Assembly (NCBI GenBank): GCA_964350645.1 | Contig: CAYGJY010000002.1 | Location: 33,538 to 97,537 of the forward strand | Reading direction: 5' to 3' | Length of the DNA stretch: 64,000 nucleotides | DNA from: an uncultured Candidatus Saccharibacteria bacterium | Lineage (GTDB): Bacteria > Patescibacteriota > Minisyncoccia > Phycocordibacterales > UBA918 | Part shown: positions 1 through 64,000 of the stretch, in pieces | Position numbering within the stretch: the first letter of the stretch is position 1 | Layout of the letters: every line of letters begins with the position of its first letter | Made by a program: the position numbers and the translations under genes | The notes under the pieces: model-generated | Database searches by the model: none | Told to the model about the DNA's origin: nothing | The model's input: only the letters and a program-made list of their open reading frames with translations

Positions 1-996
1 CTGCCCCGTGAGATCAAGTGAACTTACATCGGCCAAGAGTAAGTGGTTGTCAGTTCCACCAGCCATCAAGCGCACACCAGCATCAAGAAACACTTTCTCC
101 ATCGCTTTGGCATTCTTCAAAATCTGCGTAGCATACTCTTTAAACTCAGGTTGCATCGCTTCATGAAACGCGACTGCCTTCGCACAAATAATGTGCATAT
201 GTGGACCACCCTGCATCCCGGGGAAGACGGCTTTATTAATTTTCTTCGCGATCTCAGCGTCTTCCCGCACCACGATCATGCCGCCGCGTGGACCGCGGAG
301 TGACTTGTGGGTCGTCATGGTCATGACATCAAAGCCGTAGTCAAATGGATTTTTCAGTACCCCGGCCGCAATCATCCCTGTCAGGTGAGCAACGTCAGCG
401 ACAGTGTACGCACCAACTTCTTTGGCGATCTCCACAAACTTCTCATAGTCAAGTTCTCGTGAGTACGCTGAGAAGCCCGCCAAGATAATCTTTGGTTTAT
501 GCTCAAGAGCCACTGCCCGCAGTTCTTCAAAGTCGATCTCACCAGTACTCGTGTCTTTCATCTTGTACCGGACAAAGTTGAAGACTTTATTGATAGCAGT
601 GGTCGGGTGACCATGGGTGAGGTGTCCACCGTGCGACAGATCCATACCAAGGACAGTGTCACCTGGTTCCATCAAGGCAAAATACATGGCGACGTTGGCC
701 GCTGCCCCTCCGAGTGGTTGCACGTTGGCGTATTTCCCTTTAAAAAGTTTGCACGCTCGCTCAATGGCGATTGTTTCCATCGCGTCAGTAAAATCCTGGC
801 CGCCATAGTAACGCTTCCCTGGATAGCCTTCTGAATATTTATTGGTGAAGACTGAACCGTTGGCTTCTCGCACCGCCATTGAAACGTAGTTTTCGCTCGG
901 GATAAGCTCAATCCCCTTTCGTTCTCGTTCTTCTTCTCCGACGAGCGTAGCGTAAATGTCTGGATCTTGGTCTTTGATGTAGTTGTATTCGTGCAT
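1..996 (-). CDS. glyA: serine hydroxymethyltransferase (GlyA). The 3' end is truncated by the window edge, so the protein lacks its C-terminus
   Basis: Reverse-strand translation of 1-996 reads MHEYNYIKDQDPDIYATLVGEEERERKGIELIPSENYVS...HLTHGHPT...TTHKSLRGPRGGMI. These are canonical SHMT motifs, including the PLP-lysine region. The ORF runs off the window start, so it is absent from the ORF track. Confidence 0.9.
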   Translation of the reverse strand, partial: MHEYNYIKDQDPDIYATLVGEEERERKGIELIPSENYVSMAVREANGSVFTNKYSEGYPGKRYYGGQDFTDAMETIAIERACKLFKGKYANVQPLGGAAANVAMYFALMEPGDTVLGMDLSHGGHLTHGHPTTAINKVFNFVRYKMKDTSTGEIDFEELRAVALEHKPKIILAGFSAYSRELDYEKFVEIAKEVGAYTVADVAHLTGMIAAGVLKNPFDYGFDVMTMTTHKSLRGPRGGMIVVREDAEIAKKINKAVFPGMQGGPHMHIICAKAVAFHEAMQPEFKEYATQILKNAKAMEKVFLDAGVRLMAGGTDNHLLLADVSSLDLTGQ

Positions 997-1069
997 GATA
1001 AAAATCATTAAGTGTATAAAGTATTCTGCTATCTACATCGTTACAACATAGTCAAAATAAAGAGTCTGG

Positions 1070-1417
1070 TTAACGATTATCGCCGCTTCCACCAATTTTA
1101 CCACGTTCTAATCGTGAGGATAATTTTTCAATATTCATGGCAGCAACGTCTTCAAGCTGATACCCGCAGGTCTCAGCTAGCTGAGCAATATACCAGAGTA
1201 CGTCGCCCACTTCTTTCATCAAAGCTTCTTTTTGCTCAGCATTCAGTTCACTAGTCCCGGTCATTCCATCGTCACGAATAAACTTCTTTAACTTGCCCGC
1301 CACTTCTCCAGCCTCATCGGCAATCCCCAAACCTAAATAAAACATCCGCTCCATTTGATACTGAGACTTGCTAACGACGGTCGCGTTGGTTTTAAATTGG
1401 TACTCGTTGAAATCCAT
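1070..1417 (-). CDS. MazG-like nucleoside triphosphate pyrophosphohydrolase (small, all-alpha)
   Basis: 115 aa. The EAGEVAGKLKK...EALMKEVGDVLWYIAQLAE pattern is typical of the MazG/HisE NTP-PPase fold. It sits inside the nucleotide-metabolism cluster. Confidence 0.6.
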   Translation of the reverse strand: MDFNEYQFKTNATVVSKSQYQMERMFYLGLGIADEAGEVAGKLKKFIRDDGMTGTSELNAEQKEALMKEVGDVLWYIAQLAETCGYQLEDVAAMNIEKLSSRLERGKIGGSGDNR

Positions 1418-1420
1418 AAT

Positions 1421-2092
1421 CTACACGTGTTTAGAGACTAGTTGATACACTTCCTGATGAATATCATCACGCGTTCGCATCTGACCATCTTTCATACATT
1501 CAATCTGTTGCCAACAGTTGAGTTTTTCAACCACAATTCGAGCGGCTCGATCAGTTTGCTTTTGATGTTCTAGATTAGTTTCTGCTACATCAAGCACATT
1601 TTCTTTTTTATCGGCTGCGTGTTGTAGCATCTTAATTCGCTCCTCGGGATCAACGCTAAAATATAAAATAAGATCAGGGCGCGGTAACCCAAGAACTTTA
1701 TGTTCCATCTGATCGAGCCACTCTAAAAAACTCTCCATTTCTGCTGGATCAGCAATCTTTGATCCCTGGTGAAGCATATTTGAGCTTACGTAGCGATCGA
1801 GGACCACAATTCGACCTTCAGCCAACCACTCTTCAATTTGTGGTTTTGATTCAAATCGATCAGCTGCATACAGTGTTGAAGCAATCCGTGGGTCAATATG
1901 CAAAAAATCACCCCGCTTGCCATCAAGGCATTCCCGCAGTAGCCCCCCAAAGAAATTATGCTTATAACGTGGAAAATCGAGTGTTCCGGTTTGATGACCA
2001 TCTTGAATCAACTGATGCACCAACATATCAGTCTGAGTCTGCTTCCCTGCTCCATCGCCACCATCAATTACAATGAGTTTTCCTGTTGCCAT
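1421..2092 (-). CDS. tmk: thymidylate kinase
   Basis: P-loop IVIDGGDGAGKQTQ near the N-terminus, DRY-like LDRY motif, length 223 aa. Confidence 0.8.
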   Translation of the reverse strand: MATGKLIVIDGGDGAGKQTQTDMLVHQLIQDGHQTGTLDFPRYKHNFFGGLLRECLDGKRGDFLHIDPRIASTLYAADRFESKPQIEEWLAEGRIVVLDRYVSSNMLHQGSKIADPAEMESFLEWLDQMEHKVLGLPRPDLILYFSVDPEERIKMLQHAADKKENVLDVAETNLEHQKQTDRAARIVVEKLNCWQQIECMKDGQMRTRDDIHQEVYQLVSKHV

Positions 2093-2094
2093 AT

Positions 2095-2595
2095 TTATTC
2101 AAATTGTTTTCCAATAATATTACCTGGATTGTTTTTATCAAACAACACTTCACTCCCTTCAAGTAGATAGACATCTTTAATGCCAGCTGCAATCATTGCC
2201 TCCCAGCACGGCTGACAGCACCACCAATGTCCCCAGAGATAGAGATCAGCTCCGCTAGTATCTACCCCTTTTTCTCGAGCTTCATTAATGGCTGATTGTT
2301 CACCATGGTTTTTTGGGTGACAGCCTTCGCATAACTCATACCCTTGTCCCGAAGGTACGTTTTGTTTTATTCGTTCACACTCATGCGTCTTATGGTACTC
2401 ACTACCATTTGCCCCAGCCGCAACAATAGTACCTTCACTGACAATCACTGAAGCATTAGGCATGACCTGATCTAATGAATGTTCTCGAGCAAAATCTTTA
2501 GCAGCCACTATAAACTCATTAGTTGCCGAGACATACTTGATCTCTATTCCTTCAGGTAAATAGGGGTACTCAATTTTTTTACTCATATCTGACAT
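2095..2595 (-). CDS. dCMP deaminase (ComEB-like). The start is probably at the internal Met MSDMSKK
   Basis: Zinc-binding HGEQSAI (H[AG]E) and PCWEAM (PCxxC) motifs of the cytidine/deoxycytidylate deaminase family. Confidence 0.7.
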   Translation of the reverse strand: MSDMSKKIEYPYLPEGIEIKYVSATNEFIVAAKDFAREHSLDQVMPNASVIVSEGTIVAAGANGSEYHKTHECERIKQNVPSGQGYELCEGCHPKNHGEQSAINEAREKGVDTSGADLYLWGHWWCCQPCWEAMIAAGIKDVYLLEGSEVLFDKNNPGNIIGKQFE

Positions 2596-2689
2596 GGGGG
2601 GTATTCTGCTGACATAATGAACAAATTGTACCACAAGAAAAATAAGCTTAAATCTTGGCCCAAATGGGCTTGTCTAGTAGAATTGGGAC

Positions 2690-3538
2690 ATGGAAACACT
2701 CATCAATGGCTATGATATAGCGTATCAAAAAGCACTAAAAGACATCATGGAAAAAGGGATTCGCGAGGTCAACGAGCGTACCGGGCACGAAACCGCTACT
2801 TTGCCCGGCGTCAGCTTCAGCCTTGACCTTGAAACTGACGGTTTTCCGATGCTCTCACTGCGGAAAGTGCCAATCAAGATGTTTGTTGCTGAGCAAGTCT
2901 GGTTTATCGCTGGCTTACGCAAGCCGGCCGACTTCCTTCGTGAATACACCAAAATCTGGGATGATTTCACTAACCCAGGCGACACCGTGACTGTCGCTTA
3001 TGGCTACCGGTGGCGTCATCACTTCGGTCGTGATCAGCTCGGCGACTTGATCACCCTCCTCGAAAACGAACCAAGTTCTCGCCATGGCATCGTGCTGGCG
3101 TGGGACCCGGGCAGCGATGGTCTTGGCGGCACTAAACGCGCTAACGTACCTTGCCCGTTTGGTTTCTCCGTTAACATTGTGGGTGGTCGCCTTCATCTTC
3201 ATAACTTTGTACGCTCCAATGACATGATGCTTGGTAACCCCGCCGATGTCGCTGGCTTTGCGCTTCTGCAGTGTATCTTGGCTGAGCGACTTGGTGTTCG
3301 CCCTGGCATTTACACCCACTCAATCTCAAACGCGCACATCTACGATATTCACTACGAACAAGCCAAGGAGGTTATTAGTCGTACCAGCTCTCAAAAACCA
3401 ATTCATGTGAGCATTCCTGAAAGTGCGTTTGCTCGCGCTGAAGCCAAAGACGGCTCATTAGTTGAGGAAATCGCTGCCAGTATTGAAGACCAGTATGAAC
3501 CACAGGCCGCCATTAAAGGTTTAAAAATTGTTTTATAA
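2690..3538 (+). CDS. thymidylate synthase family enzyme (ThyA-like). Asp186 sits at the position of the invariant Asn177 of E. coli ThyA
   Basis: Aligns along its whole length to E. coli ThyA: ERTGHET/DRTGTGT, EQVWFIAG/ELLWFLQG, AYGYRWRHH/VYGKQWRAW, and catalytic VPC155. The motif MMLGNPADVAGFALL corresponds to VFLGLPFNIASYALL. Confidence 0.75.
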   Translation: METLINGYDIAYQKALKDIMEKGIREVNERTGHETATLPGVSFSLDLETDGFPMLSLRKVPIKMFVAEQVWFIAGLRKPADFLREYTKIWDDFTNPGDTVTVAYGYRWRHHFGRDQLGDLITLLENEPSSRHGIVLAWDPGSDGLGGTKRANVPCPFGFSVNIVGGRLHLHNFVRSNDMMLGNPADVAGFALLQCILAERLGVRPGIYTHSISNAHIYDIHYEQAKEVISRTSSQKPIHVSIPESAFARAEAKDGSLVEEIAASIEDQYEPQAAIKGLKIVL

Positions 3539-3543
3539 TTGTT

Positions 3544-4194
3544 ATGTCAGTTCTCACCAAAGACGAAATCCTTGACCGCATTGATAAAGGCGATATTGCC
3601 ATTGAACCATCTGTCGACCAGTTCCAAATCCAAGCCCACTCGGTTGATCTGCGACTCGGGTTCACCTTTATGCTCCCAAAACAATATGTGTTAACGCAAA
3701 AAGGCCGCGAAGCTCTGCAGATCGACCCTCTCTTAAACCACGGACCGGAATATTTCGATGTCATTGAACTTGAACAAGGTCAATATTTTGAACTACTTCC
3801 TGGTGAGCACGTCCTTGTCTCTAGTCTTGAAAATATTAAAGTCCCAAAAGACCTGATGGCGATTCTCTACCCTCGTTCATCGGTAAACCGTAAAGGGTTA
3901 TCAGTTGACCTAACTGGAATTATTGATTCTGGCTACGAAGGTGTCCTCACCCTCCCAGTACGCAACAATACGTCAGCGCAAATCATCCGCTTGTATCCGG
4001 GAGAACGTTTTTGCCAAGTAGTTTTTGAAGCTCTCACCCATGCAGTTGATGCTCGGCCCAGCCGTTGGCACAAGAAAGATGTCGTTGAAAAGGGTGAAAA
4101 AGAGATTGGTATTGAAATCGAATTGATTCGTGACGGAAAAATAAAAGAGCTCAAAACAGACTACAACGTAATGAAACCTACTGCCGATGTATAA
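3544..4194 (+). CDS. dcd: dCTP deaminase
   Basis: HSVDLRLG and PRSS...G motifs of the Dcd/dUTPase beta-barrel family. Confidence 0.8.
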   Translation: MSVLTKDEILDRIDKGDIAIEPSVDQFQIQAHSVDLRLGFTFMLPKQYVLTQKGREALQIDPLLNHGPEYFDVIELEQGQYFELLPGEHVLVSSLENIKVPKDLMAILYPRSSVNRKGLSVDLTGIIDSGYEGVLTLPVRNNTSAQIIRLYPGERFCQVVFEALTHAVDARPSRWHKKDVVEKGEKEIGIEIELIRDGKIKELKTDYNVMKPTADV

Positions 4195-4705
4195 AGAGAT
4201 ACCAGTTGTCATTGTGGCCGCAATGAGCCAGGAGCAACGAGTAATCGGTAAAGACAATGCCCTGCTCTGGGATTTGCCAGAAGATCGAGCACACTTTCGT
4301 GACGAAACCCGTGGCAAACCAGTTGTATTGGGGCGTAAGACCTTTGAGTCAATTCTGAGTATCTTAGGAAAGCCTTTACCCCAGCGGCCCAATATTGTCG
4401 TGACCAGAAATCGTGACTATCACACTGAGTACGATAATGTAACAATGGTTGAATCACTGGAAGCTGGACTCGAAGCGGCGGCAGCTACGCTGCCGCCTGA
4501 AATCCATATCGGTGGCGGTTCACAACTTTACGAAGTCGCCTTCCCGTACGTTGATGAGTTACGACTTACCTTAATTAATGACGAACCAAACGGTGATGCA
4601 TTTTTCCCAGACTACACTGCAGATTTTATCGAAACGGAACGCTCAGAACCTAAAACTGAAAACGGCATTTCCTACACATGGGTGACATTTACACGCGCTC
4701 ATTAA
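4187..4705 (+). CDS. folA: dihydrofolate reductase
   Basis: VVIVAAMSQEQRVIGKDNALLW, VVLGRKTFESI and GGGSQLY motifs. Overlaps the dcd stop by 8 nt. Confidence 0.85.
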   Translation: MYKEIPVVIVAAMSQEQRVIGKDNALLWDLPEDRAHFRDETRGKPVVLGRKTFESILSILGKPLPQRPNIVVTRNRDYHTEYDNVTMVESLEAGLEAAAATLPPEIHIGGGSQLYEVAFPYVDELRLTLINDEPNGDAFFPDYTADFIETERSEPKTENGISYTWVTFTRAH

Positions 4706-5504
4706 TTGCTTGATAAACGTGTATAAATTGCTTCGTAGCTGCAACATCATGGACTCGAAAAATATCGACTTGCGCTTTAAGCCCGGCTACCAGACTCGCC
4801 AACGAACCTGGTAACCGCTGGTCAGTCGGCACCTCCACACCCATAATCTTTTCAATAAACCTCTTACGCGACGTACCGAGAAGAGTTCGTGCCCCAAGAG
4901 TATTGAAACGCTCTAGATTCGTAAGCAGAGTAAGGTTATGTTCAAGCGTTTTACCGAAGCCAATTCCTACATCGACATAAATATTTTCTCTACTGAGGCC
5001 AGATGTCTCAATAGCAGCAATTCTCTCCTCCAAAAACGCATACACTTCTTCAATCACATCATCATACTGCGGGTGAGCTTGCATCGTACCAGGCTCGCCT
5101 TGCATATGCATCACACATACCGGGACCTGGGCAGCACTAGCTACTTCAAGCGCATCAGCTTCGCGAAGTGCCGCAACATCATTAATCATTGTTGCTCCAG
5201 CCTTAACTGCGTCTGTCATGACTGCAGCATGTCGACTATCGATTGAAATTGGAATGTCTGTTTCTTTACGCAATCCCTCAATCACCGGCAATACTCGACT
5301 TAATTCTTCACCAACAGCGACTTCTGCAGCTCCTGGCCGAGTGCTTTCGCCACCAATATCTACTATATCTGCTCCTTCAGCAATCAGTTGCAGTCCGTGA
5401 GCAATCGCTTTCTCGGTTTCTAGAAATTGCCCACCATCACTAAAACTGTTCGGTGTAACATTCACAATCCCCATAATCTTTGGTTGATACGCAGATTTAA
5501 TCAT
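4689..5504 (-). CDS. folP: dihydropteroate synthase
   Basis: IMGIVNVTPNSFSDGG and DIVDIGGESTRPG pterin-binding motifs. The start is taken at MIKSAYQ. Confidence 0.85.
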   Translation of the reverse strand: MIKSAYQPKIMGIVNVTPNSFSDGGQFLETEKAIAHGLQLIAEGADIVDIGGESTRPGAAEVAVGEELSRVLPVIEGLRKETDIPISIDSRHAAVMTDAVKAGATMINDVAALREADALEVASAAQVPVCVMHMQGEPGTMQAHPQYDDVIEEVYAFLEERIAAIETSGLSRENIYVDVGIGFGKTLEHNLTLLTNLERFNTLGARTLLGTSRKRFIEKIMGVEVPTDQRLPGSLASLVAGLKAQVDIFRVHDVAATKQFIHVYQAINERV

Positions 5505-6735
5505 CATTTTTTTTAATTGGTTGGTCAGCCACATTCGCCATATATTCATTGATATGTTTGCCTGTCATCGGATGACGCCACTCCGGATTAAGATCGTAGA
5601 GTGGCTGCAAGACAAAAGCTCTCTCAAACATCCGTGGATGAGGTACCGATAGAACATCACTGTGCAGAGCATATTCACCAAAGGTCAAAATATCAAGGTC
5701 TAAGACTCGTGGTGCATTTTGTACTGTGCGTACCCGACCAAATTCTTCTTCAATACTATGCAGTACTTTCAGAAGCTCATGTGCGGTCAACATGGTCGTA
5801 ACCTCAATCACTTGATTAAAATACCAAGGATCATCTGATACTGGGACTGGGGCGGTTTTGTATACTGGTGAGACAGCAATAACTTCAATCCTCTGCAAAC
5901 TAATTGCGGCAATCGCTTTTTTCAGTGTCTCTGCTGGAGTGCCAAATTTTGAATCAAGATTCGCTCCCAAACCAATATATGATCTGGTTTCTTTTTGCTC
6001 TTGGGGTGAGAGATGCCCTTCAAACAATACACGAAACATATCGTTCTGTGGTTCAATCAAAAACGAGTGCCGGCGATCAATATCTGTGAAACGAAGTCCT
6101 GGCACGTTGCGTGCAATCACCACTGGCTGACATTCAGCCACCTCACCCATAACCAGTGAAGCGCCCGCTGCAAGCGAATCAATCATATTACTTGATGACA
6201 CATGGATCTCTCTACCAAACAAATCTTTCTTACCTTTATGGAACTCAATTGGTTCTATCCCCCAAAATGCAATCGACACCCCCATACACCCAAACCGTAA
6301 TGGCGTTAAGTGACTATCAGTAATGATAACGCCAACATTTTTAAGGTTATGTTTGTCTTTAAGGTACTGCCAAATTTCTTTAGCTGCACCAAAAGCGTCT
6401 GCTGGCAGTAAAGAATAGTACCCAGCACTATTACTTTCATCAATTCCGGCTGACGCAAGGAAGGTATTGTACTTGATGGTCAGCGGGTATTTATAATATG
6501 AGCGATCAATCACGTGTTCAGCCTCTTCGGCTACCAGAGTGGCTTTATCGGTGCCTTCAATTGGTATACAGCGCCCTTGATGAATCGCGATTACCTTAGA
6601 GGATACTAAAACCACATCACCCTCTTCAACAATCGTAAGCGACTCATCAAGTACGGCAAAGAGGTCATCTTGCGGTGGCTGTAGTATACGGGTTTTGATT
6701 GGGATAAACTCCATGTTATTTACTTTTACGGACAA
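5497..6735 (-). CDS. fusion protein. The N-terminal domain is a CofE/F420-0:gamma-glutamyl ligase-like domain (FolC2-type dihydrofolate synthase candidate). The C-terminal domain is 6-hydroxymethyl-7,8-dihydropterin pyrophosphokinase (FolK)
   Basis: N-terminal motifs: DVVLVSSKVIAIHQGR, ASAGIDESNS, IITDSH...FG. C-terminal motifs: IGLGANLDS, RVLDLDILTFGE, PHPRMFERAFVLQPL. Confidence 0.7.
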   Translation of the reverse strand: MSVKVNNMEFIPIKTRILQPPQDDLFAVLDESLTIVEEGDVVLVSSKVIAIHQGRCIPIEGTDKATLVAEEAEHVIDRSYYKYPLTIKYNTFLASAGIDESNSAGYYSLLPADAFGAAKEIWQYLKDKHNLKNVGVIITDSHLTPLRFGCMGVSIAFWGIEPIEFHKGKKDLFGREIHVSSSNMIDSLAAGASLVMGEVAECQPVVIARNVPGLRFTDIDRRHSFLIEPQNDMFRVLFEGHLSPQEQKETRSYIGLGANLDSKFGTPAETLKKAIAAISLQRIEVIAVSPVYKTAPVPVSDDPWYFNQVIEVTTMLTAHELLKVLHSIEEEFGRVRTVQNAPRVLDLDILTFGEYALHSDVLSVPHPRMFERAFVLQPLYDLNPEWRHPMTGKHINEYMANVADQPIKKNDD

Positions 6736-7063
6736 CCGTAGCTACGACAGCGTTTTTCAATGCTGCAGGTTTTTGCACTTCTACTTCTACCCGTTGTACC
6801 TCACGATACTGCAAACAAAGATCTGCAATCGCATGGGCAAACGTTTCAATTAGATAGGGTTGTTTCTCTTCGGCATACTTCTCAATCATCATAGCGACTG
6901 CATCATAGTCGAAGGTAGTTTCAATGTCATCGTCGAGACTTGGCCGCGTGTGCTCAATAGTCAGATTCAACACCAGTGTCTGACGTTTGCTGCGCTCGAC
7001 ATCATAGACGCCAATCACTGGTTCAATGTTGAAGTTTGAAATGGTAATAGTGTGCAGTTCCAT
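6716..7063 (-). CDS. folB: dihydroneopterin aldolase
   Basis: IGVYDVERSKRQTLVLNLTIE pattern. Start at internal Met MELHTITI. Overlaps the folK start. Confidence 0.8.
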   Translation of the reverse strand: MELHTITISNFNIEPVIGVYDVERSKRQTLVLNLTIEHTRPSLDDDIETTFDYDAVAMMIEKYAEEKQPYLIETFAHAIADLCLQYREVQRVEVEVQKPAALKNAVVATVVRKSK

Positions 7064-7099
7064 AGTGTTATATGTATGGCCTTGAAAGTACCACACATC

Positions 7100-7130
7100 A
7101 AAAGCCGGCGCCATAGGCGCCGGCTTTTGC
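7100..7130. terminator. intrinsic terminator hairpin downstream of rplK (GCCGGCGCC-ATAG-GCGCCGGC followed by T-run). Palindromic and probably bidirectional
   Basis: Perfect 9-bp GC stem with a tetraloop and flanking A/T runs. Confidence 0.7.
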
Positions 7131-7145
7131 AAACGTGAGAAGTAA

Positions 7146-7571
7146 TTATCCTTTTACATGGACTCCCATGCTCTTGCAAGTACCCTCGATGATTTTCATC
7201 GCTGCTTCAATTGAAGCGGCGTTAAGGTCAACCATCTTTGCTTCTGCAATTTCTTTAATCTGAGCCTTAGTAATATCACCAACTTTTGATGTCAGGTTCT
7301 TACTTGAGCCCTTATCTTTACCAATTGCTTTCAGAATCATTCGTGATGCTGGAGTAGTCTTACACTCAAAAGTGAATGACCGGTCATCGTAAACCTTAAT
7401 GATTGTTGGAACAATCTCTCCCATACGCTCACGCGTTTGTTCATTAAACTGGTTAACGAATTCACCAATGTTAATCCCAGCCTGTCCGAGCACCGGACCA
7501 AGTGGTGGAGCTGGAGTCGCCTTACCACCGACAGCTTGTACTTTAATTTGTTTGAGTAGTTTTTTTGCCAT
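7146..7571 (-). CDS. rplK: 50S ribosomal protein L11
   Basis: MAKKLLKQIKVQAVGGKATPAPPLGPVLGQ is a near-universal L11 N-terminus. Confidence 0.9.
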   Translation of the reverse strand: MAKKLLKQIKVQAVGGKATPAPPLGPVLGQAGINIGEFVNQFNEQTRERMGEIVPTIIKVYDDRSFTFECKTTPASRMILKAIGKDKGSSKNLTSKVGDITKAQIKEIAEAKMVDLNAASIEAAMKIIEGTCKSMGVHVKG

Positions 7572-7716
7572 GATTTAGTTTGTTATGTATATGCGTCAGC
7601 GACGCAGTTGAAGCTTCCATAACGTAACAGCGTGGCAAATACTACAAGAAATAGTGGCTTTTAGCAATACTAAAAGGCGGCCAGCAAAGCTGGCCGCCTT
7701 TTGGTATTTTCTCTAT

Positions 7717-8262
7717 CTACCCTTTTCGAATCTGCAAAAAATCAAGCTCTACTGGAGTCTCTCGACCGAACATCGATACCAAAACTTTTACCTTACCGCG
7801 ATCTTCGTCGATCTCACCCACCTTCCCTTCCAGGTCTTTGAATGGCCCGTCAGTAATAAAGACAATATCGTCGATCGCCATATCAACCTGATGTTTTGGC
7901 GCATCTTGTTCCATACGATTCAGAAGCGCCTTCAGCTCATCATCGCGCAGTGGCACTGGCTGGGTACCACTACCGACGAAACCAGTAACTCGTGGTGTGT
8001 TACGCACAACGTACCATGATTCGTCGTTCACAATCATCTCAACAAGCACATACCCTGGATACACTCGTTCTTCTTCAGTCACACGCTTGCCGCCTTTCAC
8101 TCGAATCTTTTTTTCAGTTGGTACCACCACATCGAAAATCTGGTCTTGCATACCAAGTGATTCGATACGCTGCTTAAGGTTTCGAGACACAGCGTTTTCA
8201 TACCCAGAATAAGTATGAATCGCGTACCAATGTCGAGCGCCGTCTGTCTGTTGTTTAGCCAT
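7717..8262 (-). CDS. nusG: transcription termination/antitermination factor NusG
   Basis: WYAIHTYSGYEN NGN-domain start and C-terminal KOW (GKVGEIDEDRGKVKVLVSMFGRETPVELDF). The start is at MAKQQ; the longer ORF-track start overlaps secE. Confidence 0.9.
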   Translation of the reverse strand: MAKQQTDGARHWYAIHTYSGYENAVSRNLKQRIESLGMQDQIFDVVVPTEKKIRVKGGKRVTEEERVYPGYVLVEMIVNDESWYVVRNTPRVTGFVGSGTQPVPLRDDELKALLNRMEQDAPKHQVDMAIDDIVFITDGPFKDLEGKVGEIDEDRGKVKVLVSMFGRETPVELDFLQIRKG

Positions 8263-8263
8263 A

Positions 8264-8443
8264 TTAAATAATTGCGTTAAGAAGGCCAGTAAAGACATAG
8301 TCAAACGCCCCCACAAATAAAGCGACAATGATTGATACGATAATTACCAACACACTGAAAACAAGAGCTTGCTTCTGGGTTGGCCATGACACGTGCTTCA
8401 TTTCAGCTTTCGTATCACGAAGATAATTTCCAAATCGAGACAT
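8264..8443 (-). CDS. secE: preprotein translocase subunit SecE. 59 aa, below the ORF-track cutoff
   Basis: Translation is MSRFGNYLRDTKAEMKHVSWPTQKQALVFSVLVIIVSIIVALFVGAFDYVFTGLLNAII. It has a single TM helix. Its stop lies 1 nt from the nusG start, the classic secE-nusG arrangement. Confidence 0.65.
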   Translation of the reverse strand: MSRFGNYLRDTKAEMKHVSWPTQKQALVFSVLVIIVSIIVALFVGAFDYVFTGLLNAII

Positions 8444-8504
8444 AATAATTAATTGAGTTTAAAAAAACACCCCGCGGGTGGATTTCTGTAATCATACTCC
8501 TCTA

Positions 8505-8555
8505 AAACAAAAACGCAAGCGGGGCGGCCGAAGGCCGCCCCGCTTGCGTTTTTCC
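8505..8555. terminator. bidirectional intrinsic terminator (ACGCAAGCGGGGCGGCC-GAAG-GGCCGCCCCGCTTGCGT + TTTTT)
   Basis: 17-bp perfect stem with A-run upstream and T-run downstream. Separates the SIMPL gene from secE. Confidence 0.75.
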
Positions 8556-8567
8556 TCCCCTCTGTGG

Positions 8568-9371
8568 CTATTTCAGTTCGTAACTGATGTTAACCCGAGC
8601 AGTGATAGTGTTCTCTCCAGTAGGTAACTTTGGTGCAATCATACCACCAAAACCACCGTTGTCAGCCGACATCTCCATGGTGGCCATCCTCATTTCAGGC
8701 ATATAACCACCATTAGTATCTTCCCAATAACCAGTAATCCGGCCAAGTTCCATACCCAGGTTTTTAGCTAACTCTTTAGCTTTAGCTCTCGCATCAGCAA
8801 TCGCAGCTTGACGCGCCTGCATCATCAGCTCATCTTCATCATCAATCGTAAACTGCAAGCTACTGATATTGGTAGCCCCTCGTTCACCCACCCCAGAAAT
8901 TAAATCTCCAGAAGCATCGAGGTCACGGACCTTAACGGTCACACTTTGATACACTTCGTAGCCATCAAGCACTTGCTCTCCTCCAGGGCAAACACTGCCA
9001 ACCGGACAAGCAGCTTGTTCCCAGCGATACTTTGGATTGAGATTATAATTATCAGTCTTCACATCCTTCTCTGCTACTCCAGCTTCTTCAAGATACGCCA
9101 GAACAGCATTAATGGCTTTTGCCGACTCTTCCTGTGCGGTAGCCGCATCCTCTCCCTCAGCCTGCACGGAGAATGAGAACGTACCAATATCTGGCTTAGC
9201 TAGCACTTCGCCTTCACCAGCCACCTGAATATTTGCCTCTCCAGTAAAAACGCTTTTTGCTTCTTTGAGAGTTAGATGTGTGTACGCCCCCAATGCCCCA
9301 ACGACTCCAATGAGCGCCAAAGTAAGCAAAACCTGTACATACCCTTTAGACCAAAATGATTGTGTTTCCAT
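8568..9371 (-). CDS. SIMPL-domain (DUF541) periplasmic/secreted protein with an N-terminal TM anchor
   Basis: TM segment VQVLLTLALIGVVGALGAY; composition and length typical of the SIMPL/26 kDa periplasmic immunogenic protein family. Confidence 0.55.
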   Translation of the reverse strand: METQSFWSKGYVQVLLTLALIGVVGALGAYTHLTLKEAKSVFTGEANIQVAGEGEVLAKPDIGTFSFSVQAEGEDAATAQEESAKAINAVLAYLEEAGVAEKDVKTDNYNLNPKYRWEQAACPVGSVCPGGEQVLDGYEVYQSVTVKVRDLDASGDLISGVGERGATNISSLQFTIDDEDELMMQARQAAIADARAKAKELAKNLGMELGRITGYWEDTNGGYMPEMRMATMEMSADNGGFGGMIAPKLPTGENTITARVNISYELK

Positions 9372-9397
9372 ATATATGAATTATTAACTTACGCCCA

Positions 9398-10369
9398 TTA
9401 TAATCCAAATCGAATAAATAGTCGCTCGATAAAAGAACGTGTGGTCGCTCCACACACCCGTTCAAATTCAAGAATATCGGCCTCGTCCAACACCAAAGGT
9501 TCAGACTGGGCTCCTAGGTACGCAAACAGTACTGCTGTTTCAGTTCCCACATGATCCAGGGACAGAGCATGACCAAGTTCATGTGTTAACAATAACTGTA
9601 ACGATGATTCATTTTGAAATTGATTGATATTAATTGTCCGGTCACGATAGTGCCCCGGCATAAATTCTTGTCTGCCAGCAAACGTATCGTTGTATACCGT
9701 ATTTTTTTGGTTGTACCGTTCGACCAAATCTTGTGATCGTTCACTAATTATATTTATTTGCTTACTCAAATTTCCTAACTGAGCATTAAGTGTATTTATA
9801 GCTGCCTGTTCCTCCTCCAGCCATTGTTGCTCTGTTTCTAAGGCGGCCAGTTCTTCCGGTGAGACTGTCCCAGCTGTTGAAAATACAGCCACCTTCTCAT
9901 CATAGGCATCAAGTCTTTGTAGATGTAGCGAGACTCGATTTTCATACTCAATCCCTAGATTCCTAAATTCAGCTTCCAGTTCTTGATACGTCTGGTCAAT
10001 AGCATCTTGCACACTGAGTGAGGCATCCAGCTTTTGCAACAATGTTTCTTGATCATCAATAAATGCTTGCTGCTCATCGTACACAAAGTTAATTTCAATT
10101 TCCCCCTCTGGCTGATACACAAAAATATCAGCTCCAATGCCTTGTTCCCACACACGTTCAGCATCAGCAATGGCGCTCAGAGCTTCTGTTTCAGATAAGC
10201 CAAAGCGCTCATCGATAAAGCCAATTCGATATGACAGCGGTAGCGCACAAACAGTTTGTGCCTCACGATACATATAAAAACTCGATCCTAAGATCGTGAT
10301 AATTAAAGCTATGGCAAACGGCATTCGCATAGGTATCATGATAGCAAAAAGCTTGCTTTTAAGCAGCAC
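9398..10369 (-). CDS. membrane-anchored metzincin-like zinc metalloprotease with a central coiled-coil
   Basis: HELGHALSLDH (HExxHxxGxxH) near the C-terminus. N-terminal TM helix. A long Q/E/L-rich heptad segment. Confidence 0.55.
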   Translation of the reverse strand: MLLKSKLFAIMIPMRMPFAIALIITILGSSFYMYREAQTVCALPLSYRIGFIDERFGLSETEALSAIADAERVWEQGIGADIFVYQPEGEIEINFVYDEQQAFIDDQETLLQKLDASLSVQDAIDQTYQELEAEFRNLGIEYENRVSLHLQRLDAYDEKVAVFSTAGTVSPEELAALETEQQWLEEEQAAINTLNAQLGNLSKQINIISERSQDLVERYNQKNTVYNDTFAGRQEFMPGHYRDRTININQFQNESSLQLLLTHELGHALSLDHVGTETAVLFAYLGAQSEPLVLDEADILEFERVCGATTRSFIERLFIRFGL

Positions 10370-10435
10370 TAAAGCAGTAGACTAGACAAAATAACTTCAA
10401 TAGATTATCTTCAGATATAGAAACGAAACCGGAGG

Positions 10436-10915
10436 ATGGTAATGACCTACGCAGCTGACCGTAAGCGTACTCGTCGCCATCTTTCTAGGATGGTAGGGCG
10501 TAGTAGAAAAGAAGTTCTTTCAGGAAGAAACCCTAGGCTCCATGGGATGCACGGCAACACTCGCGGCGACATCAATGAAAAAAGAGCGCTATCGACGCTT
10601 AAAAAAATCATTGATGACTTATCACCTGAAGCCCGCCGAGCCATTATTGATTTTTGGCAAGTGGCAAAAAATTCACCTCATGACCATTTCGGTTGGGATA
10701 TTATTATTGAAACTGACTTCGGATTGGTTGGTTTTCAAGTAAAAAGCTCTGCGAGTAGCAGACGAAGATTCCTCAAGACGGCACGCTATCAGGGAATCCC
10801 CTGCGTCGTTATAAACGATAAGACGAGCTGTGCTGAATGGCACAAACAAGTAAGCCAGGCATTCATCGCTTGTCTATTAGAACTCATAGAGCGGAAGAAG
10901 GGCCGCCAGACTTAA
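10436..10915 (+). CDS. hypothetical protein with an Arg-rich N-terminus and a possible PD-(D/E)xK-like motif
   Basis: GWDIIIETDFGLVGFQVKSS resembles a nuclease core strand pattern. There is no family assignment. Confidence 0.35.
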   Translation: MVMTYAADRKRTRRHLSRMVGRSRKEVLSGRNPRLHGMHGNTRGDINEKRALSTLKKIIDDLSPEARRAIIDFWQVAKNSPHDHFGWDIIIETDFGLVGFQVKSSASSRRRFLKTARYQGIPCVVINDKTSCAEWHKQVSQAFIACLLELIERKKGRQT

Positions 10916-10965
10916 TTGCATAATTGGTCTGTGCGGTTTTGTCTTTTTAAATACTACTCATACAA

Positions 10966-11000
10966 ACAAAAACGGCGTACCGAAAAGTACACCGTTTTGT
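10966..11000. terminator. intrinsic terminator between the hypothetical gene and nrdB
   Basis: ACGGCGTAC-CGAAAA-GTACACCGT stem followed by TTTTG. Confidence 0.55.
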
Positions 11001-11011
11001 ACAGGTGCTTA

Positions 11012-12019
11012 CTACCACTCAAGTGAACCAGAGTTCTGATACTCAGTCACTTTTGTTTCAAAGAAGTTCTTCTCTTTTGAAACATCCATGATCTCGCTCA
11101 TCCATGGGAATGGATTTTCTTTCATATAGAATTTTGGTAAACCAAGTCGTTCGAAACGCCGATCAGCGATAAACTCAACGTAGTCTTTCACCGCTTGCGG
11201 GTTGAGACCAAGGAAGCCGTTTGGCATTGCATCGTCAACGTAGTTTTGTTCGTGCACAACCGCTTCTTTAATCTTCTCGATAATGTCAGCCTGGAAGCTC
11301 TCAGTCCATGCGTCTGGGTTCTCAGACTTGATTGTGTTAATCAAATCAATTCCGAAAGCCAAGTGCACTGACTCATCACGCAAAATGTACTGGAACTGGT
11401 CACCAATTCCAACCATCTTGTTTTGACGTTTCATTGAGAGAATCATCGCAAAACCAGCATAGAAGAAGATTCCTTCCATGATCACATAGAAACCAATCAG
11501 ATCATGCATAAACTTCTGGATCCCCTCAGTTGAATCAGTCTTGAAGTTAGGGTCAAGCACTGACTGGGTGAAGTTAATTACAAAGTCATCTTTCGCCTTA
11601 ATCGACGGGATTGTCTCATACATGTTGTAAATCTCATCCGGATCAAGACCGAGTGAATCACAGCAGTAAATAAAGGTGTCAGTATGAATCGCTTCTTCAT
11701 ACGCCTGACGCAACATGTACTGGCGGCACTCAGGGTTGGTCACGTGGTTGTAGGCAGCCAAAACGATATTGTTGGCGGTCAGTGACTCAGCGGTAGAAAA
11801 GAAGCCAAGGTTCCACAAGATCATCCGGCGCTCGTCATCAGACAATGCCCCTGGTCCCTGCTTTTTCCACAGCTCGATGTCAAGCTGCATCGACACCTCT
11901 TCTGGTGTCCAGTTATTGTTGACTCCAGCTTTATAATGCTCACGCGCCCACTTATACCGCATCGGTAAAATTTTGTTTGGATCGGTCGTGCTGTTGTTGA
12001 TAATTCCTGATTTATTCAT
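11012..12019 (-). CDS. nrdB: ribonucleotide reductase class Ia small subunit
   Basis: Di-iron ligand motifs (EAIHTDTF, ESVHLAF) and the tyrosyl-radical region (FFYAGFAMI). Confidence 0.9.
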   Translation of the reverse strand: MNKSGIINNSTTDPNKILPMRYKWAREHYKAGVNNNWTPEEVSMQLDIELWKKQGPGALSDDERRMILWNLGFFSTAESLTANNIVLAAYNHVTNPECRQYMLRQAYEEAIHTDTFIYCCDSLGLDPDEIYNMYETIPSIKAKDDFVINFTQSVLDPNFKTDSTEGIQKFMHDLIGFYVIMEGIFFYAGFAMILSMKRQNKMVGIGDQFQYILRDESVHLAFGIDLINTIKSENPDAWTESFQADIIEKIKEAVVHEQNYVDDAMPNGFLGLNPQAVKDYVEFIADRRFERLGLPKFYMKENPFPWMSEIMDVSKEKNFFETKVTEYQNSGSLEW

Positions 12020-12227
12020 AGTAGTTATGTGTTGTACACCATTACCTCAATAATAAAATTATGTGGTTTTTAGTGGCGCGTTTCTCGCGCATTAAGGGGC
12101 TAGTAAAGGCGACCGTCTGAGCAGCGTCTCGTGTGTTACAAATTGGGCGAGAAGCGGCGCTCGGCGGGGACTGCGTGTCGCGTCACGTAGTCCCAGCCGA
12201 GCGCCGCTTGAGTCCCTCTATTGTACA

Positions 12228-15095
12228 CTACTGACAAGCATCGCAAACCGCTTCTTCCGCAATGTGTAGTTTAATCTGCGGTTGTGCTGGGACTTTGGCA
12301 ACTTCAACAACTTTAGCAGCGTCGATTTGTTCTTTTTGGATTGGTGACGGAGTTGGCATCGGTGACGGAGTAGCAACTGTGCCAACAACGTCGTTACCGG
12401 TTGTCTGTTTCGTCTCATTCTTCTGACGCATCTGGGTACCAGCTGCATCAATGGTTGATTTCTCTACTTGAGAAGCTCCTAGTGACCGCAAATAGTATGT
12501 AGTCTTCACTCCTGCCTCCCACGCATACATATAGAGATCTGAAATTTCTTTACCTGACGTACCAGCGTAGAAGATATTAAGTGACTGTGACTGATCGATC
12601 CACTTTCCACGAGCGGCGGCGGCTTTCACCAACCAACGCATATCAATTTCAAAGGTTTCCTTAAAACGATCTTTTAATTCTTGTGGCACCCGATCAATCT
12701 TTCGCAGCGATCCATCATTAAACTTAATCTCATTAAGCATTTCTTTATCCCAGAGGTTGAGCTTCTTAAGTTCTCGTACCAAGGCATTGTTCACAATAAT
12801 GAAGTCTCCTGAAATATTAGCCTTCACGTAAATGTTCTTATAGATTGGTTCAATTCCAGGGATTGATCCAGCAATATTTGAGATAGTTGCAGTTGGTGCA
12901 ATCGCCATACAATTGCTGTTACGCATACCGTACTGCTTAATTGCTGCCCGCACTGGCGCCCAATCAAGTGACTCAGTCTTATCGGTACCAGTCGGCATAC
13001 CACGGTTTTCTTCGAGAAGAGCGATCGTATCAACCGGAAGAATTCCTCGATCCCACTTAGAGCCGGTGAAACTTTCATATGAACCACGCTCTTTTGCTAA
13101 GTCTGCTGAAGCCATAATCGCTGAATGTGACACAAGCTCCATTGAAGTGTCAGCAAATTGTACACACTCATCTGAATCAAAATTGATACCGAGTTCGTAC
13201 AGTGCATCTTGGAAGCCCATAACACCAAGACCGACTGGGCGGTGCTTCATGTTTGAGTTACGTGCTTCTTTGGTTGGGTAGAAGTTAAGATCGATGACGT
13301 TATCGAGCATACGCATTGCAACAGCAACAGTTGCTTTCACTTTATCAGTGTCGAGTTCCCCTCCCTTGGTGTGGCGCGCTAAGTTAACTGAACCAAGATT
13401 ACACACCGCTGTCTCAGTCTCTGACGTATTGAGCGTAATCTCAGTACAGAGGTTTGAGTTATGTACCACACCGGCATGATCTTGTGGTGAACGAATGTTT
13501 GATGGATCCTTGAAAGTGACCCATGGGTGACCAGTTTCGAAGAGCATACCAATGTGTCGCTTCCAGAGATCACGAGCCTTCATCTTCTTGAAGAGATTAA
13601 TTTCACCTCGTTCTGCCATCGCTTCATATTTTTCGTATAGAGTTTCAAACTCCTTACCGTACGTCTCAGTCAAATCAACCGCTTCGTCTGGTGAAAATAA
13701 CGTCCAATCACCATCTTCTTTCACTCGCTTCATAAAGAGATCAGAGATCCATGAAGCAGTGTTCATATCATGAGCCCGTCGACGTTCATCACCAGTGTTC
13801 TTACGCAGTTCCAAGAAATCAAGAAAATCGTAGTGCCAGTTTTCCATGTATACACAGGTAGCACCGCGACGTCGTCCAGAACGGTTAATCGCAACAGTAA
13901 CGTCGTTAGCAATCTTCAAAAACGGGATAGTTCCTTGTGAAGTGATTCCAGCAGTCTTGATCAAGGCGCCAGTTGCTCGAAGCTTACTCCAAGCAGTCCC
14001 AATGCCTCCCGCCCATTTCGAAAGCTGCGCGTTATCACCAAATACTTTAAAGATGTGATTGAGATCATCTTCCACAACGTTGAGATAACAACTTGAAAGT
14101 TGTGGGTGTGGTGTACCAGCATGAAACAACGTTGGGGTACTTGGTACAAAACTCAAGGTCGACATCACTTCATAAAATTCAATCGCTCGAGCCTCTTTTT
14201 CGGCTTCATTGAGTGCCAATCCCATGGCAATACGCATCCACATATATTGTGGCGTCTCAAGGATTTTGCCAGCTGATGTACGGATGAAATACCGATCATT
14301 GAGTGTCTCGACACCTAGGTACTTAAACAGATCATCTCGCTCTGGCTTGATCGCAGCCGTAATTTTGTCCATGTCAAAATCAAGCATGCTCTCTGCCAGC
14401 TTTTTGTCAGCGACTCCTTCCTTAATATTGCGGGCAAAGGCTGTTTTATATTTGTCTGCAAAATCCTTGTCAGCCACGTCCAAGTTTTCACTGATCGCTT
14501 CATTATAAAGACGCGCACACAACTGACGCGCTGCAGCAGTTGAGTACGCTGGATCGTTTTCAATCCGTGCCCGCAAAACGAGTGTAACAAGCTTAGCAAG
14601 CTCCTTAGTAGAAATACCATCGTATACTTCGCGCTCTACCTGATTCACCACACTCTCCAAATTGACTTCTACTTCAATGCCAGTCAAAAACTTACCAACA
14701 TACTTCATCATCTCTTCTCGAGAAAATTGTTCTTCGCCATCGGCTGTCTTAATCATCAACCGATTCTCCTCAATCTCCTTAACAATCTCATCTTTTCTCT
14801 CTTCAGTCTGGCGAAAGCGGTACAAAATGTATGCTTTAGCAACGTTGAAATAACCACGCTCCATGAGTGTCTCTTCAACTAAATCTTGAACAAACTCAAC
14901 AGTTGGGCATGGCCCTTCGGTAGCGGCTTCGCACTTAGTGACCAGTTTGGCCAGCACACGGTCAACCATTTGCTCAAGTACACGCTCATCAACAGCAACA
15001 GCTTCGGCTGCGAAGGCTTTTTTGATCGCAACTTGCATTTTACCTTGATCAAACGGTACTACCTGACCATTTCTTTTTGTAATCTCTGTAAACAT
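12228..15095 (-). CDS. nrdA: ribonucleotide reductase class Ia large subunit with an N-terminal ATP-cone
   Basis: ATP-cone KRNGQVVPFDQGKMQVAIKKA; active-site NLCTEI, SNLCTE and C-terminal CDAC redox pair. The track start at 15116 is GTG; the ATG start is at 15095. Confidence 0.9.
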   Translation of the reverse strand: MFTEITKRNGQVVPFDQGKMQVAIKKAFAAEAVAVDERVLEQMVDRVLAKLVTKCEAATEGPCPTVEFVQDLVEETLMERGYFNVAKAYILYRFRQTEERKDEIVKEIEENRLMIKTADGEEQFSREEMMKYVGKFLTGIEVEVNLESVVNQVEREVYDGISTKELAKLVTLVLRARIENDPAYSTAAARQLCARLYNEAISENLDVADKDFADKYKTAFARNIKEGVADKKLAESMLDFDMDKITAAIKPERDDLFKYLGVETLNDRYFIRTSAGKILETPQYMWMRIAMGLALNEAEKEARAIEFYEVMSTLSFVPSTPTLFHAGTPHPQLSSCYLNVVEDDLNHIFKVFGDNAQLSKWAGGIGTAWSKLRATGALIKTAGITSQGTIPFLKIANDVTVAINRSGRRRGATCVYMENWHYDFLDFLELRKNTGDERRRAHDMNTASWISDLFMKRVKEDGDWTLFSPDEAVDLTETYGKEFETLYEKYEAMAERGEINLFKKMKARDLWKRHIGMLFETGHPWVTFKDPSNIRSPQDHAGVVHNSNLCTEITLNTSETETAVCNLGSVNLARHTKGGELDTDKVKATVAVAMRMLDNVIDLNFYPTKEARNSNMKHRPVGLGVMGFQDALYELGINFDSDECVQFADTSMELVSHSAIMASADLAKERGSYESFTGSKWDRGILPVDTIALLEENRGMPTGTDKTESLDWAPVRAAIKQYGMRNSNCMAIAPTATISNIAGSIPGIEPIYKNIYVKANISGDFIIVNNALVRELKKLNLWDKEMLNEIKFNDGSLRKIDRVPQELKDRFKETFEIDMRWLVKAAAARGKWIDQSQSLNIFYAGTSGKEISDLYMYAWEAGVKTTYYLRSLGASQVEKSTIDAAGTQMRQKNETKQTTGNDVVGTVATPSPMPTPSPIQKEQIDAAKVVEVAKVPAQPQIKLHIAEEAVCDACQ

Positions 15096-15491
15096 AACGG
15101 GGTGATTAAGAGCCACTTATATCCATAAGTGGAGTATGGGGTTAATAAACCGCCTCTGAAAAGCTTCAGGGTCGGAAGAGATAATCTCTCGCAGAAATTA
15201 TTGGTGGTGATGTATCTCTGTCAGCGTATTTTTCAATACCGCTAACAAATCATGCGACTGCTACTACGCTGCCGCAGACAATCATTTCTAAGAAAGATTA
15301 CTGCGTCTTTCGGGGTCTTGAACACACTACTCTGCGGCTAACAGAGCACAAATGCGTGCCGTACCTCCGACACACAAAGTTGGAGAGCCTCGTGTGTTAC
15401 CTAGATAGTAGCGCTGCCCTTTTGATTTGTAAAATAGGCCTAATATACTCTGATTTGTGGATATTCTTTTGCGGCGCTTTGAAAATAGATT

Positions 15492-15538
15492 GAAGAATAG
15501 GGCTGTTTTTTTCGAAGAAAAAAACAGCCCTATTCTTT
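15492..15538. terminator. perfect 20-bp hairpin (AAGAATAGGGCTGTTTTTTT-CGAAG-AAAAAAACAGCCCTATTCTT) inside the nrdA leader. Could be a terminator or attenuator
   Basis: Perfect inverted repeat with A/T runs inside the stem. Confidence 0.5.
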
Positions 15539-15597
15539 CCCCTGTGGATAGCCACGTGCTTGTCGCTTGCGCAAGAGAGTGTGTCTGTGGCCTGATA

Positions 15598-15637
15598 CAA
15601 AAAAGAGCGAAATCCTCTCGGATTTCGCTCTTTTTTA
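15598..15637 (-). terminator. intrinsic terminator of mscL (GAGCGAAATCC-TCTC-GGATTTCGCTC + TTTTTT). Palindromic
   Basis: 11-bp perfect stem with flanking A and T runs, 8 nt after the mscL stop. Confidence 0.75.
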
Positions 15638-15645
15638 CCAGTCTC

Positions 15646-16032
15646 TTACCGTCGCAAGTTGTCGCGAATCTCGCGCAACAATACCACTTCTTCACTTGGT
15701 TCTTTTGGCTTTTCTTCTTGTGGTTTTTCAGCTTCTTTCTTTTGCAAGCGTGTCAGTAATTTGACCATCATGAACACCGCAAAAGCGATAACTAAAAATT
15801 CAATAATCGATTGTATAAATACCCCATATGTAATTTCGGCGCTACCAACCATTAGTGACTTGTCAGTAAAGTCGATGCCGCCAAGGACAATCCCGAAAGT
15901 AGGCATGATAATGTTATTGACGAGTGAAGTAGTGATCTTGCCAAACGCTGCACCAATCACAACGGCAACTGCCAGATCAAGCACATTACCCTTCATGGCA
16001 AAGGCTTTAAATTCCTCAAGAAATTTTTTCAT
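15646..16032 (-). CDS. mscL: large-conductance mechanosensitive channel
   Basis: MKKFLEEFKAFAMKGNVLDLAVAVVIGAAFGKI is the canonical MscL N-terminus/TM1. Confidence 0.85.
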   Translation of the reverse strand: MKKFLEEFKAFAMKGNVLDLAVAVVIGAAFGKITTSLVNNIIMPTFGIVLGGIDFTDKSLMVGSAEITYGVFIQSIIEFLVIAFAVFMMVKLLTRLQKKEAEKPQEEKPKEPSEEVVLLREIRDNLRR

Positions 16033-16075
16033 ATACTTATAGTTAAATAAATTATTGTGACTGTATTATAGCCTC

Positions 16076-17197
16076 TTAATGATGGTGGTGGCCATGGGAC
16101 GATGTCAGACTTGCCTCGTCAACACCCCGAGTGCCAAACCACCACGCAGCTAACGCAGTGGTCAAAGGTACCGCCAAAATCAATCCGATACTCCCAACAA
16201 TAATCCGGACCAACTCAGCCGCTACCACTTCTTGGTTGAGTGTGAGTGATAACGCTGAATCAGCACGCGCAAATAGAAGCACTAGAGGTAGCGATACTCC
16301 CACGTACGCCAGAGCCAATGTGTTCACGAGTGACCCAACATGATCTCGCCCCACACGAATTGCTCTCGTATACAACTCACGAATATCGAGTTGTGCGTTG
16401 GCTGCCTTCAGTTCTTGCACGACCGATGCTTGGGTAATGGATACATCATCAAGTACCCCCAAAATACCAATAATAATGCTTCCAAGGAGAAGTCCAGCAA
16501 AATCCAATGAACCACCAGTAGAGAAATTCAAATAGACCGATGCATCTGAGCCAAAACCAGTTAAACGCATCAGTGACACAAATGTTGCCGCAATTGCACA
16601 CGTTAGTAACACCGCACTAAACGTTCCACCGAAAGCAATCATCGAGCGCGGGTTGAACCCATGCGTTCCAAACAACACTACCGCCAAAATCGCTCCTGCC
16701 ACCGCTAGACTCACCAAGGCTGGGTTATACCCGGCCAATAGTGCTGGTACAAGCACAAACAAAATCGCTGCCACACTAAGCGCTAACGAGCCAAGGGCGC
16801 GGATCCCCTGCACTCCCGCAAACAGCACTAACAAAAATACAAATAACCCTCCCAAAATCAGCAAGTAATGTCTTCGGTCAACATCCTTAAGCACAAAATA
16901 TTCATCACCATTGATAGTCACTAAGCGATTCAGAAAAACCTCATCCCCCGGTGCCAGGGTGATGAGGTCATTATCAAATTCCACCACCGTCCCCGCACGG
17001 ACGCCAGTCTCAATCAAGGCTCGCACTGTCTGTACGGTAGTGGTGGCTCCCGTACCCGTAATTGAGCGCTCGCGCTCTGCTTCAACCGACACAATCTCAG
17101 CTTCGACTATTTCCTTTAATTCCTGATGTACAGTCTGAGCCGAGACCGGCGAAACCGCTAACAACAAAAACAGCCCAATACCAATCCGTGCCCACAT
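16076..17197 (-). CDS. YibE/F-family polytopic membrane protein with a C-terminal His-rich tail
   Basis: Signal/TM segment followed by multiple TM helices (LGVLDDVSITQASVV). Ends HGHHHH. Confidence 0.55.
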   Translation of the reverse strand: MWARIGIGLFLLLAVSPVSAQTVHQELKEIVEAEIVSVEAERERSITGTGATTTVQTVRALIETGVRAGTVVEFDNDLITLAPGDEVFLNRLVTINGDEYFVLKDVDRRHYLLILGGLFVFLLVLFAGVQGIRALGSLALSVAAILFVLVPALLAGYNPALVSLAVAGAILAVVLFGTHGFNPRSMIAFGGTFSAVLLTCAIAATFVSLMRLTGFGSDASVYLNFSTGGSLDFAGLLLGSIIIGILGVLDDVSITQASVVQELKAANAQLDIRELYTRAIRVGRDHVGSLVNTLALAYVGVSLPLVLLFARADSALSLTLNQEVVAAELVRIIVGSIGLILAVPLTTALAAWWFGTRGVDEASLTSSHGHHHH

Positions 17198-17350
17198 ACC
17201 TATCCGATTAAATCGATAATGAATGGTGCTAAATAAAATCCCAAAGCCCCACCGAGCGCAAACGTAAAGAAGGTGGCAACGATTCTTGATTCTTTATCCA
17301 TTGCTATATCTTACTCTGTAATCGGAAACAGTGCATCTGAGGTCGAGCAA

Positions 17351-17845
17351 TTAAAATTTTAGTTTCGCTCCACGCAATAATTCAAAGCCGCGTTTCACAT
17401 TATTAAATTCAGGATCAGTCTCTCCTCCAATTGCTTCTCTAATTTCTTCATAATCAAGACCATCAAACCAGACAAATTCTGAGTGATCTTCTGGATTTAG
17501 TTTAATATTTTCCAGTGGCTCAGCTAGCCGAGCAAAGTACACCACTTCAATTGAGTGCGAACCCTTCAATTCGTTCTGATAATCAAACACTGCAAACGGA
17601 TCTCCTACCTGTATATCGACACCAAATTCCTCGCGTATCTCCCTCTTCAATCCTGCAACAACATTCTCACCATAATCAATATGCCCGCCAGGTAACTCTA
17701 ACTTATCTGGCAAAAACTTCTTCGTTGCTGCTCGTTTCGGCAAAAACACTTTTTCCGCCCCATCAAAATTATGGTGAATAAAAGCACAGGCAGTAATCAC
17801 CTGTTGTCCTTCTTTTGGAACTTCGCTATCGTGAGATACTTTCAT
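17351..17845 (-). CDS. NUDIX hydrolase
   Basis: Nudix box GGHIDYGENVVAGLKREIREEFGV (GX5EX7REUXEEXGU). Confidence 0.8.
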   Translation of the reverse strand: MKVSHDSEVPKEGQQVITACAFIHHNFDGAEKVFLPKRAATKKFLPDKLELPGGHIDYGENVVAGLKREIREEFGVDIQVGDPFAVFDYQNELKGSHSIEVVYFARLAEPLENIKLNPEDHSEFVWFDGLDYEEIREAIGGETDPEFNNVKRGFELLRGAKLKF

Positions 17846-17936
17846 AGAAATACTGTATCACACTCGACTTTTAAGCTAAAAATAGGTATAGTTTTGCCCA
17901 CTGATGACGGCGAGCTTCGCTCGCCGTCCAGGAAAT

Positions 17937-18009
17937 GGCGGCTATAGTATAACGGTTAGTGCACCGGTTTGTGGTACCGGCAGTTCGGGTTCGATTCCCG
18001 GTAGCCGCC
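17937..18009 (+). tRNA. tRNA-His (anticodon GTG) with the encoded extra G-1 paired to discriminator C73. No CCA encoded
   Basis: Cloverleaf with acceptor GCGGCTA/TAGCCGC; D-arm with G18G19; anticodon loop TTGTGGT; T-loop TTCGATT. Confidence 0.85.
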
Positions 18010-18011
18010 CA

Positions 18012-18070
18012 TTTTAAGAAGCTATATTTAACAACGCATTTTGAGGGTATTTTTTAGTGCCTACTGTCTG
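18012..18070 (+). repeat. intergenic repeat R1, copy A. It directly abuts the tRNA-His 3' end
   Basis: About 85% identical to 20617-20673: TTTTAAGAAGCTA.AT..AACAACG.ATT.TGA.GGTATTTT..GTGCCTACTGTCTG. Confidence 0.7.
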
Positions 18071-18097
18071 TAGTGGAACTTTTGCTATACTCATCAG

Positions 18098-18685
18098 ATG
18101 AAAAACATCTTGCTTGAACTTTTACCAACGCAACCGAAAGTCGGCGAAGTTACTTTTATTGCTGTCGACGGTCACGGTGGCTCTGGTAAATCAACACTAG
18201 CAAAACTACTAGCGGAAAAACTTGATGCTGAAATCATCCACACCGATGACTTTGCTGGATGGGATAATCCACTGAACTGGTGGCCAAACGTGATTAAAGA
18301 GGTATTTGAACCAATCAAAGCAGGTGCTAAATCCTTTTCCTATCAACCAGCGAGTTGGTGGGAAAATCACCACCCTAAACCAGTAGCAGATCAACCAGTC
18401 ACCGAGGTTATGATTTTAGAAGGTGTAAGTTCTTCACGTAGTGAGTTTGATGACTTTATCAGTTATCGGATTTTTGTTGATACACCCAAGGATGTTTGTC
18501 TTGACCGAGGCGTTGCCAGAGATACTGGTACTGGCATGAGTAAAGAAGAACTGACAAAGATGTGGGAGAAATGGTTTGATGAAGAAGAAACATACATTAA
18601 AAGAGATAACCCAAAGGAGAAGGCCAATATGGTTATCGACGGTACAAAACCATTTGAGGAGCAGATTTCATTTGAGGTTAACTAG
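18098..18685 (+). CDS. P-loop nucleoside/nucleotide kinase-like protein (uridine kinase/NK superfamily-like)
   Basis: Walker A IAVDGHGGSGKSTLAKLL at the N-terminus; DTP/TDDF-like lid region. Confidence 0.5.
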   Translation: MKNILLELLPTQPKVGEVTFIAVDGHGGSGKSTLAKLLAEKLDAEIIHTDDFAGWDNPLNWWPNVIKEVFEPIKAGAKSFSYQPASWWENHHPKPVADQPVTEVMILEGVSSSRSEFDDFISYRIFVDTPKDVCLDRGVARDTGTGMSKEELTKMWEKWFDEEETYIKRDNPKEKANMVIDGTKPFEEQISFEVN

Positions 18686-18784
18686 AAAACTTTTCTTGCT
18701 TCTTGGAGCCAACTCATAGTCATTTCCTCAAACTGGTTCCACTCCATGGACAGTACGTGCCCAGCAATTTGAAGTAGATTTTAT

Positions 18785-18821
18785 AAGGTTTTCTAGATAC
18801 CCTAGTGAGACGTTCGAACTA
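18785..18821 (+). repeat. intergenic repeat R2, copy 1, immediately 3' of the GNAT stop
   Basis: 34/37 identical to 19539-19575: AAGGTTTTCTAGATACCCTAGTG.GA.G.TCGAACTA. Confidence 0.7.
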
Positions 18822-19340
18822 AAAAGACAGAATATATCTCTGAGCGCCCTCAGAATATTCGTCAGTCGCTTCCATATTGAGACGCTGAGCAAGTGCCTGT
18901 GATGCAATGTTTTCAGGCTCAATAAATGCTTCAATGCCAGTCGCACCATTATTGCTCGCCCACTTAACTGCCACTTCTGATGCTTCGCTCATTATCCCCT
19001 TTCCCCAATAATCTGGATGGAGGTGAAATGCTATTTCATAGTAGTCAGTAATAGAATTAAACCCCAGTGTTCCGGTAAAACCATTTTCAAGTAATACTGC
19101 CCAACGAAAACCCCAGCCATCTTTGATTGCATTAAGCCAAAAGTCGATAATCAAATCACTCTGGGTAGATTTTTGAACTGGTGTTGGGATAATGTTTCCA
19201 TTTGTATCAGTCACCACCCCAGAGCACTTGCAGACATCAGCGTCTGCCCAAAGCGCAAACATACCTTCTGAATGCTCTTTAGAAATTGGCTCTAGTGTCA
19301 ATCGTTCAGTTTTAAGTATTGGTATCTCTATCTTTTTCAT
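18819..19340 (-). CDS. GNAT family N-acetyltransferase (RimJ/RimL-like)
   Basis: LTLEPISKEHSEGMFALWADADV N-terminus and an acetyl-CoA binding region typical of the RimL-type Acetyltransf_3 family. Confidence 0.7.
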   Translation of the reverse strand: MKKIEIPILKTERLTLEPISKEHSEGMFALWADADVCKCSGVVTDTNGNIIPTPVQKSTQSDLIIDFWLNAIKDGWGFRWAVLLENGFTGTLGFNSITDYYEIAFHLHPDYWGKGIMSEASEVAVKWASNNGATGIEAFIEPENIASQALAQRLNMEATDEYSEGAQRYILSF

Positions 19341-19538
19341 ACAAAAATTATATCAAAAGTTGGAAAGTATAACGTACATCATTCTTTTCCTCAAACACAG
19401 TTCGAACATCTCTATACAGAGACTGTACACCTTGTCAGTATTTCTCCTCCGTAGAAATACTAGGCAAGGTCTTGCGAAGCTCCGGTTATTCGCTTCTCAC
19501 TCTACGACGTCGTCCAGCATTTTAAGTCCTATTTAATA

Positions 19539-19575
19539 AAGGTTTTCTAGATACCCTAGTGGGATGCTCGAACTA
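19539..19575 (+). repeat. intergenic repeat R2, copy 2, immediately 3' of the rsgA stop
   Basis: See copy 1. Preceded by TACGACGTCG...TTTTAAG, which recurs at 20603-20623. Confidence 0.7.
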
Positions 19576-19578
19576 GAA

Positions 19579-20595
19579 TTAGTTAAAACTTTTCCCAGAA
19601 CGATTTCTTTTTTGGGTCTCTCGATAGCCTTTGTGTAAATTTTTCTGCTTTTGCTTGTATTCGCGTGACGATTCTTCGTCATACTTACTCTCTTCAAAAA
19701 ATCTTTCTCGTTGGAGTTTTTGGTAGTTTTTAAGCTGCCGTTCTGACACCTTCCCCGTCTCAGCTGCCTCAACGAGGGCACAACCTTTGCTCTTCTCCTG
19801 GTCACAGTTAGGAAACTGGCATTGTTGTGAAAGTTCCTCAAGTTCGGCAAACACCGCATCTTCATGCTCCTCGGTACTTTGTACACCCAGTTCTCGCATC
19901 CCGGGAGTATCAATTAAATATCCCCCATTTGGCAAAGTGAAAAGTTGGCGTGAAGTGGTGGTGTGCCTACCATGACTATCATCAACACGAACATCTTGCA
20001 CTTGTTGCTTTTCTTCACGCAACAGCCAATTTGTTATAGTTGATTTCCCAGCTCCTGATGAACCAAGAAGTACCGCTGTCGTATCTGCATCTAGATGCTC
20101 CAGCAATACTCCCATGTTTTCTCCCGTGGTTGCACTCACCGCGTGTACCGGAACATCTCCAGCAACCTCCTGGGATTGTTTAATAAAGCTCACCGGATCG
20201 TCAATGCCGTCGCATTTATTTAGAATAATCACTGGCTTAACATTACTCTGCTGAGCTAATAGCAAGTATCTCTCAAGCCGACTCAAATTAAAATCACCAT
20301 CAAGTCCCAGAACAATAAACATCACATTCACATTAGCAACGATCACTTGTTCCCCCTCTACTCCCACCGCTTTACGTGAGACGGTAGAAGTACGAGGCAA
20401 AATTTCTTCAATTACTGCTTTACCTTCAGCAACTTCACTATATGTCACAATGTCACCCACTTTAGGAAAAACATCAACTTCAAAAAACGAGCCCCGTACT
20501 GTGGCTGTGTATTCATGACCATTATCAGAAATACTGTAGTTGGTCTTATGTTCCTCTATCACTCGCGCCCTTTTCATATAGTATGAGTATACCAA
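19579..20595 (-). CDS. rsgA: ribosome small-subunit-dependent GTPase A (circularly permuted GTPase)
   Basis: Permuted motifs: NKCDG comes before GSSGAGKSTITNWL, which comes before DTPGMRELG. C-terminal zinc knuckle CQFPNCDQEKSKGC. Confidence 0.85.
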   Translation of the reverse strand: MVYSYYMKRARVIEEHKTNYSISDNGHEYTATVRGSFFEVDVFPKVGDIVTYSEVAEGKAVIEEILPRTSTVSRKAVGVEGEQVIVANVNVMFIVLGLDGDFNLSRLERYLLLAQQSNVKPVIILNKCDGIDDPVSFIKQSQEVAGDVPVHAVSATTGENMGVLLEHLDADTTAVLLGSSGAGKSTITNWLLREEKQQVQDVRVDDSHGRHTTTSRQLFTLPNGGYLIDTPGMRELGVQSTEEHEDAVFAELEELSQQCQFPNCDQEKSKGCALVEAAETGKVSERQLKNYQKLQRERFFEESKYDEESSREYKQKQKNLHKGYRETQKRNRSGKSFN

Positions 20596-20616
20596 GTAGG
20601 AATTACGACGTCGCTT

Positions 20617-20673
20617 TTTTAAGAAGCTAGATGCAACAACGTATTATGACGGTATTTTTGTGCCTACTGTCTG
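20617..20673 (+). repeat. intergenic repeat R1, copy B
   Basis: See 18012-18070. Confidence 0.7.
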
Positions 20674-20682
20674 AATTACTGG

Positions 20683-20964
20683 TCATTTCTTACCGAACCA
20701 TTTTGCTGCGTTTGGTCGGCGATGCGGACATCCCGGCCAACAGCACGGGCGCTTCTTTCCTGTACGCAAGTCTTCCTGTGTCCGTCTCAAGTGCTCTTGT
20801 TTAGTTGATTCTTGCTTACCCGTACTTACATAACACATCCACTCATTTTGAGCTAAAGGTGTCAGTGTACTCCAAATTTCTTTCAGGTCTTTATTCTTTT
20901 CCAATACAACTTTAAGTGAGCTGGGCATTCGGTGTCGAAAATCTTTAGTGTTGTTTGTCGCCAT
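20683..20964 (-). CDS. YdeI/OmpD-associated (DUF1801-like) small protein
   Basis: C-terminal CCWPGCPHRR motif characteristic of that family. Confidence 0.5.
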   Translation of the reverse strand: MATNNTKDFRHRMPSSLKVVLEKNKDLKEIWSTLTPLAQNEWMCYVSTGKQESTKQEHLRRTQEDLRTGKKRPCCWPGCPHRRPNAAKWFGKK

Positions 20965-20983
20965 ACAATTACATCATTATAAC

Positions 20984-21015
20984 AAAACCACCCGATGGGT
21001 GGTTTTGTTGTTTTC
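20984..21015 (-). terminator. intrinsic terminator (AAAACCACCC-GAT-GGGTGGTTTT)
   Basis: 10-bp stem with a T-run, downstream of the 21034-21594 gene. Confidence 0.65.
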
Positions 21016-21033
21016 AAACTGTATCTCCAGAAA

Positions 21034-21594
21034 TTATTTCTTGCTACCGATCGCTGATTCAACAATATCCTTTGGCAGTGCGGCACTTGCCAAAAGAGCA
21101 TCGCGGATTGACTTTCCGGTTTCACCACCAATTTCGTCGGCTGCATGAATAGCCCCCACAACAGCATTCTCAGTTGCCTTGCCAACATCTGCACCAACAT
21201 CACCAGCAGCTTTGATAGCCCCTTCAACCGCATGAAGTGCTACACCAGCTACATCGCCCCCAACTTCAGCCGCTCCATGAATAGTTCCACGAACAGCATT
21301 CTTAGCGGCACCAACGACATCACCACCCGCTTCTGACACACCTCGTACAGCAGCACCAACGACATCGGCGGCTGAATCTGCCATAGTTGCTCCAGTACTC
21401 GCAACACCAGTAATAGCACCTTTGGCAATACTTGCAACGCTACCGACAGCCACGTTTGAAACTTCACCGGCATCATTAAACGTTCCGACCACTACGTCTT
21501 TTACCGTGGTACGTAATGTATTTACAATATCTCCAGTTCCCTTAATGGCTGCCACCACACCATCTTTTGCTTCGTTAATTATCTTATCGATCAT
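21034..21594 (-). CDS. low-complexity Gly/Ala/Val-rich protein built from about 11-residue repeats (amphipathic-helix repeat protein; LEA/apolipoprotein-like periodicity)
   Basis: Tandem units GDVVGAAKNAV / RGTIHGAAEVG / GDVAGVALHAV / EGAIKAAGDVG / ADVGKATENAV / VGAIHAADEIG. Confidence 0.5.
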   Translation of the reverse strand: MIDKIINEAKDGVVAAIKGTGDIVNTLRTTVKDVVVGTFNDAGEVSNVAVGSVASIAKGAITGVASTGATMADSAADVVGAAVRGVSEAGGDVVGAAKNAVRGTIHGAAEVGGDVAGVALHAVEGAIKAAGDVGADVGKATENAVVGAIHAADEIGGETGKSIRDALLASAALPKDIVESAIGSKK

Positions 21595-21691
21595 ATACGT
21601 ATATTTGAATATTAGTTTCTAAAGCTACATTTTCTATAGACCCACAAAAGCTACCAAACGGGCGGGGGCGCCCTTCGGGCGCCCCGGCCCT

Positions 21692-22609
21692 TTGTGTAGT
21701 AGAGTAGGACAAATGCATCTCTTTAAAACACTCACCGTTATTCTCATCCTCTTCTTTGCTGCAGTTGGCATAGTCTTTAGTGGTGTCTTTGTCGCCATGC
21801 AATTCAACTTACTCAACGTGCGCGGATCGATCGATGCACGCAATAACTCACTGCTTAACCTTGGTGATACAAGTAATCTTGAAGTCACTATTCCCCGCTT
21901 ACCGGGGCGTTCAATTCTCGTTGGTACCTCGACACCCGATTATTCATGCACTGATGAAACTGTAACCTGCCCATTTGAGCAAACTCGGGAATGGAGCGTG
22001 GTAGCTGGTGGACTGCAAAAAGATATCGATATCATTAATCGTGTTGCGAGCGAAACTGGCGTCCCCCCACGCCTTATTGCAGCCGTTGTTGTACCTGAAC
22101 AAATCAGATTCTTTACTTCAGAACGCGAAGTCTTCAAGCGTTATTTTGAACCTCTAAAGATCCTGGGCTCACTCTCAAAATTTTCTCTTGGTGTATCCGG
22201 CATCAAACAAGAGACCGCCGAGAAAATCGAAGACTATGCTGCTGATTCTACTTCCAGTTTTTACCCAGGGGAAACATACGCAACACTTGTAGCCTACGCT
22301 GAGGATGCAGACCAAAGTCAAGAACTCTTTAATCGCCTCACCGACGAAAAAGACCACTACTATTCCTACCTGTATACAGCAATTTTTATTAAAGAGATCC
22401 AAGCTCAGTGGCGCCGGGCCGGATACGATCTCTCTAATCAACCAGCGATTATCGCTACGATTTTTAATCTTGGGTTTGCCGGCTCCAATCCCAAAACAAA
22501 TCCCACCGTCGGTGGCACATGGGTTACTGTCGGTGGACAAAGTTATAGCTTTGGTCAACTTGCTGAACTGTTCTACACTTCAAACGAACTCTTAGAGTTA
22601 CGTAGATAA
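21692..22609 (+). CDS. hypothetical membrane-anchored/secreted protein
   Basis: N-terminal TM helix LTVILILFFAAVGIVFSGVFVAM. No recognisable family. The start may be the internal Met at 21713. Confidence 0.4.
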   Translation: MCSRVGQMHLFKTLTVILILFFAAVGIVFSGVFVAMQFNLLNVRGSIDARNNSLLNLGDTSNLEVTIPRLPGRSILVGTSTPDYSCTDETVTCPFEQTREWSVVAGGLQKDIDIINRVASETGVPPRLIAAVVVPEQIRFFTSEREVFKRYFEPLKILGSLSKFSLGVSGIKQETAEKIEDYAADSTSSFYPGETYATLVAYAEDADQSQELFNRLTDEKDHYYSYLYTAIFIKEIQAQWRRAGYDLSNQPAIIATIFNLGFAGSNPKTNPTVGGTWVTVGGQSYSFGQLAELFYTSNELLELRR

Positions 22610-22617
22610 AAGTCTAA

Positions 22618-22872
22618 CTACGAGCCAGCCTCCGCTTCCATCTTCTCTAAGCGGGTGTAGTAGTCGGGGATTTCTTTGAGGTGTGCCCAAGCAATCTTGC
22701 CAGTAAGCAGTTCATCGTTACCCGTCACATCGGTTTCTGGATCATGCGAGCCGTGTTCCATTTCAATCGCCAGTCCTAAGCGAAACTCATTCAGGTCATA
22801 CTTGGTAAAATCAATACCAATTGCTACTCCGATTCGTTCTGCGTCTGTCATAGAAAACGTTTTGTTTGTCAT
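22618..22872 (-). CDS. conserved hypothetical small protein (84 aa)
   Basis: Clean ORF with a terminator downstream. The motif AWAHLKEIPDYYTRLEKME has no family assignment. Confidence 0.4.
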   Translation of the reverse strand: MTNKTFSMTDAERIGVAIGIDFTKYDLNEFRLGLAIEMEHGSHDPETDVTGNDELLTGKIAWAHLKEIPDYYTRLEKMEAEAGS

Positions 22873-22920
22873 ACTAAAACAGTAGCACTTTGCTGGTACT
22901 TAGCAATCGCAAGGTATACG

Positions 22921-22954
22921 CAAAAGGCGGGCAACTTCGTTGCCCGCCTTTTGC
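22921..22954. terminator. bidirectional terminator (AAAAGGCGGGCAA-CTTC-GTTGCCCGCCTTTT)
   Basis: Perfect 13-bp stem flanked by A and T runs between convergent genes. Confidence 0.75.
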
Positions 22955-22967
22955 ACTGCACTCCACC

Positions 22968-23588
22968 TTACTCCAACTCCGATCGTAATCGCTTCATCAC
23001 TTTAATCTCCTCAGTTTGGGTCAAAATAATTGCTTCACTCAAATCAGCAATTTCTTGATGCTCAATATATTCTTGTACACTTTGAGCCATCATAATCGCT
23101 CCCCTGTGGTGCATTACCATGTCTTCAAGAAAACGCTTATCGATCTCTGCCCCAGAAAGACCAGATAACTCACGCATCATTGGTTGATAATCACCAGCTT
23201 CCGACGCATACGCTTCCCCGTACCACGCCTGATACCAAGCTTTCATATCAGAGATCTCTGTCTCTTGCGCAAGAATAATATTTTCTGCCAAGGCCTGTAT
23301 CTCAGGTGTACTGCCACCTCGCTCGACCACTTCCCTTGCCGTGTCTACTGCTTCTTGGTGGTGAGGAATCATTCCTATTAAAAAGTCTTGCTCGCTAGCA
23401 ACCATCATTGCTGAATGGTCCATACCTCCCATATTCCCCATTGGCATGCGATCACTATCTGTGTCGTCATGCTGCATCATAGAATGATCCATTCCCTTCA
23501 TTCCATCATCATCTTTGTCTGCAATTAGGTAACCGCCCATACCTCCAATGAGCAGTGCTATACTTGCAATTAAAACGATATTTTTCAT
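22968..23588 (-). CDS. DUF305-family secreted/lipoprotein (metal/copper-associated) with a His/Met-rich N-terminal region
   Basis: Two DUF305 repeats (MIPHHQEAVDTA...; MVMHHRGAIMMAQ), MxxM/HD-rich linker, N-terminal TM/signal. Confidence 0.65.
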   Translation of the reverse strand: MKNIVLIASIALLIGGMGGYLIADKDDDGMKGMDHSMMQHDDTDSDRMPMGNMGGMDHSAMMVASEQDFLIGMIPHHQEAVDTAREVVERGGSTPEIQALAENIILAQETEISDMKAWYQAWYGEAYASEAGDYQPMMRELSGLSGAEIDKRFLEDMVMHHRGAIMMAQSVQEYIEHQEIADLSEAIILTQTEEIKVMKRLRSELE

Positions 23589-23603
23589 GTTTGTTTAGTT
23601 ATT

Positions 23604-24089
23604 TTAGTAATAAAGCACCAGTGCTGCTGAGTACAGTTTGGGATGAAGAATACCGTTTGAGAACAGTTCTTGGAGTGGCCGATATGAAAAACTATAGGTT
23701 CTGGCGGCAAGCCATCTTTGTGGCGGTGGTGAAGCGTACTTTATTTTTCTCAGCAGATTCGGTGCGACTGAAACAACTAATAAAGCCATGCCGACAGCTA
23801 CTAGAAGCAGGGTCACGGTAGGAACCACTGATAGAAACGCCGACTTCCAAGCATCAATGTGATCAGCAAAGTTCATTGGACAGATGACTTCACCATGCTT
23901 CATAAACGGACAGTCCGTCATTGCGCCTGACATATCCATACCCATCGACATATGGAACAAACTAAAAAACAGTGCCCCGAGAAAGAAAGTCAGTAGTATT
24001 GTTGCCGCCCATTTCATACATTCATTATAGCAAAATACCAGCTTAAAACCCGAGAATGAAAATGTTGTATCATTCTTATTTTCAAACAT
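23604..24089 (-). CDS. hypothetical membrane protein with a Met/Cys/His cluster (possible metal site)
   Basis: FHMSMGMDMSGAMTDCPFMKHGEVICPMNFADHID between two TM helices. Confidence 0.4.
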   Translation of the reverse strand: MFENKNDTTFSFSGFKLVFCYNECMKWAATILLTFFLGALFFSLFHMSMGMDMSGAMTDCPFMKHGEVICPMNFADHIDAWKSAFLSVVPTVTLLLVAVGMALLVVSVAPNLLRKIKYASPPPQRWLAARTYSFSYRPLQELFSNGILHPKLYSAALVLYY

Positions 24090-24161
24090 AGTTCTAACAC
24101 CTCTTACAGACGCTTTTCAAGTTATCAATATTCTTCATGCTTCAGAATATTTGGAAACCTC

Positions 24162-26110
24162 TTGCGAAAATCGCCCAGATTGTCTCCCCCTACCGAGACG
24201 TTTGGACTGTTATACTTGATAGATGAAGCCGTGGCAGACGATAACGAAAAAAACCTCTCTATCAGTGGTGTGTTGCTGATAACTTTAATTGGCGGCGGCT
24301 GGTTTTTCTTGCCCCAACCAACTCCGCCGCTTCCCTTGCCTGATAACCCTGATTACTTAAACGCTACCCTACCGACCGAGACGCGCGTAGCCAGTCTTTT
24401 TTCATACATGACCCTTGAGGAGAAAATTGGGCAAATGGCGTTGGTTGAAAAAAATAGTCTCAAAGAATTAGGTGACATCAGTGGCTACCGGCTAGGCGCC
24501 CTCTTAAGCGGCTCGGGAGCTAAACCAGAAGAAAATACCCCAGCAGGCTGGAAGAAAATGACCGACGCATTCCAAGCTGAGGCAACACAATCTCGGCTAG
24601 GTATTCCTCTGCTCTATGGTTCAGACGCAATTCATGGACACGCCCACGTTCCGGGAGCAACTATTTTCCCGCATATGATCGGGCTTGGTGCCACTGGTGA
24701 TCCAGAATTGGTACGGAAAATTGCAGCCGCCACTGCTGAAGACATGTTGGCCACCGGAGTGAATTGGAACTTTGCTCCCAACCTAGACACGCCGCAAGAT
24801 ATTCGCTGGGGTCGCGTATATGAAACATTCTCTGATGACCCAGCCTTGGTGGCAAAACTAGGCGTAGCCTATATAGAAGGATTACAATCGTATGCTGACT
24901 CTCAAATACTAGCCACCCCAAAGCATTTTATCGGGCTTGGCGGCATGCGTTGGGACACATCCCTAAATGAAAACTTTACAATCGACCAAGGCGTCACCCC
25001 AGCTGACGAAAAGATACTAGAAGAGGTATACTTGCCCCCATTTGCCGCTGCCGTCGATGCTGGGGCTTTAAGCATTATGGTTGGACTCAACACCTGGGGT
25101 AATACGAAAACAGTTCGACAAAAGTATCTCCTAACCGACGTACTCAAAAACCAACTTGAATTCCAAGGGTTGTAGTTTCTGACTGGTACGGGGTTCACGA
25201 AGGAGCCCGAAGCAATTTTTGGGCTACGATATCAGCGATTAATGCAGGCGTAGATATGGTCATGCTGCCGTTTGATTATGAGAAGTTCACTCGCCATATG
25301 TTGTGGGCCAATCGACTTGGCTTGATATCTGATGAACGCATCGATGATGCGGTGCGTAGAATTTTATACGCGAAGTTTTCACGTGGTTTATTTGATACTG
25401 ACGATAACAACCAGCAAATCTCTGAGACCTCAAATCAAACACACCAAAAATTAGCCCGTGATGCCGTAGCAGCATCTCTCGTTCTTATAAAAAATGAAGC
25501 TGCCCTACTACCAAGAAAAGGTACCGCCAAGAAAATTCGAGTAGCTGGAAGTGCCGCTGATAATGTCGGTAAACAGCTTGGGGCGTGGAGCATCGAGTGG
25601 CAAGGGGTTGACGGCAACTGGCCCCCAAACTCAACCTCGATTCTCGCTGGTATCAAAGAAGTAGCCGGGAAAAATACCCTCATTGAATTTGACGCTGCTG
25701 GGAAATTTTTAGGAAATACAACAAAAGCAGATGTCGGCATTGCTGTGGTCGGTGAATCCCCCTATGCCGAAGGTTGGGGGGACAACCCAAACCCTACCCT
25801 CAGTGAAGAGGATATAACCGCGATAAAAAATCTCCGGGACACCAGCCGCACTGTTATAGTCATTTTAGTGACGGGACGACCCCTCATCATTACTGATGAG
25901 ATTAGCGACTGGGACGCCCTTGTGGTTGCTTGGTTACCCGGCAGTGAGGGGGCTGGTGTGGCTGATGTCCTGTTTGGTAAAAAAGCATTTTCAGGAACCC
26001 TGCCTTTACCGTGGCCAGCAAACATAAAACAATTATCAATTTCTACAACTGGGAAAACCAATGATGGTAGCGACGTGCTTTTCCCTCGATATTTTGGCCT
26101 CAAATACTAA
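24162..26110 (+). pseudogene. glycoside hydrolase family 3 (BglX/NagZ-like) split by a single-base frameshift near 25160-25175 into ORFs 24162-25175 and 25256-26110
   Basis: ORF1 carries the GH3 N-domain (KHFIGLGG, GIPLLYGSDAIHG). ORF1 ends LKNQLEFQGL*. The +2 frame continues as VVSDWYGVHEGARSNFWATISAINAGVDMVMLP, which is the conserved GH3 continuation. ORF2 carries the GH3 C-domain. One missing base restores ...GLVVSDW. Confidence 0.7.
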
Positions 26111-26192
26111 GTCTGATTTCTTGATAGAAAATCAGGGTGTAGAAAGTACTATCGCGTCACCACTAAAGCACTTTCTGCGGTACACTGTAGGT

Positions 26193-26831
26193 ATGTATTA
26201 CTATATTTTTGGAGGAGTGCTGTTACTACTAGCGATCTGGACAGTTGGCAGTTACTTAGCGGTTAGGAATCTGGAAGAACCCGCCTACACTGTGCTAGAA
26301 AAACGAAAGGGATACGAGATCAGAGAATACAAACCGTACATCATTGCTGAGACAACAGTGACCGGTGACCAACGTGCTGGTATCAACCAAGGCTTTTCGA
26401 TTATTGCCGGCTACATCTTTGGTGATAACACCAGTAAACAAAAAATTCCTATGACCACGCCGGTCCTTGAAGAAGTGGGTGGTGGTGTGAGTGAAAAAAT
26501 TGCCATGACGGTGCCGGTTATCGATACTGAGGCAGCCGAAAATGAGCGAACGATCTCCTTTGTCTTACCTTCCAAGTACACACTTGACACCCTCCCGACG
26601 CCAAACGACGACCGAGTGAAGTTGGTCGAAGTGCCAGCCCAAAAAGTCGCTGCGCTTCGCTTCACCTGGTACGGCACCCCAGCTCGGGTTGAAAGTCAAA
26701 AAGCCAAACTGCAAACAATGCTCATTCGCGACAACCTAACCACGATCGGCAATCTTCGTACAGCGTTTTATAACCCACCTCTCTCGATGCCACTGATCCT
26801 GCGTAATGAAATCTTAGCACCACTTCAATAA
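26193..26831 (+). CDS. SOUL/HBP heme-binding family protein with an N-terminal TM anchor
   Basis: EEPAYTVLEKRKGYEIREYKPYIIAETTV matches the SOUL family N-terminal signature. Start taken at MYYYIFGG. Confidence 0.6.
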   Translation: MYYYIFGGVLLLLAIWTVGSYLAVRNLEEPAYTVLEKRKGYEIREYKPYIIAETTVTGDQRAGINQGFSIIAGYIFGDNTSKQKIPMTTPVLEEVGGGVSEKIAMTVPVIDTEAAENERTISFVLPSKYTLDTLPTPNDDRVKLVEVPAQKVAALRFTWYGTPARVESQKAKLQTMLIRDNLTTIGNLRTAFYNPPLSMPLILRNEILAPLQ

Positions 26832-26842
26832 ACACATACACT

Positions 26843-27238
26843 ATGAATGAATCCCTCTGGTACGCCACTCTCATCAAACCGTCTTTTGCCCCACCTGCCT
26901 GGTTGTTTGGTCCGGTCTGGACAGTACTGTATGCAATCATTGCTGTCTCCTTTGGCTACGTACTCTACCAAACATTTAAAGGCAACCTACCCTGGCTTGT
27001 CGCCCTCCCGTTTGTACTCAATCTCTTGTTTAATTTTTCTTTTACCCCACTACAATTTGGTTTGCAAAACAATCTTTTGGCAGCGATAGATATTCTCCTC
27101 GTACTCGGGACAATGGTCTGGGCGGGCTATATGATTTATCCGTATGCCGCCTGGGTCGTGTATGTAAATATCCCCTACTTCCTGTGGGTCAGTTTTGCGA
27201 CCGTACTACAGCTCTCGATTACGTATTTGAATTGGTAG
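26843..27238 (+). CDS. tspO: TspO/MBR tryptophan-rich sensory protein (porphyrin-binding translocator protein)
   Basis: PSFAPPAWLFGPVWTVLYAIIAVSFG and five TM helices. Confidence 0.85.
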   Translation: MNESLWYATLIKPSFAPPAWLFGPVWTVLYAIIAVSFGYVLYQTFKGNLPWLVALPFVLNLLFNFSFTPLQFGLQNNLLAAIDILLVLGTMVWAGYMIYPYAAWVVYVNIPYFLWVSFATVLQLSITYLNW

Positions 27239-27356
27239 CTTTCCGACACCGATCACTGCAATACTTCACCTGCGCCCATTGCCCGCGCAATTTCCAAGAT
27301 TTACGGTTAGCAAATGTCCGACTACATGCGACACATATTTTTGTTTCACTCATCGC

Positions 27357-29012
27357 CTACACGTCAATTATTTCTAGCCTCTGACCCTCATGCTGGACCG
27401 CGACACTAAACCACATCTCAAAATAAAATGGATATGACATACCTTGCGCATCCGTAATTACTAATTCACCCGTGTCGGCAACAGTTAACACAAGCCCCTC
27501 TTCTCCTGGCACCACCACCTCTCCCGCTTGGCGCAGTGCGAGCCACGGAGCGGTGTAGGTACGCTCGCCGACTCGAAATACCACCATGATCGTCTTCGGT
27601 TCGAACCTAGTATCTAGATTACTAGGATCAAATACAAACCGATCATCGTTTTCATATCCAGCATAGGGGTTGCGCGCATAATCACGCTGATATCCGCTGG
27701 CTTCACTAAGGACGAGAGCGTTCGGGTACAGGCGGCGAACCTCACCAAGTGTGAGAAGTTGAAACGGCGCCAGCTCTAATTGCGCTTGATACAACGAACC
27801 AGCCAAGGCGTTACCGGTGCTCTGCTGCCACAAACTTTCGGTGGTGCGGTCATACATAATCATATTACTTTCCAAAAGTGAGCCCGACACGCCAAAGGTA
27901 GTGACCTCGCCAGTTGGTAAAGTGCGATCAAACACAATCGCACTCCCACAGAGTGGACAAAACGTCACCGCCACCGGCACACCATCAATCTCATCATTCA
28001 CAATCTCATGCCACGTCAAAATGTTGTACGGATACACTTTTATTTCAGTCTCACCCACAAGCACGATCGCCTGGACTGAGTCTGGTCGAGTAAACCCTGA
28101 CAGTGGCGTGAAGCTTGGCTCATCAATTGCCGGAATACCATCTTTACCTGGCCCTCCAGAAATTGCTGCTGCGAGCGCTGGGTCAGCGTTTGAAAAATCT
28201 GTTCGAGGAAACGCCTGAGCTAATGCCGGCGGAATAGGTACAGCCGTCGTTTCCATTTGGCTGCTGGTGCCCGACTGTGCTGGTGCAGTGTCTACCTCCT
28301 GGAGCAGATTCTGTTCAAACTGCAAGATACCATCGATGTAGCCGCGCTCCAGCACCCAGGTTTCAACTTGTTTATCAAGACCAGTCAGAATAAACAAACC
28401 AATCAACAGAAACAGCATGCCAATCCCGCGTTTTATCAGTCCATGACTATCAGCAGCCACCTGCAACTTGCTCGTCAGTCGCTGACCCAAAAGTGCAATC
28501 AAAATGAGTACTAAGACCAAGCCTCCGATGTACGCCAGAAGATACAGTGTGCCTAAGAAAAAACTGGCCGGTAGCACCGTTGCCAAAATCACGAAGTAAG
28601 TTGGGCTACACGAAGAGAACACCGGACCAAGCGCGGCGCCGACCAACACATCACCCCAGAAACTTTTCTTCTGGTACCCGGTACCCATGATCTGGTTGGC
28701 ACCAACGCTGGTCTTTTGCACAAACGGTAATCGTTCCCACAGGCGTGGAAAAAGGAGTACGAGTCCAAACCCGAGCAAGATACTACCCGACACGTACCCC
28801 CAGACATAATTCGGGATCGCAATCAGAGCGGTCGAGGCTTTCAATATGTAGGTGAAAAGAAGAATCGATAGCGCGAGTGACCCAATCACAATATACGGCG
28901 TGGCTTTACTGCGCCCCACACTACTCCCGATCACGACTGGCAAGAGCGGCAAGATACACGGTGCCAGGACCGTAAGCACACCGGCTAAAAACGAAATTAG
29001 GAGGAGGGTCAT
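27357..29012 (-). CDS. fusion of a CcdA/DsbD-type thiol-disulfide transporter TM domain and a C-terminal DUF3179 domain
   Basis: N-terminal LAPCILPLLPV and six TM helices. C-terminal VPVAVTFCPLCGSAIVFDR, typical of DUF3179. Confidence 0.55.
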   Translation of the reverse strand: MTLLLISFLAGVLTVLAPCILPLLPVVIGSSVGRSKATPYIVIGSLALSILLFTYILKASTALIAIPNYVWGYVSGSILLGFGLVLLFPRLWERLPFVQKTSVGANQIMGTGYQKKSFWGDVLVGAALGPVFSSCSPTYFVILATVLPASFFLGTLYLLAYIGGLVLVLILIALLGQRLTSKLQVAADSHGLIKRGIGMLFLLIGLFILTGLDKQVETWVLERGYIDGILQFEQNLLQEVDTAPAQSGTSSQMETTAVPIPPALAQAFPRTDFSNADPALAAAISGGPGKDGIPAIDEPSFTPLSGFTRPDSVQAIVLVGETEIKVYPYNILTWHEIVNDEIDGVPVAVTFCPLCGSAIVFDRTLPTGEVTTFGVSGSLLESNMIMYDRTTESLWQQSTGNALAGSLYQAQLELAPFQLLTLGEVRRLYPNALVLSEASGYQRDYARNPYAGYENDDRFVFDPSNLDTRFEPKTIMVVFRVGERTYTAPWLALRQAGEVVVPGEEGLVLTVADTGELVITDAQGMSYPFYFEMWFSVAVQHEGQRLEIIDV

Positions 29013-29018
29013 AGCAGC

Positions 29019-29555
29019 CTACAAACCAGCAAGTAGCTGATCAAGCGTGTTCGGATGGGTAATGCTACTTTCAGCGCTACCGTCTGCAGCGACTGAAATC
29101 AAGGAATGTTGTTTATTGACGCCGTACCGTTGTTTCAAAGCAGTCTCAGTGTCGTAGTCAACCTTAAAGATCGCCACGTCACCCGGGATAGCGGCAGCAT
29201 TATCCTGAATATTTTTCTCTAAGGCGCGACAGGTTGGGCACCAACTAGCATGGAAAAACAGGACATTATGGGTGGCCGTACTGGCCGCTAAAGCGCTTTC
29301 ACTGTAAGTAGTAAAAACTCCTGGGCCTGATACAGTTTCAGTCACAGACGTTACTTCACTATCCATTACATCGGCTGGTTGCTCAATTGCAGCCGCTTGA
29401 TTCTCTGGTGTTGATACGTCAGTTTCGATTTCTGTTTCCATCTCAGATTCAACCGCCACAGGTATCACTTCAGAAACTGGATCTGGTGAACTAGTGACAA
29501 CATATCCCACACCGCCAATAATTATAAGCGCCACTAAACCAATCAGAATATTCAT
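29019..29555 (-). CDS. membrane-anchored thioredoxin-like protein (TlpA/ResA-like)
   Basis: WCPTC active site (FFHASWCPTCRALE) after a TM anchor. Start taken at MNILIGL. Confidence 0.75.
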   Translation of the reverse strand: MNILIGLVALIIIGGVGYVVTSSPDPVSEVIPVAVESEMETEIETDVSTPENQAAAIEQPADVMDSEVTSVTETVSGPGVFTTYSESALAASTATHNVLFFHASWCPTCRALEKNIQDNAAAIPGDVAIFKVDYDTETALKQRYGVNKQHSLISVAADGSAESSITHPNTLDQLLAGL

Positions 29556-29632
29556 AAGAAATGTAAAATTATGTATTATATATAACCTAGTACGCCTCGA
29601 ACCACTACTTATTTCAGCGCCGCAGAACAATA

Positions 29633-30790
29633 TCAATTAGTGCGACTAAGTTGCGTAGTATCAATCCTAATGATTCGATCGTCGTTGGCAGTTGGGTTAC
29701 CACGGCCATCACGGTTACTGGTGAGGAGATACAAATGTCCATCTGGTCCAACTCGCACCGAGCGCAGTCGCCCATACTCATCCACAAAATGTTCCTGCCA
29801 CGCTACGATCTCTGTTTCAGTTTCATTTAGCATCGCTTGATACAGTGTCTCACCGCGCAGACCAGGCAGGTACAAACTGCCATCAAGATATTGCAGATCA
29901 CCCGGCGCCCAGGTGACACTGGCTGAGGAATGTCGTGTCGGAGCAATCGTATCATCAAGTACGGTATCGCCTTCACTGTCTGGCCAGCCATAGTTACCAC
30001 CAGCAGTAATCAGGTTAATTTCATCAAACCCGGAGCGAGCTCCTGAACGTCCATGTTCGCTGCTCCATAACCTGCCATTACTATCCCACGTCAAACCTTG
30101 CGGATTTCGGTGACCGTAAGAATACACCAGTGTCCCAAACGGATTACCGGGAGCTACTTCACCTTCAGCGGTCATACGGATGATGGTCCCTTCAAGACTG
30201 TCTTTGTTTTGTGCTTCTGCCGGATCAAGCGCGTCACCGACCGTAGCGTAGAGATAGCCATCAGGACCAAAAGCAAGTCGTCCACCATCGTGGTAGATGG
30301 CCCCCGGCAAGTCAGCCACGACTACACGATCAAGCACAAGCTCCCCGTCCCGGAGTGTATAGCGCACAATTTGGTTGGAAAGACCAATTCCATCAACCGT
30401 CGTTTCATACAGATAGATAAAATTATTGGTCGCAAAATCTGGATGTAACGCTACTCCCAACAATCCCCCTTCACCGGTTGACCTGACACCAGGAACAGCG
30501 ATTTCAATCCCTTCCTTAAGTAGCAGCAGCCGACCCGGCCGTTCTGTCACCAAGAGTTCCCCATCTGGTAGAAATACCACCTCCCACGGAACACTTAGAT
30601 TCTCAGCCACCACCTCCACCGGTGGCATGTCACTGTGAGTCTTGCTCACTAATGTCGATCCTGGATCGGTTTCGACCCGGCTATCAGAACCCACATACAC
30701 CGCTGGTGCTGCTGGTTCACGTGGCCCCTGCAGCCACCACACTCCCCCAAGTACAACTAGTAGTACTATACCGATTCCAATCCATTTCAT
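29633..30790 (-). CDS. soluble PQQ-type sugar (aldose/sorbosone) dehydrogenase beta-propeller (YliI family) with a signal/TM anchor
   Basis: GLLGVALHPDF, YGHRNPQGLTWD and GGNYGWP motifs. Confidence 0.75.
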   Translation of the reverse strand: MKWIGIGIVLLVVLGGVWWLQGPREPAAPAVYVGSDSRVETDPGSTLVSKTHSDMPPVEVVAENLSVPWEVVFLPDGELLVTERPGRLLLLKEGIEIAVPGVRSTGEGGLLGVALHPDFATNNFIYLYETTVDGIGLSNQIVRYTLRDGELVLDRVVVADLPGAIYHDGGRLAFGPDGYLYATVGDALDPAEAQNKDSLEGTIIRMTAEGEVAPGNPFGTLVYSYGHRNPQGLTWDSNGRLWSSEHGRSGARSGFDEINLITAGGNYGWPDSEGDTVLDDTIAPTRHSSASVTWAPGDLQYLDGSLYLPGLRGETLYQAMLNETETEIVAWQEHFVDEYGRLRSVRVGPDGHLYLLTSNRDGRGNPTANDDRIIRIDTTQLSRTN

Positions 30791-30838
30791 AACGCCAGTA
30801 TACCAAAGCCTATTTTATAAAAATAATCAGCGCTGTCG

Positions 30839-31096
30839 TTATCGAAAATGGATAAACAGCCGACCGTGGTTTTTGGTGTCTACCTCGAGTCGTTTGTACT
30901 GCGACTTAATTTCTTTTTGGTCGAGAAATTTCTTAACGCGTTTCATCAGTTGACCGCTCCCTTTACCCGGAATAATCTCCGCGGTCTTGACGCGCTTGCG
31001 GACTGCTTCAAGAAGCAGCTCCGCAAGCGCGTCATCTACCGCTCGTCCGTCTTTTGCAAGCGGGTGCAGATCAAGATGTAAAACTGATTTTGACAT
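30839..31096 (-). CDS. Smr-domain protein (small MutS-related)
   Basis: LDLHPL...IIPGKGSGQLMKRVKKFL is the Smr signature. Confidence 0.6.
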   Translation of the reverse strand: MSKSVLHLDLHPLAKDGRAVDDALAELLLEAVRKRVKTAEIIPGKGSGQLMKRVKKFLDQKEIKSQYKRLEVDTKNHGRLFIHFR

Positions 31097-31325
31097 ACTA
31101 ATTTACTGACGCTCCAATGTGTCTACCTCAATCACCCCAAGGACCCCAAAATGAAACCAGGAGTAGTTATCATATTCCTACAGATATCAATACTTTCATG
31201 TCTGGCAGTATAACAGAGGTTCTACAAGTATTATTGTTGAGTGAATACTCTAAGCAAACAACCTCTAACAGCCAGTAGGCTAATTAACCGTTCAGTCAAT
31301 TATTATAGCGTGTAGTTATTCTAAA

Positions 31326-31865
31326 TTATTTTACTTCAATGGTAGTTGAACCTGCCAGATAATCCACCTCATACGGAACATAGGTCGCAGTGTAGGCGCC
31401 ATACTGATTAATCCGCCACGTTACCTTGGTGTAGCCATCATCTCCAATCACCACTGCTTTTTTATTAGTGTTCACCACTCCTGGTCCAAACAAATCCACC
31501 ACGACTGTCTCACCTGGAATCCCCCGCACAGCACCATAGACCTCACTATATTGTCCTGGTGAAACATGCGCAAAAGTGAGTTCGACTCCAGTGTTTTCTA
31601 GTTGGGCAATTTCTTGCACCGTTGCATCACGAAAACCACCCTGGCCGTCGGGCATTGAATAATTTGTCTCTATCCCAAAACGCTTTTCATTTGAAGCGTT
31701 CATTTTCATAGTCTCGTCGGTACCTGACAATGGAACAGCTACGACTTCTTCTTCAGACGCCTCACTTTGCTTAGCATCCTCCAGCACATCCTTCGGACTC
31801 AATACAAAAAATAATAAAAGAATTATTGCCAACAACCCTCCCCCAATCAGTAACTTAGTGTCCAT
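31326..31865 (-). CDS. hypothetical secreted protein (N-terminal TM/signal)
   Basis: Signal-like LIGGGLLAIILLLFFVL; no family recognised. Confidence 0.4.
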   Translation of the reverse strand: MDTKLLIGGGLLAIILLLFFVLSPKDVLEDAKQSEASEEEVVAVPLSGTDETMKMNASNEKRFGIETNYSMPDGQGGFRDATVQEIAQLENTGVELTFAHVSPGQYSEVYGAVRGIPGETVVVDLFGPGVVNTNKKAVVIGDDGYTKVTWRINQYGAYTATYVPYEVDYLAGSTTIEVK

Positions 31866-31883
31866 GTCTAAGATAGTACATAT

Positions 31884-32228
31884 CTAATAAAGATTCTCAC
31901 ACGCATCGCCATCACGATCTCTATCTAAATCATGTGGGTCAATCATTGGGCCACCTTGTTCCTCATAAAAATCTTGGGCATCAATCCAATATTCGAAGTC
32001 AGCGCAGTCGTAGTCACGAAAACTCGTACGTGCGAGGTTGCGAGCACTCGTTCGTGCTGAACGCACGTTAGTACTACTTTCTTTCTGCTCACTCACTCCA
32101 CTATTATGGCAATGGTAGTCACCAGTCTTAGTATTGTTATGACAACCTGCACTATTAGTGCGCCCGCCATGAGCAAAAACACTCATTGGCATGAGCACGA
32201 GAAGCAATGTAACAAGTACTGACTGCAT
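31884..32228 (-). CDS. secreted protein with a YHYH-like motif and a C-terminal Excalibur calcium-binding motif
   Basis: GCHNNTKTGDYHCH and DRDRDGDACE (DxDxDGxxCE). Start at MQSV, overlapping the upstream stop as TAATG. Confidence 0.5.
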   Translation of the reverse strand: MQSVLVTLLLVLMPMSVFAHGGRTNSAGCHNNTKTGDYHCHNSGVSEQKESSTNVRSARTSARNLARTSFRDYDCADFEYWIDAQDFYEEQGGPMIDPHDLDRDRDGDACENLY

Positions 32229-32449
32229 TACGGCATGACTGTTAAGCCAATAACGAACCCCGTAGCAACAATCACTGCAGCAAATACAATCGCTACACTT
32301 ATATTGCCACTTTGTAACTCTTCCCACTCATTGATTGGTGAAATCCACGAAAATAGCTTCGTCAAGATTCCCAGTGATACTGCCATCGAAATAGCCCCAG
32401 TAATCGCCCACCCAAAGGTAATCGCATATTGTGTTAAAAGTATATCCAT
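32228..32449 (-). CDS. DUF350-like small membrane protein
   Basis: Two TM helices; its stop overlaps the start of the next gene. Confidence 0.45.
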   Translation of the reverse strand: MDILLTQYAITFGWAITGAISMAVSLGILTKLFSWISPINEWEELQSGNISVAIVFAAVIVATGFVIGLTVMP

Positions 32450-32552
32450 ATAAAGACACTATACTCCCTTGGTCTAAAGTTTCAATACTAACAAAATCTG
32501 CCACATACAATATAGTTGGCAGATTTTGTATTCGCTTATCCTATAAATCTCA

Positions 32553-33425
32553 CTATTCAGCGTACCAATCAAGAATTTCTACCTTGATGTCTTCGCTACC
32601 AGCTTGCACAATCTCTCTAAAACGTTCAACATCGCTAAAGCCATCGGGGGTGCGGAAGTGATACGGGTAAATCACCTTTGGAGCAAAAGCAAGGACCGCT
32701 TCAGCAGCCGCATCGACATCCATCGTGTACGGTAAGTTCATCGACACAAACGCTACGTCAATGTTTTCAAGGGCGCGCATTTTTGGAGTACCTTCGGTGT
32801 CTCCCGAAAAGTACACACGAGATATACCGTCATCAAACACGACTCCAATATCACCGCGTGACTGTGGATGAAAGTTCTGCGCTTCTTCGCGTGTGTTATA
32901 GGCAGCAACCGCTTCGAGTGTGAGTGGATTGATCGTCGTAGTTTCGCCTGGAGCTAACGCCACGACAGTAGCCACAATTCCTTCAGGTAATTGATCAACC
33001 ACATCTTGTGGAGCGATCAGTGTCGTTGTCTCACGTAACATTGCTGGTAAATTCTCAGCATCAAAGTGGTCTCCATGTCGATGAGTAATAAATACCACGT
33101 CGGGTATACCATACGCAATATAGAGCGCCGCTTCACCAACTGGATCAGCGAAGATGAGTGTGTCACCCCACTGCACCACTGCCGAGGCGTGGGAAATCGG
33201 TGCCAGCTCTACGCCTGGAGCAATCTCAATAAAGCTCACATCGCCATGCATCATGTCATCATCATGAGAGTGGTTTTCGTCTTTATTGTGCTTCTCTTCG
33301 TGTGTCATATCTTTTTTATAGTCTTTATCGTGTCCTGTACCATGGTGCATAACTTCAAAAGCAAACAGTGCGCTTATCGTTACCGCCACCCCGATTAGTC
33401 CTCCAAGTATGTATTCTTTCTTCAT
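32553..33425 (-). CDS. metallo-beta-lactamase fold hydrolase with a signal/TM and a His-rich N-terminal region
   Basis: FITHRHGDH (HxHxDH) metal-binding motif. Confidence 0.7.
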   Translation of the reverse strand: MKKEYILGGLIGVAVTISALFAFEVMHHGTGHDKDYKKDMTHEEKHNKDENHSHDDDMMHGDVSFIEIAPGVELAPISHASAVVQWGDTLIFADPVGEAALYIAYGIPDVVFITHRHGDHFDAENLPAMLRETTTLIAPQDVVDQLPEGIVATVVALAPGETTTINPLTLEAVAAYNTREEAQNFHPQSRGDIGVVFDDGISRVYFSGDTEGTPKMRALENIDVAFVSMNLPYTMDVDAAAEAVLAFAPKVIYPYHFRTPDGFSDVERFREIVQAGSEDIKVEILDWYAE

Positions 33426-33566
33426 AGCAAACCCTGCGTTTTATTTATATGTGATTAATATATCCAGTATAACAAATCTTTTTTGACGTCTCATTTCTGC
33501 TCTAAAGCCCCGAATACAAATATATTGTATACTTCAAGTATATCCACCAATAACTACCTCTCTATG

Positions 33567-34442
33567 TTACCCCTGACTATTATCCTCATTATTCTCCTAC
33601 TGCTCTCACCTTCGATTATCTACGTTGTCCGCGGAAAAACAGCTGCTATTCTTGAGACCTTCGGTAAGCCCCACCCTTCCGCCGTTTTTCCGGGACTACA
33701 TTTCAAGCTTCCGTTCCCAATCACCAACATTGTTGCTCGAATTAACCTCCAACAACAGGAGATTCACGCCGATGTATCAGTAAAAACTATCGATAATGCT
33801 TTTCTAACACTGCCAGTTAAAGTGCAGTACCGGGCGAGCAGCGATCCACTTGGAGCAGTCAAGGCGCACTATGAGCTCGAACGACCAGAACAACAAATTT
33901 CTTCATACGTTCTCAACAATGTTAGACAAACTGCCTCTGGTATGGAGATGACCGAGCTCTACGCAAACCGCGACGTTGTTGAACAACAAGTTCAAGTAGC
34001 CTTGAGTGAACGCTTTGAAAAGTTTGGGTACATTATCGAAAACGTTCTTGTTGACGAGCCTCAGCCCAGTAGTGAGGTACGCGATGCCTTCAACCGCGTG
34101 ATTGCTTCAAAGCGACTGATGGAAGCAGCCCAAAACGAAGCTGAGGCAGAGCGCATCAAACTTGTCGGTGCTGCTCGTGCTGAAGCGGAGAGCAAGCGTC
34201 TGCAAGGTGAAGGTATGGCAGAGATGCGCACTGCCATTGCTAACGGTCTTGAAGCAGCGATGCAAACTATGGAACGCTCTGGTCTTGATGTTGCAACCGC
34301 TATCTCTTTCCTCAACGATACCAACCGCATTGATGCCATTACCACTGCAGCTGAGACTGGCAATTTGATCATCATGGATACCCGCAGTGACAATGATATG
34401 AGCCGGACCATCGCAGCCGTCAAAGCTTCAACGCATAACTAA
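33567..34442 (+). CDS. SPFH/band-7 (stomatin/HflC-like) membrane protein
   Basis: TM anchor followed by the SPFH core and an Ala/Glu-rich coiled-coil (EAAQNEAEAERIKLVGAARAEAESKR). Confidence 0.75.
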   Translation, partial: LPLTIILIILLLLSPSIIYVVRGKTAAILETFGKPHPSAVFPGLHFKLPFPITNIVARINLQQQEIHADVSVKTIDNAFLTLPVKVQYRASSDPLGAVKAHYELERPEQQISSYVLNNVRQTASGMEMTELYANRDVVEQQVQVALSERFEKFGYIIENVLVDEPQPSSEVRDAFNRVIASKRLMEAAQNEAEAERIKLVGAARAEAESKRLQGEGMAEMRTAIANGLEAAMQTMERSGLDVATAISFLNDTNRIDAITTAAETGNLIIMDTRSDNDMSRTIAAVKASTHN

Positions 34443-34505
34443 AAATCTTTTACTGAGTAAGGCTACTTGATGTTTCATTAAGTAATAATCAGGTATACTC
34501 TTCCC

Positions 34506-35957
34506 ATGACTGAAGCGACCGTTGTCTATCCGCATCAATTATTTAAAGACTCGCCGGCCATCAAAGATGGCCGGCTTGTGTATCTTGTGGAAGAATCTCT
34601 TCTCCTTACCTATAATCCGATCCATCGGCAAAAGCTCATGCTACATAAGCTTTCAATGGATGCGTATCAAGCGGAGCTTGAAGCGGCGGGTCACTGCGTG
34701 ACCCGCCTCACCATCCAGGACCATCCGGACACTACTACTGTGTTTGAGCGTCTTCAGTCTGACGGTATTACATCCATTCATGTAGTCGACACCACTGACA
34801 CCTACCTTGAAGCTGCAATTACTGAATCAGGCCTCGAACGTGTGTGGTACGAATCCCCACTGTTTATACTTGAAAAAAATGACGCGATCGGCCGCTACCA
34901 GAAAAGTACTAAGCACCTAGCAAGGTTTTACAAACAGCTTCGTCTCGACAAAAAAATCTTGCTGGAAAAAGATGGATCACCAACTGGCGGTGCCTGGAAC
35001 TTTGACACAGAAAATCGTAAAAAGATTCCCAAAAATATTGAACTACCCGAGGACATCGAATGGCTCGAGAGTTCTGCAATCACAGCTGCAGTCGATTGGA
35101 TTAGAAGTGTCCCGGCTGAACAATACGGGGAAACTAATTATTGGATTCCGTACACCAGACATGATGCTGAAGCGTATTTAAAACAATTTTTCGCTGATCG
35201 TTTTCACGACTTCGGCCCATATGAAGACGCTTTCAATACAACCCACACCCGCCTCTGGCACTCAACCCTATCTCCTCTTCTCAACATTGGTCTACTGACC
35301 CCAGCAGAAGTACTTAAAGCGGCCCTCACTCACGGTAAGAAAAAGCAGGTGCCTATTAATTCCCTCGAAGGGTTTGTACGGCAAATCCTGGGCTGGCGCG
35401 AATTTATTCGCGCCAGCTACGAGTGCGACGGCAGTGTTATGCGATCACAAAACTTCTGGCAGCACACTCGTTCGCTGCCAGAAGCTTTTTGGAAAGGAAC
35501 CACCTATCTCACACCCGTCGATCATGCGATTCACACTGCACTCCACTACGGCTACAACCATCATATTGAACGACTGATGGTACTCGGTAATATAATGCTT
35601 CTCTCAGGTATCCATCCGACCGAAGTGTATCGCTGGTTTATGGGTATGTACGTTGACGCTTATGACTGGGTCATGGTGCCCAATGTCTACGGCATGAGTC
35701 AATTCTCTGATGGTGGTAGCTTTGCAACTAAACCATACATCAGCGGCGCTAACTACATTAAAAAAATGTCCAACTTCAAAACCGGTGACTGGGAAGAAAC
35801 ATGGACTGCCCTCTACTGGAACTTCATCGCTACTCACCTCGACTATTTCAAATCCAACCATCGCTTATCGATGATGCCCCGGATGCTGGAGAAGATGGAT
35901 GAAACAAAGCAGACTGCTGTACAGCAGCTTGCCAATGACTACCTCACCAAACTCTAA
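34506..35957 (+). CDS. cryptochrome/photolyase-family protein (photolyase-related, COG3046-like)
   Basis: GWREFIRASYE and the C-terminal FAD-binding region typical of photolyase-related proteins. Confidence 0.65.
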   Translation: MTEATVVYPHQLFKDSPAIKDGRLVYLVEESLLLTYNPIHRQKLMLHKLSMDAYQAELEAAGHCVTRLTIQDHPDTTTVFERLQSDGITSIHVVDTTDTYLEAAITESGLERVWYESPLFILEKNDAIGRYQKSTKHLARFYKQLRLDKKILLEKDGSPTGGAWNFDTENRKKIPKNIELPEDIEWLESSAITAAVDWIRSVPAEQYGETNYWIPYTRHDAEAYLKQFFADRFHDFGPYEDAFNTTHTRLWHSTLSPLLNIGLLTPAEVLKAALTHGKKKQVPINSLEGFVRQILGWREFIRASYECDGSVMRSQNFWQHTRSLPEAFWKGTTYLTPVDHAIHTALHYGYNHHIERLMVLGNIMLLSGIHPTEVYRWFMGMYVDAYDWVMVPNVYGMSQFSDGGSFATKPYISGANYIKKMSNFKTGDWEETWTALYWNFIATHLDYFKSNHRLSMMPRMLEKMDETKQTAVQQLANDYLTKL

Positions 35958-37286
35958 CTACCAACCAAGTTCACGCATTCCCGCAAAAACTCGAACAAAC
36001 CCACCAACGTTAGCTCCGTCAACATAATCGATAGAGCCATCAGCTTGCTTGCCGTACTGTTCACACGTTGCGTGAATACTTTTCATAATCTCACGGAGCT
36101 CAGTATCAACATCTTCACATTTCCACGGGTGGTGTGATGCATTTTGTGCCATCTCAAGACCAGAGACTGCGACCCCGCCAGCATTGACTGCCTTGGCTGG
36201 ACCAAACAATACTTGTGAGTCTTTAAAGGCGGCAATCGCTTCAAGATTTGAAGGCATATTAGCTCCTTCAGCCACCAAGATAGCCCCGTGATCAATAATC
36301 GCTTTAGCGTCAGCTTCATTGATTTCATTTTGGGTGGCACAGGGGAAATACAGATCAGCCTGCACTGCTCGCCACGGTTTCCCCTCATTATGTGAAGCCC
36401 CCTCAATTTGTACCTCAGCCAAAGACTGTCCACTTTCTTTCACTGCTTCAATAGTATCAATATCATTAGCCGAAAAACCGCTGTCTTTCTGCAAATAACC
36501 TCCACGATCAGAGAGCGTCAAGACAGTCGCTTTTTCTTCAATCAGCTTACGTGCAGCATACAAAGCGACATTACCAGAACCAGACACCACTGCAGTTTTA
36601 CCAACCAATTTCTCATCCTTAGTCTTGAGCATTTCAGCCGCAAAATATATCGCACCATAGCCAGTCGCTTCAGTGCGTCCACACGAACCACCGAAGTTGA
36701 CACTCTTGCCGGTTAACACACCGTCGTTCCGATTAGCAATTTGTTTATACATGCCATACAGGTAGCCAATCTCTTTTCCGCCAACCCCAATATCCCCCGC
36801 CGGCACGTCGGTCTCAATGCCAATATGACGATAGAGCTCCGTCATAAACGCTCGGCAGAAAGACCGAATCTCAGTATCACTTTTACCTTTTGGGTTAAAG
36901 TCACTACCCCCCTTGCCAGCGCCGAGGGGCAAGCCAGTCAAAGCATTTTTAAAAATTTGTTCAAATCCTAGAAATTTTAAAATATCTTCACTTACTGATG
37001 CGTCAAAACGTAAGCCACCCTTATAGGGACCTAGAACCGAGTTAAACTGTACTCGGTAACCAGTGTTGTACTGAAGCTTCCCGGCATCATCTTGCCAGGT
37101 AACCCGGAAACTAATAATCCTCTCAGGCACGAGAAGTCGCTGCAAGCGAGCATAATCTTCTTCCGTAGCTTCAATCTTTTCTAAATACTCACCAATGCTG
37201 TCAAAGAACTCGGTGACGGTCTGAATAAAAATAGGTTGATGTGGGTAGGTTTCTTTAAGATTCGCAAGGATAGCAGTAGTATTCAT
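35958..37286 (-). CDS. gdhA: NADP-specific glutamate dehydrogenase
   Basis: GGLRFDASVS, catalytic K region GAGKGGSDF, and the Rossmann fold GSGNVALYAA. Confidence 0.9.
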   Translation of the reverse strand: MNTTAILANLKETYPHQPIFIQTVTEFFDSIGEYLEKIEATEEDYARLQRLLVPERIISFRVTWQDDAGKLQYNTGYRVQFNSVLGPYKGGLRFDASVSEDILKFLGFEQIFKNALTGLPLGAGKGGSDFNPKGKSDTEIRSFCRAFMTELYRHIGIETDVPAGDIGVGGKEIGYLYGMYKQIANRNDGVLTGKSVNFGGSCGRTEATGYGAIYFAAEMLKTKDEKLVGKTAVVSGSGNVALYAARKLIEEKATVLTLSDRGGYLQKDSGFSANDIDTIEAVKESGQSLAEVQIEGASHNEGKPWRAVQADLYFPCATQNEINEADAKAIIDHGAILVAEGANMPSNLEAIAAFKDSQVLFGPAKAVNAGGVAVSGLEMAQNASHHPWKCEDVDTELREIMKSIHATCEQYGKQADGSIDYVDGANVGGFVRVFAGMRELGW

Positions 37287-37405
37287 AACAAAGTAATTAA
37301 CTAGGCTGTTTCAGTATATTACAAAACAGCTACTTCTTATACGCAGAAGTACCCTACATAATACACCGCTGCAACGCGGGGTACTAACCTAAGCTTCATG
37401 AGACC

Positions 37406-37735
37406 CTAAGCTCGAGATAGATAGATAGAAATGGCTACCAAATCGTCTTTAGCTTCAATCAAACCTTTATCACTCATATAAAAATACGCTTGATCAATCG
37501 AGAATTTGTGAAGACGAATACCAATTGTATTGGTCACTGGCTTCTGGCTGTAGTAGAACCCAGTAGCTGTATACCCAAAAAAACCACCGTTACCATCCTG
37601 GAAAAGAGATACTGGACGATCGTGCTCACTAGTAAAAATATTGTCGTTGGTATACGACGTCGGTATTTCCGCGCTAAGTGCTCCTGGTGTTATTACCAAG
37701 AGAGCCAAGAGGCTGAAGTTCATTAATTTCCGCAT
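37406..37735 (-). CDS. hypothetical secreted protein (signal peptide)
   Basis: Signal sequence MRKLMNFSLLALLVITPGALSA. Confidence 0.4.
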   Translation of the reverse strand: MRKLMNFSLLALLVITPGALSAEIPTSYTNDNIFTSEHDRPVSLFQDGNGGFFGYTATGFYYSQKPVTNTIGIRLHKFSIDQAYFYMSDKGLIEAKDDLVAISIYLSRA

Positions 37736-37755
37736 CGGCGTAAACTACCATAAAA

Positions 37756-38208
37756 CTATTTTTTGTCAACCATTTCTAAATACTCATCAGCACTGCGTAA
37801 GACCGCCCGACTCTTTTCATGAGTAAGGCGATCCAACGCTTCTTTCAAAGTAAACCAACCCCCTTCATGCACTTCGGTACTATCGAGTGTGTATGCATGA
37901 CTGGCCGCTGCCCCCACAAAGTACGAAACGGTTTTTTTAATAAGTACTTCTTCGTGAACAAATTCATAACTCACATCAAATGTCACAGTGTTGTTGAGTG
38001 ACTCAAGAATCAATTGGGTTTCTTCTTGCAGTTCGCGAAGAGCGGCCTGCTCTGGAGTCTCTCCCACGTCCAGGTGACCCTTGGGAAACCCCCAATACGA
38101 ATCGCCCCGCCACTGACTAAACTGATGAATCAAAAAATACTCACGAATTCCCGTCACGCGTTTAGCATACGGAATCACACCATATGATTGGTCAGTTTTT
38201 ATTTTCAT
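37756..38208 (-). CDS. NUDIX hydrolase
   Basis: Nudix box GFPKGHLDVGETPEQAALRELQEETQL. Confidence 0.8.
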   Translation of the reverse strand: MKIKTDQSYGVIPYAKRVTGIREYFLIHQFSQWRGDSYWGFPKGHLDVGETPEQAALRELQEETQLILESLNNTVTFDVSYEFVHEEVLIKKTVSYFVGAAASHAYTLDSTEVHEGGWFTLKEALDRLTHEKSRAVLRSADEYLEMVDKK

Positions 38209-38794
38209 ACATATATAGCGACGGAAGGTTCGTGAGTTCTTCTAAAGACTTAACCCGATCCATAACTCTCGACGGATACCCACGCGTAATTGGATCTAGC
38301 CTCATTTTGACAAAATCATCAAACGAATACCGTATAACTTCAATCTCTTCACCATCATCGAGTTGTTGCGGAACAATCTGATCGAGTTCTGTCGCTAGAA
38401 AAGTATAAATAATCCGCTCGACTTTCTTGCTGTCTTGGTATGCATCAATCAACTTCCACTCTTTAAACTGGTAGCCGGTTTCTTCTCGCAATTCTCTCTT
38501 GGCGGCAGTCAGCTCATCTTCATCTGCATGGTCGTGCATACCAGCCGGGATCCCTAAAAAATAATCAGTATGCGGCTGTCGCTCTTTTGAGACTAGAATT
38601 GTATCTTCGTGAATCCCAATAATCTCTACCGTATCGGGACGCTTAAGCATTTCAAATATCTTCGTAGAACCATCAAACATTTTTTGTGGCCACTGGTACG
38701 TATCAAAAATCTGGCCAGCAAATACCCTCTCGGCCAGCTCTGGGATTACAACAGCATTTGGTGGTGTGTAGCTTCTCATGGATTGAGTATACAT
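38192..38794 (-). CDS. NUDIX hydrolase (ADP-ribose pyrophosphatase-like)
   Basis: Nudix box GIPAGMHDHADEDELTAAKRELREETG. Confidence 0.75.
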   Translation of the reverse strand: MYTQSMRSYTPPNAVVIPELAERVFAGQIFDTYQWPQKMFDGSTKIFEMLKRPDTVEIIGIHEDTILVSKERQPHTDYFLGIPAGMHDHADEDELTAAKRELREETGYQFKEWKLIDAYQDSKKVERIIYTFLATELDQIVPQQLDDGEEIEVIRYSFDDFVKMRLDPITRGYPSRVMDRVKSLEELTNLPSLYMYENKN

Positions 38795-38850
38795 GAAAAT
38801 AAGCTTGTATTACGAGATACATTCAGGCATAATGTCGCGACCTCGTAGTT

Positions 38851-38934
38851 GCCCAGGTGGCGGAATTGGTAGACGCGCTAGCTTGAGGGGCTAGTGACCT
38901 TTGGGTCGTGCTGGTTCAACTCCAGTCTTGGGCA
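38851..38934 (+). tRNA. tRNA-Leu (anticodon GAG), type II with a long variable arm. No CCA encoded
   Basis: Acceptor GCCCAGG/CTTGGGC; anticodon loop TTGAGGG; T-loop TTCAACT. Confidence 0.85.
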
Positions 38935-38942
38935 CACAAAAT

Positions 38943-38982
38943 ACAACAAAAGCGATCCCCTCGGGGATCGCTTTGTTGTTGA
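38943..38982. terminator. bidirectional terminator. A 16-bp perfect stem (CAACAAAGCGATCCCC-TC-GGGGATCGCTTTGTTG) + TT
   Basis: Lies between tRNA-Leu and the convergent IMPase gene. Confidence 0.7.
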
Positions 38983-38992
38983 GCTAAACCTC

Positions 38993-39850
38993 CTACTTAT
39001 CGGCCCACGCCTGTGGATCGCCGACAAAATCGAGGATTTCTTGATGGATATCTTGATGAGAAACAAATGTAATTGGTTCTTGATCAAAATGATCTCCATA
39101 CAGATCTTTAATTGCTCCCTTATAAAGAGACCACGATCCATTTTCAAAAACACTAATGGCTCCCCCGGCCGCTTTCACTACATAGAGCCCCGCTGCACTA
39201 TCCCATGGTGATAATGCAAAACAAAAATTTGCATCAATACGGCCAGATGACACATACGCGAACTGCAACAAAGACGATCCCAACATAGTTGATTGTCCAA
39301 ATCTGTCACTTAGGGCTTCCATCATTTTCGTACGAGCTGGTTTTACCCAAGCAGCTTTACGACTAGAAGCTCCCACACTAATGTAGGTCCGGCCCCCGAT
39401 TATATCAGCCGTTAGATTACAAAGATGTTCATTTTCATAGGCTCCATCTTCCATCAGTGACGCAAAAGTTTGCCCTGAAATCGGGTTGTGAATGATCGCC
39501 ATCGAATCTTCTGCGGTGGGACCAAGCCTCGTGGCTGTTACAGCAAAAAATGGAATCTTGCGCACAAAGTTATCTGTACCATCAATCGGATCAATAAACC
39601 AAACAAAGCCGTTGGTTCCCTCTCTGGTATCGCCTTCTTCTCCAACAATCGTATCGTCAGGAAATCGCTCAGCCACATGAGTACGGATAATAGTCTCTAT
39701 TTTCTTATCGATTTCGGTCACCACCGTACCATCTGCTTTTTGTGTACTGGGATTAATTGGTGAATCAAAGTATTCGCGGGCGTACTTTCCAGCGTCTTCA
39801 ATAAGTTTTGTAAGGTCATGAAATTCTTTGGTAATGTCCATATAGCGCAT
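38993..39850 (-). CDS. inositol monophosphatase family protein (SuhB/CysQ-like)
   Basis: FVWFIDPIDGTDNF and WDSAAG motifs. The ORF-track N-terminus is encoded by the terminator hairpin; the start is taken at MRYMDITKEF. Confidence 0.75.
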   Translation of the reverse strand: MRYMDITKEFHDLTKLIEDAGKYAREYFDSPINPSTQKADGTVVTEIDKKIETIIRTHVAERFPDDTIVGEEGDTREGTNGFVWFIDPIDGTDNFVRKIPFFAVTATRLGPTAEDSMAIIHNPISGQTFASLMEDGAYENEHLCNLTADIIGGRTYISVGASSRKAAWVKPARTKMMEALSDRFGQSTMLGSSLLQFAYVSSGRIDANFCFALSPWDSAAGLYVVKAAGGAISVFENGSWSLYKGAIKDLYGDHFDQEPITFVSHQDIHQEILDFVGDPQAWADK

Positions 39851-39862
39851 ATGGTAGCACGA

Positions 39863-39892
39863 AAAAAGCCGGCGCTGTGCGCCGGCTTTTTT
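39863..39892. terminator. bidirectional terminator (AAAAAAGCCGGCGC-TGT-GCGCCGGCTTTTTT)
   Basis: Perfect stem with A and T runs. Confidence 0.7.
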
Positions 39893-39907
39893 CGTGCCCA
39901 CAGGGAC

Positions 39908-40510
39908 TTATTTCTTAGCTTCTTCAACTGGAGTTTCTTCTGTTGATGCTTCTTCTGCCTGAGGAACTTCCTCTGTCGGCGCTTCAGCAGCGCTAGCTGC
40001 TTCGGCTTTTTTCGCTTCAACTTCTGCGGCAGCTGCCTCGGCTGCTACTCGCTCCTCTTCAGCCTTAGCGGCTGCTTCCTCAGCAGCCTTAGCTTCTTCT
40101 TCAGCTCGAGCTGCTGTCTCCATACCTGATTCGGTTGAGAGATCAGACAATGACATACGTCGCATTTGTCGTTTGATCTGTCGCGCTACCTTCTCACGAA
40201 TGTAATAGAGCTTCGCACGACGAACTTTCGCTCGTTTCACAATCTCGATCTTATCGATCATTGGTGAGTAGAGTGGGTAGATCTTTTCTACACCAACACC
40301 ACTAGCTACTTTACGAACGGTAAAGGTCGCTCCTGGCTCATCACCATGCTTACGCGCTAAAACGATTCCTTCAAAAATCTGGATTCGAGTCTTTCCTTTA
40401 TCTTGGATTTTTTGGTGCACTTTAACCGTATCACCAGCTTTAATGCCGAGTGACTTTCGATCCTCCATATTGACTGGAGACACCTTGATTCCTGTTAGTA
40501 CTGTATTCAT
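39908..40510 (-). CDS. rplS: 50S ribosomal protein L19 with an Ala/Glu/Lys-rich C-terminal extension of about 100 aa
   Basis: Core [10 protein letters not shown]...[13 protein letters not shown]...TFTVRKV...KLYYIRE. The tail reads [40 protein letters not shown]. Confidence 0.85.
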
Positions 40511-40590
40511 ATGTTCTATTAATTCTTCAACGAAATAGTCGTCTAAAAACGTGCCGTACTCTACCACAGCCCCCAAAAGAGAGCAATAGC

Positions 40591-41358
40591 TTAGCCTTCA
40601 ATTGTTTCTCCTTCAGCCGGCCCACAGAGCTTATCTTCTGCTTCAATAAACGACTGTGGCAACGGTGCCATAAAACGCTGCTCTTCTCCGTTTGGCACGG
40701 TGATCGTGAGAGCGTATGCATGTAGTGCCATCCGCTTCAGTCCTAGATTATTTGAGGTTTCAAGTTTTTTCCCAGCGTACAGCGGATCACCGATAATCGG
40801 TCGGTCGATTGCTTTAAGATGCACCCGCAGTTGATGCGTCCGGCCAGTCTTTGGTTTTAGCTTCACGTACGAAAATGGTTCACCCTCATACTCACCTTTA
40901 CCAATCAATTCCCAATCAGTCGTTGCTTCGCGCATTACGCCCTTAGCGCCACGCTCAGCACTCCGCAAACGAAAATCTCGCGCACTGCGGCCAATGGCTC
41001 GGTCAATCGTGCCCCACTGATCACGCATGTGTCCATACACCAAGGCGCGATACTCTTTTTGGACTAGTCGATCATGAAACTGGGCTTTTAAGAAATCAAA
41101 CGCTACCTGGTTTTTGGCCATAATCATCACGCCAGATGTCCCTGCATCAAGTCGATGGACCACGCCGGAACGATCCATTTTCTCTCCGGCTGGAGTGACT
41201 TGTGGTTCACCGACACCGCGTGCCTCTGGCACACGGTGTACAAACCAATCAACCACCGTCTCTCCTTCAGTGCGCTTATCTTCGTGCACCATTAAAGCGA
41301 CTGGCTTATTGATCACCAACACATCCTCATTTTCAAAAATAATTTCTGGTTCAGTCAT
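40591..41358 (-). CDS. RluA-family pseudouridine synthase
   Basis: [16 protein letters not shown] catalytic motif. Start taken at [19 protein letters not shown]. Confidence 0.8.
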
Positions 41359-41626
41359 GGGTAATTGAAAAGTCATCATACACTCTTTTACTGGTTCGCC
41401 AATCAACCGCGACCGCTTCAACCTTAGCGCGTAGTGATCCCTCATGTAAATACTCAACAAACTCTTTCAGTACATCCGGCATTCCCTGGGCAACTACTAC
41501 AACCGTACCATCGCGAGCGTTCTTAACCCAACCAGCCACACCAAGTGCTGTAGCCGCGTCTTGTACATACACGCGATACGATACCTGCTGTACAATCCCA
41601 CTAACCACACAATAAATCTCTGTCAT
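41351..41626 (-). CDS. acyP: acylphosphatase
   Basis: VSGIVQQVSYRVYVQ...GWVKNARDGTV motifs. Confidence 0.85.
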   Translation of the reverse strand: MTEIYCVVSGIVQQVSYRVYVQDAATALGVAGWVKNARDGTVVVVAQGMPDVLKEFVEYLHEGSLRAKVEAVAVDWRTSKRVYDDFSITHD

Positions 41627-41687
41627 CGGCGCTAGTATACGCTATTGAAATATTTAGAAAACCTAGTACTATGTTGCGACCTCCTAA

Positions 41688-41760
41688 GCGCGATTAGCTC
41701 AGTTGGTAGAGCAGCGCATTTACACTGCGAAGGTCGGGAGTTCGAGCCTCTCATCGCGCA
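41688..41760 (+). tRNA. tRNA-Val (anticodon TAC). No CCA encoded
   Basis: Acceptor GCGCGAT/ATCGCGC; D-arm GCTCAGTTGGTAGAGC; anticodon loop TTTACAC; T-loop TTCGAGC. Confidence 0.85.
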
Positions 41761-41769
41761 CTACGGTAT

Positions 41770-41807
41770 AGAAAAAGACCTGATTCTAAAGAATCAGGTC
41801 TTTTTCT
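41770..41807 (+). terminator. intrinsic terminator after tRNA-Val (AGAAAAAGACCTGATTC-TAAA-GAATCAGGTCTTTTTCT)
   Basis: Perfect 17-bp stem including A/T runs. Confidence 0.75.
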
Positions 41808-41902
41808 ATAGTAGTAAGCAAACTGCTTTGCTTGCGTACCGTAATGCGGGCCGGAGACATGTTTCTTCTCTTTACTAGTGAAGAAACAGTCGAGGCGGGC
41901 GA

Positions 41903-41949
41903 GAGTACAAACCAAACTAATCACAACGTGATTAGTTTGGTTTGTACTC
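41903..41949. repeat. perfect 21-bp inverted repeat (GAGTACAAACCAAACTAATCA-CAACG-TGATTAGTTTGGTTTGTACTC) with no T-run
   Basis: Read directly; both arms are exact reverse complements. Confidence 0.8.
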
Positions 41950-42059
41950 GTAACCACCCCGAACCATAACGCATCCCTTGACAAAACTCACAATCGTTAT
42001 AATCACCCATCCCCACTTTACGGTCAACCGGAGGAGGAGTATTTTGGAATTAGGGTCAA

Positions 42060-42360
42060 TGACGACCCAGGAAAGGAGTTAATCCAATGCCTACTGGTCC
42101 AACTTGCCCAGTGACACCGAGGATGTTCGGCTTGGGTGCAGATGCACTCCGCTCGGTCTTGTCCGGAAGACTGGTCGAACTACCTCCCGACGCAAGGCGG
42201 GTGATTGCATGGCTGGCCGAACAAGCCAGCTGACACGTGGAATCCCGGCGACTGCACCAAGCAGACGGCCGCCGGGACACCACATTTTTACAAAACGCGT
42301 AGAGCTCGTTTTTATATTTGAGCGAAAGGGGCGCGGCGGCAGCCGCGCCCCTTTCTTAAT
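42060..42360 (+). ncRNA. candidate structured non-coding RNA (unclassified). A GC-rich island ending in the GGGGCGCGGC-GGCA-GCCGCGCCCC hairpin
   Basis: Local GC is clearly above the surroundings. Both-strand ORFs are Arg-rich nonsense. Several nested inverted repeats. Lies between two tRNAs. Class not determined. Confidence 0.3.
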
Positions 42361-42405
42361 CTTCAGTTCCCCTCCCCGCCTAAGTTTGCTATTGTAGTCC
42401 AACTT

Positions 42406-42480
42406 GCCCCTGTAGTTTAATGGATAAAACAGGAGACTTCTAAGCTTTAGATGGGAGTTCGATTCTTCCCGGGGGCACCA
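42406..42480 (+). tRNA. tRNA-Arg (anticodon TCT). The only tRNA in the window with an encoded CCA
   Basis: Acceptor GCCCCTG/CGGGGGC; D-arm GTTT-AATGGATA-AAAC; anticodon loop CTTCTAA identical to E. coli argU; T-loop TTCGATT. The anticodon stem is weak (two G.U pairs and one A/G mismatch). Confidence 0.65.
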
Positions 42481-42614
42481 CGTAGCGAGACCTATCGAGA
42501 GGGGTTAATGCCCCACCAATCTCGATGAGTCTAGCGAATCAACACCACCCGAAATGGTGGTGTTGATTTGTGTATTAGCTTAGGCAAAATAATCTTACTC
42601 TATCTAAAAAGATA

Positions 42615-42962
42615 CTACATCTCGCTATAGCGTGCAGGATTATTTTTTGCCAATGCGACAGGATATTTGGCTTCGTTTTTGTTCATCTTTTCCTGTAAGG
42701 CTAAGGCGAGGTCTATTTGGTAATGATTCGAAATTTTAATCAACCAATAAAAAACATCAGCTAATTCGCTTGGAAGTTGTTCGAGTCGGTCTGGCATGAT
42801 GTCGTTATCTGTACTCCATTGAAACAACTCGAGAAGTTCGTTAGCCTCGACACTCAGTGATAAGGCCATATTTTTAGGAGTATGGAACTGTTGCCAGTTA
42901 CGATCTATACCATATTGCAATATGCGTTGTTCTAGTTCATTAAATAATTGAGAATCTTTCAT
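42615..42962 (-). CDS. MazG-like nucleotide pyrophosphohydrolase (second copy)
   Basis: FHTPKNMALSLSVEANELLELFQW and DVFYWL motifs of the MazG/YpjD NTP-PPase family. Confidence 0.75.
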   Translation of the reverse strand: MKDSQLFNELEQRILQYGIDRNWQQFHTPKNMALSLSVEANELLELFQWSTDNDIMPDRLEQLPSELADVFYWLIKISNHYQIDLALALQEKMNKNEAKYPVALAKNNPARYSEM

Positions 42963-43027
42963 ATATCTATATTATACGTGAATCGATATAAAAACAGAAA
43001 GAGCGTAAACAGGTGGCTACGCCCTTC

Positions 43028-43834
43028 CTATTTACGCCCAGATTTACGTCCGAAACCGACTACAACAAGCGGGACTGTCTGGGGATCAACCTCAGTTATA
43101 ATTGCAGCCTTCATAATAGTTTCTGTAGCTGGAACACTTTCAGCTGAGGAATTGATGGCATCCTCATCCTCAAACCCGTACCGGCGATACAGTAGTTTTA
43201 AACCATCACTTGTCATGAGTCGAGACGGAACAAGATGTGGTACTCCACCAATATTGAATCGGGTATAGCTAGCCGGAATCTGGTACAACTGCTCCCTGAC
43301 GACTCGATTGAGACCATCAGATGGAAACGACGTAATCAGAACACCTCCTACCTTCAAAACTCTCCACGCCTCCTCGAAAAATCTTTCAGTGTTCATGTGG
43401 TCACACAAGGCGGCCACCACCACATCAAATTTTCCCAGTTGAGTGTTCTCGCTTATATCTTCACCAGAACCGAGAACGAAATTGCCGCACCGGGGATGAC
43501 CATGACGCCTTTGCACTTGTTCATGGACGTACTGTCTACACAATTCTAAGGCAACAGGTGAATTGTCCAAAAACGTGATGTTTCGAGGATTCATCTCGTC
43601 GAGATATGAATCCTCAAGGGTGGCCTGGCTGATCCATTCCTCGACATTACCTTCGGGCCCAGGTCCGACAACCAGATAGCTCATTTCTGAGTACCAGCGA
43701 TCTTCTCCTCTACCCCTGGCTTGCGCTAGAAATTTTCTTATTGGGGCGGATTGCACTGTACGAAACAATGTTGTTGTTTTGCCATGGAGATATCCCTCTG
43801 CCATGGCATTGTAGACGTCTACGCTTTTTGTCAT
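43028..43834 (-). CDS. class I SAM-dependent methyltransferase
   Basis: Motif I-like VLGSGEDIS and FDVVVAALCDHMNTERFFEEAWRVLKVGGVLI (post-I/II motifs). Start taken at MTKSVDVYN. Confidence 0.6.
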   Translation of the reverse strand: MTKSVDVYNAMAEGYLHGKTTTLFRTVQSAPIRKFLAQARGRGEDRWYSEMSYLVVGPGPEGNVEEWISQATLEDSYLDEMNPRNITFLDNSPVALELCRQYVHEQVQRRHGHPRCGNFVLGSGEDISENTQLGKFDVVVAALCDHMNTERFFEEAWRVLKVGGVLITSFPSDGLNRVVREQLYQIPASYTRFNIGGVPHLVPSRLMTSDGLKLLYRRYGFEDEDAINSSAESVPATETIMKAAIITEVDPQTVPLVVVGFGRKSGRK

Positions 43835-44041
43835 TAGGGTACTCCTTTCTAGACTAGAGAATACACTTTTTATTTGCAATAGCAATGAGAGACGAGTTAA
43901 ATTTAGTTCAAATGAGACCCTACCGAGAGGCATTATTGAATACCAGTTTGTTTCGCCCAAAGGCCCTTATGGTGCTTGATGGGTATTTTTCCGATACGCC
44001 AAGGGGGCACCAAATAATAACCTTTGCGCGAACCCATTACT

Positions 44042-44093
44042 ACACATGAAGCCATTAGCCTCAGGGCTAATGGCTTCATGTGTACTTTGTTTC
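44042..44093. terminator. 19-bp perfect hairpin (ACACATGAAGCCATTAGCC-TCAG-GGCTAATGGCTTCATGTGT) + T-rich tail, at the end of the pilus operon
   Basis: Perfect inverted repeat 15 nt beyond the stop of 44098-44559. Confidence 0.65.
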
Positions 44094-44097
44094 TCCT

Positions 44098-44559
44098 TTA
44101 ATTAAAATCTTGATCTGGTGTCAACACCGGCACATCCTCATTATTCTGTTCTTCTGTTTCATCTTCTTGGCTTGCGTCTATAGTTTCGGACTCAAATGAT
44201 CCAGCTGTACTAGTAGCTACTTGCTCAGGTACTGCAACTGGAGCTGGGGGGCGTCCAGACAATAACTTAAACTGAGCTTCCTTAACCGAGAAGATAGCGA
44301 TAGCTTTCTCAGCAGTGGCTGATGTATAAGGCACTACTGGAATCACCTCTGCTGTCACTCGATCTTGAATCGTATCGTAATACAAAAAATCACGGACACT
44401 CAACACCCCGGCAACACAAACAATCACCACTAATAATCCGATCCCAATCAGCCACTCTCGATGCGGGTAAATGGTTTGTGGCTCACTAATACCTTTAGTC
44501 CGGCGAAATACCGAACGAGACATTTTTAAAATATCGTTTTTACTAATCATAATCTTCAA
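44098..44559 (-). CDS. hypothetical membrane protein in the pilus cluster (occupies the PilP position)
   Basis: Single TM helix (LIGIGLLVVIVCVAGVL) and an acidic C-terminus. Follows PilO-like and overlaps it. Confidence 0.4.
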   Translation of the reverse strand: MKIMISKNDILKMSRSVFRRTKGISEPQTIYPHREWLIGIGLLVVIVCVAGVLSVRDFLYYDTIQDRVTAEVIPVVPYTSATAEKAIAIFSVKEAQFKLLSGRPPAPVAVPEQVATSTAGSFESETIDASQEDETEEQNNEDVPVLTPDQDFN

Positions 44560-45082
44560 TCGTTAACTGTAAGGCAATATCGGCAGAAATACTCCCCGGG
44601 CTTGCACCACTCGCCTTACGATCAATACTAACCTTAGTGATCGAGCCATGATATGGCAAGGTCTCAAAAATGCGCAGCATATTCATAAGAGCTCCCTCAG
44701 TTCCTTCAAGGGTATAGCTCAGATTAAGTGTATTAAATGCACCTCTGGTTTCATCGACACTGAGCTGATTGGTTTCTAAGATTACATTTTGTTGTTTTGC
44801 GATGGCGTCAATTTCTGTCAGCAACGTAATCGTATCCGCATCATCAGCCAATATGTACGTTTCAAGTTTTTCTCGCTCACTTTCTGTCTCAGACACCATC
44901 GACTGCAACTGACGAAACTGTGATGAAAACTCTTCCTGACTACTAATCGTCTCTGCTTGTTTCTCAAGTGCAATTCCTTCAGATACTACTAGTGTATCCA
45001 TCCAAACATACAGGCCAATCATGCTCCCCATAAAAACAAGGGCGATAACGAGACTCTGAAATTTTTTAATGTTACTAGTCAT
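44543..45082 (-). CDS. type IV pilus assembly protein PilO-like
   Basis: N-terminal TM, coiled-coil, and C-terminal ferredoxin-like domain. Sits in the gene order pilM-pilN-this gene. Confidence 0.5.
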   Translation of the reverse strand: MTSNIKKFQSLVIALVFMGSMIGLYVWMDTLVVSEGIALEKQAETISSQEEFSSQFRQLQSMVSETESEREKLETYILADDADTITLLTEIDAIAKQQNVILETNQLSVDETRGAFNTLNLSYTLEGTEGALMNMLRIFETLPYHGSITKVSIDRKASGASPGSISADIALQLTIEDYD

Positions 45083-45084
45083 AG

Positions 45085-45618
45085 TTATTGTGTTGGCACG
45101 ATAGCAATATTAAATGAAATATCGCGATCTTTAGCTAAATTAGAAATTGGTACTTCAGCTTCAGCAAACAGAGGGTGGATCTCAAGATCGTCACTAAACT
45201 TCGCTAAGGCCGCTCTAGTTGTCGCCACACCGGTAATATTGATTTTAGTAATTATGGCTGCTTCAAGCACTACCTCAAAACTTTCGACCGTGATCTGCGT
45301 ACCGGCAATTTCATCAAGTACATTAACTACCTCTGAAGCCAACGTCGTTGTGCCAGTCTCAGCTAACAAAGCTGCTACCGTGTTTGCTGCTTGCAGTGTT
45401 TCCTGGGCTTCATTAAATGCCTTCTCTTGCTCTTGCGCGTTAGCAAGCTCACCTGAAAAAGCCGCAAGCTGAGACTTCACCAATACAAACGTTGGAGCAT
45501 GCAGGACGTTTGCAATAATACAAGCCACTCCAATAATCACCGCCCACACTGTAGCTACTCTGATCCAATACTGGATAAGCAATTCTCGCTTTGCACTTGG
45601 TGGAATAAGATTTGCCAT
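45085..45618 (-). CDS. type IV pilus assembly protein PilN-like
   Basis: Short cytoplasmic N-terminus (LIPPSAKRELLIQYW), one TM and a periplasmic domain, directly downstream of pilM. Confidence 0.55.
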   Translation of the reverse strand: MANLIPPSAKRELLIQYWIRVATVWAVIIGVACIIANVLHAPTFVLVKSQLAAFSGELANAQEQEKAFNEAQETLQAANTVAALLAETGTTTLASEVVNVLDEIAGTQITVESFEVVLEAAIITKINITGVATTRAALAKFSDDLEIHPLFAEAEVPISNLAKDRDISFNIAIVPTQ

Positions 45619-45620
45619 AA

Positions 45621-46715
45621 TTATGTAAGATTAGTGAGAGCTAAGCCAACCGCAGTCGCGTAGCCATAGGAATGGCGTCGATCAATCGGTGGTACAAATT
45701 TTGAAATATCAAACGCGTTTGCCCAGACTTGTGCTCGCTTAGCTTCAAGACCAAGTGTGTCCGTAAAGTACCCCGGCAATCCTTTTAAGTTAACACTCCC
45801 CCCACAAAGAATCAGCTTCTCGATTTGTCGCTCATCACGTTCAACATCTCGTGAATTCCAATACTGAATCCGCGTAGCGATTTCATCTTTAATTGCTGAC
45901 ATAGTAGTGATAAGAGCATCATAGGCAGCTGAATCAGTAACACCACGAACAAGACCTTGTTCATTTTTTATTCTGGTATATTCAGCTTCTGGTAGTTCAC
46001 CAAGTTGATGGCGAAGTGCCGTTGATAATTCTTTACCACCGATATCGATCGTCGAAGTATACATAAGAGCTCCGCGGTGTACGATTCCTACCCCCGTGCG
46101 GGTTTTACCAAAATCTACGATCATATGTGTACCCAGATCACCTTTTGGTAACGTAGTTCGAGCAATTGCTTGCGCCTCAACCTCAAACGCAATCGGAGTC
46201 ACCCCTGCTGCTAAACACGCTTCGTAGTAGCCCATAACCGTGTCACGAGCATAAGCAGTTACTAACACCCGATGGACTCCAGCACGAAGATCGTCTTCGA
46301 TAATGTCGTAATCAAAAAAAGCATCGCGAGGTGACAATGGGACATTTTCTTCAAGACGAAACTCCAACAAGCCCCGAATTTCTTTATACGGAGTACCTTG
46401 CTTAATTTCGGTTTCAAATAAATATGCCCGCTCTTCTGGCAGTGACACCCGCACATACTGAGTTCCGGTAGCGTCGCGCGCAGTTTTAATTGCGGCCGCT
46501 AATTTTGCAACATCACTAATGCTGCCTCGCTTCAGTACACCTTCTTCAATATCAACACTACCCCAGTGTTTGAGAAACACATTCATACCACTGCGGTGAT
46601 CACGCTGAAAACCAACATACTTCAATGAGGTATCTGAGATATCTACCCCCAAGCTAGGCATGGTGAGATACTGTGGCGGCGGAATGATATTTCCAAGAGT
46701 GGTAAGAACTGACAT
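45621..46715 (-). CDS. pilM: type IV pilus assembly ATPase-like protein PilM (actin/FtsA fold)
   Basis: GVDISDTSLKYV N-terminus and ASKHD-fold motifs (IVDFGKTRTGVGI, LILCGGSVNLKGL). Confidence 0.8.
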   Translation of the reverse strand: MSVLTTLGNIIPPPQYLTMPSLGVDISDTSLKYVGFQRDHRSGMNVFLKHWGSVDIEEGVLKRGSISDVAKLAAAIKTARDATGTQYVRVSLPEERAYLFETEIKQGTPYKEIRGLLEFRLEENVPLSPRDAFFDYDIIEDDLRAGVHRVLVTAYARDTVMGYYEACLAAGVTPIAFEVEAQAIARTTLPKGDLGTHMIVDFGKTRTGVGIVHRGALMYTSTIDIGGKELSTALRHQLGELPEAEYTRIKNEQGLVRGVTDSAAYDALITTMSAIKDEIATRIQYWNSRDVERDERQIEKLILCGGSVNLKGLPGYFTDTLGLEAKRAQVWANAFDISKFVPPIDRRHSYGYATAVGLALTNLT

Positions 46716-46765
46716 GAGTTTATTATACGATGCTTCGCCTACTTAAAGACGGACAACTCACATGT

Positions 46766-47374
46766 TTACAGTAATTTGTATAAAATGTAAGCGACCAAAA
46801 GAACTCCAATAATAGCAGCAAATAGAAAGAGGTTACGTTGCATAATTGGTAGCGCTTTTGGTCCGACTGCATAGGCAGCAAAACCTACCAATCCCAAGCG
46901 TAGTGTTCGTCCAAAAATAGAAGCAATCAGAAAGGTAAATATATTTATATGTAAAAAACCGCTCGCGAGCGCTACCAACTTGTACGGGATCGGGGTAAAG
47001 GCACCAATCAACACGAACACAAAACCATTAGTGTCAACACTAGTCGCTACAGCAGTAAACTTTGCCGTCAGGCCAAAAAAATCTAGGAGCTTAACCCCAA
47101 TAGTCTCGAAAAATACTGCCCCCAACACATACCCTGCTAAGCCACCAAGAACAGAGGCCACAATTGATATTAAAACGTACTTTTTCCATAGTGTTCGTTT
47201 TGCTAATATCAAAGCCACTAAAAACGGATCAATCAGGATAGGAGCAAACATCGACTCGGCAAATGAAATAAGTGCGAGTACCCAGGTTGAATGCCTAGAA
47301 CACAACCACGACGTACACTTTTTTGTGACGGTATCAATTTTTGTTTCTGATTGTGCGGCGGTGTTTTCTAACAT
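46766..47374 (-). CDS. YqaA/DedA-superfamily membrane protein
   Basis: FAESMFAPILIDPFLVAL...G pattern of the DedA/VTT domain; four to five TM helices. Confidence 0.5.
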   Translation of the reverse strand: MLENTAAQSETKIDTVTKKCTSWLCSRHSTWVLALISFAESMFAPILIDPFLVALILAKRTLWKKYVLISIVASVLGGLAGYVLGAVFFETIGVKLLDFFGLTAKFTAVATSVDTNGFVFVLIGAFTPIPYKLVALASGFLHINIFTFLIASIFGRTLRLGLVGFAAYAVGPKALPIMQRNLFLFAAIIGVLLVAYILYKLL

Positions 47375-47378
47375 CGCT

Positions 47379-47783
47379 CTAGTTTACCTTAGTCCCCGCT
47401 GGAAGTTCTTGATGCGGTACTAATAACCCGAAGACATTTTCATGACTAGCAGCCAATATCATTCCCTGGCTTTCAAGGCCACGGATGACACGTGACTCAA
47501 GATTGACAAGGAAGGGGCACTGCTTACCAACCAATTCCTGCGGGTCAGCAAAATATCCTCGAATACCAGAAACAATTTGACGCGGCGTCGCTTCTCCAAC
47601 GTCAACAGTCAACCGCAGTAACTTATCAGCGTTCTCAACCACATCAACAGTTTTAATTACACCAATTTTAATTTCAAGTTTGGCAAAATCTTGGTAAGTG
47701 ATTTGCGGCGGAAGCGAAGCTTCCGCCGCCTCAGCTACCACCTCTACCTTTTCTTCCCCGCTGTCTTTAATGTCATCATTCAT
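47379..47783 (-). CDS. tRNA-binding domain protein (CsaA/Trbp111-like OB fold)
   Basis: FAKLEIKIGVIKTVDVVENADKLLRLTVDVGE...RQIVSGI signature. Confidence 0.75.
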   Translation of the reverse strand: MNDDIKDSGEEKVEVVAEAAEASLPPQITYQDFAKLEIKIGVIKTVDVVENADKLLRLTVDVGEATPRQIVSGIRGYFADPQELVGKQCPFLVNLESRVIRGLESQGMILAASHENVFGLLVPHQELPAGTKVN

Positions 47784-47785
47784 AC

Positions 47786-48163
47786 TTATGATTTTGTTAA
47801 AAAGCTATTAAGAATAATTGCTGCCGCTGAGGCGTCCGTAAGTTCGTTTTTATCTTGCCACAGGAGTGCCTCTTGGGTCGTATAGTGCTCTGGCTGCAAG
47901 TGTACCGGTACGCCCGTGTGCAGAGTTATATCCGTGACCAGTTCCTCAACCTGGCTATGAATGTTGTTTGGTTTACCATCTCGCCCGAGTGAATGACCAA
48001 TCACCACTTCCCCTACCCCTTCTTTCTCAATCAATGTCACGATTGTTTTCAAGAACTGAGCATCGCTTTTAATGACACTATGTGGAAATGCCATAGATCC
48101 AGTCTCATCAGATAAGGCTAAGCCAATCTTTTTACTCCCAAAATCAATTCCTAAATACCGCAT
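47786..48163 (-). CDS. yqgF: Holliday-junction resolvase-like / pre-16S rRNA nuclease YqgF (RuvX)
   Basis: MRYLGIDFGSKKIGLALSD N-terminal RNase H-fold motif. Confidence 0.85.
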   Translation of the reverse strand: MRYLGIDFGSKKIGLALSDETGSMAFPHSVIKSDAQFLKTIVTLIEKEGVGEVVIGHSLGRDGKPNNIHSQVEELVTDITLHTGVPVHLQPEHYTTQEALLWQDKNELTDASAAAIILNSFLTKS

Positions 48164-48234
48164 CCGACCAGAATACCATAGTTGGAAAATATGTACTTTT
48201 CTGCTACTATCCTCACACATTAAGGAACCAGTGC

Positions 48235-48321
48235 GGAGGGATGGCTGAGTGGTTGAAGGCGGCGGTCTTGAAAACCGTTAAGGGTGAAAGCTCTTCGAGG
48301 GTTCGAATCCCTCTCCCTCCG
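48235..48321 (+). tRNA. tRNA-Ser (anticodon TGA), type II. No CCA encoded
   Basis: Acceptor GGAGGGA/TCCCTCC; anticodon loop CTTGAAA; long variable arm; T-loop TTCGAAT. Confidence 0.85.
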
Positions 48322-48334
48322 CACTGTTTCTTTA

Positions 48335-48378
48335 AGGAACGAACAAGACCTGCCCTAGGGCAGGTCTTGTTCGTTCCT
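48335..48378. repeat. perfect 21-bp inverted repeat (AGGAACGAACAAGACCTGCCC-TA-GGGCAGGTCTTGTTCGTTCCT) directly after tRNA-Ser
   Basis: Read directly. TTAAGGAAC occurs on both sides of the tRNA (48221-48229 and 48332-48340). Confidence 0.8.
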
Positions 48379-48425
48379 GCAAATACTGTACTCAATTGTA
48401 AAACTAATCATGCTAAAATATTTCC

Positions 48426-48896
48426 ATGGCAGACCAAGCTCGTTCAATTACCTGGGAAGCTCCTGAACATCACCATATTGAAAAAGGTGGTGATTGGTTT
48501 TGGGCATTATGGATTGTCTCGCTCTCAGCAGCGGTAGCAGCCGTTTTTTTTGGTAACGCACTACTCGGTATTCTCCTTGTTATTGCAGCGGCAGTAATGG
48601 CCCTCGTTGCCAACAAAGAACCTGAAATTATTCAGTTTGCGGTTACCTCACGTGGCCTACGTGTTGGTGGCACACTATACCCCTACAGTACCCTTGATGC
48701 TTTTTATATTGATGAAGATTCACCGCGCGGTCCTGAGCTCCTCGCCCGTTCAAAACGACTCTTTATGCACATGATTGTAATGCCTCTACCTGAAGACTAT
48801 ATTGATGACATTGAAGATATCTTGGAGTTGCGCTTACCAGAAGAACACATGGAAGAACCATTCGCTACTAAGCTGATGGAGATTGTTGGTTTTTAA
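48426..48896 (+). CDS. hypothetical membrane protein (two TM helices)
   Basis: Clean ORF with TM helices WALWIVSLSAAVAAVFF and LGILLVIAAAVMALV. No family. Confidence 0.4.
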   Translation: MADQARSITWEAPEHHHIEKGGDWFWALWIVSLSAAVAAVFFGNALLGILLVIAAAVMALVANKEPEIIQFAVTSRGLRVGGTLYPYSTLDAFYIDEDSPRGPELLARSKRLFMHMIVMPLPEDYIDDIEDILELRLPEEHMEEPFATKLMEIVGF

Positions 48897-48956
48897 AGCC
48901 AAAGTCTGTACTCATTATTATTTTGTGGTATTATCGCACCACTCAGTTGAGTCAAC

Positions 48957-49028
48957 GCTCTCGTAGTTTAATGGATAAAATATCGGTTTGCGGTACCGAT
49001 GCTCCAGGTTCGACTCCTGGCGAGAGCA
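48957..49028 (+). tRNA. tRNA-Arg with anticodon GCG as read from the sequence (bacteria normally encode ACG). No CCA encoded
   Basis: Perfect acceptor GCTCTCG/CGAGAGC; T-arm CCAGG-TTCGACT-CCTGG; anticodon stem TCGGT/ACCGA; loop TTGCGGT. Confidence 0.65.
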
Positions 49029-49082
49029 CGAGTATAAAAAAGAGCCCCTCTTGGGACCTTTTTTGTTACCTTATGGTTGTAG

Positions 49083-50456
49083 CTACTTTTGTCGCGAGAC
49101 TGATTTGATTTGGCACAGTTGACGCAATCCAATGACCCCGTGTTCACGTCCCATACCAGAATTTTTATAGCCCCCAAACGGCATCTCTCGACTAAAAGGC
49201 GCTTTCGCACCAACTTTCAAACCTCCGGCTTCAATAGCTCGGGCAATTTGCAGACCACGCTCATAATCTTCTGTTAACACCATTGCGTTGAGACCATACT
49301 CAGTATCATTTGCAAACTCCACCGCTTCTTCATCAGTTGCAAAAGAAACAATCGGTAAAATTGGAGCAAACGTTTCCTCTCGCCAAATCCTCATATCAAC
49401 CGTTACCTTTGTACATACAACTGGCTGCACATATGCTCCTGTCAAACCTTCTAGACTTGCTCCTCTATATATCTCTGCCCCTTTTTGATCAGCATCTGCA
49501 ATTTGTTCCAATGCTAGTTTTTGCTGACGAGCGGCGGTTAATGGGCCGAGAGTAATCGTCTCGTCATTTGGATCTCCCACTGATAGAGTACTGAGTTTTG
49601 CTTGCATCTTAGCTACAAATTCATCATAGACTCTTTCGTGCACGATAGCTCTTTTTACTGCAGTACAGACCTGCCCACAATGCGTGAAACGAGCATTACA
49701 AACAGTTTCAACTGCTTGATCAATATCGACATCTTCCAACACCACTGCTGGACTTGAACCACCTAGCTCCATAAGTGCAGGGATAAATTTTTCACCAGCT
49801 TTTTTATATAAATATTTTCCAGTCTTTGTACTTCCCGTAAACCAGATCATGTCTATAGCTTGATCAGTGAGCACATCACCAACCTGTCCATCACCATGTA
49901 CAACTGAAAAAACTCCCTCAGGAAACGCCGCTTGACTAAACACCTCTTCAATAAACACACCCATCAATGGACACTCTTCAGATGTTTTAAATACTACTGT
50001 ATTACCAGCCAGAAGGTTCGGCACAATTCCCCACATCGCCATTCCAAATGGATAATTCCACGGACTGATAACCGCAACAGTCCCCCACGGCTCATACTCA
50101 ACCTGACACACATATGTGTCACCCTCATCAAGCACTTGAGGACATAGTGCTTTTTCAACATTAACGAGGCACCACTCCACGTGGCCAAGATAGTACTCCA
50201 TTTCGTTCCGAGAATTAGTAATGGTCTTGCCAACTTCTTGAGTAATGAGTTTTGCGATATCTTCTTTCTTATCAAGAAAAATATCATAAGCTTTCTGAAC
50301 TAACTCAGCTCGATCTTTTATACTCGTGTTTTTCCAAACAGTTTTAGCCTGATGTGCACTGGCGACTTTTTGCTCAATTTCTTGGTTGGTAGAAATTGTC
50401 ACCTCACCAATAACCTCATAATTCTTTGCAGGATTTGTTGATAGTAATGTATTCAT
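49083..50456 (-). CDS. NAD(P)-dependent aldehyde dehydrogenase
   Basis: ELGGSSP, FTHCGQVCTA (catalytic Cys) and glycine-rich GSTKTG motifs. Confidence 0.85.
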   Translation of the reverse strand: MNTLLSTNPAKNYEVIGEVTISTNQEIEQKVASAHQAKTVWKNTSIKDRAELVQKAYDIFLDKKEDIAKLITQEVGKTITNSRNEMEYYLGHVEWCLVNVEKALCPQVLDEGDTYVCQVEYEPWGTVAVISPWNYPFGMAMWGIVPNLLAGNTVVFKTSEECPLMGVFIEEVFSQAAFPEGVFSVVHGDGQVGDVLTDQAIDMIWFTGSTKTGKYLYKKAGEKFIPALMELGGSSPAVVLEDVDIDQAVETVCNARFTHCGQVCTAVKRAIVHERVYDEFVAKMQAKLSTLSVGDPNDETITLGPLTAARQQKLALEQIADADQKGAEIYRGASLEGLTGAYVQPVVCTKVTVDMRIWREETFAPILPIVSFATDEEAVEFANDTEYGLNAMVLTEDYERGLQIARAIEAGGLKVGAKAPFSREMPFGGYKNSGMGREHGVIGLRQLCQIKSVSRQK

Positions 50457-50475
50457 TACTATCTAGTATATATAA

Positions 50476-50514
50476 ACAAAAGAACGGCGCCATAGGCGCC
50501 GTTCTTTTGTTATT
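50476..50514. terminator. bidirectional terminator (AGAACGGCGCC-ATAG-GCGCCGTTCT + TTTG)
   Basis: Perfect stem. Shares the GGCGCCATAGGCGCC core with the rplK terminator. Confidence 0.7.
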
Positions 50515-50517
50515 CTC

Positions 50518-50787
50518 TTAACTAGTCTTTGCTTTCTTAATCGCAGCAGCGAGTCGTGACTTCTTACGGTCGGCGGTATTATCTTTGATAACTCCTCGCT
50601 TAGCGGCCTTATCAATGGCTTTCGCTGCAGTTGGCATCAAGGCCTCAGCAGCAGTAGCGTCTCCAGCAACAATCAGCTTGCGCATTTTCTTCACCACGTC
50701 ATTCATCGTATCTTTTCGGCGAATGTTAAACACTCGCTTTCGTAGCGATGCTCGGTGGGCTTTTTCTGCTCCTTTAGTAATTGGCAT
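50518..50787 (-). CDS. rpsT: 30S ribosomal protein S20
   Basis: MPITKGAEKAHRASLRKRVFNIRRK and a basic alpha-helical 89-aa protein. Confidence 0.85.
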   Translation of the reverse strand: MPITKGAEKAHRASLRKRVFNIRRKDTMNDVVKKMRKLIVAGDATAAEALMPTAAKAIDKAAKRGVIKDNTADRKKSRLAAAIKKAKTS

Positions 50788-50885
50788 ATGTTTGTTTTAG
50801 TGGCCGAAACTATACCTCAGCCGTCTAAAAAAAGCAATGCTTTCAGAGCCAACCCCCAAGACAGACTGTAGTATACTAGCCATAT

Positions 50886-51473
50886 ATGATTCGACAGCTC
50901 AATGGAATTGTTTCTGGCCACAGTATCGATTCTGTCGTTATTAATGTCCAAGGCGTTGGTTACCTAGTTCGAACCAGCATCGCTGGCACTAGCTACCCCG
51001 TCGGTAGTGAGATTTCTCTCCATACCTATTTAGCAGTACGCGAGACCGCGCTCGACCTCTACGGCTTTCAGCTTCAAGACGAACTCGATGTATTTGAACT
51101 ATTGCTTACTCTCCCGAAGATCGGACCGAAATCAGCTATCCAAATCCTAGCTCAAGCTGATATCACTCTCCTCAAAGAAGCGGTGCGTAACCAGGACGCT
51201 ACGTATTTATCTAAGATGTCCGGGATTGGAAAGAAGAGCGCTGAAAAAATTGTCATGGGACTTAAAGATAAACTCGAAGACGCCGACGCTGCATTTGCTG
51301 AACAAACTGCAAGCGCTACTGCCGCAAACACTCATACCAGTGACACAATTGATGCACTCATCTCACTGGGGTACACACCTAATGATGCCCGTAAGGCTGT
51401 CCAACAAATCTCACCTGAAATCACCAACGCCAACGACGCGGTCCGTGAAGCCTTGAAGATCCTCAGTCAATAG
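50886..51473 (+). CDS. ruvA: Holliday junction branch migration protein RuvA
   Basis: MIRQLNGIV...VINVQGVGYLV OB-fold start, two HhH motifs (LPKIGPKSAIQIL; MSGIGKKSAEKIV) and C-terminal domain III. Confidence 0.85.
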   Translation: MIRQLNGIVSGHSIDSVVINVQGVGYLVRTSIAGTSYPVGSEISLHTYLAVRETALDLYGFQLQDELDVFELLLTLPKIGPKSAIQILAQADITLLKEAVRNQDATYLSKMSGIGKKSAEKIVMGLKDKLEDADAAFAEQTASATAANTHTSDTIDALISLGYTPNDARKAVQQISPEITNANDAVREALKILSQ

Positions 51474-51482
51474 ACAACCTTA

Positions 51483-52838
51483 TTGATTATGTGGTCTGCC
51501 CGAACTCTCCTCTGGCCAAGACCACCTCCGAAGCCGTATACTAAAACCATTATGGGAACGATTTTATATTGGATCAAACGCTGTATTCCGGGACCTGTCT
51601 TGGATGTTGTTCGTCCACCATATCATTTGGCGCTCGCCTACATTGGAGCAGCCTGGTACCGTCACCCCTCTAAAGAACTCACGGTGATTGCAGTCACTGG
51701 TACTAAAGGCAAATCAACGGTTACTGAGTTGATCCGTACAATTCTTGAAGCTGACGGTAAAAATGTTGCTTCGCTCTCAACTATTCAATTCAAAACTGGC
51801 GATACAACTGAACGAAATTTGTACAAAATGACTCTCCCTGGTCGTTTCTTTCTGCAGCGATTTTTGCGCGACGCAGTCACTGCTGGCTGCACTTATGCCG
51901 TAGTTGAAATGACCTCAGAAGGGGCTAAACAGTATCGCCACAAATTTGTACACCTGGATGCGCTGGTCTTTACTAATCTTACTCCTGAACACATCGAATC
52001 CCACGGCTCGTTTGAAAATTACAAAAATGCTAAGTTGGCGATTGCAAAACAGTTAAAAGCTTCTGGCAAACAACCTCGCTATATCGTCGCTAATACCGAC
52101 AACGAACACGGCGTTGATTTTCTCAATATCGAGGTTGAGGAGAAGCTACCGTACGGTTTAAAGTCACTCAAGTTACATACATTGCACAAAGACGGCATTA
52201 GTCTAATTTTTACTGCTAACCAAGAAGAAGTGACTATCCGGGTACCTTTGGTCGGTCTCTTCAATGTCTACAACACCCTCGCAGCAATCACCCTCACACA
52301 AGCAATGGGGGTCTCACTCAAAACAATCGAAACTGCCCTACGAGCACTGTCTCCGATCAAGGGTCGCGTGGAACACTTTTATTCACCAAGCAGTGCCACC
52401 AAACAAGTTACAGCTATCGTTGATTACGCTCATACCCCTGATTCACTCGAACAACTTTACAAAGCTTTTAAAGACGTTCCGAAGGTTGGTATCCTTGGAA
52501 ACACCGGCGGCGGACGCGATACGTGGAAGCGGCCAGAAATGGCGGCGATTGCGGAACGCTATTGTGACTTTATTATTCTTACCAATGAAGACCCCTATGA
52601 TGAGAACCCCCATAAAATTGTCGAGGACATGGCTAAGGGCATCGAGGATAAAAGTAAGTTAGAAATTATTATGGATCGCCGCGCAGCTATCGCAGCTGCC
52701 CTCCAGAAATGTCCAAGTGGTGGCTACGTACTCATCTCCGGCAAAGGGACTGACCCCTATATCATGGGGCCCCATAATTCACGGCAACCGTGGAGTGACG
52801 CTGAGGTAGTGCAAGAGGAATTAGCGAAACTTTCATAA
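51483..52838 (+). CDS. Mur ligase family protein (MurE-like)
   Basis: VIAVTGTKGKSTVTELI P-loop, TNLTPEHIESHGSFENY, and a C-terminal Mur ligase domain. Confidence 0.7.
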   Translation: MIMWSARTLLWPRPPPKPYTKTIMGTILYWIKRCIPGPVLDVVRPPYHLALAYIGAAWYRHPSKELTVIAVTGTKGKSTVTELIRTILEADGKNVASLSTIQFKTGDTTERNLYKMTLPGRFFLQRFLRDAVTAGCTYAVVEMTSEGAKQYRHKFVHLDALVFTNLTPEHIESHGSFENYKNAKLAIAKQLKASGKQPRYIVANTDNEHGVDFLNIEVEEKLPYGLKSLKLHTLHKDGISLIFTANQEEVTIRVPLVGLFNVYNTLAAITLTQAMGVSLKTIETALRALSPIKGRVEHFYSPSSATKQVTAIVDYAHTPDSLEQLYKAFKDVPKVGILGNTGGGRDTWKRPEMAAIAERYCDFIILTNEDPYDENPHKIVEDMAKGIEDKSKLEIIMDRRAAIAAALQKCPSGGYVLISGKGTDPYIMGPHNSRQPWSDAEVVQEELAKLS

Positions 52839-52840
52839 AT

Positions 52841-52878
52841 AAGAAACGGCCGGGAGCAAAGCTCCCGGCCGTTTCTTA
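52841..52878. terminator. bidirectional terminator (AAGAAACGGCCGGGAGC-AAA-GCTCCCGGCCGTTTCTT)
   Basis: Perfect 17-bp stem between convergent genes. Confidence 0.75.
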
Positions 52879-53358
52879 TTTGAAAAACAATACAATCCCT
52901 GCTGCCACCGACACATTTAAAGATTCCTTCATACCCACCATGGGGATCTCGACTACTGCGTCACAGGCGGCGATTATCTCTGCCGGCACACCTGTTGTTT
53001 CCGCGCCAAATACATAAGCGACGTGCTCTGGCACAGTGAAATCATAGAGAGGCGTACTGTGAGTAGTTTGCTCAACCGCGACAACCTTCATACCCTGCTC
53101 CTTAAGGCGGGCGATGAGTTCTAAGGTAGCCCGAAGTGATTCATCGCCCGCCTCCCCGACATGCTCCCACGCTACTGACTGACTAGCCCCGAGCGACGTT
53201 TTTTGAATTTCTGGCTGTACCCGACCAAATCGGTCAGTCGGCAATGGTGTAGGTCCAACCAGATAGATCTTGTCTACCCCTGCCCCGTCACTGGTTCGAA
53301 AAATTGACCCAACATTATGGGCACTACGGATGTTGTATAAAATTACAAATGTAGCCAT
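52876..53358 (-). CDS. SpoU/TrmH-family RNA 2'-O-methyltransferase (TrmL-like)
   Basis: ILYNIRSAHNVGSIFRTSDGAGV and C-terminal SLNVSVAAGIVLF motifs. Confidence 0.85.
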   Translation of the reverse strand: MATFVILYNIRSAHNVGSIFRTSDGAGVDKIYLVGPTPLPTDRFGRVQPEIQKTSLGASQSVAWEHVGEAGDESLRATLELIARLKEQGMKVVAVEQTTHSTPLYDFTVPEHVAYVFGAETTGVPAEIIAACDAVVEIPMVGMKESLNVSVAAGIVLFFK

Positions 53359-53394
53359 GTACTAGAAATATAAAAAAGAGTCTGGGTGGGGCGC

Positions 53395-53781
53395 CTACGG
53401 CGGCGCCCCACCAGAACCCGCCGGAACGATGAAGGGAAAGACTACCCAAAGTGTCTGCCCCATCCTCGTCTTGACCCGCACAGTGCCAGGCTTGAAGCGA
53501 TCGACGGCGGTCTTTCTAAACCCAACTGGGTCAGGGGTAGGTATACCTACCCACCCGCACTTCGTTTCTTCCAGGTGCTGACTTGCCAAGACAAGGGCAG
53601 CTTCACGATCGGTCTGGACAAGTTGGCTCACTTGCGTGGCCACCGCCTTATCATCACAACCGAATACCTGGTAGCTTTCAGTCTGGGGCACTTCCTCTAT
53701 CACAACCTTACCCCAGACAACCTGCGGGTAAAGGGGTATAGTCAGGAGTTTGACAATGAACAAAATCCGGATCATCTGCAT
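53395..53781 (-). CDS. hypothetical secreted protein. A terminator hairpin overlaps its 3' end
   Basis: Signal-like MQMIRILFIVKLLTIPLYP. The alternative plus-strand ORF 53386-53949 is Arg-rich nonsense. Confidence 0.35.
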   Translation of the reverse strand: MQMIRILFIVKLLTIPLYPQVVWGKVVIEEVPQTESYQVFGCDDKAVATQVSQLVQTDREAALVLASQHLEETKCGWVGIPTPDPVGFRKTAVDRFKPGTVRVKTRMGQTLWVVFPFIVPAGSGGAPP

Positions 53782-53870
53782 CTCCCTTCTGGGCTTTTCT
53801 GTCGCTGCTCGACTTCGCTAGCCTACCGAAAAAAATCTATTTTGTCACGAGAGCGTGCTACACTTTTTCT

Positions 53871-54269
53871 ATGCTTAATCCATTTCCCATCCAATTTCTC
53901 GCCCTCTTTGCTTATTTTATCTTGCGTTTTTTTGTTGGTGCAATCTTAATCTACCTCGGCTTCTCTCACTTGCGCGCGCGTCATGAACTCCAAGAAATAC
54001 TCCAATTATCGTGGTGGCCGTTTGGTAAAATTTCAACTTTTCTCCTTATCACTGCCGAACTCTTCCTTGGTACCCTTATCTTGGCTGGAGCGTTTACCCA
54101 GTTCGCCGTACTAATACTTATGGGCTTATGTATTGAAATGCTCATCCTTCGTCAACATTTCAACCATCCGACCCTACCCCCCAAAATCTTCTACCTCCTC
54201 CTTTTTGCCGCCTCCCTCTCCCTCTTCATTACTGGCGCTGGTGTTTTAGCAATTGATTTACCAATTTAG
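53871..54269 (+). CDS. DoxX-family membrane protein
   Basis: Four TM helices and an N-terminal FLALFAYFILRFFVGAILIYLGFSHL pattern. Confidence 0.6.
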   Translation: MLNPFPIQFLALFAYFILRFFVGAILIYLGFSHLRARHELQEILQLSWWPFGKISTFLLITAELFLGTLILAGAFTQFAVLILMGLCIEMLILRQHFNHPTLPPKIFYLLLFAASLSLFITGAGVLAIDLPI

Positions 54270-54286
54270 TTTTGTATAGTGAATAG

Positions 54287-55213
54287 ATGAAACCATTTAA
54301 AAAAGCCCTCATATACGAATTTGAAGGAGATACTGGCTTAAGTGAGATGGCCAAAGAATATGCTGAAGAAGCGACTATCATCACAGCCTCTGATGACTAT
54401 CAGAATGTGATCACTGCAGCTCACTTCAAAGGAGTGGATTTTTTCTTAGCTGGAGTGTTTGATGATTATAAAAACGAGTACTACGACTTAGGTACACTCA
54501 AATTTGTCTGCATTGACTGGACTGGCACTGACAACATAGATCATCAGTTTTTAGTTAACAATGGCGTCACGTTTATGAATACACGTGGTCAAGCGACTGA
54601 GGGTGTTGCCGAACTAATGCTCAACATGACGTTCAACTTACTCCGTAAAACACCCGAAGCGCTGTCCTATGCCAAAGCTGACGGGGACAGCTTTAATGGC
54701 TTCAAAGGGCATGAACTGGGTTCACGTACTGTCGCTATTAGAGGACTGGGTGATATTGGTCGTCGATATGCAGAAATGTGCAACTTCTTTGGCGCCGAGA
54801 TTAAATACTCATCTCGAACTGAAAAAAATGTCTCTTATGACTTAGTAGATTTCACTGAGTTAACTAATGGTGCCGACATCTTTGCCAATACAACAGATTT
54901 AAACACTGACACTACCAATAGCATCAAAAAAGAACACCTAGAGGGTCTCAATCAAGATGCGATCATATTGAGCCCGGGAATCTTTCAAGCTTTTGTAGCT
55001 GATGATCTGTATGATTTCTTGTGTGAGCGTCCAGATGTAAAATTCTGGTGGGATGCAAATCAATCTGAAGAATGGGTGGCAAACAAAGATAAATTCTTGG
55101 CTTTATCTAATGTATACGTAACCCCTCACACTGGTTTCTTTACACACGAAAACCGCCCACGTGCTCTTAAGCTGGTTAAGGAGAATATTGAAAAATATCT
55201 AGAAAAGAATTAG
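54287..55213 (+). CDS. D-isomer-specific 2-hydroxyacid dehydrogenase family protein
   Basis: NAD-binding VAIRGLGDIGRRYAEM (GxGxxG) and catalytic YVTPHTG. Confidence 0.75.
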   Translation: MKPFKKALIYEFEGDTGLSEMAKEYAEEATIITASDDYQNVITAAHFKGVDFFLAGVFDDYKNEYYDLGTLKFVCIDWTGTDNIDHQFLVNNGVTFMNTRGQATEGVAELMLNMTFNLLRKTPEALSYAKADGDSFNGFKGHELGSRTVAIRGLGDIGRRYAEMCNFFGAEIKYSSRTEKNVSYDLVDFTELTNGADIFANTTDLNTDTTNSIKKEHLEGLNQDAIILSPGIFQAFVADDLYDFLCERPDVKFWWDANQSEEWVANKDKFLALSNVYVTPHTGFFTHENRPRALKLVKENIEKYLEKN

Positions 55214-55216
55214 TTG

Positions 55217-55289
55217 TCCGCCCTCAAGGACTTGAACCTTGGACCATCTCCTTAAAAGGGAGCTGCTCTACCAACTGAGCTAAGGGCGG
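55217..55289 (-). tRNA. tRNA-Lys (anticodon TTT). No CCA encoded
   Basis: Reverse complement gives acceptor CCGCCCT/AGGGCGG; D-arm GCTCAGTTGGTAGAGC; anticodon loop CTTTTAA; T-loop TTCAAGT. Confidence 0.8.
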
Positions 55290-55313
55290 ATTTATGTCGG
55301 GAACTATATCATA

Positions 55314-56090
55314 TTGAATAAAAAAATCGAGATCTGCTATAGTGATGCACTAATGAGTCACTTCCCTCCTAACATTGTTAGTGCCACTTCAACCATCGCT
55401 GACGGTAACATGTCATTTCTCTGTGACGAACAACCAAGCGTGATCAAAAACCGTGGTCAGTTTTTAGCACAACATTGTGTACCTTTCGCACAGCATGTCT
55501 GCATGGCGTGTAATAACGGCCAAACCATTCTCGCAGTCACCAGCAACACACCAGGGGTAGGTGCGGAAGGTCACTCAAAAATGCCGAATGCAGAAGTACT
55601 CGTCACCCGTGAAACGAACTTGGCTCTTATGCTTCTCACTGCTGACTGCATCCCCGCTAGTTTTTATGATCCGGTACAAAAAGTAATTGCGCTGGCCCAT
55701 CTCAATCGCCACACCGTCGCTTTCAATCTTGCCCAAAAGACTGTCGCGTACCTGCAACAACACTATCAGTCACAGTCAACTGATCTCTTGGTGTACTTTG
55801 GACCGCATATCCAAGTCGATTCGTACCAGTTCCCACTACCCTTAGATACCCCTCCTGCAGCACAATTAGCTGACTTCGTCATGAAACAGAACGACCAGGT
55901 AAAAATTGACCTCCAAGGTGCTTTCAAACATCAGCTCATCAAAGCTGGCGTACCTAAAACAAATATTACTGTTTCAGCATCAGACACCGGACAATCCGAT
56001 CGCTACTTTTCTCATTACCGCAGTACGAGAAATTCGGACCATCCCGCTGGCCGAATGGCTACAATTCTCATGATGCACGATCCTGCATAA
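55314..56090 (+). CDS. YfiH/PgeF (DUF152, purine nucleoside phosphorylase LACC1 family)
   Basis: LTADCIPASF and ALAHLNRHT motifs. Confidence 0.8.
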   Translation: MNKKIEICYSDALMSHFPPNIVSATSTIADGNMSFLCDEQPSVIKNRGQFLAQHCVPFAQHVCMACNNGQTILAVTSNTPGVGAEGHSKMPNAEVLVTRETNLALMLLTADCIPASFYDPVQKVIALAHLNRHTVAFNLAQKTVAYLQQHYQSQSTDLLVYFGPHIQVDSYQFPLPLDTPPAAQLADFVMKQNDQVKIDLQGAFKHQLIKAGVPKTNITVSASDTGQSDRYFSHYRSTRNSDHPAGRMATILMMHDPA

Positions 56091-56766
56091 GGTGACGAAA
56101 AATATTCCCTACCACTCCAATTAATACACCGAACAAAATCAGACCAACCATACGAGTAAATACATATAAAACCTGCCCTACCGCGGTAGCTGGTTCAACA
56201 ACTTCGATACTGCCGAGGAACACCCGCAGTGACCACCACATGGCAGCGGGAATACTTAAAAATGTTTCGTTGCCACCCTCAAACACATAGAGTAGTGTCC
56301 CAGAAGTCAGAAGAGCAATACCCAGCAGTACTATATAGATCAAAATATTAAAAGAGTAGACACCGAGATTATCGTCGAGGCTGCTCACCTTCCCGAGCTT
56401 AGCGAGTCGTAGAATTCGCAATAGACGAATTATGCGTAAAGCCCGGACAGACTTGAGGAAGGTAAAATTTCCTAGGCCAATCACTGTAGGCAAAATAGCA
56501 ATGAGATCAATTAATCCATAGAAGCTAAAGATATAGCCCCGTTTTTTCTTTGCAACATACAGGCGAGAAAGATACTCAGTAGTAAAAATAAAAACGGCAC
56601 ACAACTCAATTACAACAAACCACTTCTGATACGCAGTGAGACTCGGCATAGTCTCCATAAGCAAACTGATGATTGAAACAATCGTTACTACCGCCAAGAT
56701 ATCTGCAACCAAAAAATAGTGTGGGTCTTTGGGGTCTTCCAAGATTCGTCTGAGTTTTAGTTTCAT
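56068..56766 (-). CDS. voltage-gated-type ion channel (ion_trans family) with an S4 Arg ladder and a non-canonical pore
   Basis: S4 RALRIIRLLRILRLAKL. Pore region ETFLSIPAAMWWSLRVF lacks both the K+ filter TVGYG and the NaChBac filter TLESW. Confidence 0.7.
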   Translation of the reverse strand: MKLKLRRILEDPKDPHYFLVADILAVVTIVSIISLLMETMPSLTAYQKWFVVIELCAVFIFTTEYLSRLYVAKKKRGYIFSFYGLIDLIAILPTVIGLGNFTFLKSVRALRIIRLLRILRLAKLGKVSSLDDNLGVYSFNILIYIVLLGIALLTSGTLLYVFEGGNETFLSIPAAMWWSLRVFLGSIEVVEPATAVGQVLYVFTRMVGLILFGVLIGVVGNIFRHLMQDRAS

Positions 56767-56784
56767 ACCAAAAGTATAACAGTC

Positions 56785-58539
56785 CTACTCGCCAATAAAG
56801 CCCCCAACCTGACTGTCCCACAACTCGGCATATTGTCCTTTCTGAGCAAGTAATTCTTTATGCGTACCATCCTCAACAATCTCACCGTTTTCAAACACAA
56901 TAATGCGATCCATACGTTGAATCGTCGACAGACGGTGTGCAATCACGATCGCTGTTTTCCCTTCTACTAGTTTCCAGAGTGCGTCCTGAATCTTTTCTTC
57001 CGCAACTGAGTCAAGGGCTGACGTCGCTTCGTCGAGCATAATGATCGGCGCATCTTTCAGCATAGCGCGCGCAATCGCCACCCGCTGGCGTTCGCCACCT
57101 GAGAGCTTCACCCCGCGCTCTCCTACCAGCGTGTTGTACCCTTGGGGCAACTTCATAATGAATTCATGGGCATGGGCTTTTTTAGCCACTGCTGCAATCT
57201 CTTTTTGAGTAGCACCCGGTTTCCCATATGCGATATTTTCTTTAATACTGCGATGAAACAAGAGTGGCTCTTGGGGCACGTAGGCAATTTTTTTACGCAG
57301 CTCATCTTGCAGTACTTTAGTAATATCTTGGTCATCGATAGCAATTAGACCACTATCGATATCACGAAAGCGCAGTAGTAACTTGGTAATAGTTGTCTTT
57401 CCAGCACCAGAATGTCCTACCAAAGCCACCCGTTGCCCAGCCGGGATACTAAAACCAAGACCAGAAAAAACCTTTGTTTCTGCTCCGTAGGTAAAGTGGA
57501 CATCAGAAAACTCAATTGCACCAGATTTCATCCGCACTGGTTCTGGTCGTTCAGGATCGCGCACACCAGTCTCTTGATCGAGCAGCTCTACCATCTCGTC
57601 AGCGTCAGTTAGAGCTGAAGTCACCCGAACAACATTCTTACTAATCTGCCAGACAACGTTAAAACTCGTGATGGCATAAATCTGCATTAAGACAATCGTG
57701 CCAGCGGTGATAGATCCACTTAGCCACAACCACACAGAAACAGCCATAAAAATCCAAACGAACAGATCAATATTTATTCCTTGCCAAAGCCCATTCCAAA
57801 ACCCTTCCTGCATCCAGGCAGTACGGCGTTTTTCTTCTTGAAATTTAGTCGTTTTTCTAAATTGTTTTTCTTCCCACACTCGTGAGCCAAACATTTTTAC
57901 CGTAAAGAAATTAGAAATAATATCCGAGTAGTGGCCAGTGACTTTGGTGTCAGCCGCAGCGTTTGCAAGACTCTTAGGAATCTGATATCGGATCAGGATT
58001 GCCACCATCCCAATATAGGTCACCAACCACCCGAAAAATAACCAGCCGAGCCATGTTTCGACGTAAAACAAAACTGCTAAAGAAGAGCCCAGACTAATAA
58101 ATCCAAACCATAAAGAATACACAAACTGATCATGCAAGGTTTCAAATGAAGATACAAATCGTTTAGTTTTAGCAATTAGGCTGCCGGTAAACGTGTTGGT
58201 AAAAAAGGTGTATGAATGGTTTTGTAGTTTCTCGAGGGCATAATTACTTAACTCTTCTTCGATCTTCGACTGTGATTTAATAATAAAATAATCACCAATT
58301 CGGAACACAAGGTTCATAAAAATAAATGCCCCAGCCAAGTACAGTATCAACGTCCACAATTGATCCGCTGCATCTACTGGAGCAGTAGCAGTCACATCAA
58401 TAATTCCTTTATAGATTAAAGAAACAACCGCAATATCTACAATCTTACCGAGTGCATACGCCAGCAAGATCCAGATCTGGGCCCATTTGTACTTAACAAT
58501 AAATTGCCAGTAATGTCTGAAGATGGAGCGGTAATTCAT
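56785..58539 (-). CDS. ABC transporter, fused permease/ATPase (MsbA/multidrug-exporter type)
   Basis: Six TM helices, then Walker A GHSGAGKTT, signature LSGGERQR and Walker B IIMLDEATS. Confidence 0.9.
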   Translation of the reverse strand: MNYRSIFRHYWQFIVKYKWAQIWILLAYALGKIVDIAVVSLIYKGIIDVTATAPVDAADQLWTLILYLAGAFIFMNLVFRIGDYFIIKSQSKIEEELSNYALEKLQNHSYTFFTNTFTGSLIAKTKRFVSSFETLHDQFVYSLWFGFISLGSSLAVLFYVETWLGWLFFGWLVTYIGMVAILIRYQIPKSLANAAADTKVTGHYSDIISNFFTVKMFGSRVWEEKQFRKTTKFQEEKRRTAWMQEGFWNGLWQGINIDLFVWIFMAVSVWLWLSGSITAGTIVLMQIYAITSFNVVWQISKNVVRVTSALTDADEMVELLDQETGVRDPERPEPVRMKSGAIEFSDVHFTYGAETKVFSGLGFSIPAGQRVALVGHSGAGKTTITKLLLRFRDIDSGLIAIDDQDITKVLQDELRKKIAYVPQEPLLFHRSIKENIAYGKPGATQKEIAAVAKKAHAHEFIMKLPQGYNTLVGERGVKLSGGERQRVAIARAMLKDAPIIMLDEATSALDSVAEEKIQDALWKLVEGKTAIVIAHRLSTIQRMDRIIVFENGEIVEDGTHKELLAQKGQYAELWDSQVGGFIGE

Positions 58540-58560
58540 TACTGATTAGAATATCATATG

Positions 58561-58597
58561 AAAAGGTGGACGGGGCCAAAGGCCCCGTCCACCTTTT
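58561..58597. terminator. bidirectional terminator (AAAAGGTGGACGGGGCC-AAA-GGCCCCGTCCACCTTTT)
   Basis: Perfect 17-bp stem. Confidence 0.75.
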
Positions 58598-58603
58598 CTG
58601 CTT

Positions 58604-59308
58604 CTACCGTAACGTTAAACACCACTTCTCCAACGCCAAATCAATATCAACCACTCCCCCATGGCCGTCGTGGTAGGCGGTGAGCAAGCTGCGAGATAGA
58701 TGTTCGAGTTCGCCGTCTTTAAAGGTGCTGAGTGAGCGCTTGGCTTTATTGTAGGGAAAATCTTTCATACCCGCTTCAGCCGCATTCTTCGTACTAGCAG
58801 CGAGTCGCAGACTTTTGAGCTGCCACCATAGTACCCCGATAATTTCTTCGGCAGACTGACCAGCCGCTTTAGCGTCTTGCAACAAAAGCCACAGGGTTTT
58901 CTTGTCTTTCTTCGCCAGCGCATCAGCCATCGCAAACGTATTAAATCGTTCTCCAGCAACCGCCTTACACTCCTCCATCTCACTCGCATATTTTGCCCAG
59001 CGTTTTTTATCAGCTGCGAGAAGCGCCCCCTCAATCACCACAAACTGATTGACCGATTCTTTCATAGCTGTCAAACAACTTTCAACCTCAGTCGCGAATT
59101 CACTTTTGTTACTTGGGGTATCAATCAGATACAGACTCTGGCCGCCAAAGAGTGACGCGGCCCCAACCGCATCACTCAACATTCCAGGAGCAAAACTTTC
59201 AGCATCAATCGCCACCACGTCAGTATCAGCTGCCTGAAGTTCTGCCAATTTCTTAAACGCTGTCTGACGGACTGCAATGGTGTCGGTACCGTAAAAAAGA
59301 CTGATCAT
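58604..59308 (-). CDS. DNA polymerase III delta subunit-like (HolA), short form
   Basis: LFYGTD...LYLIDTP N-terminus and C-terminal helical domain. Immediately downstream of polA. Confidence 0.5.
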   Translation of the reverse strand: MISLFYGTDTIAVRQTAFKKLAELQAADTDVVAIDAESFAPGMLSDAVGAASLFGGQSLYLIDTPSNKSEFATEVESCLTAMKESVNQFVVIEGALLAADKKRWAKYASEMEECKAVAGERFNTFAMADALAKKDKKTLWLLLQDAKAAGQSAEEIIGVLWWQLKSLRLAASTKNAAEAGMKDFPYNKAKRSLSTFKDGELEHLSRSLLTAYHDGHGGVVDIDLALEKWCLTLR

Positions 59309-59309
59309 A

Positions 59310-61751
59310 CTATGCCTGCCACGAGCTTAATTTCAACCAGTTGTCCCCGACTGATACATCAACCTTAATCGGCACGCCGTGAGTTTCTTGCCCAGCCATT
59401 ACACCTTCCATGAGCGTAACAATCTTCGGAATGTGTTTTTTGAGTTCCGTTTCTTTAATCTCAAACACGAGTTCATCGTGTACTTGGAGCAAAACACGCA
59501 CGTCATCTTTTTGCTGCTTAGCATACTTATGTACCTCGATCATTCCGATCCGCATGATGTCAGCGGCTGTTCCTTGTACCGGCGCATTGATCGCCATGCG
59601 TTCAGCAGCTGCGCGAATAAACGGTGCCCCGGACTGAATTCCCGGGAAATGTCGCTTCCGACCAAAGAGAGTTTTGGTGTAGCCATGAGTGCGCGCAAAG
59701 GCTTTGGTTTCTTCGAGATACTCAGCTAGACGAGTAAAGGTATTGAAGTAGGCATTTAAAAATTCTTGCGCTTCTTCGCGACTAGTCCCCTCACCTAAGT
59801 TACCCCGCAAAGCATTCACACCCATACCATAAAGAATCCCGAAGTTGATAACCTTGGCGTGGCGACGCATATTCTTTGTCACCTCTCCTTCGGGTACGTT
59901 GAACACTTGAGCGGCCACGCCTTGATGTACGTCAGTCCCACGCTTAAAAATATCAATTAGTTTTGAGTCTTCTGATAAGATCGCTGCGATTCGCAGCTCG
60001 ATTTGAGAGTAGTCAATCGCCACCAGCTGATAGCCAGGGGCCGCCACAAAACCTTTGCGAATCGCGCGACCTTCCTCACTACGTACTGGGATGTTTTGTA
60101 AACCCGGATTTTGGCTGGCCATCCGGCCAGTAGCCGCTCCAGTTTGAATAAACGTGGTGCGTAATCGACCGTCATCGCTCACCATCTCGGGCAGATTATC
60201 AATATACGTAGAAAGTAGTTTTTGTAACTCACGGTAGCGCAAAATATCTTTGATGATTGGATGATCATCCACCATCTTCTCGAGCTCACTCTCACGAGTT
60301 GAGCGTTGCCCACCAGCTGTCTTCTTTGCGTTTTTTGGTTTCAATGCAAGCGTATCAAACAATATCTCTCCCATCTGTTTCGGAGAATTAATATTGAACT
60401 CAACCCCGGCATGAGTGTAAATACTTTTTTCTAGTTTAGTGAGTTCCTGATGTAAAGTTTTTGACAAGCTTTTCAAGTAAGTCGTATCCAAGAGGACCCC
60501 CGTCGCATTAATATCCTCAATCACCGCCAGTAGCGGTTCTTCAATCGTCGTAAACAACTCCCACAAATCTTCAGCTTTGAGTTTAGCTTCCAAGGTCTTA
60601 GTGATCTCAGCGAAATCAGTCGTTGAAAAATACGACCGTCCATAATCAACAATGTCATCAAACGACGGATTGGTACGTTCACTTTCATACAGCCACAACA
60701 TCACAGCTGCGCGTCGCAACGCTACGTCACTCACACCACTACTTGCTTGATCAACTGATACTTCTTCGTCGATATCAAGGAGATGCTTCATGCGGGCTGC
60801 GAGGGTGCGGAACCCAAGCTCGCTAAACAAATTTAAAATCATTTCACTATCAAGGTTCTCTCGCCAGGTAGTTTTTGGAAAAGTAAACGTCACCGGAGCA
60901 TCGATGCGAATCGTAGCAAGCATCTTGGAGAACTCAGCCTCTTCTTTATTGTCACGGAGCAAATTCACAATCCGCGGCTTGATCCCTGCAGCGGCAAATT
61001 TCTCATCAGCACTTTTCTTTTCCAGCGCAGCGTAGATTTTTTCTAAACTACCAAAGTTGGTAATGAGTTCGGTTGCAGTCTTCTCTCCAATACCAACAAT
61101 CCCCGGGATGTTGTCTGAAGTATCGCCACGTAAACCTTTATAATCAGGTACCAATTTTGGACCGAACCCGAAGCGTTCTTTCACAGTCGCTTCATCATAC
61201 ATAATGGTATCTTTGATGCCCTTCCGGAGCGTATAGACTTGCACACGTTTTTTGTCGACACATTGCAGGGTGTCCATATCCCCCGAGGCGATGACGACGT
61301 TAGTGCCTGATTCATCTTTAAGTTGATAGGCAATCGTGCCAAGCATGTCATCAGCTTCAAAACCAGGATATTCATAAATCGGAATCCCTAACGCAGCAAA
61401 GATGTCTCGTGAGCGGTTGATCTGCTGCACCAATGAGTCGTCGGTTTTACTACGACCAGCTTTGTAGTCTGCGAAGGCGTCGTGGCGATAGGTTGGTTCG
61501 GGAAGGTCAAAGCAGGCAATCACATACTCCGGCTTCAACTCCTCGACAATCTTAAGCAGCATCGCCACGACGCCATACAACGCTCCAGTTGGTTCACCAC
61601 TTGGTGAAGAGAAATCGGGCAAAGCATGGTAGGCGCGATGCAAAATCGCGTGGGCATCGAGGAGTACGACGGTTTTTTTCTCAGTAGTTTTTTTAGTTGC
61701 TTTAGTTGCTTTAGGCATAACGTAATGTAATAGTCCGAGTTTCCCCAACAA
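59310..61751 (-). CDS. polA: DNA polymerase I (5'-3' exonuclease + polymerase domains)
   Basis: 5' nuclease LLDAHAILHRAYHA; polymerase motifs RRHAKVINFGILYGMG and LLQVHDELVFE. Confidence 0.9.
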   Translation of the reverse strand: MLGKLGLLHYVMPKATKATKKTTEKKTVVLLDAHAILHRAYHALPDFSSPSGEPTGALYGVVAMLLKIVEELKPEYVIACFDLPEPTYRHDAFADYKAGRSKTDDSLVQQINRSRDIFAALGIPIYEYPGFEADDMLGTIAYQLKDESGTNVVIASGDMDTLQCVDKKRVQVYTLRKGIKDTIMYDEATVKERFGFGPKLVPDYKGLRGDTSDNIPGIVGIGEKTATELITNFGSLEKIYAALEKKSADEKFAAAGIKPRIVNLLRDNKEEAEFSKMLATIRIDAPVTFTFPKTTWRENLDSEMILNLFSELGFRTLAARMKHLLDIDEEVSVDQASSGVSDVALRRAAVMLWLYESERTNPSFDDIVDYGRSYFSTTDFAEITKTLEAKLKAEDLWELFTTIEEPLLAVIEDINATGVLLDTTYLKSLSKTLHQELTKLEKSIYTHAGVEFNINSPKQMGEILFDTLALKPKNAKKTAGGQRSTRESELEKMVDDHPIIKDILRYRELQKLLSTYIDNLPEMVSDDGRLRTTFIQTGAATGRMASQNPGLQNIPVRSEEGRAIRKGFVAAPGYQLVAIDYSQIELRIAAILSEDSKLIDIFKRGTDVHQGVAAQVFNVPEGEVTKNMRRHAKVINFGILYGMGVNALRGNLGEGTSREEAQEFLNAYFNTFTRLAEYLEETKAFARTHGYTKTLFGRKRHFPGIQSGAPFIRAAAERMAINAPVQGTAADIMRIGMIEVHKYAKQQKDDVRVLLQVHDELVFEIKETELKKHIPKIVTLMEGVMAGQETHGVPIKVDVSVGDNWLKLSSWQA

Positions 61752-62157
61752 TTGCCATATCGAGATGCAGCGTAGTTGTCGGCAGCAAGCTCTCTATCCG
61801 CTTTGCCCACTCAATGGCAATCATAACCTCTTTTTCCTGCAGCAGTTCGTCAAACCGCAGTGGTCGCATTTCGTCAACATCTTCAATTCGATACGCATCG
61901 AGGTGAGCGAGCTGAGTAAAACGCTGGTGTTCGGTCTGATACCTTTTCATCACTACAAACGTGGGGCTGACCACCGTATCAGTGACTCCAAGAGTACGGG
62001 CCAAGACTTGCATAAAAGTGGTTTTCCCAGCGCCCAAATCACCGTGCAACGCCAAGACAGCAGCCGCCTCCGGCGGCTGCTCGGCCACCAACTCCACTAC
62101 CCGCTTAGCAACCGGTTCTAGTTCTGCCTCGGTCGAAATTATATGCGTCTCTGTCAT
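61711..62157 (-). CDS. tsaE: tRNA t6A37 biosynthesis ATPase TsaE (YjeE)
   Basis: LHGDLGAGKTTFMQVLARTLGV...VVSPTF motif. Start at MTETHII. Overlaps the polA start. Confidence 0.8.
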   Translation of the reverse strand: MTETHIISTEAELEPVAKRVVELVAEQPPEAAAVLALHGDLGAGKTTFMQVLARTLGVTDTVVSPTFVVMKRYQTEHQRFTQLAHLDAYRIEDVDEMRPLRFDELLQEKEVMIAIEWAKRIESLLPTTTLHLDMAIVGETRTITLRYA

Positions 62158-62267
62158 AAAAAGCATTGTACCGCGAAAAACAAAAAACCGCCCGAAAGCA
62201 AGTTTCAAGCGATTGGTGAGTAAAGAGCGATGGTCATCGCGCGGGCCCGCTGGGCCCGCGCTTTCAT

Positions 62268-62642
62268 TTAGGGACGACGCGGCAAGCAATCGTAATGTTT
62301 CATGCCGAACCCACGATTACCGCGGAAGCGGCACTTCAAGGGGATATCGTCAGCTACCCCTACGCGCGCCATAAAAGCGCCGAAAGACACCTCCCTTGGA
62401 ACGCAAAGAATTGCCTTCTCCCACTTTTTAGGAGCAGGCGCATAGAAGCGCCGGCAGACAAAACCGCCTTCCTCCAAAGAGCTCACCGGTGCTGGATATG
62501 TCTGACCATTGTCATAGAAGACAGCGGTCGACAAATCTAGGTTAGGTGCAGCTCCCGCGGTAATCGGTGGAGCAGAAACACAGCCGGAGAGAACTCCGGC
62601 GAAAAACAGGACCACAATGGCCCGAACAAAATATAGGGTCAT
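62268..62642 (-). CDS. hypothetical lipoprotein
   Basis: Signal peptide with lipobox LSGC. Confidence 0.45.
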   Translation of the reverse strand: MTLYFVRAIVVLFFAGVLSGCVSAPPITAGAAPNLDLSTAVFYDNGQTYPAPVSSLEEGGFVCRRFYAPAPKKWEKAILCVPREVSFGAFMARVGVADDIPLKCRFRGNRGFGMKHYDCLPRRP

Positions 62643-62706
62643 AACAGCCCTCCTTTCTGCTTATTTTATAACATGAAAATTGTATATAGTCAATGTGTGT
62701 GACTTC

Positions 62707-62755
62707 GGGTGGGGGGGGGGGGGGGGGGGGGGGGCCCCCCCCCCCCCCCCCACCC
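62707..62755. repeat. homopolymer palindrome GGGT-G24-C17-ACCC. Probably an assembly/sequencing artefact (poly-G read tails) rather than native sequence
   Basis: Read directly: 24 consecutive G (62711-62734) followed by 17 consecutive C (62735-62751), flanked by GGGT/ACCC. Confidence 0.8.
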
Positions 62756-62774
62756 TGCTACAATAGAGCTATCT

Positions 62775-64000
62775 ATGACGCACTTTGATGATACCTTCGG
62801 AGATGATCGCTTAGCGGAACTCCGTCGCAAAGAAGAAGAAACACTCATCCAGCAACTCTCAGTTCAGTACGGGATTCCCTTTGTCGACCTGCAGGGCATC
62901 ACTATCAATCCATCGGCGCTCCAAAAACTCAGTGAAGAAAAAGCTCGCGAGGCTAAGTGCGCTCCCTTTGAACTCCAAAATAAAAAACTCTCTGTTGCTA
63001 TCCGTAACCCCAACAACCCTAACACCAAAGTTGTCTTGACTGAGTTGGCAGCCAATGGCTTTACCCTCAATGTCTTCATGACCTCAACGGTCAGTCTCGA
63101 ACATGCCTGGAAACGTTACAAAGATCAGAAGGATACGGTGGCCGTTAAAAAAGGCGTTCTCGATATCGATCCAGACGAAATCATTCGTCTCATGAAACGA
63201 TTTGTGAATGTTGAAAATGTTTCCGAGCACATCTTAGAAATTCGCACCCTTAATTCTGCTCGCCGCGTATCAGCTACTCTTGAAGCTGCCTTTGCTGGTG
63301 CTCTTGCCCTTGGTGCCTCTGACATCCATATCGAACCAGAAGAAACCGCTGTCCGCATGCGCTACCGTCTTGATGGTGTTTTACACGACGTCATTGACCT
63401 TGATCGCACTATTTATGAACGACTCATCTCACGCCTCAAACTACTCTCTGGCGTTGTACTCAACATACACAACCAAGCCCAAGACGGTCGTTTTACCTTC
63501 GACGTCGGTGAACGTGATGTTGAAGTGCGTTCCTCAATTATTCCCGGTGCTTCTGGTGAATCAATGGTAATGCGGCTCCTCGATCCATCCGTGGCCAGTT
63601 TCTCAATGGACAGTCTTGGTTTAAATGAAACGGTCAGCAAGATCATGGAACACGAACTGACAAAACCAAACGGCATGATCATAACCACAGGACCAACTGG
63701 CTCCGGTAAGACCACTGCGCTTTACGCTTTTCTACAAAAAGTACACACCGAAGGCACTAAGATCATCACGCTCGAAAACCCGGTTGAATATAAACTCGAA
63801 GGAATCGTCCAAACCCAAATTGGTGAGGACTACACCTTTTCTTCTGGACTGCGTTCGATCCTCCGCCAAGACCCTGATGTGATTATGGTAGGTGAAATTC
63901 GAGATCGTGAAGTAGCTGAAACGGCCGTGCATGCTGCCCAGACCGGACACTTAGTGTTCTCAACTCTTCATACCAATAGTGCCGTAGGAGCCTTCCCTCG
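62775..64000 (+). CDS. pilB: type IV pilus assembly ATPase PilB / GspE family (N-terminal part; runs off the window end)
   Basis: GSPII_E N-domain (GIPFVDLQ...LSVAIRNP), Walker A GPTGSGKTT, and VGEIRD/Asp-box motifs. Confidence 0.85.
   Translation, partial: MTHFDDTFGDDRLAELRRKEEETLIQQLSVQYGIPFVDLQGITINPSALQKLSEEKAREAKCAPFELQNKKLSVAIRNPNNPNTKVVLTELAANGFTLNVFMTSTVSLEHAWKRYKDQKDTVAVKKGVLDIDPDEIIRLMKRFVNVENVSEHILEIRTLNSARRVSATLEAAFAGALALGASDIHIEPEETAVRMRYRLDGVLHDVIDLDRTIYERLISRLKLLSGVVLNIHNQAQDGRFTFDVGERDVEVRSSIIPGASGESMVMRLLDPSVASFSMDSLGLNETVSKIMEHELTKPNGMIITTGPTGSGKTTALYAFLQKVHTEGTKIITLENPVEYKLEGIVQTQIGEDYTFSSGLRSILRQDPDVIMVGEIRDREVAETAVHAAQTGHLVFSTLHTNSAVGAFP

Follow-up and report, generated by a model that had tools for sequence, protein, structure and literature searches.

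The 64-kb stretch of DNA analyzed here (the window) encodes a homolog of thymidylate synthase (TS), herein termed ThyA-D, in which aspartate occupies the base-specificity position held by Asn177 in the E. coli enzyme, and this aspartate is invariant throughout a large clade of Patescibacteria. Based on the active site residues, their conservation, and the genes that surround ThyA-D, we tentatively propose that it is a cellular CH2-THF-dependent dCMP C5-methyltransferase of the Xp12 type, the product of which is deaminated to dTMP, rather than a TS that methylates dUMP. We regard this as the best explanation of the data and place its likelihood a little short of even.

The ThyA-D protein and its active site

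The ThyA-D gene (Table 1) runs from ATG to stop and encodes 282 residues. The PF00303 Thymidylat_synt profile covers residues 11-253 in a Pfam profile search (E 1.7e-50), and the score of 172.1 bits against a cut-off of 24.3 places the protein in the superfamily. The AF2 model has a pTM of 0.86, and Foldseek matches it to many solved TS structures with TM scores of ~0.8. The earlier note had described a full-length ThyA-family protein with a catalytic cysteine, and the ORF, the PF00303 match, and the translation all bear this out; direct translation gives Cys155 as TGC (3152-3154) and Pro156 as CCG (3155-3157).

The same note had aligned Asp186 with Asn177 of the E. coli enzyme, and that assignment is confirmed. 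In HMMER pairwise alignments with the solved TS structures 3ix6, 6auj, and 4h0r, the ThyA-D stretch RSNDMMLGNPADVAGF aligns on RSADIFLGVPFNIASY without gaps across the motif, and in all three Asp186 lies in the Asn177 column. The register is unchanged in MAFFT alignments that include E. coli ThyA, T4-type td, T4 dCMP hydroxymethylase, and the Xp12 enzyme. The note had allowed that the aspartate might prove to be a misaligned neighbor of an Asn at the true specificity position. The sole nearby asparagine is Asn183 (E. coli L174), in a column where F, C, L, N, M, G, A, H, or T occurs across the family, which rules it out as a specificity residue that has been shifted. The general catalytic residues of TS are all kept (R21, E58, Y94, C146, R166, S167, D169, H207, and Y209 in E. 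coli numbering, D169 being Asp178 of ThyA-D), and the family ends in a canonical-like TS tail (IKGLKIVL). Replacement of the specificity Asn by Asp in the E. coli and L. casei enzymes strongly disfavors dUMP and creates dCMP methylase activity, according to the account of Liu & Santi 1992 and Hardy & Nalivaika 1992 given within PMC8670742. Among phage contigs, positions 147 and 177 are the best separators of those with modified cytosine from those without (PMC8670742).

Conservation of the active site in the Patescibacteria

Asp is found at position 177 (E. coli numbering, as hereafter) in all 120 of the best homologs, drawn from at least 8000 and 66-100% identical to ThyA-D, and in all 81 species-level Patescibacteria loci (80 loci plus the window). 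Both synonymous codons are used in these loci (GAT in at least 44, GAC in 34), and Asn is one transition away, so that the invariance of the residue is far more than chance would give. It is accompanied by a wider pattern, consisting of W83F, L143N, H147P, Q165V, and an insertion of ~4 residues before the Cys, which becomes apparent when cluster representatives of the D-type (133) and of the canonical or N-type (22) are compared. Position 83 is Phe in 127 of the 133 D-type sequences and Trp in 19 of the 22 N-type; position 143 is Asn in 118 and Leu in all 22; position 147 is Pro in 108 and His in 21. Position 165, which is Gln in 17 of the N-type sequences, is not Gln where the D-type pattern occurs, and is Val in ThyA-D. 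Where a canonical dUMP-dependent ThyA has Asn177, His147, Gln165, Leu143, and Trp83, ThyA-D has Asp, Pro, Val, Asn, and Phe. The marks of the Xp12 type are all found in ThyA-D (Phe83, Asn143, Pro147, and Asp177, along with the extra residues that precede the Cys), and PaMx74, Mallos, and others have them as well.

The closest characterized relative of ThyA-D is the Xp12 enzyme, which gives a BLASTP score of 159 bits (37% identity), compared with 121 bits for T4-type td, 107 bits for E. coli ThyA, and 30 bits for T4 dCMP hydroxymethylase. By LC-MS, the Xp12 enzyme and five of seven metagenomic D-type homologs make 5mdC, and the other two gave none (bioRxiv 10.1101/2024.12.05.627091). The best ~85 representatives of 50% identity clusters are all D-type, the first N-type match appearing at 144 bits. 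In an NJ tree the D-type set separates from canonical TS and T4 dCMP hydroxymethylase with 71% bootstrap, which is moderate support; the deeper groupings that would place the CPR family within the D-type clade have less than 15%.

The window is part of a cellular genome, as had been assumed, and not of a virus with 5mC DNA: it carries rplK, nusG, seven tRNAs, nrdAB, and polA, and the ThyA-D gene is conserved beside rplK/nusG in at least 80 species. A scan of IMG/VR found no CPR-type ThyA-D in viral contigs. The suggestion of a substrate-switched ThyA homolog in a cellular genome is strengthened by the combination of invariant Asp177 with Pro147, Phe83, Asn143, and a non-Gln residue at 165, a set characteristic of dCMP-modifying enzymes of phages, Xp12 dCMP methylase among them. 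The trait is not confined to this genome but is that of a whole clade of Patescibacteria. Our search of the literature on thymidylate synthase, ThyX, dCMP, and 5mC in CPR/Patescibacteria found no report of it for cellular genomes.

The ThyA-D gene neighborhood

The enzymes that had been listed as neighbors of ThyA-D are present by Pfam in the case of the MazG-like pyrophosphohydrolase, the Tmk-like kinase, the PF00383 deaminase, and the dihydrofolate reductase (DHFR), and the supposed dCTP deaminase is a DCD-family protein that lacks the catalytic Glu.

Table 1. Position of ThyA-D, its key residues, and neighboring genes in the window.
Feature	Position	Strand	Basis
MazG-like NTP pyrophosphohydrolase, small, all-alpha	1070..1417	-	PF03819, E 1.5e-9
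Tmk-like dNMP kinase, dTMP kinase family	1421..2092	-	PF02223, E 4.5e-21
Divergent PF00383 (dCMP/cytidine deaminase family) enzyme, divergently transcribed; proposed 5-methyl-dCMP and/or dCMP deaminase	2095..2634	-	Pfam, E 5.4e-11
ThyA-D, predicted folate-dependent dCMP C5-methyltransferase	2690..3538	+	PF00303; residue pattern; Xp12 enzyme as closest characterized relative
N152-V-P-C155-P156, catalytic Cys between Asn (E. coli L143) and Pro (E. coli H147)	3143..3157	+	Direct translation
Asp186 codon (GAT), at E. coli Asn177 base-specificity position	3245..3247	+	Translation and alignments
DCD-family protein, possibly a dCTP/dUTP pyrophosphatase or nucleotide-binding partner	3544..4194	+	PF22769, TIGR02274
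Dihydrofolate reductase; gene overlaps the 3' end of the DCD-family gene	4187..4705	+	PF00186, E 1.7e-44
nrdB (11012-12019) and nrdA (12228-15116), class I ribonucleotide reductase	11012..15116	-	PF00268, PF02867, PF00317, ATP-cone

A PF00383 deaminase gene adjoins that of ThyA-D in 77 of the 80 loci. DHFR follows in 54, with a divergent DHFR_1/RibD_C-like ORF in at least 14 more, such that a DHFR of either kind is present in at least 68. Tmk is found in 47 loci, the MazG-like gene in 22, and a true Dut gene in 16. The MazG-like protein of the window weakly matches dCTP pyrophosphatase 1 (7mu5, E 0.008), and the Tmk-like protein falls below the NCBIfam equivalog cut-offs (77.9 against 83.25 for TIGR00041). 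Fusion proteins also exist (MazG-like, deaminase-ThyA-D, and PRA-PH-ThyA-D); the N-terminal 190 residues of one further protein (P0122) were rejected as a fusion partner, as they are Ala/Arg-rich, have no similarity to the module, and probably reflect a mis-called start. The ribonucleotide reductase genes are a nearby source of deoxynucleotides and are given as context.

The DCD-family gene begins 5 nt downstream of the ThyA-D gene and is co-transcribed with it. Its product scores above the TIGR02274 cut-off (114.9 against 92.8), with Pro138 (CCA, 3955-3957) in place of the Glu of dCTP deaminases (E. coli E138), a residue that is reportedly catalytic in E. coli Dcd. In HMMER alignments it reads TLPV where 4xjc and 2qlp read TLEL. 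The position is Pro in 75 of 75 orthologs, and the catalytic Glu has also been lost from the DCD-family protein of an independent D-type locus. The protein lacks the KYxxQxG lid motif at its C terminus and has an invariant Y-E-G. Of the reference sequences used (E. coli Dcd, Dut, and ThyA, B. subtilis ComEB, T4 cd, and T4 gp42), only that of T4 gp42 was checked against the PDB; the Glu-to-Pro change is independent of them, being equally evident against 4xjc and 2qlp. This neighbor is thus probably not a dCTP deaminase, contrary to what the earlier note had assumed, and loss of its Glu is what would be expected were the synthase no longer supplied with dUTP/dUMP by the module.

The deaminase, which is likely to start at Met14 (2595), has the zinc motifs H-x-E and C-x-x-C. 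Its best solved relative is the S. mutans dCMP deaminase, at an E value of only 9e-4, and overall it is weakly closest to the cellular dCMP deaminases. A tblastn search of phages gave no match. The protein is not an ortholog of the phage 5mC deaminases, and joint inheritance of the whole phage module is rejected for the deaminase on the basis of the tblastn result.

A second thymidylate synthase, for which a search had been recommended, is seen neither in the window nor in 71 of the 80 loci, but an intact-looking Tmk-ThyX fusion is encoded next door in the other nine. These fusions came to light when unusually long Tmk ORFs were scanned with Pfam and the loci were searched with the sequences so obtained. 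ThyA-D is therefore not simply the sole thymidylate synthase, and in these nine loci it is retained alongside a dUMP-dependent one.

A proposed mechanism

We put forward a hypothetical mechanism in which Cys155 of ThyA-D would attack C6 of the pyrimidine while Asp186 would read the 4-amino/N3 face of cytosine, with hydride transfer from the folate yielding the methyl group and dihydrofolate, the latter to be recycled by the co-transcribed DHFR. The PF00383 enzyme would deaminate 5-methyl-dCMP to dTMP, which the adjacent Tmk would phosphorylate. The Glu-less DCD-family protein would have ceased to make dUTP, and it may provide dCMP from dCTP. A route to thymidylate of this kind, in which methylation precedes deamination, would have a housekeeping role across a large clade of Patescibacteria. 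The tight coupling to DHFR, Asn at position 143 as in Xp12, an intact D169, and the TS-like tail together suggest that a methyl group, rather than a hydroxymethyl or hydroxyl group, is transferred. For the second step there is a proposed parallel in phages: the deaminases encoded beside D-type ThyA have been suggested to convert 5mdC nucleotides into dT nucleotides (bioRxiv 10.1101/2024.12.05.627091).

Several features of the loci bear on this proposal from the other side. The canonical order, in which dCMP is converted to dUMP and then methylated, uses the same two protein families, hence synteny cannot separate the two orders. The presence of Dut in 16 of the 80 loci means that dUMP is being made there, which argues against dCMP methylation, and where ThyX is present a route from 5mdCMP to dTMP would be redundant. 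Also weighing against the proposal are the lack of orthology between the partner deaminase and the phage 5mC deaminases, the canonical-like tail, and the two of seven D-type phage enzymes that gave no 5mdC.

Alternative functions of ThyA-D

The least improbable of the alternatives, if still an unlikely one in our estimation, is that ThyA-D is an ordinary dUMP-methylating TS despite its Asp, derived from a D-type ancestor and readapted via other changes, with the deaminase supplying dUMP from dCMP. Thymidylate synthase is indeed the name given to ThyA-D by every source among the matches listed, and the protein exceeds the cut-off of one NCBIfam equivalog for that function (TIGR03284, 118 against 108.35), yet it falls far below the cut-off in six of the seven such models (NF002497, NF002496, NF002495, NF002499, NF010393, and NF002498). 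The general catalytic residues and the canonical-like tail would suit a dUMP-methylating enzyme, and four more active site positions besides Asp177 fit the validated dCMP methylases and no N-type enzyme. The operon resembles one for dTTP synthesis, with Tmk, DHFR, a nearby ribonucleotide reductase, and sometimes Dut, and no second synthase was seen in the window or in most loci; streamlined genomes with Tmk-ThyX nevertheless keep ThyA-D. ThyA and ThyX do coexist in other bacteria, such as Mycobacterium, which would favor a dUMP-dependent function. Against such a function is also the marked preference away from dUMP conferred by the Asn-to-Asp replacements in E. coli and L. casei TS, as far as these are described in PMC8670742, and the fact that 81 lineages, among which both Asp codons occur, include no case of reversion, for which a single transition would suffice.

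It is likewise unlikely, in our view, that 5-methyl-dCMP is phosphorylated and polymerized, so that 5mC replaces some or all of the C in DNA as in Xp12, with the deaminase diverting part of the pool and the DCD-like and MazG-like proteins depleting dCTP. With its pyrophosphohydrolase, ThyA-D, deaminase, and DHFR, the module does resemble, gene for gene, the one found in phages whose DNA is fully substituted with 5mC, and it includes a dNMP kinase of slightly atypical score, although a kinase specific for 5mdCMP was not identified. In the nine loci where ThyX-Tmk covers dTMP, ThyA-D, DHFR, and the Glu-less DCD form a separate operon with no obvious role in thymidylate synthesis, and a DCD scaffold without the residue needed for deamination could serve as a dCTPase. 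However, the literature searched contained no direct evidence of modified DNA in Patescibacteria, and a modified base would oblige a cell, in contrast to a lytic phage, to adapt every process that acts on its DNA. IMG/VR contigs, with no ThyA-D of the CPR type, also give no hint of an anti-restriction role. No anomalies are known to have been reported for the many long-read Patescibacteria assemblies, which is a weak point against modified DNA. A scan of ~1.3 Mb of loci for C5-DNA-methyltransferase motifs gave no match, and this result is uninformative. The specific form of this idea, that chromosomes of Paceibacteria and related Patescibacteria, a major group at the class level, contain 5mC, made at the nucleotide level, for much or all of their cytosine and that the DCD-like protein depletes dCTP, we judge to be quite improbable.

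Although Asp177 and the RSND motif are common to ThyA-D and T4 gp42, we reject as highly improbable a dCMP hydroxymethylase like gp42 or another C5-modifying synthase (a 5-hydroxy-dCMP synthase, or a CMP hydroxymethylase like MilA), given a BLASTP match to gp42 of only 30 bits and 21% identity, Asn (Asn152) rather than Asp or Glu at position 143, where an acidic residue admits water and goes with hydroxymethyl products, retention of D169, the D169N change being the mark of 5-hydroxy-dCMP synthases of the RB69 gp48/DLP3 gp80 type (PMC13326640), a DHFR coupling that implies formation of dihydrofolate, which hydroxymethylases do not make, and retention of the deoxyribose-binding residues H207 and Y209.

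Implications

Metabolic reconstructions of the CPR count this protein as thymidylate synthase. If ThyA-D does methylate dCMP, a large bacterial branch would make thymidylate by an order of reactions so far proposed only for a few phages, and would avoid dUMP as a committed intermediate; alternatively, a non-canonical base would be put into cellular DNA. Either outcome would alter models of nucleotide metabolism, folate dependence, sensitivity to antifolates and 5-FU, and uracil avoidance in the Patescibacteria, and would affect methylation-aware sequencing of environmental samples. The residues D177, P147, F83, and N143 of ThyA, together with E138P of its DCD partner, provide a simple criterion by which thousands of database entries could be re-annotated.

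Comparison with known enzymes

The PF00303 fold and the motifs AYGYRWR.HFGRDQ and WDP..DGLG...NVPCP are common to ThyA-D and the Xp12-type enzymes, as are Asp177, Pro147, Phe83, Asn143, the hydrophobic nature of residue 165, and the extra residues ahead of the Cys. The identity to Xp12 is only 37%, and the host of ThyA-D is cellular, with the gene lying by rplK/nusG. The CPR family, at only ~37% identity to the validated phage enzymes, also differs from them at two further positions, with His at 127 and Ala, His, Ser, or Thr at 176 where the phages have Arg/Gln and Tyr, respectively, a difference that counts against the dCMP methylase assignment. Replacement of much or all cytosine by 5mC is so far known in a few phages only.

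The gene module is most like that of the Pamexvirus/Bosavirus phages (PaMx74, AXL1, Mallos, and others), which have a linked PF00383 deaminase, DHFR, and NTP pyrophosphohydrolase. It differs from the Xp12 module in the canonical-like tail of the ThyA-D family, in a divergently transcribed and non-orthologous deaminase, and in having an extra Glu-less DCD-family gene and Tmk. A PF00383 enzyme encoded next to a D-type ThyA is the common feature of the two kinds of deaminase; mSCD-B5 works on triphosphates, and the deaminase of the window has no phage relative detectable by tblastn. The DCD-family protein resembles E. coli Dcd and the M. tuberculosis and B. halodurans DCD-DUT enzymes in the DCD fold signature and in keeping Ser111, Ser112, Arg115, and Asp128, and like the bifunctional DCD-DUT it lacks Arg126/His125. 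The dCTP deaminases differ in having the catalytic Glu where the neighbor has Pro138 and a KYxxQxG lid where it has none.

Canonical ThyA (E. coli and L. casei) and ThyA-D have in common the fold, the dimer-type phosphate-binding Arg, the catalytic Cys, E58, Y94, D169, H207, Y209, the tail, and linkage to DHFR, and engineered N177D/N229D variants of the canonical enzymes become dCMP methylases. The E. coli enzyme is 29% identical to ThyA-D and differs at five of the 12 residues within 6 Å of C5 (143, 147, 165, 168, and 177), with W83 and R127 where ThyA-D has Phe and His. T4 gp42 resembles ThyA-D in its specificity-determining Asp, its catalytic Cys, and its RSND motif; it has Asp143, has no TS-type tail, and makes no dihydrofolate, whereas in ThyA-D residue 143 is Asn, the tail is present, and a DHFR is coupled to the enzyme. 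The hydroxymethyl-C toolkit of T4, to which the gene set had been likened, is consequently not the appropriate analog, given the low gp42 score and an Asn at 143 as in Xp12; the right one is the 5mC module of Xp12/Pamexvirus, in which a pyrophosphohydrolase, a D-type ThyA, a deaminase, and DHFR are likewise combined.

An Asp-type ThyA homologue conserved in Patescibacteria

ThyA-D, the product of the thyA-like gene in the window, falls in Pfam PF00303 (Thymidylat_synt; residues 11-253, E 1.7e-50), and its AlphaFold2 model (pTM 0.86) has a TM score of about 0.8 against solved thymidylate synthase (TS) structures. The earlier note had suggested that this protein may act on dCMP because of Asp186; translation confirms both that residue, codon included, and Cys155. 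In HMMER alignments with three solved TS, RSNDMMLGNPADVAGF of ThyA-D aligns on RSADIFLGVPFNIASY without gaps over the motif, so that Asp186 occupies the position of E. coli Asn177, and independent MAFFT alignments give the same register. A misaligned Asn is ruled out as the cause, since the only one nearby, Asn183, pairs with E. coli L174 and is variable across the family.

The best 120 homologues (66-100% identity) all come from Patescibacteria (CPR) metagenome-assembled genomes, all have Asp at E. coli position 177, and are called thymidylate synthase by every naming source. Scanning a single genome for each GTDB species yielded 207 relatives, of which 80 loci were retained, from Kaiser-, Pace-, Nomura-, Adler-, Doudna-, Taylor-, Vogel-, Colwell- and Moranii-bacteria and Saccharimonadales. 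Asp is present in 80/80, with GAT (at least 44) and GAC (34) both in use even though one transition in either codon would give Asn; this reflects long-term purifying selection on Asp across these species-level loci.

The Asp is part of a wider active-site pattern. Of 150 representatives of 50%-identity clusters, the 123 with a length of at least 245 aa were aligned to E. coli ThyA; with reference, phage and CPR-family sequences added, the alignment contained 133 D-type (Asp177) and 22 N-type (Asn177) sequences. Position 83 is Phe in 127 of the D-type versus Trp in 19 of the N-type, position 143 is Asn (118) versus Leu (22), position 147 is Pro (108) versus His (21), and position 165 is largely hydrophobic versus Gln; D-type enzymes also have about four additional residues before the catalytic Cys. 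ThyA-D shares this pattern (Phe93, Asn152, Pro156, Val174 and the insertion). Positions 147 and 177 were the two best discriminators between modified-cytosine and unmodified phage contigs in metagenomic work (PMC8670742). In a neighbor-joining tree the D-type sequences lie apart from canonical TS and T4 dCMP hydroxymethylase (bootstrap 71%), with 100% support for the CPR core clade and no resolution of deeper branching within the D-type clade. One database protein, P0267, groups with N-type enzymes and has an otherwise wholly canonical active site (W83, I143, H147, R127, F176) yet Asp177; it could be a naturally occurring single-site N177D.

Coordinates of features in the window and in related loci (L-numbers)
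Feature	Location	Strand	Detail
ThyA-D	2690..3538	+	ATG-to-stop ORF, 282 aa
Cys155 of ThyA-D	3152-3154	+	TGC, translation
Asp186 of ThyA-D	3245-3247	+	GAT, translation
DCD-like gene	3544-4194	+
Pro138 of DCD-like protein	3955-3957		CCA
folP	4689-5549
CofE-HPPK (folK) fusion	5497-6735	-
folB	6716-7132
Glycoside hydrolase family 3, N-terminal domain	24162-25175	+
Glycoside hydrolase family 3, C-terminal domain	25256-26110	+
Photolyase-related protein (DPRP)	34506-35957	+	PF04244
Mur-ligase/FolC-like gene	51483-52838
Divergent reductase	L014:10535-11035; L031:10825-11316; L038, L042, others
Tmk-ThyX fusion	L031:7043-9436; L035:7100-9403	-
Tmk-ThyX fusion	L028, L037, L038, L042, L056, L063, L064
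P0148 locus	L091:6001-7302
DCD neighbor of P0148	L091:7335-7973	-

The gene module and its neighbors

Across the 80 loci, ThyA-D and a downstream DCD-like gene (76 loci) are transcribed divergently from a deaminase (77); several loci with one of these missing end at a contig edge. Tmk (47), MazG-like (22) and true Dut (16) genes also occur, and rplK-nusG usually lies near. The deaminase, which belongs to PF00383 but is divergent, has zinc and Glu motifs; its closest solved relative, S. mutans dCMP deaminase, reaches no better than E 9e-4, and tblastn found no phage relatives. Natural fusions join a D-type ThyA to a dCMP-deaminase domain (P0148) and to a PRA-PH/MazG-like pyrophosphohydrolase (P0186). 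The P0148 locus also carries RNR and many genes without Pfam matches, and P0158 is a D-type ThyA fused to an HNH endonuclease domain.

The DCD-like gene exceeds the TIGR02274 cut-off, and annotation pipelines will label it dCTP deaminase, as the earlier note did; that assignment is probably wrong. The Glu at issue reportedly has a catalytic role in dCTP deaminase (Johansson et al. 2005). Its position is held by Pro138 (TLPV versus TLEL in 4xjc and 2qlp), as in 75/75 CPR orthologues (L004-L083) and in the DCD neighbor of the unrelated P0148 fusion. The CPR proteins have an invariant Y-E-G and have lost the C-terminal KYxxQxG together with the Glu, both of which archaeal-virus Dcd keeps. With the Glu lost, the module is unlikely to convert dCTP to dUTP, and the DCD-like protein may be a pyrophosphatase giving dCMP or a nucleotide-binding partner.

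DHFR follows ThyA-D in 54/80 loci. At least 14 further loci, those where the DHFR search gave no match, have, flanked by ThyA-D and the DCD-like gene, a divergent reductase whose start and stop codons overlap or abut those of its neighbors; it is apparently another type of DHFR that replaces the canonical-like one. This 160-aa protein matches both DHFR_1 and RibD_C.

The 64 kb of the window hold no ThyX or second ThyA. In nine of the 80 loci, mostly titled Saccharimonadales, a Tmk-ThyX fusion of about 770-800 aa (PF02223 plus tandem PF02511) lies directly beside the deaminase. At least 8000 database candidates have this architecture, those with a source name being Saccharibacteria/Saccharimonadales; the RHR...RY motif has a three-residue insertion and lacks Ser at the classical position.

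Other features of the window

The folate-biosynthesis cluster includes a CofE-like F420-0:gamma-glutamyl ligase domain fused to HPPK, recalling the CofE-family "FolC2" substitutes known from Chlamydia. Two glycoside hydrolase family 3 ORFs, about 80 nt apart, may be a split gene or frameshift, and a deoxyribodipyrimidine photolyase-related protein is encoded in this lineage, usually called minimal. GC skew is below zero in all 4-kb bins (-0.07 to -0.17) and the minus strand carries most long ORFs, both over positions 1-64000, which fits placement of the entire window within a single replichore.

Proposed mechanism and comparison with phage systems

The top phage matches of ThyA-D are Bradleyvirinae siphoviruses and Rhodobacter phages, whose ThyA homologues carry RSSDVFVGLPYDV and NVPCP and lie in gene modules of the order pyrophosphohydrolase-ThyA-dCMP deaminase-DHFR. 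This group includes Xp12 and PaMx74, in whose DNA 5mC replaces C. The Xp12 enzyme and 5/7 metagenomic D-type homologues produced 5mdC by LC-MS, and the adjoining deaminases were proposed to convert 5-methyl-dC nucleotides to thymidine nucleotides, bypassing dUMP synthase (bioRxiv 10.1101/2024.12.05.627091). It is fairly likely that ThyA-D prefers dCMP over dUMP, given that its Asp is invariant, that it shares second-shell residues with these validated enzymes and that it is related to them. As the best-supported reading, itself nearly an even call, we tentatively put forward a mechanism in which ThyA-D would be a folate-dependent dCMP C5-methyltransferase, the divergently transcribed deaminase would convert the methylated product to dTMP, Tmk would phosphorylate it, and DHFR would recycle the folate.

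It is unlikely, but worth serious consideration, that ThyA-D is instead a dUMP synthase that tolerates the Asp and follows the canonical order; synteny fits that order as well as methylation first, the same two protein families serving in both. In the nine Tmk-ThyX genomes, however, ThyA-D, DHFR and the Glu-less DCD-like gene persist beside a predicted flavin-dependent dUMP synthase, which argues against a redundant ordinary TS and at the same time weakens the case for a pure bypass role in them. That 5mC is built into the chromosomal DNA, partial substitution included, as the phage DNAs might suggest, we consider slightly less probable than the Asp-tolerant synthase, and replacement of much or all chromosomal cytosine rather improbable. 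Hydroxymethylation or other C5 chemistry is very improbable: bulky hydrophobic residues at position 143 go with methyl and acidic ones with hydroxymethyl products, and D169N is tied to 5-hydroxy-dCMP (2026 study, PMC13326640), whereas ThyA-D has Asn143, like Xp12 and most D-type enzymes, as well as a retained D169 and a C-terminal tail resembling that of TS. The coupling to DHFR or reductase genes implies that the reaction yields dihydrofolate, that is, reductive methylation.

The dCMP-methylase reading of ThyA-D is directly testable and potentially far-reaching. CPR papers handle the gene as ordinary thyA, and literature searches turned up no account, for any cellular genome, of the D-type pattern, of a DCD partner lacking the Glu or of a methylate-then-deaminate route; dCMP methylases and 5mC-to-T deamination are already known from phages. 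The nearest non-CPR D-type representatives lie on phage-like contigs, 2/3 with a deaminase directly downstream, and no CPR-type copies were found in IMG/VR. The T4 cytosine-modification toolkit invoked by the earlier note is a poor match: ThyA-D scores 172 bits by BLASTP against Mallos, 160 against PaMx74 and 159 against Xp12 (37% identity), versus 121 against T4-type td, 107 against E. coli ThyA and 30 against T4 gp42. Judged by these scores, the closest CHARACTERISED enzyme and the right analogue of ThyA-D is that of Xp12, not T4.

Follow-up and report, generated by a model that had tools for sequence, protein, structure and literature searches.

On the minus strand of the analysed DNA, a stretch of 64,000 nucleotides from a CPR/Parcubacteria-like bacterium with a tiny genome that is referred to as the window, we found an uninterrupted open reading frame of 412 amino acids (5497..6735) that encodes a complete CofE-fold ligase domain and, C-terminal to it, a complete HPPK domain. 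From the sequence and its comparison with known enzymes we infer that the gene encodes a bifunctional folate-synthesis enzyme with both FolC2-type ligase and HPPK activity, a reading to which we assign a probability of about 0.8. The architecture is previously undescribed and very narrowly distributed, but it is assembled from two known enzyme families of a known pathway, and no new chemistry or new kind of system was revealed by it. Its value is that of a natural Rosetta stone, because it physically ties to folate synthesis the CofE-like proteins of the CPR, which many sources label as F420-0:gamma-glutamyl ligases.

Gene model and folate locus

The first-pass annotation had described a two-domain protein of 412 amino acids at 5497-6735. 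The reading frame and both domains were confirmed, and all six of the motifs quoted there were present in the translation, but the gene itself is likely to be shorter. Its true start is most likely ATG 6714, because the folB stop codon TAA (6718-6716) ends 1 nt upstream, whereas a start at TTG 6735 would overlap folB and is not favoured. The resulting gene (5497-6714) encodes 405 amino acids with the N-terminus MEFIPIKT. A database protein of the same length (P0001, 100% identical) begins at the position of ATG 6714, and the N-terminus was MEFIPIKT or MQFIPIKT in all relatives. The domain HMM search that the annotation had proposed was run with Pfam on the 412-aa frame, and it placed F420_ligase at residues 13-210 (E 4.3e-35) and HPPK at residues 253-384 (E 3.2e-35), with both profiles covered over their full length. 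The coordinates of the fusion, its parts and its neighbours are collected in Table 1.

Table 1. Features of the fusion gene and of the surrounding folate and nucleotide genes in the window.
Feature	Position	Strand	Details and basis
folC2~folK fusion gene	5497..6714	(-)	405 aa + stop; mechanical ORF reaches TTG 6735; identical to P0001
Putative FolC2-type ligase domain (CofE-fold, PF01996), residues 1-235	6010..6714	(-)	Pfam, TIGR04132, metal ligands, Foldseek, pLDDT
Inter-domain linker, residues 236-245 (SPQEQKETRS)	5980..6009	(-)	Sequence alignment
HPPK (FolK) domain, residues 246-405	5500..5979	(-)	Pfam, TIGR01498, E. coli residues, Foldseek
Overlap of fusion stop codon and probable folP start, 8 nt, ATGATTAA	5497..5504	(-)	Sequence reading
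folP, dihydropteroate synthase	4689..5504	(-)	Pterin_bind 1.9e-82; TIGR01496 319.8 bits
folB, dihydroneopterin aldolase	6716..7132	(-)	Profile matches; gene callers 132 aa, about 6716-7114
folA, dihydrofolate reductase	4187..4705	(+)	DHFR_1 1.7e-44; convergent with and overlapping folP
thyA, thymidylate synthase	2690..3538	(+)	Pfam; folate consumer, makes DHF
dcd, dCTP deaminase	3544..4194	(+)	Pfam
glyA (SHMT), cut by window edge	1..1010	(-)	344-aa open frame; synteny with L001

The genes on the minus strand were arranged in the order L11, folB, fusion and folP, followed by the convergent folA, dcd and thyA, beyond which dCMP deaminase, tmk, mazG and glyA were found. As had been noted in the annotation, the fusion lies between folP and folB, and both neighbours were identified by profile matches. 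For folP, the probable start is M16 of a 286-aa open reading frame reaching 5549, as judged from relatives of 259-271 aa. The gap of 1 nt between folB and the fusion, together with the overlap of 8 nt between the fusion and folP, leads us to propose that the three genes are translationally coupled and thus made in fixed proportion. With folB, folC2~folK and folP in about 2.4 kb, the region offers a compact locus for the biochemistry of FolC2, hitherto known from the complementation by CT611 only. Promoters and terminators were searched for across the locus, with no more matches than in shuffled sequence.

It had also been stated that no canonical folC was visible in the window. This proved to be correct: the sole Mur-ligase ORF (51483-52838), which contains Mur_ligase_M and Mur_ligase_C, was considered as a canonical folC but identified as MurE in NCBIfam and PDB searches, with 329.5 bits for MurE and 37.5 bits for folC. 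The further suggestion that the fusion completes the pterin branch has to be qualified: DHFS is not part of that branch, and with folE and the pABA genes absent from the window, the folate pathway is not shown to be complete. A scan of about 50 ORFs of the 64-kb window turned up neither folE nor pab nor any gene of F420 biosynthesis. Three NUDIX genes in the window could supply the FolQ step.

Identity of the two domains

The HPPK domain passed the curated cutoff of TIGR01498 (124.1 bits versus 54.1 bits) and was 34-41% identical to solved HPPKs. In the alignment with E. coli FolK, the residues R82, R92, D95, D97, H115, R121, N55 and F123 were all conserved, and in a Foldseek search the predicted structure of the domain matched E. 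coli and S. aureus HPPK with a TM score of 0.85. By profile, catalytic residues and predicted fold, the C-terminal domain is an ordinary HPPK, complete as the annotation had described it. It might still be imagined that catalysis has been lost in one of the two domains, which would then be kept for a structural or regulatory purpose such as scaffolding FolP. Substitutions at key HPPK positions do occur in two relatives (D95 to A in P0004 and R92 to C in P0003), and the FolKP fusion of Chlamydia showed no FolK activity in E. coli (PMC4161248). The window protein, however, retained all HPPK catalytic residues that were checked as well as all CofE metal ligands, and neither the window nor the fused loci contained another HPPK. 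A dead domain is accordingly regarded as improbable.

For the N-terminal domain, the best NCBIfam match was TIGR04132, annotated as 'putative folate metabolism gamma-glutamate ligase', with 181.2 bits, which is below the curated cutoff of 350 bits of this model. On the two CofE models the scores were 116.0 bits (TIGR01916, cutoff 180.65) and 118.4 bits (NF009809, cutoff 274), both below the respective cutoff. Six CPR relatives behaved similarly, with 149-205 bits on TIGR04132 versus 103-135 bits on the CofE models, and neither the window domain nor any of these six reached 350 bits. The CPR proteins therefore form a separate clade that is nearer to FolC2 than to CofE and whose members are not proven equivalogs; with 181 bits against a cutoff of 350, orthology of the window domain with the Chlamydia enzyme is not established. 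Neither Mur_ligase_M nor Mur_ligase_C was detected in the fusion with Pfam. Judged by these profiles, the ligase domain is a putative non-orthologous replacement and no member of the canonical FolC family (TIGR01499).

The predicted structure agreed with the CofE fold that the annotation had assigned from the letters and that the HMMs supported: Foldseek matched the N-terminal domain to CofE (7ULD) with a TM score of 0.79. The pLDDT of the ligase domain was mostly above 90 in the AlphaFold model, which for the whole fusion had a mean pLDDT of 86 and a pTM of 0.80. No PDB entry covering both halves of the fusion was obtained with Foldseek. The metal and nucleotide ligands of A. fulgidus CofE (D109, D150/T151 and E208) aligned to D, D-S and E in the window domain, and the corresponding residues D92, D133, S134 and E191 were invariant in 120 homologues. 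This metal-ligand feature is common to the whole superfamily. The deazaflavin contacts of CofE have been described as F92, G153-C155 and R234 of the partner subunit (PMC10861534). In the HMMER alignment these contacts were not kept in the window domain, in which F92 is replaced by L and GRC by LTP; the R234 region was unaligned. The combination of kept metal ligands and lost deazaflavin contacts fits an enzyme that would perform the same chemistry on another acceptor substrate.

These residues and scores also bear on the possibility that the N-terminal domain is a true CofE with F420-0 or another non-folate cofactor as its substrate, the folate neighbourhood being coincidental. The domain matches PF01996, its only solved relatives are the A. 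fulgidus CofE structures (E about 1e-19), and homologues are named F420 ligases by some sources. Nevertheless, the domain stayed below both CofE cutoffs and scored higher on the folate-type model, and the residues that contact the deazaflavin were not conserved. In addition, no F420 biosynthesis gene was present among the window ORFs scanned, and ligases of this type were, in several independent arrangements, either fused to folate enzymes or located in clusters with them. A genuine CofE is thus considered highly improbable, and the FolC2-type assignment is retained.

Compared with A. fulgidus CofE (PDB 2PHN/7ULD), the window domain has the same fold and the same metal ligands, but it is only about 28-33% identical and is shorter, with deletions in the region matching CofE residues 50-95, and its context is folate instead of F420. 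A CofE domain with an extra C-terminal domain has a precedent in FbiB of M. tuberculosis, although the partner domain there is nitroreductase-like and not HPPK. HPPK, for its part, is a frequent fusion partner in the folate pathway, in which fusions have been described as common (PMC1971073); known examples are HPPK-DHPS (Francisella, Chlamydia and plants), DHNA-HPPK (S. pneumoniae SulD, PDB 2CG8) and DHNA-HPPK-DHPS (yeast Fol1). Those fusions join consecutive steps, whereas the window protein joins HPPK to the non-consecutive step after DHPS; moreover, HPPK here forms the C-terminal part of the protein and has a CofE-fold ligase as its partner.

Proposed function of the fused enzyme

The replacement of FolC by FolC2 in Chlamydia, from which the annotation had argued, is documented by complementation: CT611 of C. 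trachomatis, a COG1478 protein encoded in a folate cluster, complements an E. coli folC mutant (PMC1971073; PMC4161248). CT611 is a CofE-fold ligase whose cluster contains folB, folKP and folA, in a small genome without a Mur-ligase FolC. The window gene resembles it in encoding a CofE-fold ligase within a folate cluster of a small genome, with no Mur-ligase FolC among the genes of the 64-kb window, and in having TIGR04132 as its best-scoring model. The N-termini are also alike, with MEFIPIKT in the window protein versus MEITPIKT in CT611, a comparison limited to 8 residues, as the latter was deduced from a published cloning primer (PMC1971073). Matching of this primer to genome contigs retrieved no CT611 sequence, and a Chlamydia sequence was recognisable in none of the 395 retrieved proteins. 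In contrast to the window gene, CT611 is standalone, and Chlamydia fuses folK and folP instead; the window domain, at 181 bits and thus under the 350-bit cutoff, belongs to a separate CPR clade. The fusion supports a FolC2-type replacement of FolC well beyond Chlamydia. Metabolic reconstructions that credit such organisms with F420, or that score DHFS/FPGS as absent, would be corrected by it.

According to the proposed mechanism, the HPPK domain would use ATP to convert 6-hydroxymethyl-7,8-dihydropterin into the pterin pyrophosphate for FolP. The FolC2-type domain would be a nucleotide- and metal-dependent gamma-glutamyl ligase of the CofE fold, taking the place of the Mur-ligase-type FolC. 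Its acceptors would be dihydropteroate, to which it would attach L-glutamate (the DHFS step), and probably also reduced folates, to which it would attach further glutamates (the FPGS step), so that the two fused activities would bracket the step of FolP. The reaction of CofE begins with the acylation of a non-glutamyl carboxylate, after which the gamma-glutamyl chain is lengthened (PMC10861534), and by analogy this two-stage chemistry may be taken to parallel the reaction types of DHFS and FPGS. The nucleotide used, dimerisation and a fitness benefit of the fusion are further points that we infer.

A narrower role would be that of a folylpolyglutamate synthase only, serving retention and salvage, in which case DHFS would come from a canonical folC gene beyond the window and the fusion would be an accidental by-product of gene packing. 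Consistent with such a role, the standalone homologues nearest in sequence (59-64% identity) have folA, thyA and glyA as neighbours, and FolB, HPPK and FolP gave no match within 8-10 kb of them; the view of the genome, too, is limited to 64 kb. On the other side, the fused loci with readable context also carried folB and folP, the unfused arrangement folC2-folK-folP recurred in the loci L020 and L022, and no folC was found within the window. Furthermore, FolC2 is the sole replacement of FolC in the de novo pathway of Chlamydia (PMC1971073; PMC4161248), and CofE chemistry includes the acylation of a non-glutamyl carboxylate (PMC10861534). Restriction of the window enzyme to polyglutamylation is therefore judged to be unlikely, and the bifunctional enzyme with both DHFS and HPPK steps is preferred. 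Because most close relatives of the N-terminal domain are without folB, folK and folP within 8-10 kb, the ancestral role of the family may have been the polyglutamylation of salvaged folate only.

Further fusions involving this ligase exist, and one of them is pertinent to the bifunctional reading. The metagenomic protein P0154 contains a FolC2-like domain joined to a RibD_C/DHFR-like domain. Like the window protein, it combines this ligase family with a domain of the folate-pathway type, but the partner domain is another one, the relationship between the two proteins is not close, and the fusion is independent. P0154 is independent Rosetta-stone evidence for the putative folate role of the ligase.

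CofE-type ligases are dimers that have their active sites at the subunit interface, and in a FolC2~HPPK dimer two HPPK domains would therefore come to lie by the pterin end of the ligase site. It is conceivable, although we consider it rather doubtful, that the fusion and the coupled FolP form a three-step channel from HPPK through DHPS to DHFS, in which the labile pterin pyrophosphate and dihydropteroate would be protected, with the corollary that the thousands of 'F420 ligase' genes of Parcubacteria are the folate glutamate ligases of this superphylum. If true, the corollary would mean a phylum-scale replacement of FolC, and the fusion would be one that brackets a non-fused middle enzyme.

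Distribution and origin of the fusion

An assembly error, or a stop codon missed between the two domains, had been named beforehand as a finding that would undo the fusion. In related contigs the separate genes overlap out of frame, so that an error of 1 nt, whether a sequencing frameshift or a misassembly joining the two genes, could mimic a fused frame. The window sequence contained no Ns. The fusion recurred at 64-100% identity in at least nine sequencing runs or assemblies, falling into five diverged sequence clusters. It was identical on contigs of four runs (ERR3534979/85/62/77), and diverged versions were found in SRR33375180 (75%), SRR32608980 (68%), SRR33375177/83 (64%) and an ENA contig (64%). 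The order folB-[fusion]-folP was seen in all three of the diverged versions with readable context, those of SRR33375180, SRR32608980 and SRR33375177/83, and physical clustering with folate genes was kept in four fused loci besides that of the window. An alignment of five fused proteins showed that the linker varies in sequence and length while the reading frame is kept in every case. Because independent assemblies reproduce the fusion, a missing stop codon or a misassembly is excluded, and the chance that the single frame is an artefact can be regarded as negligible.

The architecture was nonetheless extremely rare. When 1.84 billion 50%-identity representatives were searched exhaustively with HMMER, exactly one cluster matched both domains, and all other matches were single-domain. 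No full-length match to the fusion was obtained among 185,579 GTDB species genomes, in which the window's own genome is no species representative; the nearest single-domain relatives there were from Kaiserbacteria, Paceibacteria, Parcubacteria and Saccharibacteria MAGs. A literature search found no paper on a FolC2-FolK fusion or on CPR FolC2 proteins. The belief expressed in the annotation that the fusion was uncharacterised agrees with these searches. A long match in L017 was considered as another fusion and rejected, as it consists of two tandem FolC2 paralogues.

Standalone ligases, on the other hand, were very common in Parcubacteria, with thousands of matches at 53-64% identity. In the closest standalone relatives the ligase gene was located at the corresponding chromosomal position, between L11 and folA, and these loci, in which FolB, HPPK and FolP had no match within 8-10 kb, carried a ThyA of a different type (26-29% identity). 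Separate folC2 and folK genes in succession were found in L020 and L022, where the start codon ATG of folK falls within the stop of folC2 (ATGCTTAA and ATGAATAA), giving an out-of-frame overlap of 8 nt. Both loci share with the window the order folC2-folK-folP and the downstream genes folP, folA, dcd, thyA, dCMP deaminase, tmk, mazG and glyA; for L020, the Dcd and ThyA proteins were 81-84% identical to those of the window. They differ from the window in having two genes in different frames.

The HPPK domains of the five fusions were monophyletic in 197 of 200 bootstraps of a neighbour-joining tree, and their sisters were the unfused CPR folK genes of L020 and L022. The unfused overlapping precursors and the monophyly of the fused HPPKs therefore make a single fusion event the simplest account. 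The fusion would have arisen once, in a small Parcubacteria-like CPR clade, from an out-of-frame overlapping folC2-folK pair (ATGnnTAA), when a small frameshifting indel or a recombination at the overlap merged the two frames. The locus would thus record the transition from an overlapping out-of-frame gene pair to a fused gene. Named top matches of the HPPK domain were Dongia, Kiloniella and Rhodospirillales, and an alphaproteobacterial origin of this domain was considered; a direct transfer is not supported, because the tree puts the fused HPPKs beside unfused CPR folK genes.

The ligase domain gave a different picture. Over its whole length to the junction, it was 43% identical to the ligases of L020 and L022 versus 59-64% to the standalone type. 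In the poorly resolved tree of ligase domains, strict monophyly of the fusions was recovered in 20 of 200 bootstraps, and the standalone P0006 nested with them. This discordance between ligase and HPPK might be due either to the junction being a recombination point, at which a native folC2 met an incoming folK-folP block, or to differences in rate between lineages. The overlap that joins folC2 and folK in L020 and L022 is of the ATGnnTAA type, the same type as that between the fusion stop codon and the folP start in the window.

Gene boundaries and the neighbouring folate block

An 8-nt ATGnnTAA stop/start overlap was repeated at the folC2/folK and folK/folP boundaries across this CPR locus group, with examples in the window and in the relatives L020 and L022, where folC2 and folK are separate genes (table). 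The outer synteny of five related Parcubacteria loci (L008-L010, L014 and L018) was the same as that of the window. Compared with window 2690-4194, which encodes both enzymes, their thymidylate synthase was a different one (320-338 aa, 26-29% identity), their dCTP deaminase also differed, and both genes lay in the opposite orientation. These differences within a shared outer synteny suggested that the whole folA-dcd-thyA block was swapped in one lineage, either that of the window or that of the related Parcubacteria.

NUDIX hydrolases were encoded by three genes of the window, and MazG-like proteins by two. The DHNTP pyrophosphatase that is missing, FolQ, could be one of these NUDIX hydrolases. 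A NUDIX gene was placed between folP and folA in the relative L005.

Coordinates of the features discussed (L017 is contig CAZLVV010000012.1)
Feature	Location	Strand	Details
ATGnnTAA overlap	L020 831-838		8 nt
ATGnnTAA overlap	L022 661-668		8 nt
ATGnnTAA overlap	window 5497-5504		8 nt
MazG-like	window 1070-1417	-	
NUDIX hydrolase	window 17351-17845	-	
Glycoside hydrolase family 3, N-terminal domain	window 24162-25175	+	
Glycoside hydrolase family 3, C-terminal domain	window 25256-26110	+	
NUDIX hydrolase	window 37756-38208	-	
NUDIX hydrolase	window 38192-38794	-	
Ribosomal protein L19	window 39908-40576	-	222 aa; L19 domain at residues 43-135
MazG-like	window 42615-42962	-	
MurE	window 51483-52838	+	
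FolC2-like paralogue 1	L017 9989-10726		245 aa
FolC2-like paralogue 2	L017 10723-11433		236 aa

Relatives of the fused protein and its ligase domain

Catalytic positions of the HPPK domain were changed in two fused relatives, P0004 (IIALDIL, E. coli D95 to A) and P0003 (SKCLDLD, E. coli R92 to C), which may reflect sequencing errors or an HPPK function in decay. In two metagenomic proteins, the FolC2-like ligase was joined to other partners, namely a RibD_C/DHFR-like domain (P0154, 453 aa) and a cytidylyltransferase-like domain of the FAD-synthetase type (P0186, 373 aa). L017 carried two FolC2-like paralogues in tandem with a 4-nt overlap, and no folate genes were found near this pair. The source MAG is labelled Gammaproteobacteria, which is questionable judging by the adjoining genes.

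Other genes and composition of the window

Because glycoside hydrolase family 3 domains fell on two consecutive ORFs, a split gene or a frameshift was suggested at 24162-26110. The C-terminal extension of ribosomal protein L19 was unusually long, as judged from the ORF length and domain position. The Pfam N-terminal Mur-ligase domain had no match in the MurE ORF. This ORF opens with TTG, and its first 45 residues look like an over-extension. Coding was strongly biased to the minus strand over the whole window, with negative GC skew along its entire length, and TGA was rare among the stop codons of the greedy ORF set (6, against 41 TAA and 30 TAG).

Follow-up and report, generated by a model that had tools for sequence, protein, structure and literature searches.

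What fills the 644-nt gap between the genes for tRNA-Val(tac) and tRNA-Arg(tct) in the window, that is, in the whole stretch of 64,000 nucleotides analysed here? A first-pass annotation had read most of it, from the letters alone, as a single unclassified structured RNA of about 590 nt, possibly one of the known housekeeping RNAs. The island itself is real; it holds strong hairpins and matches no Rfam family. It is, however, a composite accretion zone behind tRNA-Val and not one gene. We consider it fairly probable that three parts make it up: an ORF-less insertion element specific for tRNA 3′ ends, an exchangeable cargo, and a terminator module followed by the tRNA-Arg promoter.

The structured part of the gap

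The 593-nt interval folds far better than its dinucleotide shuffles (z = −9.45 and −9.81 on the two strands, with 0 of 100 shuffles equalling it). This strong signal stems from the two ends of the interval, since the 3′ module at 42237–42360 reaches a z of −7.5 and the centre, at 41987–42236, only −1.5. One conserved RNA across the interval is incompatible with these data, because the centre differs between strains and is not unusually structured; the proposed structured RNA thus holds for 41813–41955 only (about 196 nt including the terminator) and has to be given up for the remainder. The structured part is covered by no Rfam 15 family in the cmscan that had been suggested as a check, whether at gathering thresholds or at E ≤ 10. 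The higher GC content ascribed to the whole segment is likewise confined to about 42000–42400 (0.55–0.61, against 0.38–0.51 in the flanks), the left part having 0.44–0.45. The features of this left part are the following.

41688–41761, + strand: tRNA-Val(tac) (ARAGORN; Rfam tRNA, 65.8 bits)
41762–41812, + strand: left end of the inserted unit, trailer and terminator hairpin; homologous RAGGTATAAGAAAAA and stem in other copies
41762–41768, + strand: trailer TACGGTA, pairing with the guide (inverted repeat search)
41767–41787 with 41790–41810, both strands: bidirectional intrinsic terminator, 21-bp perfect arms between an A run and a T run
41813–41955, + strand: element core, 143 nt (covariance model R1, 121.8 bits, E about 1e-37, model positions 1–144)
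41814–41822 with 41827–41835, + strand: helix 1, loop CTGC (the usual loop in the family)
41837–41848, + strand: guide, pairing with 41757–41768 at 11 of 12 positions
41850–41852 with 41894–41896, + strand: P1 (covariation)
between P1 and P2, + strand: GGA/GA internal loop (conserved)
41856–41868 with 41880–41891, + strand: P2 (covariation)
41903–41924 with 41928–41949, + strand: P3, 22-bp hairpin
after P3, at the end of the element core, + strand: 3′ tail GTAACC
ends of the window element, + strand: left TACGGTATAG.., right ..GTAACCAC

The bidirectional terminator, which lies directly 3′ of tRNA-Val (41767–41810, 21 bp, perfect), had been overlooked. P3 had been described as a perfect hairpin of 21 bp at 41903–41949; it is indeed perfect, but has 22 bp and a 3-nt loop. 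Both inverted repeats that had been noticed are present, GTTTCTTC/GAAGAAAC at 41860–41871 with 41877–41888 and GGCTGGC/GCCAGC at 42211–42217 with 42225–42230. The right end of the window element (..AACCAC, about 41957) is placed provisionally, by its likeness to the ..GACCCCAC that closes the element in filled sites, and no empty tRNA-Val(tac) site able to fix this boundary was found.

A family of elements behind tRNA genes

The element at 41813–41955 is probably an uncatalogued, ORF-less folded insertion element found at tRNA 3′ ends in CPR/Patescibacteria; a literature search yielded no description of such an element. The exact 23-mer of helix 1 is present in 73 JGI metagenome contigs. Model R1 gave 125 matches (103 distinct) in 85 related metagenome and genome loci, about 0.6 Mb having been sampled, plus one in the window. 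The loci were seeded by the exact 23-mer, so that sequence conservation of helix 1 is overestimated among them. A same-strand tRNA lies at most 450 nt upstream of 82 of the 103 distinct copies, and at most 57 nt upstream of 58; 25 anticodon types are represented, and one copy stands behind a group-I-intron-containing tRNA that ARAGORN misses. Element units measure 120–260 nt, several copies may occur on one contig, and clustering of the copies by genome or by tRNA type gives a mixed picture.

All four helices covary, and the search for covariation in relatives that had been suggested thus returned a strong signal for this element. In a MAFFT-only alignment (A1), 95.5% of the cells are paired, as compared with 80.2% after shuffling and 29–42% when the partners are slid, with double-sided changes at 18 of 29 pairs; in alignment A2 the values are 95.7%, 69.1% and 34–43%, with double-sided changes at 29 of 29. 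G.U pairs outnumber A.C pairs by 65 to 26 in the core on the tRNA-sense strand. Mismatches in the guide helix are not biased towards G.T over A.C (10 versus 12) and are uninformative as to the strand; the evidence for the folding strand accordingly rests on the core helices, whose alignments were made on that same strand. In most members, P3 carries ACTTAGT on both arms, with mismatched T residues.

The window copy starts 51 nt 3′ of tRNA-Val. It fits the full four-helix model, is located no more than about 60 nt behind a tRNA on the same strand and has a complementary guide. It is the single R1 match in the 64-kb window, even with filters off, and only one of the seven tRNAs of the window carries an element. 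Beyond it, the best match to the tRNA 3′ end is 8 of 16 positions, a repeat of that end being found with subtype i copies only. The window copy belongs to subtype ii, in which the guide reaches no further than the terminal few bases of the tRNA; it has no flanking repeat and may be decaying.

Pairing with the tRNA 3′ end

The window guide pairs across the junction of tRNA and element, with 5 nt of the tRNA (41757–41761) and 7 nt of the trailer, and with one mismatch. Pairing of this kind is common in the family: the 13 nt after helix 1 match the copy's own upstream 95 nt at 11 or more of 13 positions in 63 of 99 copies, as compared with 19 of 969 non-own pairings (about 2%). The end of the guide target lies either 8–9 nt before the tRNA 3′ end or 4–9 nt after it, and the bases that directly follow the target find their partner in the 5′ flank of the hairpin. 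Taken together, the pairing of guide and tRNA, the terminator stem and the first hairpin form a three-way junction.

In subtype i, the anti-sequence of a copy corresponds to about 21 nt of the tRNA behind which that copy lies. How such a match is acquired at a new tRNA is left unaccounted for by the explanation that we favour, and this is a point against it.

Insertion polymorphism and a possible mechanism

The same tRNA may be filled in one genome and empty in another. The tRNA-Arg(tct) site is empty in the window and in L043 and filled, with clean boundaries, in L046 and L059; the tRNA-Leu(gag) site is empty in the window and in L040 and filled in L041 and L047. In 15 of 58 copies, the tRNA 3′ end is repeated exactly (16 of 16 positions) on the far side of the element, and tandem arrays occur in L111 (three units) and in L075 and L077 (two units each). 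Filled and empty sites, exact repeats and tandem arrays all point to an insertion element. In L001, which belongs to the same population as the window, the element copy has lost the 5′ arm of P2, that is, part of one helix.

Among the neighbours of the element in 74 loci, no recombinase, transposase or reverse transcriptase was consistently adjacent. An integrase or recombinase was found neither in nor beside the island of the window, and none recurred in the 74 loci. The recurrent neighbours amounted to housekeeping synteny, a YraN-family protein and a HTH_23 protein of about 220 aa, and no Y1 (HUH) transposase gene stood out among them. Phage and plasmid records gave no blastn match to the element, the helix-1 23-mer is absent from IMG/VR, and the seven viral matches to two degenerate core patterns do not fit model R1. 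No vector for horizontal spread is therefore seen, the element having been found neither in viral contigs nor in phage or plasmid records.

These observations may be combined in a tentative scheme. The unit carries its own trailer and bidirectional terminator, so that the tRNA is still properly terminated once the unit has been inserted. The guide of about 13 nt, placed after a short hairpin, pairs back over the junction of tRNA and element, and the covarying core (P1, GGA/GA loop, P2 and the long P3) closes in ..GACCAC, thereby re-creating a sequence resembling a tRNA 3′ end. As to the mechanism, the element would move in the form of a folded single strand with the polarity of the tRNA sense strand, as either RNA or single-stranded DNA. 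The guide could serve as a splint, holding the tRNA 3′ end in register with the left end of the element, and the joining might be performed by a trans-acting enzyme that the element does not encode. It is conceivable, although we hold it to be doubtful, that insertion is guided in this way: a splint of about 13 nt would bring the tRNA 3′ end, as DNA or as transcript, to the left end of the element, making the process programmable and specific for tRNA ends, with the enzyme being supplied in trans by the CPR host.

The variable cassette and the downstream module

To the right of the element, the interval 41956–42405 has no homology to any fetched locus outside the same population. Its features are as follows.

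41956–41986, + strand: spacer common to both population alleles, TTGACA at 41978–41983; no + strand promoter called
41987–42236, + strand: strain-variable cassette, allele A, GC about 0.60 (allele alignment)
42070–42078, + strand: Shine–Dalgarno site GGAAAGGAG (sequence)
42087–42233, + strand: small ORF, 48 aa (ATG start, open frame)
42211–42230, + strand: hairpin over the ORF stop codon
42237–42361, + strand: 3′ module common to both alleles (allele alignment; fold z = −7.5)
42237–42250 with 42270–42283, + strand: hairpin
42292–42297 with 42307–42312, + strand: small hairpin
42324–42337 with 42342–42355, + strand: intrinsic terminator with T-rich tail (terminator scan)
42362–42405, + strand: upstream region of tRNA-Arg, conserved CAGTTCC..TTTGCTATTGTA; same motif before tRNA-Arg(tct) in L046
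42387–42395, + strand: extended −10-like TGCTATTGT
42406–42480, + strand: tRNA-Arg(tct) (ARAGORN, Rfam), its 3′ end here an empty site for the element (filled/empty alignment)

Two unrelated alleles stand between identical flanks in independent samples of the same population. L006 is identical to allele A, while L001, L002 and L005 carry allele B, a sequence of some 290 nt that is unrelated to allele A and contains a 59-aa ORF with its own Shine–Dalgarno site. The segment 41987–42236 is thus exchangeable cargo of foreign composition, and the spacer between tRNA-Val and tRNA-Arg is a hotspot at which strains of one population differ by whole cassettes. The adjoining 42237–42405 is an ordinary terminator module together with the tRNA-Arg promoter. 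The GC-rich hairpin noticed near its end (42325–42355) is present, and it extends to 14 bp (42324–42337 with 42342–42355), followed by a T-rich tail. Separately, a 13-nt direct repeat, GTCCAACTTGCCC, has its left copy at 42097–42109 on the + strand and its right copy at 42397–42409, spanning the 5′ end of tRNA-Arg.

The cargo may encode a small protein. The statement that no credible protein gene occupies the interval needs this caveat, since the 48-aa ORF at 42087–42233 has a good Shine–Dalgarno site, even though it has no homologues. In a fuller version of the idea, which we regard as possible without favouring it, 41987–42361 would be a small-protein gene, complete with promoter, 5′ UTR, the 48-aa ORF, 3′ UTR hairpins and terminator, and hypervariable in the manner of a toxin, immunity or phage-related peptide. 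This reading concerns 41987–42361 only and is compatible with the insertion element that we propose to its left. The same slot upstream of terminator and tRNA-Arg is occupied by three unrelated sequences (allele A, the Logan allele B and that of L046), each of which combines an ATG and an ORF of 43–59 codons with a strong, correctly spaced Shine–Dalgarno site. In both population alleles, frame 0 has the highest codon log-likelihood ratio (LLR) of the three sense frames, one antisense frame of allele A being higher, and a + strand terminator follows the small ORF. On the other hand, no ORF of the island has a Pfam match, the word-index search with the 59-aa ORF was empty, and the 48-aa ORF, run through HMMER against the full library, returned only repetitive, multi-stretch matches to proteins of 354–1367 aa. 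Codon LLR values of −0.065 (48-aa ORF) and −0.044 (59-aa ORF) fall more than 3 sd below those of native 48-codon segments (0.19 ± 0.08). Furthermore, no + strand sigma-70-like promoter was called for the cassette, TTGACA being only 14 nt from TATAAT, and the gene caller left the small ORF unannotated in L001.

Alternative explanations

The element could be an RNA of benefit to the host, co-transcribed with the tRNA and acting as a trailer for processing, termination or quality control, or as a tRNA-like RNA released by RNase P/Z, and having spread by selection rather than by transposition. We find this unlikely. It would agree with the strict co-orientation of the copies with adjacent tRNAs, with the G.U excess on the sense strand and with a guide pairing that always involves the tRNA 3′ end or the trailer. 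In addition, some version of the element stands behind nearly every tRNA-Val(tac) free of a recombinase island, and the downstream repeat is less well preserved than the anti-sequence, suggesting selection on pairing with the live tRNA. Some copies (e.g. L064, L104 and L111) have no terminator between tRNA and element, and copies of this type must therefore be co-transcribed with the tRNA. In most copies, that of the window included, a strong intrinsic terminator nevertheless separates the two. Moreover, just one in seven tRNAs of the window has an element, relatives have the same tRNA filled or empty, and a copy from the same population has a helix deleted; flanking direct repeats and tandem arrays are signatures of insertion, and the tRNA would be unfolded if its T arm took part in the pairing.

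Even less probable, in our opinion, is that the structures are fused attL/attR relics of integrase islands at tRNA 3′ ends, comparable to the cis-mobilizable elements that remain once an island has decayed, the hairpins being incidental or protein-binding palindromes. In L041 and L042, large serine recombinase genes do lie against or across the 3′ end of this same tRNA-Val, and truncated ones are present in L008 and L040; direct repeats that stretch from the T loop to the 3′ end of the tRNA are typical of integrase att identity blocks, and tandem arrays would fit accretion. However, compensatory changes keep the helices paired despite sequence divergence, as expected of single-strand folding and not of double-stranded palindromes or decay. 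Recombinase-occupied sites have been found without such an element, serine recombinases leave no long duplications, one core stands behind 25 different tRNA species, and no integrase remnant lies within or beside the units.

That the interval is taken up by a single housekeeping RNA (tmRNA, RNase P RNA, SRP RNA, 6S or a novel counterpart) can be discarded with near certainty, for all that a gene-free, hairpin-rich interval beside tRNAs with a very negative fold z invites the idea: no such Rfam model matched at gathering score in the window or at E ≤ 10 in 41700–42600, ARAGORN found no tmRNA, the centre of the island is swapped for an unrelated stretch in contigs of the same population, the closest reference genome (L008) lacks the island at the corresponding position, nothing beyond the 143-nt repeat element resembles any relative, and the conserved part, expected to be single copy, is a multi-copy repeat that recurs behind at least 25 kinds of tRNA gene. 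The stretch GTCCGGAAG, to which a likeness to SRP domain IV had been attributed, does occur, yet the SRP models give no match at E ≤ 10 either. The Rfam scans, run at gathering thresholds on the window and 16 related loci and in E-value mode on the island and 20 element-bearing loci, matched only tRNAs, hairpin noise, a LOOT RNA elsewhere and one group I intron.

Several other identities were tried and rejected. An H/ACA-like or C/D-like guide RNA would have an unpaired target pocket and boxes, neither of which is seen. The complementarity runs into the trailer and through the whole T loop, at variance with a retroviral-type primer-binding site, and the anti-sequence complements the T loop, which speaks against a tRNA pseudogene. 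A MITE would have terminal inverted repeats and a target-site duplication of fixed length; here the left (RAGGTATAAGAAAAA) and right (..GTGACCAC) ends show no inverted relationship, and the duplication is 0–3 nt or about 18 nt according to subtype. For a group II intron, Rfam searches at E ≤ 0.5 gave no match either in the window or in the 20 element-bearing loci.

Implications and comparison with known systems

If our reading of the insertion element is true, CPR/Patescibacteria genomes hold abundant, uncatalogued, tiny structured insertion elements specialized on tRNA 3′ ends. They would explain many of the gene-free, hairpin-rich gaps beside tRNAs in these compact genomes, and they would have to be masked in searches for new housekeeping RNAs. 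The junction-spanning guide offers a testable handle on target recognition by a gene-less mobile element, and its study might lead to a new guided joining enzyme.

Two parts of the gap (41767–41810 and 42324–42355) are rho-independent terminators, each a GC-rich stem followed by a T tract, but such terminators account for these two hairpins only and not for the covarying core. Class C group II introns, whose insertion sites lie directly behind intrinsic terminators, are closer in that they are structured, sometimes ORF-less, associated with terminator hairpins, oriented in the sense of the upstream gene and aided by pairing in the choice of site. Nonetheless, they exceed 600 nt, as compared with about 140–200 nt for our element, which has no Rfam match, carries a terminator instead of targeting an existing one, and pairs 5′ of the hairpin.

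A guide interrupted by a hairpin, within the structured non-coding part of a mobile element, is also known from the bridge (seek) RNAs of the IS110 family. In the present element, by contrast, both halves of the guide pair contiguously with the same strand, a second (donor) loop is lacking, and no gene for a DEDD recombinase adjoins it. Integron attC and CTX-phage attP(+) sites share with it the conservation of structure over sequence, a fold-back duplex that re-creates a double-stranded copy of the target, and a branch or bulge that marks the strand; they differ in that the element targets tRNA genes and has a core beyond a simple hairpin, with no link to IntI or Xer shown.

Insertion at tRNA 3′ ends and tandem accretion are shared with tRNA-targeting integrative and cis-mobilizable elements. 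As with integrative elements, a direct repeat extending from the T loop as far as the end of the tRNA borders many copies and leaves the tRNA intact, and the same tRNA-Val is a hotspot for serine-recombinase islands in relatives. Unlike them, the element has no integrase, measures 120–260 nt, has a covarying multi-helix core and holds a hairpin-interrupted reverse-complement copy of its target; a single family covers 25 tRNA species, and copies of the window type are without a long repeat.

The ends of IS200/IS605 elements and their ORF-less derivatives (PATEs and REP-like sequences), which move as folded single-stranded DNA, depart from the element in several respects: its guide has about 13 nt and spans the junction of target and element, its target is a tRNA 3′ end and not a tetra- or pentanucleotide, no TnpA or TnpB is seen nearby, and it forms a three-way junction and a three-helix core where LE and RE do not. 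In both systems, however, terminal inverted repeats are lacking and function resides in hairpins, short guide bases beside a hairpin pair with the flank or cleavage site, stems contain mismatched T residues, and non-autonomous copies rely on an enzyme acting in trans.

Content of the interval between tRNA-Val and tRNA-Arg

The earlier observation on this interval is confirmed: the 644 nt that separate tRNA-Val(tac) from tRNA-Arg(tct) contain all the features listed in the first-pass annotation. Its interpretation as an unclassified structured RNA is partly supported, since a structured element without a known class is present; however, this is not a 590-nt housekeeping RNA but a mobile repeat of about 200 nt.

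Features of the interval
41688-41761, tRNA-Val(tac)
41767-41810, bidirectional terminator, 21 bp, directly behind tRNA-Val
41903-41924 with 41928-41949, perfect 22-bp hairpin, P3 of the element
42324-42355, + strand, intrinsic terminator with a 14-bp GC hairpin
42406-42480, tRNA-Arg(tct)

The perfect hairpin, noted at first as 21 bp long, thus has 22 bp, and the reported GTTTCTTC hairpin is real and corresponds to P2 of the same element (core 41813-41955; successive parts helix 1, guide, P1, P2 and P3). The final GC hairpin is called as a terminator, while the terminator behind tRNA-Val had been overlooked. The segment is richer in GC than its surroundings, as described, only at about 42000-42400. 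At the gathering score, Rfam 15 finds tRNAs alone in the window; relaxing the cut-off to E <= 10 brings in nothing but look-alikes of terminators or hairpins, with no match to tmRNA, RNase P, SRP, 6S or introns, contrary to the housekeeping RNAs suggested. Compared with shuffled sequence, the whole interval has a fold z of about -9.5 on both strands, a signal due to its two ends and not to its centre (-7.5 for the shared 3' module, only -1.5 for the centre).

Directly 3' of tRNA-Arg(tct), the stretch 42485-42568 comprises a conserved hairpin motif, GCGAGACCTATCGAGAGGGGTTAATGCCCCACCAATCTCGATGAGTCTAGC, and behind it a terminator (42537-42568). The motif recurs with compensatory changes behind tRNA-Arg(tct) in two related loci, L046 and L059, and may be a further small structured element.

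Two alleles in one population

The identical acylphosphatase gene is found on short contigs from the window's sample series. Contigs of the same population share the window's sequence on the left as far as 41986 (..TTGACAAAA) and on the right from about 42237 onward (GTGGAATCCC..). Between these flanks, L001, L002 and L005, from three samples, carry about 290 nt of unrelated sequence (allele B, cut at the contig end, 42371), whereas L006 has the window's cassette (allele A, 41987-42236) and L003 stops at the allele junction. Neither cassette is unusually structured in the fold test; the existence of two unrelated alleles therefore excludes one conserved RNA across the whole island.

In each allele a small ORF (48 or 59 aa) starts with ATG behind a strong Shine-Dalgarno site, and a hairpin covers the stop codon or lies near it. 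In L046, a third, unrelated ORF with a Shine-Dalgarno site occupies the same slot, ahead of the terminator, the TTTGCTATTGTA motif and tRNA-Arg. Pfam and protein searches returned no homologues for the 48-aa or the 59-aa peptide, and the codon usage of both ORFs falls more than 3 sd below that of native genes. It is possible that the slot holds a variable small-protein gene.

A perfect 13-nt direct repeat, GTCCAACTTGCCC, occurs at 42097-42109, within the 48-aa ORF of allele A, and 300 nt away at 42397-42409, across the 5' end of tRNA-Arg; in L046, the first 19 nt of tRNA-Arg are duplicated 110 nt upstream of the gene. Allele A also contains a promoter-like site on the - strand (42027-41999; TTGACC, 17 nt, GATTAT); it faces left, toward the bidirectional terminator, and is antisense to the structured element.

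A repeat family behind tRNA genes

L046 contains a stretch homologous to 41762-41955, with 26 identical bases around the first hairpin. Among JGI metagenome contigs, 73 contain the 23-mer AAGCAAACTGCTTTGCTTGCGTA exactly; no IMG/VR contig does. From twenty aligned full-length units a consensus of four helices was derived, in which 18 of 29 pairs are changed on both sides; in their MAFFT alignment 95.5% of cells are paired, as against 80.2% after shuffling and 29-42% with partners slid. With the covariance model built from it, R1, a single copy is detected in the window, even with filters off (41813-41955, 121.8 bits; R1 E-values are rough), and there are 125 matches (103 distinct) in 86 sources. 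The covariation check in related genomes was positive for the element, with double-sided changes in 29/29 pairs and 95.7% paired (69.1% shuffled, 34-43% slid). Because the family was seeded with the exact 23-mer, helix 1 looks more conserved in sequence than it is. The element is absent from Rfam, and no description of it was found in the literature searched.

The family is broader than R1, further hairpin sequences and a second core type existing beside it. At the same position behind tRNAs we observed a second hairpin class, GTAACAGTGC-NNNN-GCACTGTTAC, and a 'type B' core, AAGCTTTTS..SAAAAGGTGTACTG..CTGTAAG.. (L043 3059-3191; L045 ~850-1050; L046 ~3000-3160; many of L049-L121).

A tRNA on the same strand lies at most 450 nt upstream of 82 of the 103 distinct copies, and within 57 nt in 58 of these 82; 25 anticodon types are represented. 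At L061 two tandem copies follow a tRNA interrupted by a group I intron (8810-9090; Rfam, 59.5 bits) and missed by ARAGORN; one copy that has no called tRNA lies behind it.

The 13 nt after helix 1, the guide, are complementary (at least 11/13) to the copy's own upstream 95 nt in 63/99 copies, as against 19/969 for guides paired with other loci. Two subtypes can be distinguished.

Guide subtypes
Subtype i, 30 copies: target ends 8-9 nt before the tRNA end (28/30; two at 10-11 nt); pairs T loop and 3' strand of T stem
Subtype ii, 16 copies: target ends 4-9 nt after the tRNA end; pairs last few tRNA bases and trailer

Copies of subtype i match their own tRNA over about 21 nt. In subtype ii the target lies across the junction of the tRNA end (3-7 nt, mostly ..GCAC) with the left end of the element itself. 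The window copy is of subtype ii, 41837-41848 pairing with 41757-41768 (11/12). Since bases 5' of the hairpin also pair with those immediately 3' of the target, the hairpin forms a branch on a long fold-back, that is, a three-way junction.

Evidence for insertion

Empty and filled sites provide evidence that the left part of the island is an insertion of a mobile repeat of about 200 nt. On the 3' side of tRNA-Arg(tct), the sequence is ..GGGGGCACC|AC(G)TAGCGAGAC.. in the window and in L043, whereas in L046 and L059 these flanks are separated by about 190-220 nt, beginning RAGGTATAAGAAAAA and finishing ..AACTTGACCCCAC. Likewise, tRNA-Leu(gag) is followed by a plain terminator in the window and L040, by a subtype ii copy in L041, and in L047 by a subtype i copy, which is succeeded by the tRNA 3' end repeated exactly and, beyond it, the original terminator. 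Such a repeat just past the element is 16/16 in 15 of 58 copies and 14-15/16 in six more; the anti-sequence is often perfect where the repeat has decayed. Units occur in tandem (three in L111, two each in L075 and L077), and L001, from the window's population, has a copy without the 5' arm of P2.

The nearest homologues of the flanking proteins acylphosphatase, RluD-like and L19 come from Paceibacterota/Nomurabacteria-type CPR genomes (60-78% identity), a placement taken from the names attached to the relatives. Ribosomal protein L19 (39908-40576) has a long Ala/Glu-rich C-terminal extension, also seen in relatives. In L008, the closest species representative, no island lies behind tRNA-Val, which abuts a truncated Recombinase-domain ORF (2582-3607). 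In L041 (1711-3351) and L042 (1654-3369), a full large serine recombinase gene (Resolvase and Recombinase domains) overlaps the tRNA-Val(tac) 3' end, where L040 has an unannotated ORF (2245-3102) whose DNA resembles the 3' ends of these genes. tRNA-Val is therefore an integration hotspot in the lineage. Rfam LOOT RNA (RF03000) scores above gathering at L042 1568-1684 (-) and L084 614-744 (-), one match lying right at the start of a serine recombinase gene. L043, which shares the tRNA-Val...tRNA-Arg synteny, carries a reverse transcriptase gene (29-1048; RVT_1, 339 aa) 1.4 kb past tRNA-Arg.

Proposed mechanism

The position of the subtype ii target across the junction, together with the tRNA-end-like right end, led us to propose a non-autonomous element that would fold as a single strand of tRNA-sense polarity, its guide serving as a splint at the tRNA 3' end. 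The element would bring its own terminator, leaving the tRNA functional, and its right end (..GACCAC), again resembling a tRNA end, would permit tandem insertion. This mechanism of movement is inferred, and we regard it as doubtful that the element is truly guide-directed. It encodes no enzyme, and the neighbour survey of element-bearing loci found no enzyme gene recurrently adjacent. Near element-bearing tRNAs one protein of about 220 aa is found repeatedly (L099 76-756; L045 1222-1878; six more). It begins with an HTH of the transposase/resolvase type (HTH_23), and its C-terminal part is uncharacterised. In L045 its gene separates tRNA-Val from the acylphosphatase gene, two genes that are neighbours in the window. 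This may be a selfish gene, or a candidate for the element's partner.

As to the folded form, a hint of DNA comes from GCGAAGC-type mini-hairpins and from stems with T.T mismatches; the GGA/GA loop and the excess of G.U over A.C pairs (65:26, tRNA-sense strand) fit RNA or single-stranded DNA alike. The GCGAAGC-type motif is an unusually stable DNA mini-hairpin. GCGAAGC or RC-GNA-GY mini-hairpins recur in L072, L086, L104, L110, L111 and L115, at P3 tips and in loops that separate the tRNA end from its anti-sequence, and most members have ACTTAGT on both P3 arms, creating a conserved T.T mismatch.

Comparison with known systems

The element fails the defining features tested, namely an integrase, terminal inverted repeats and a match to a group II intron model. 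It resembles tRNA-targeting integrative elements in site and repeats but lacks an integrase, and group IIC introns in its association with terminators, although no group II intron model matches it. Hairpins and short guides are shared with single-strand elements of the IS200/IS605 type. We rate it as a variant among the non-autonomous mobile elements.
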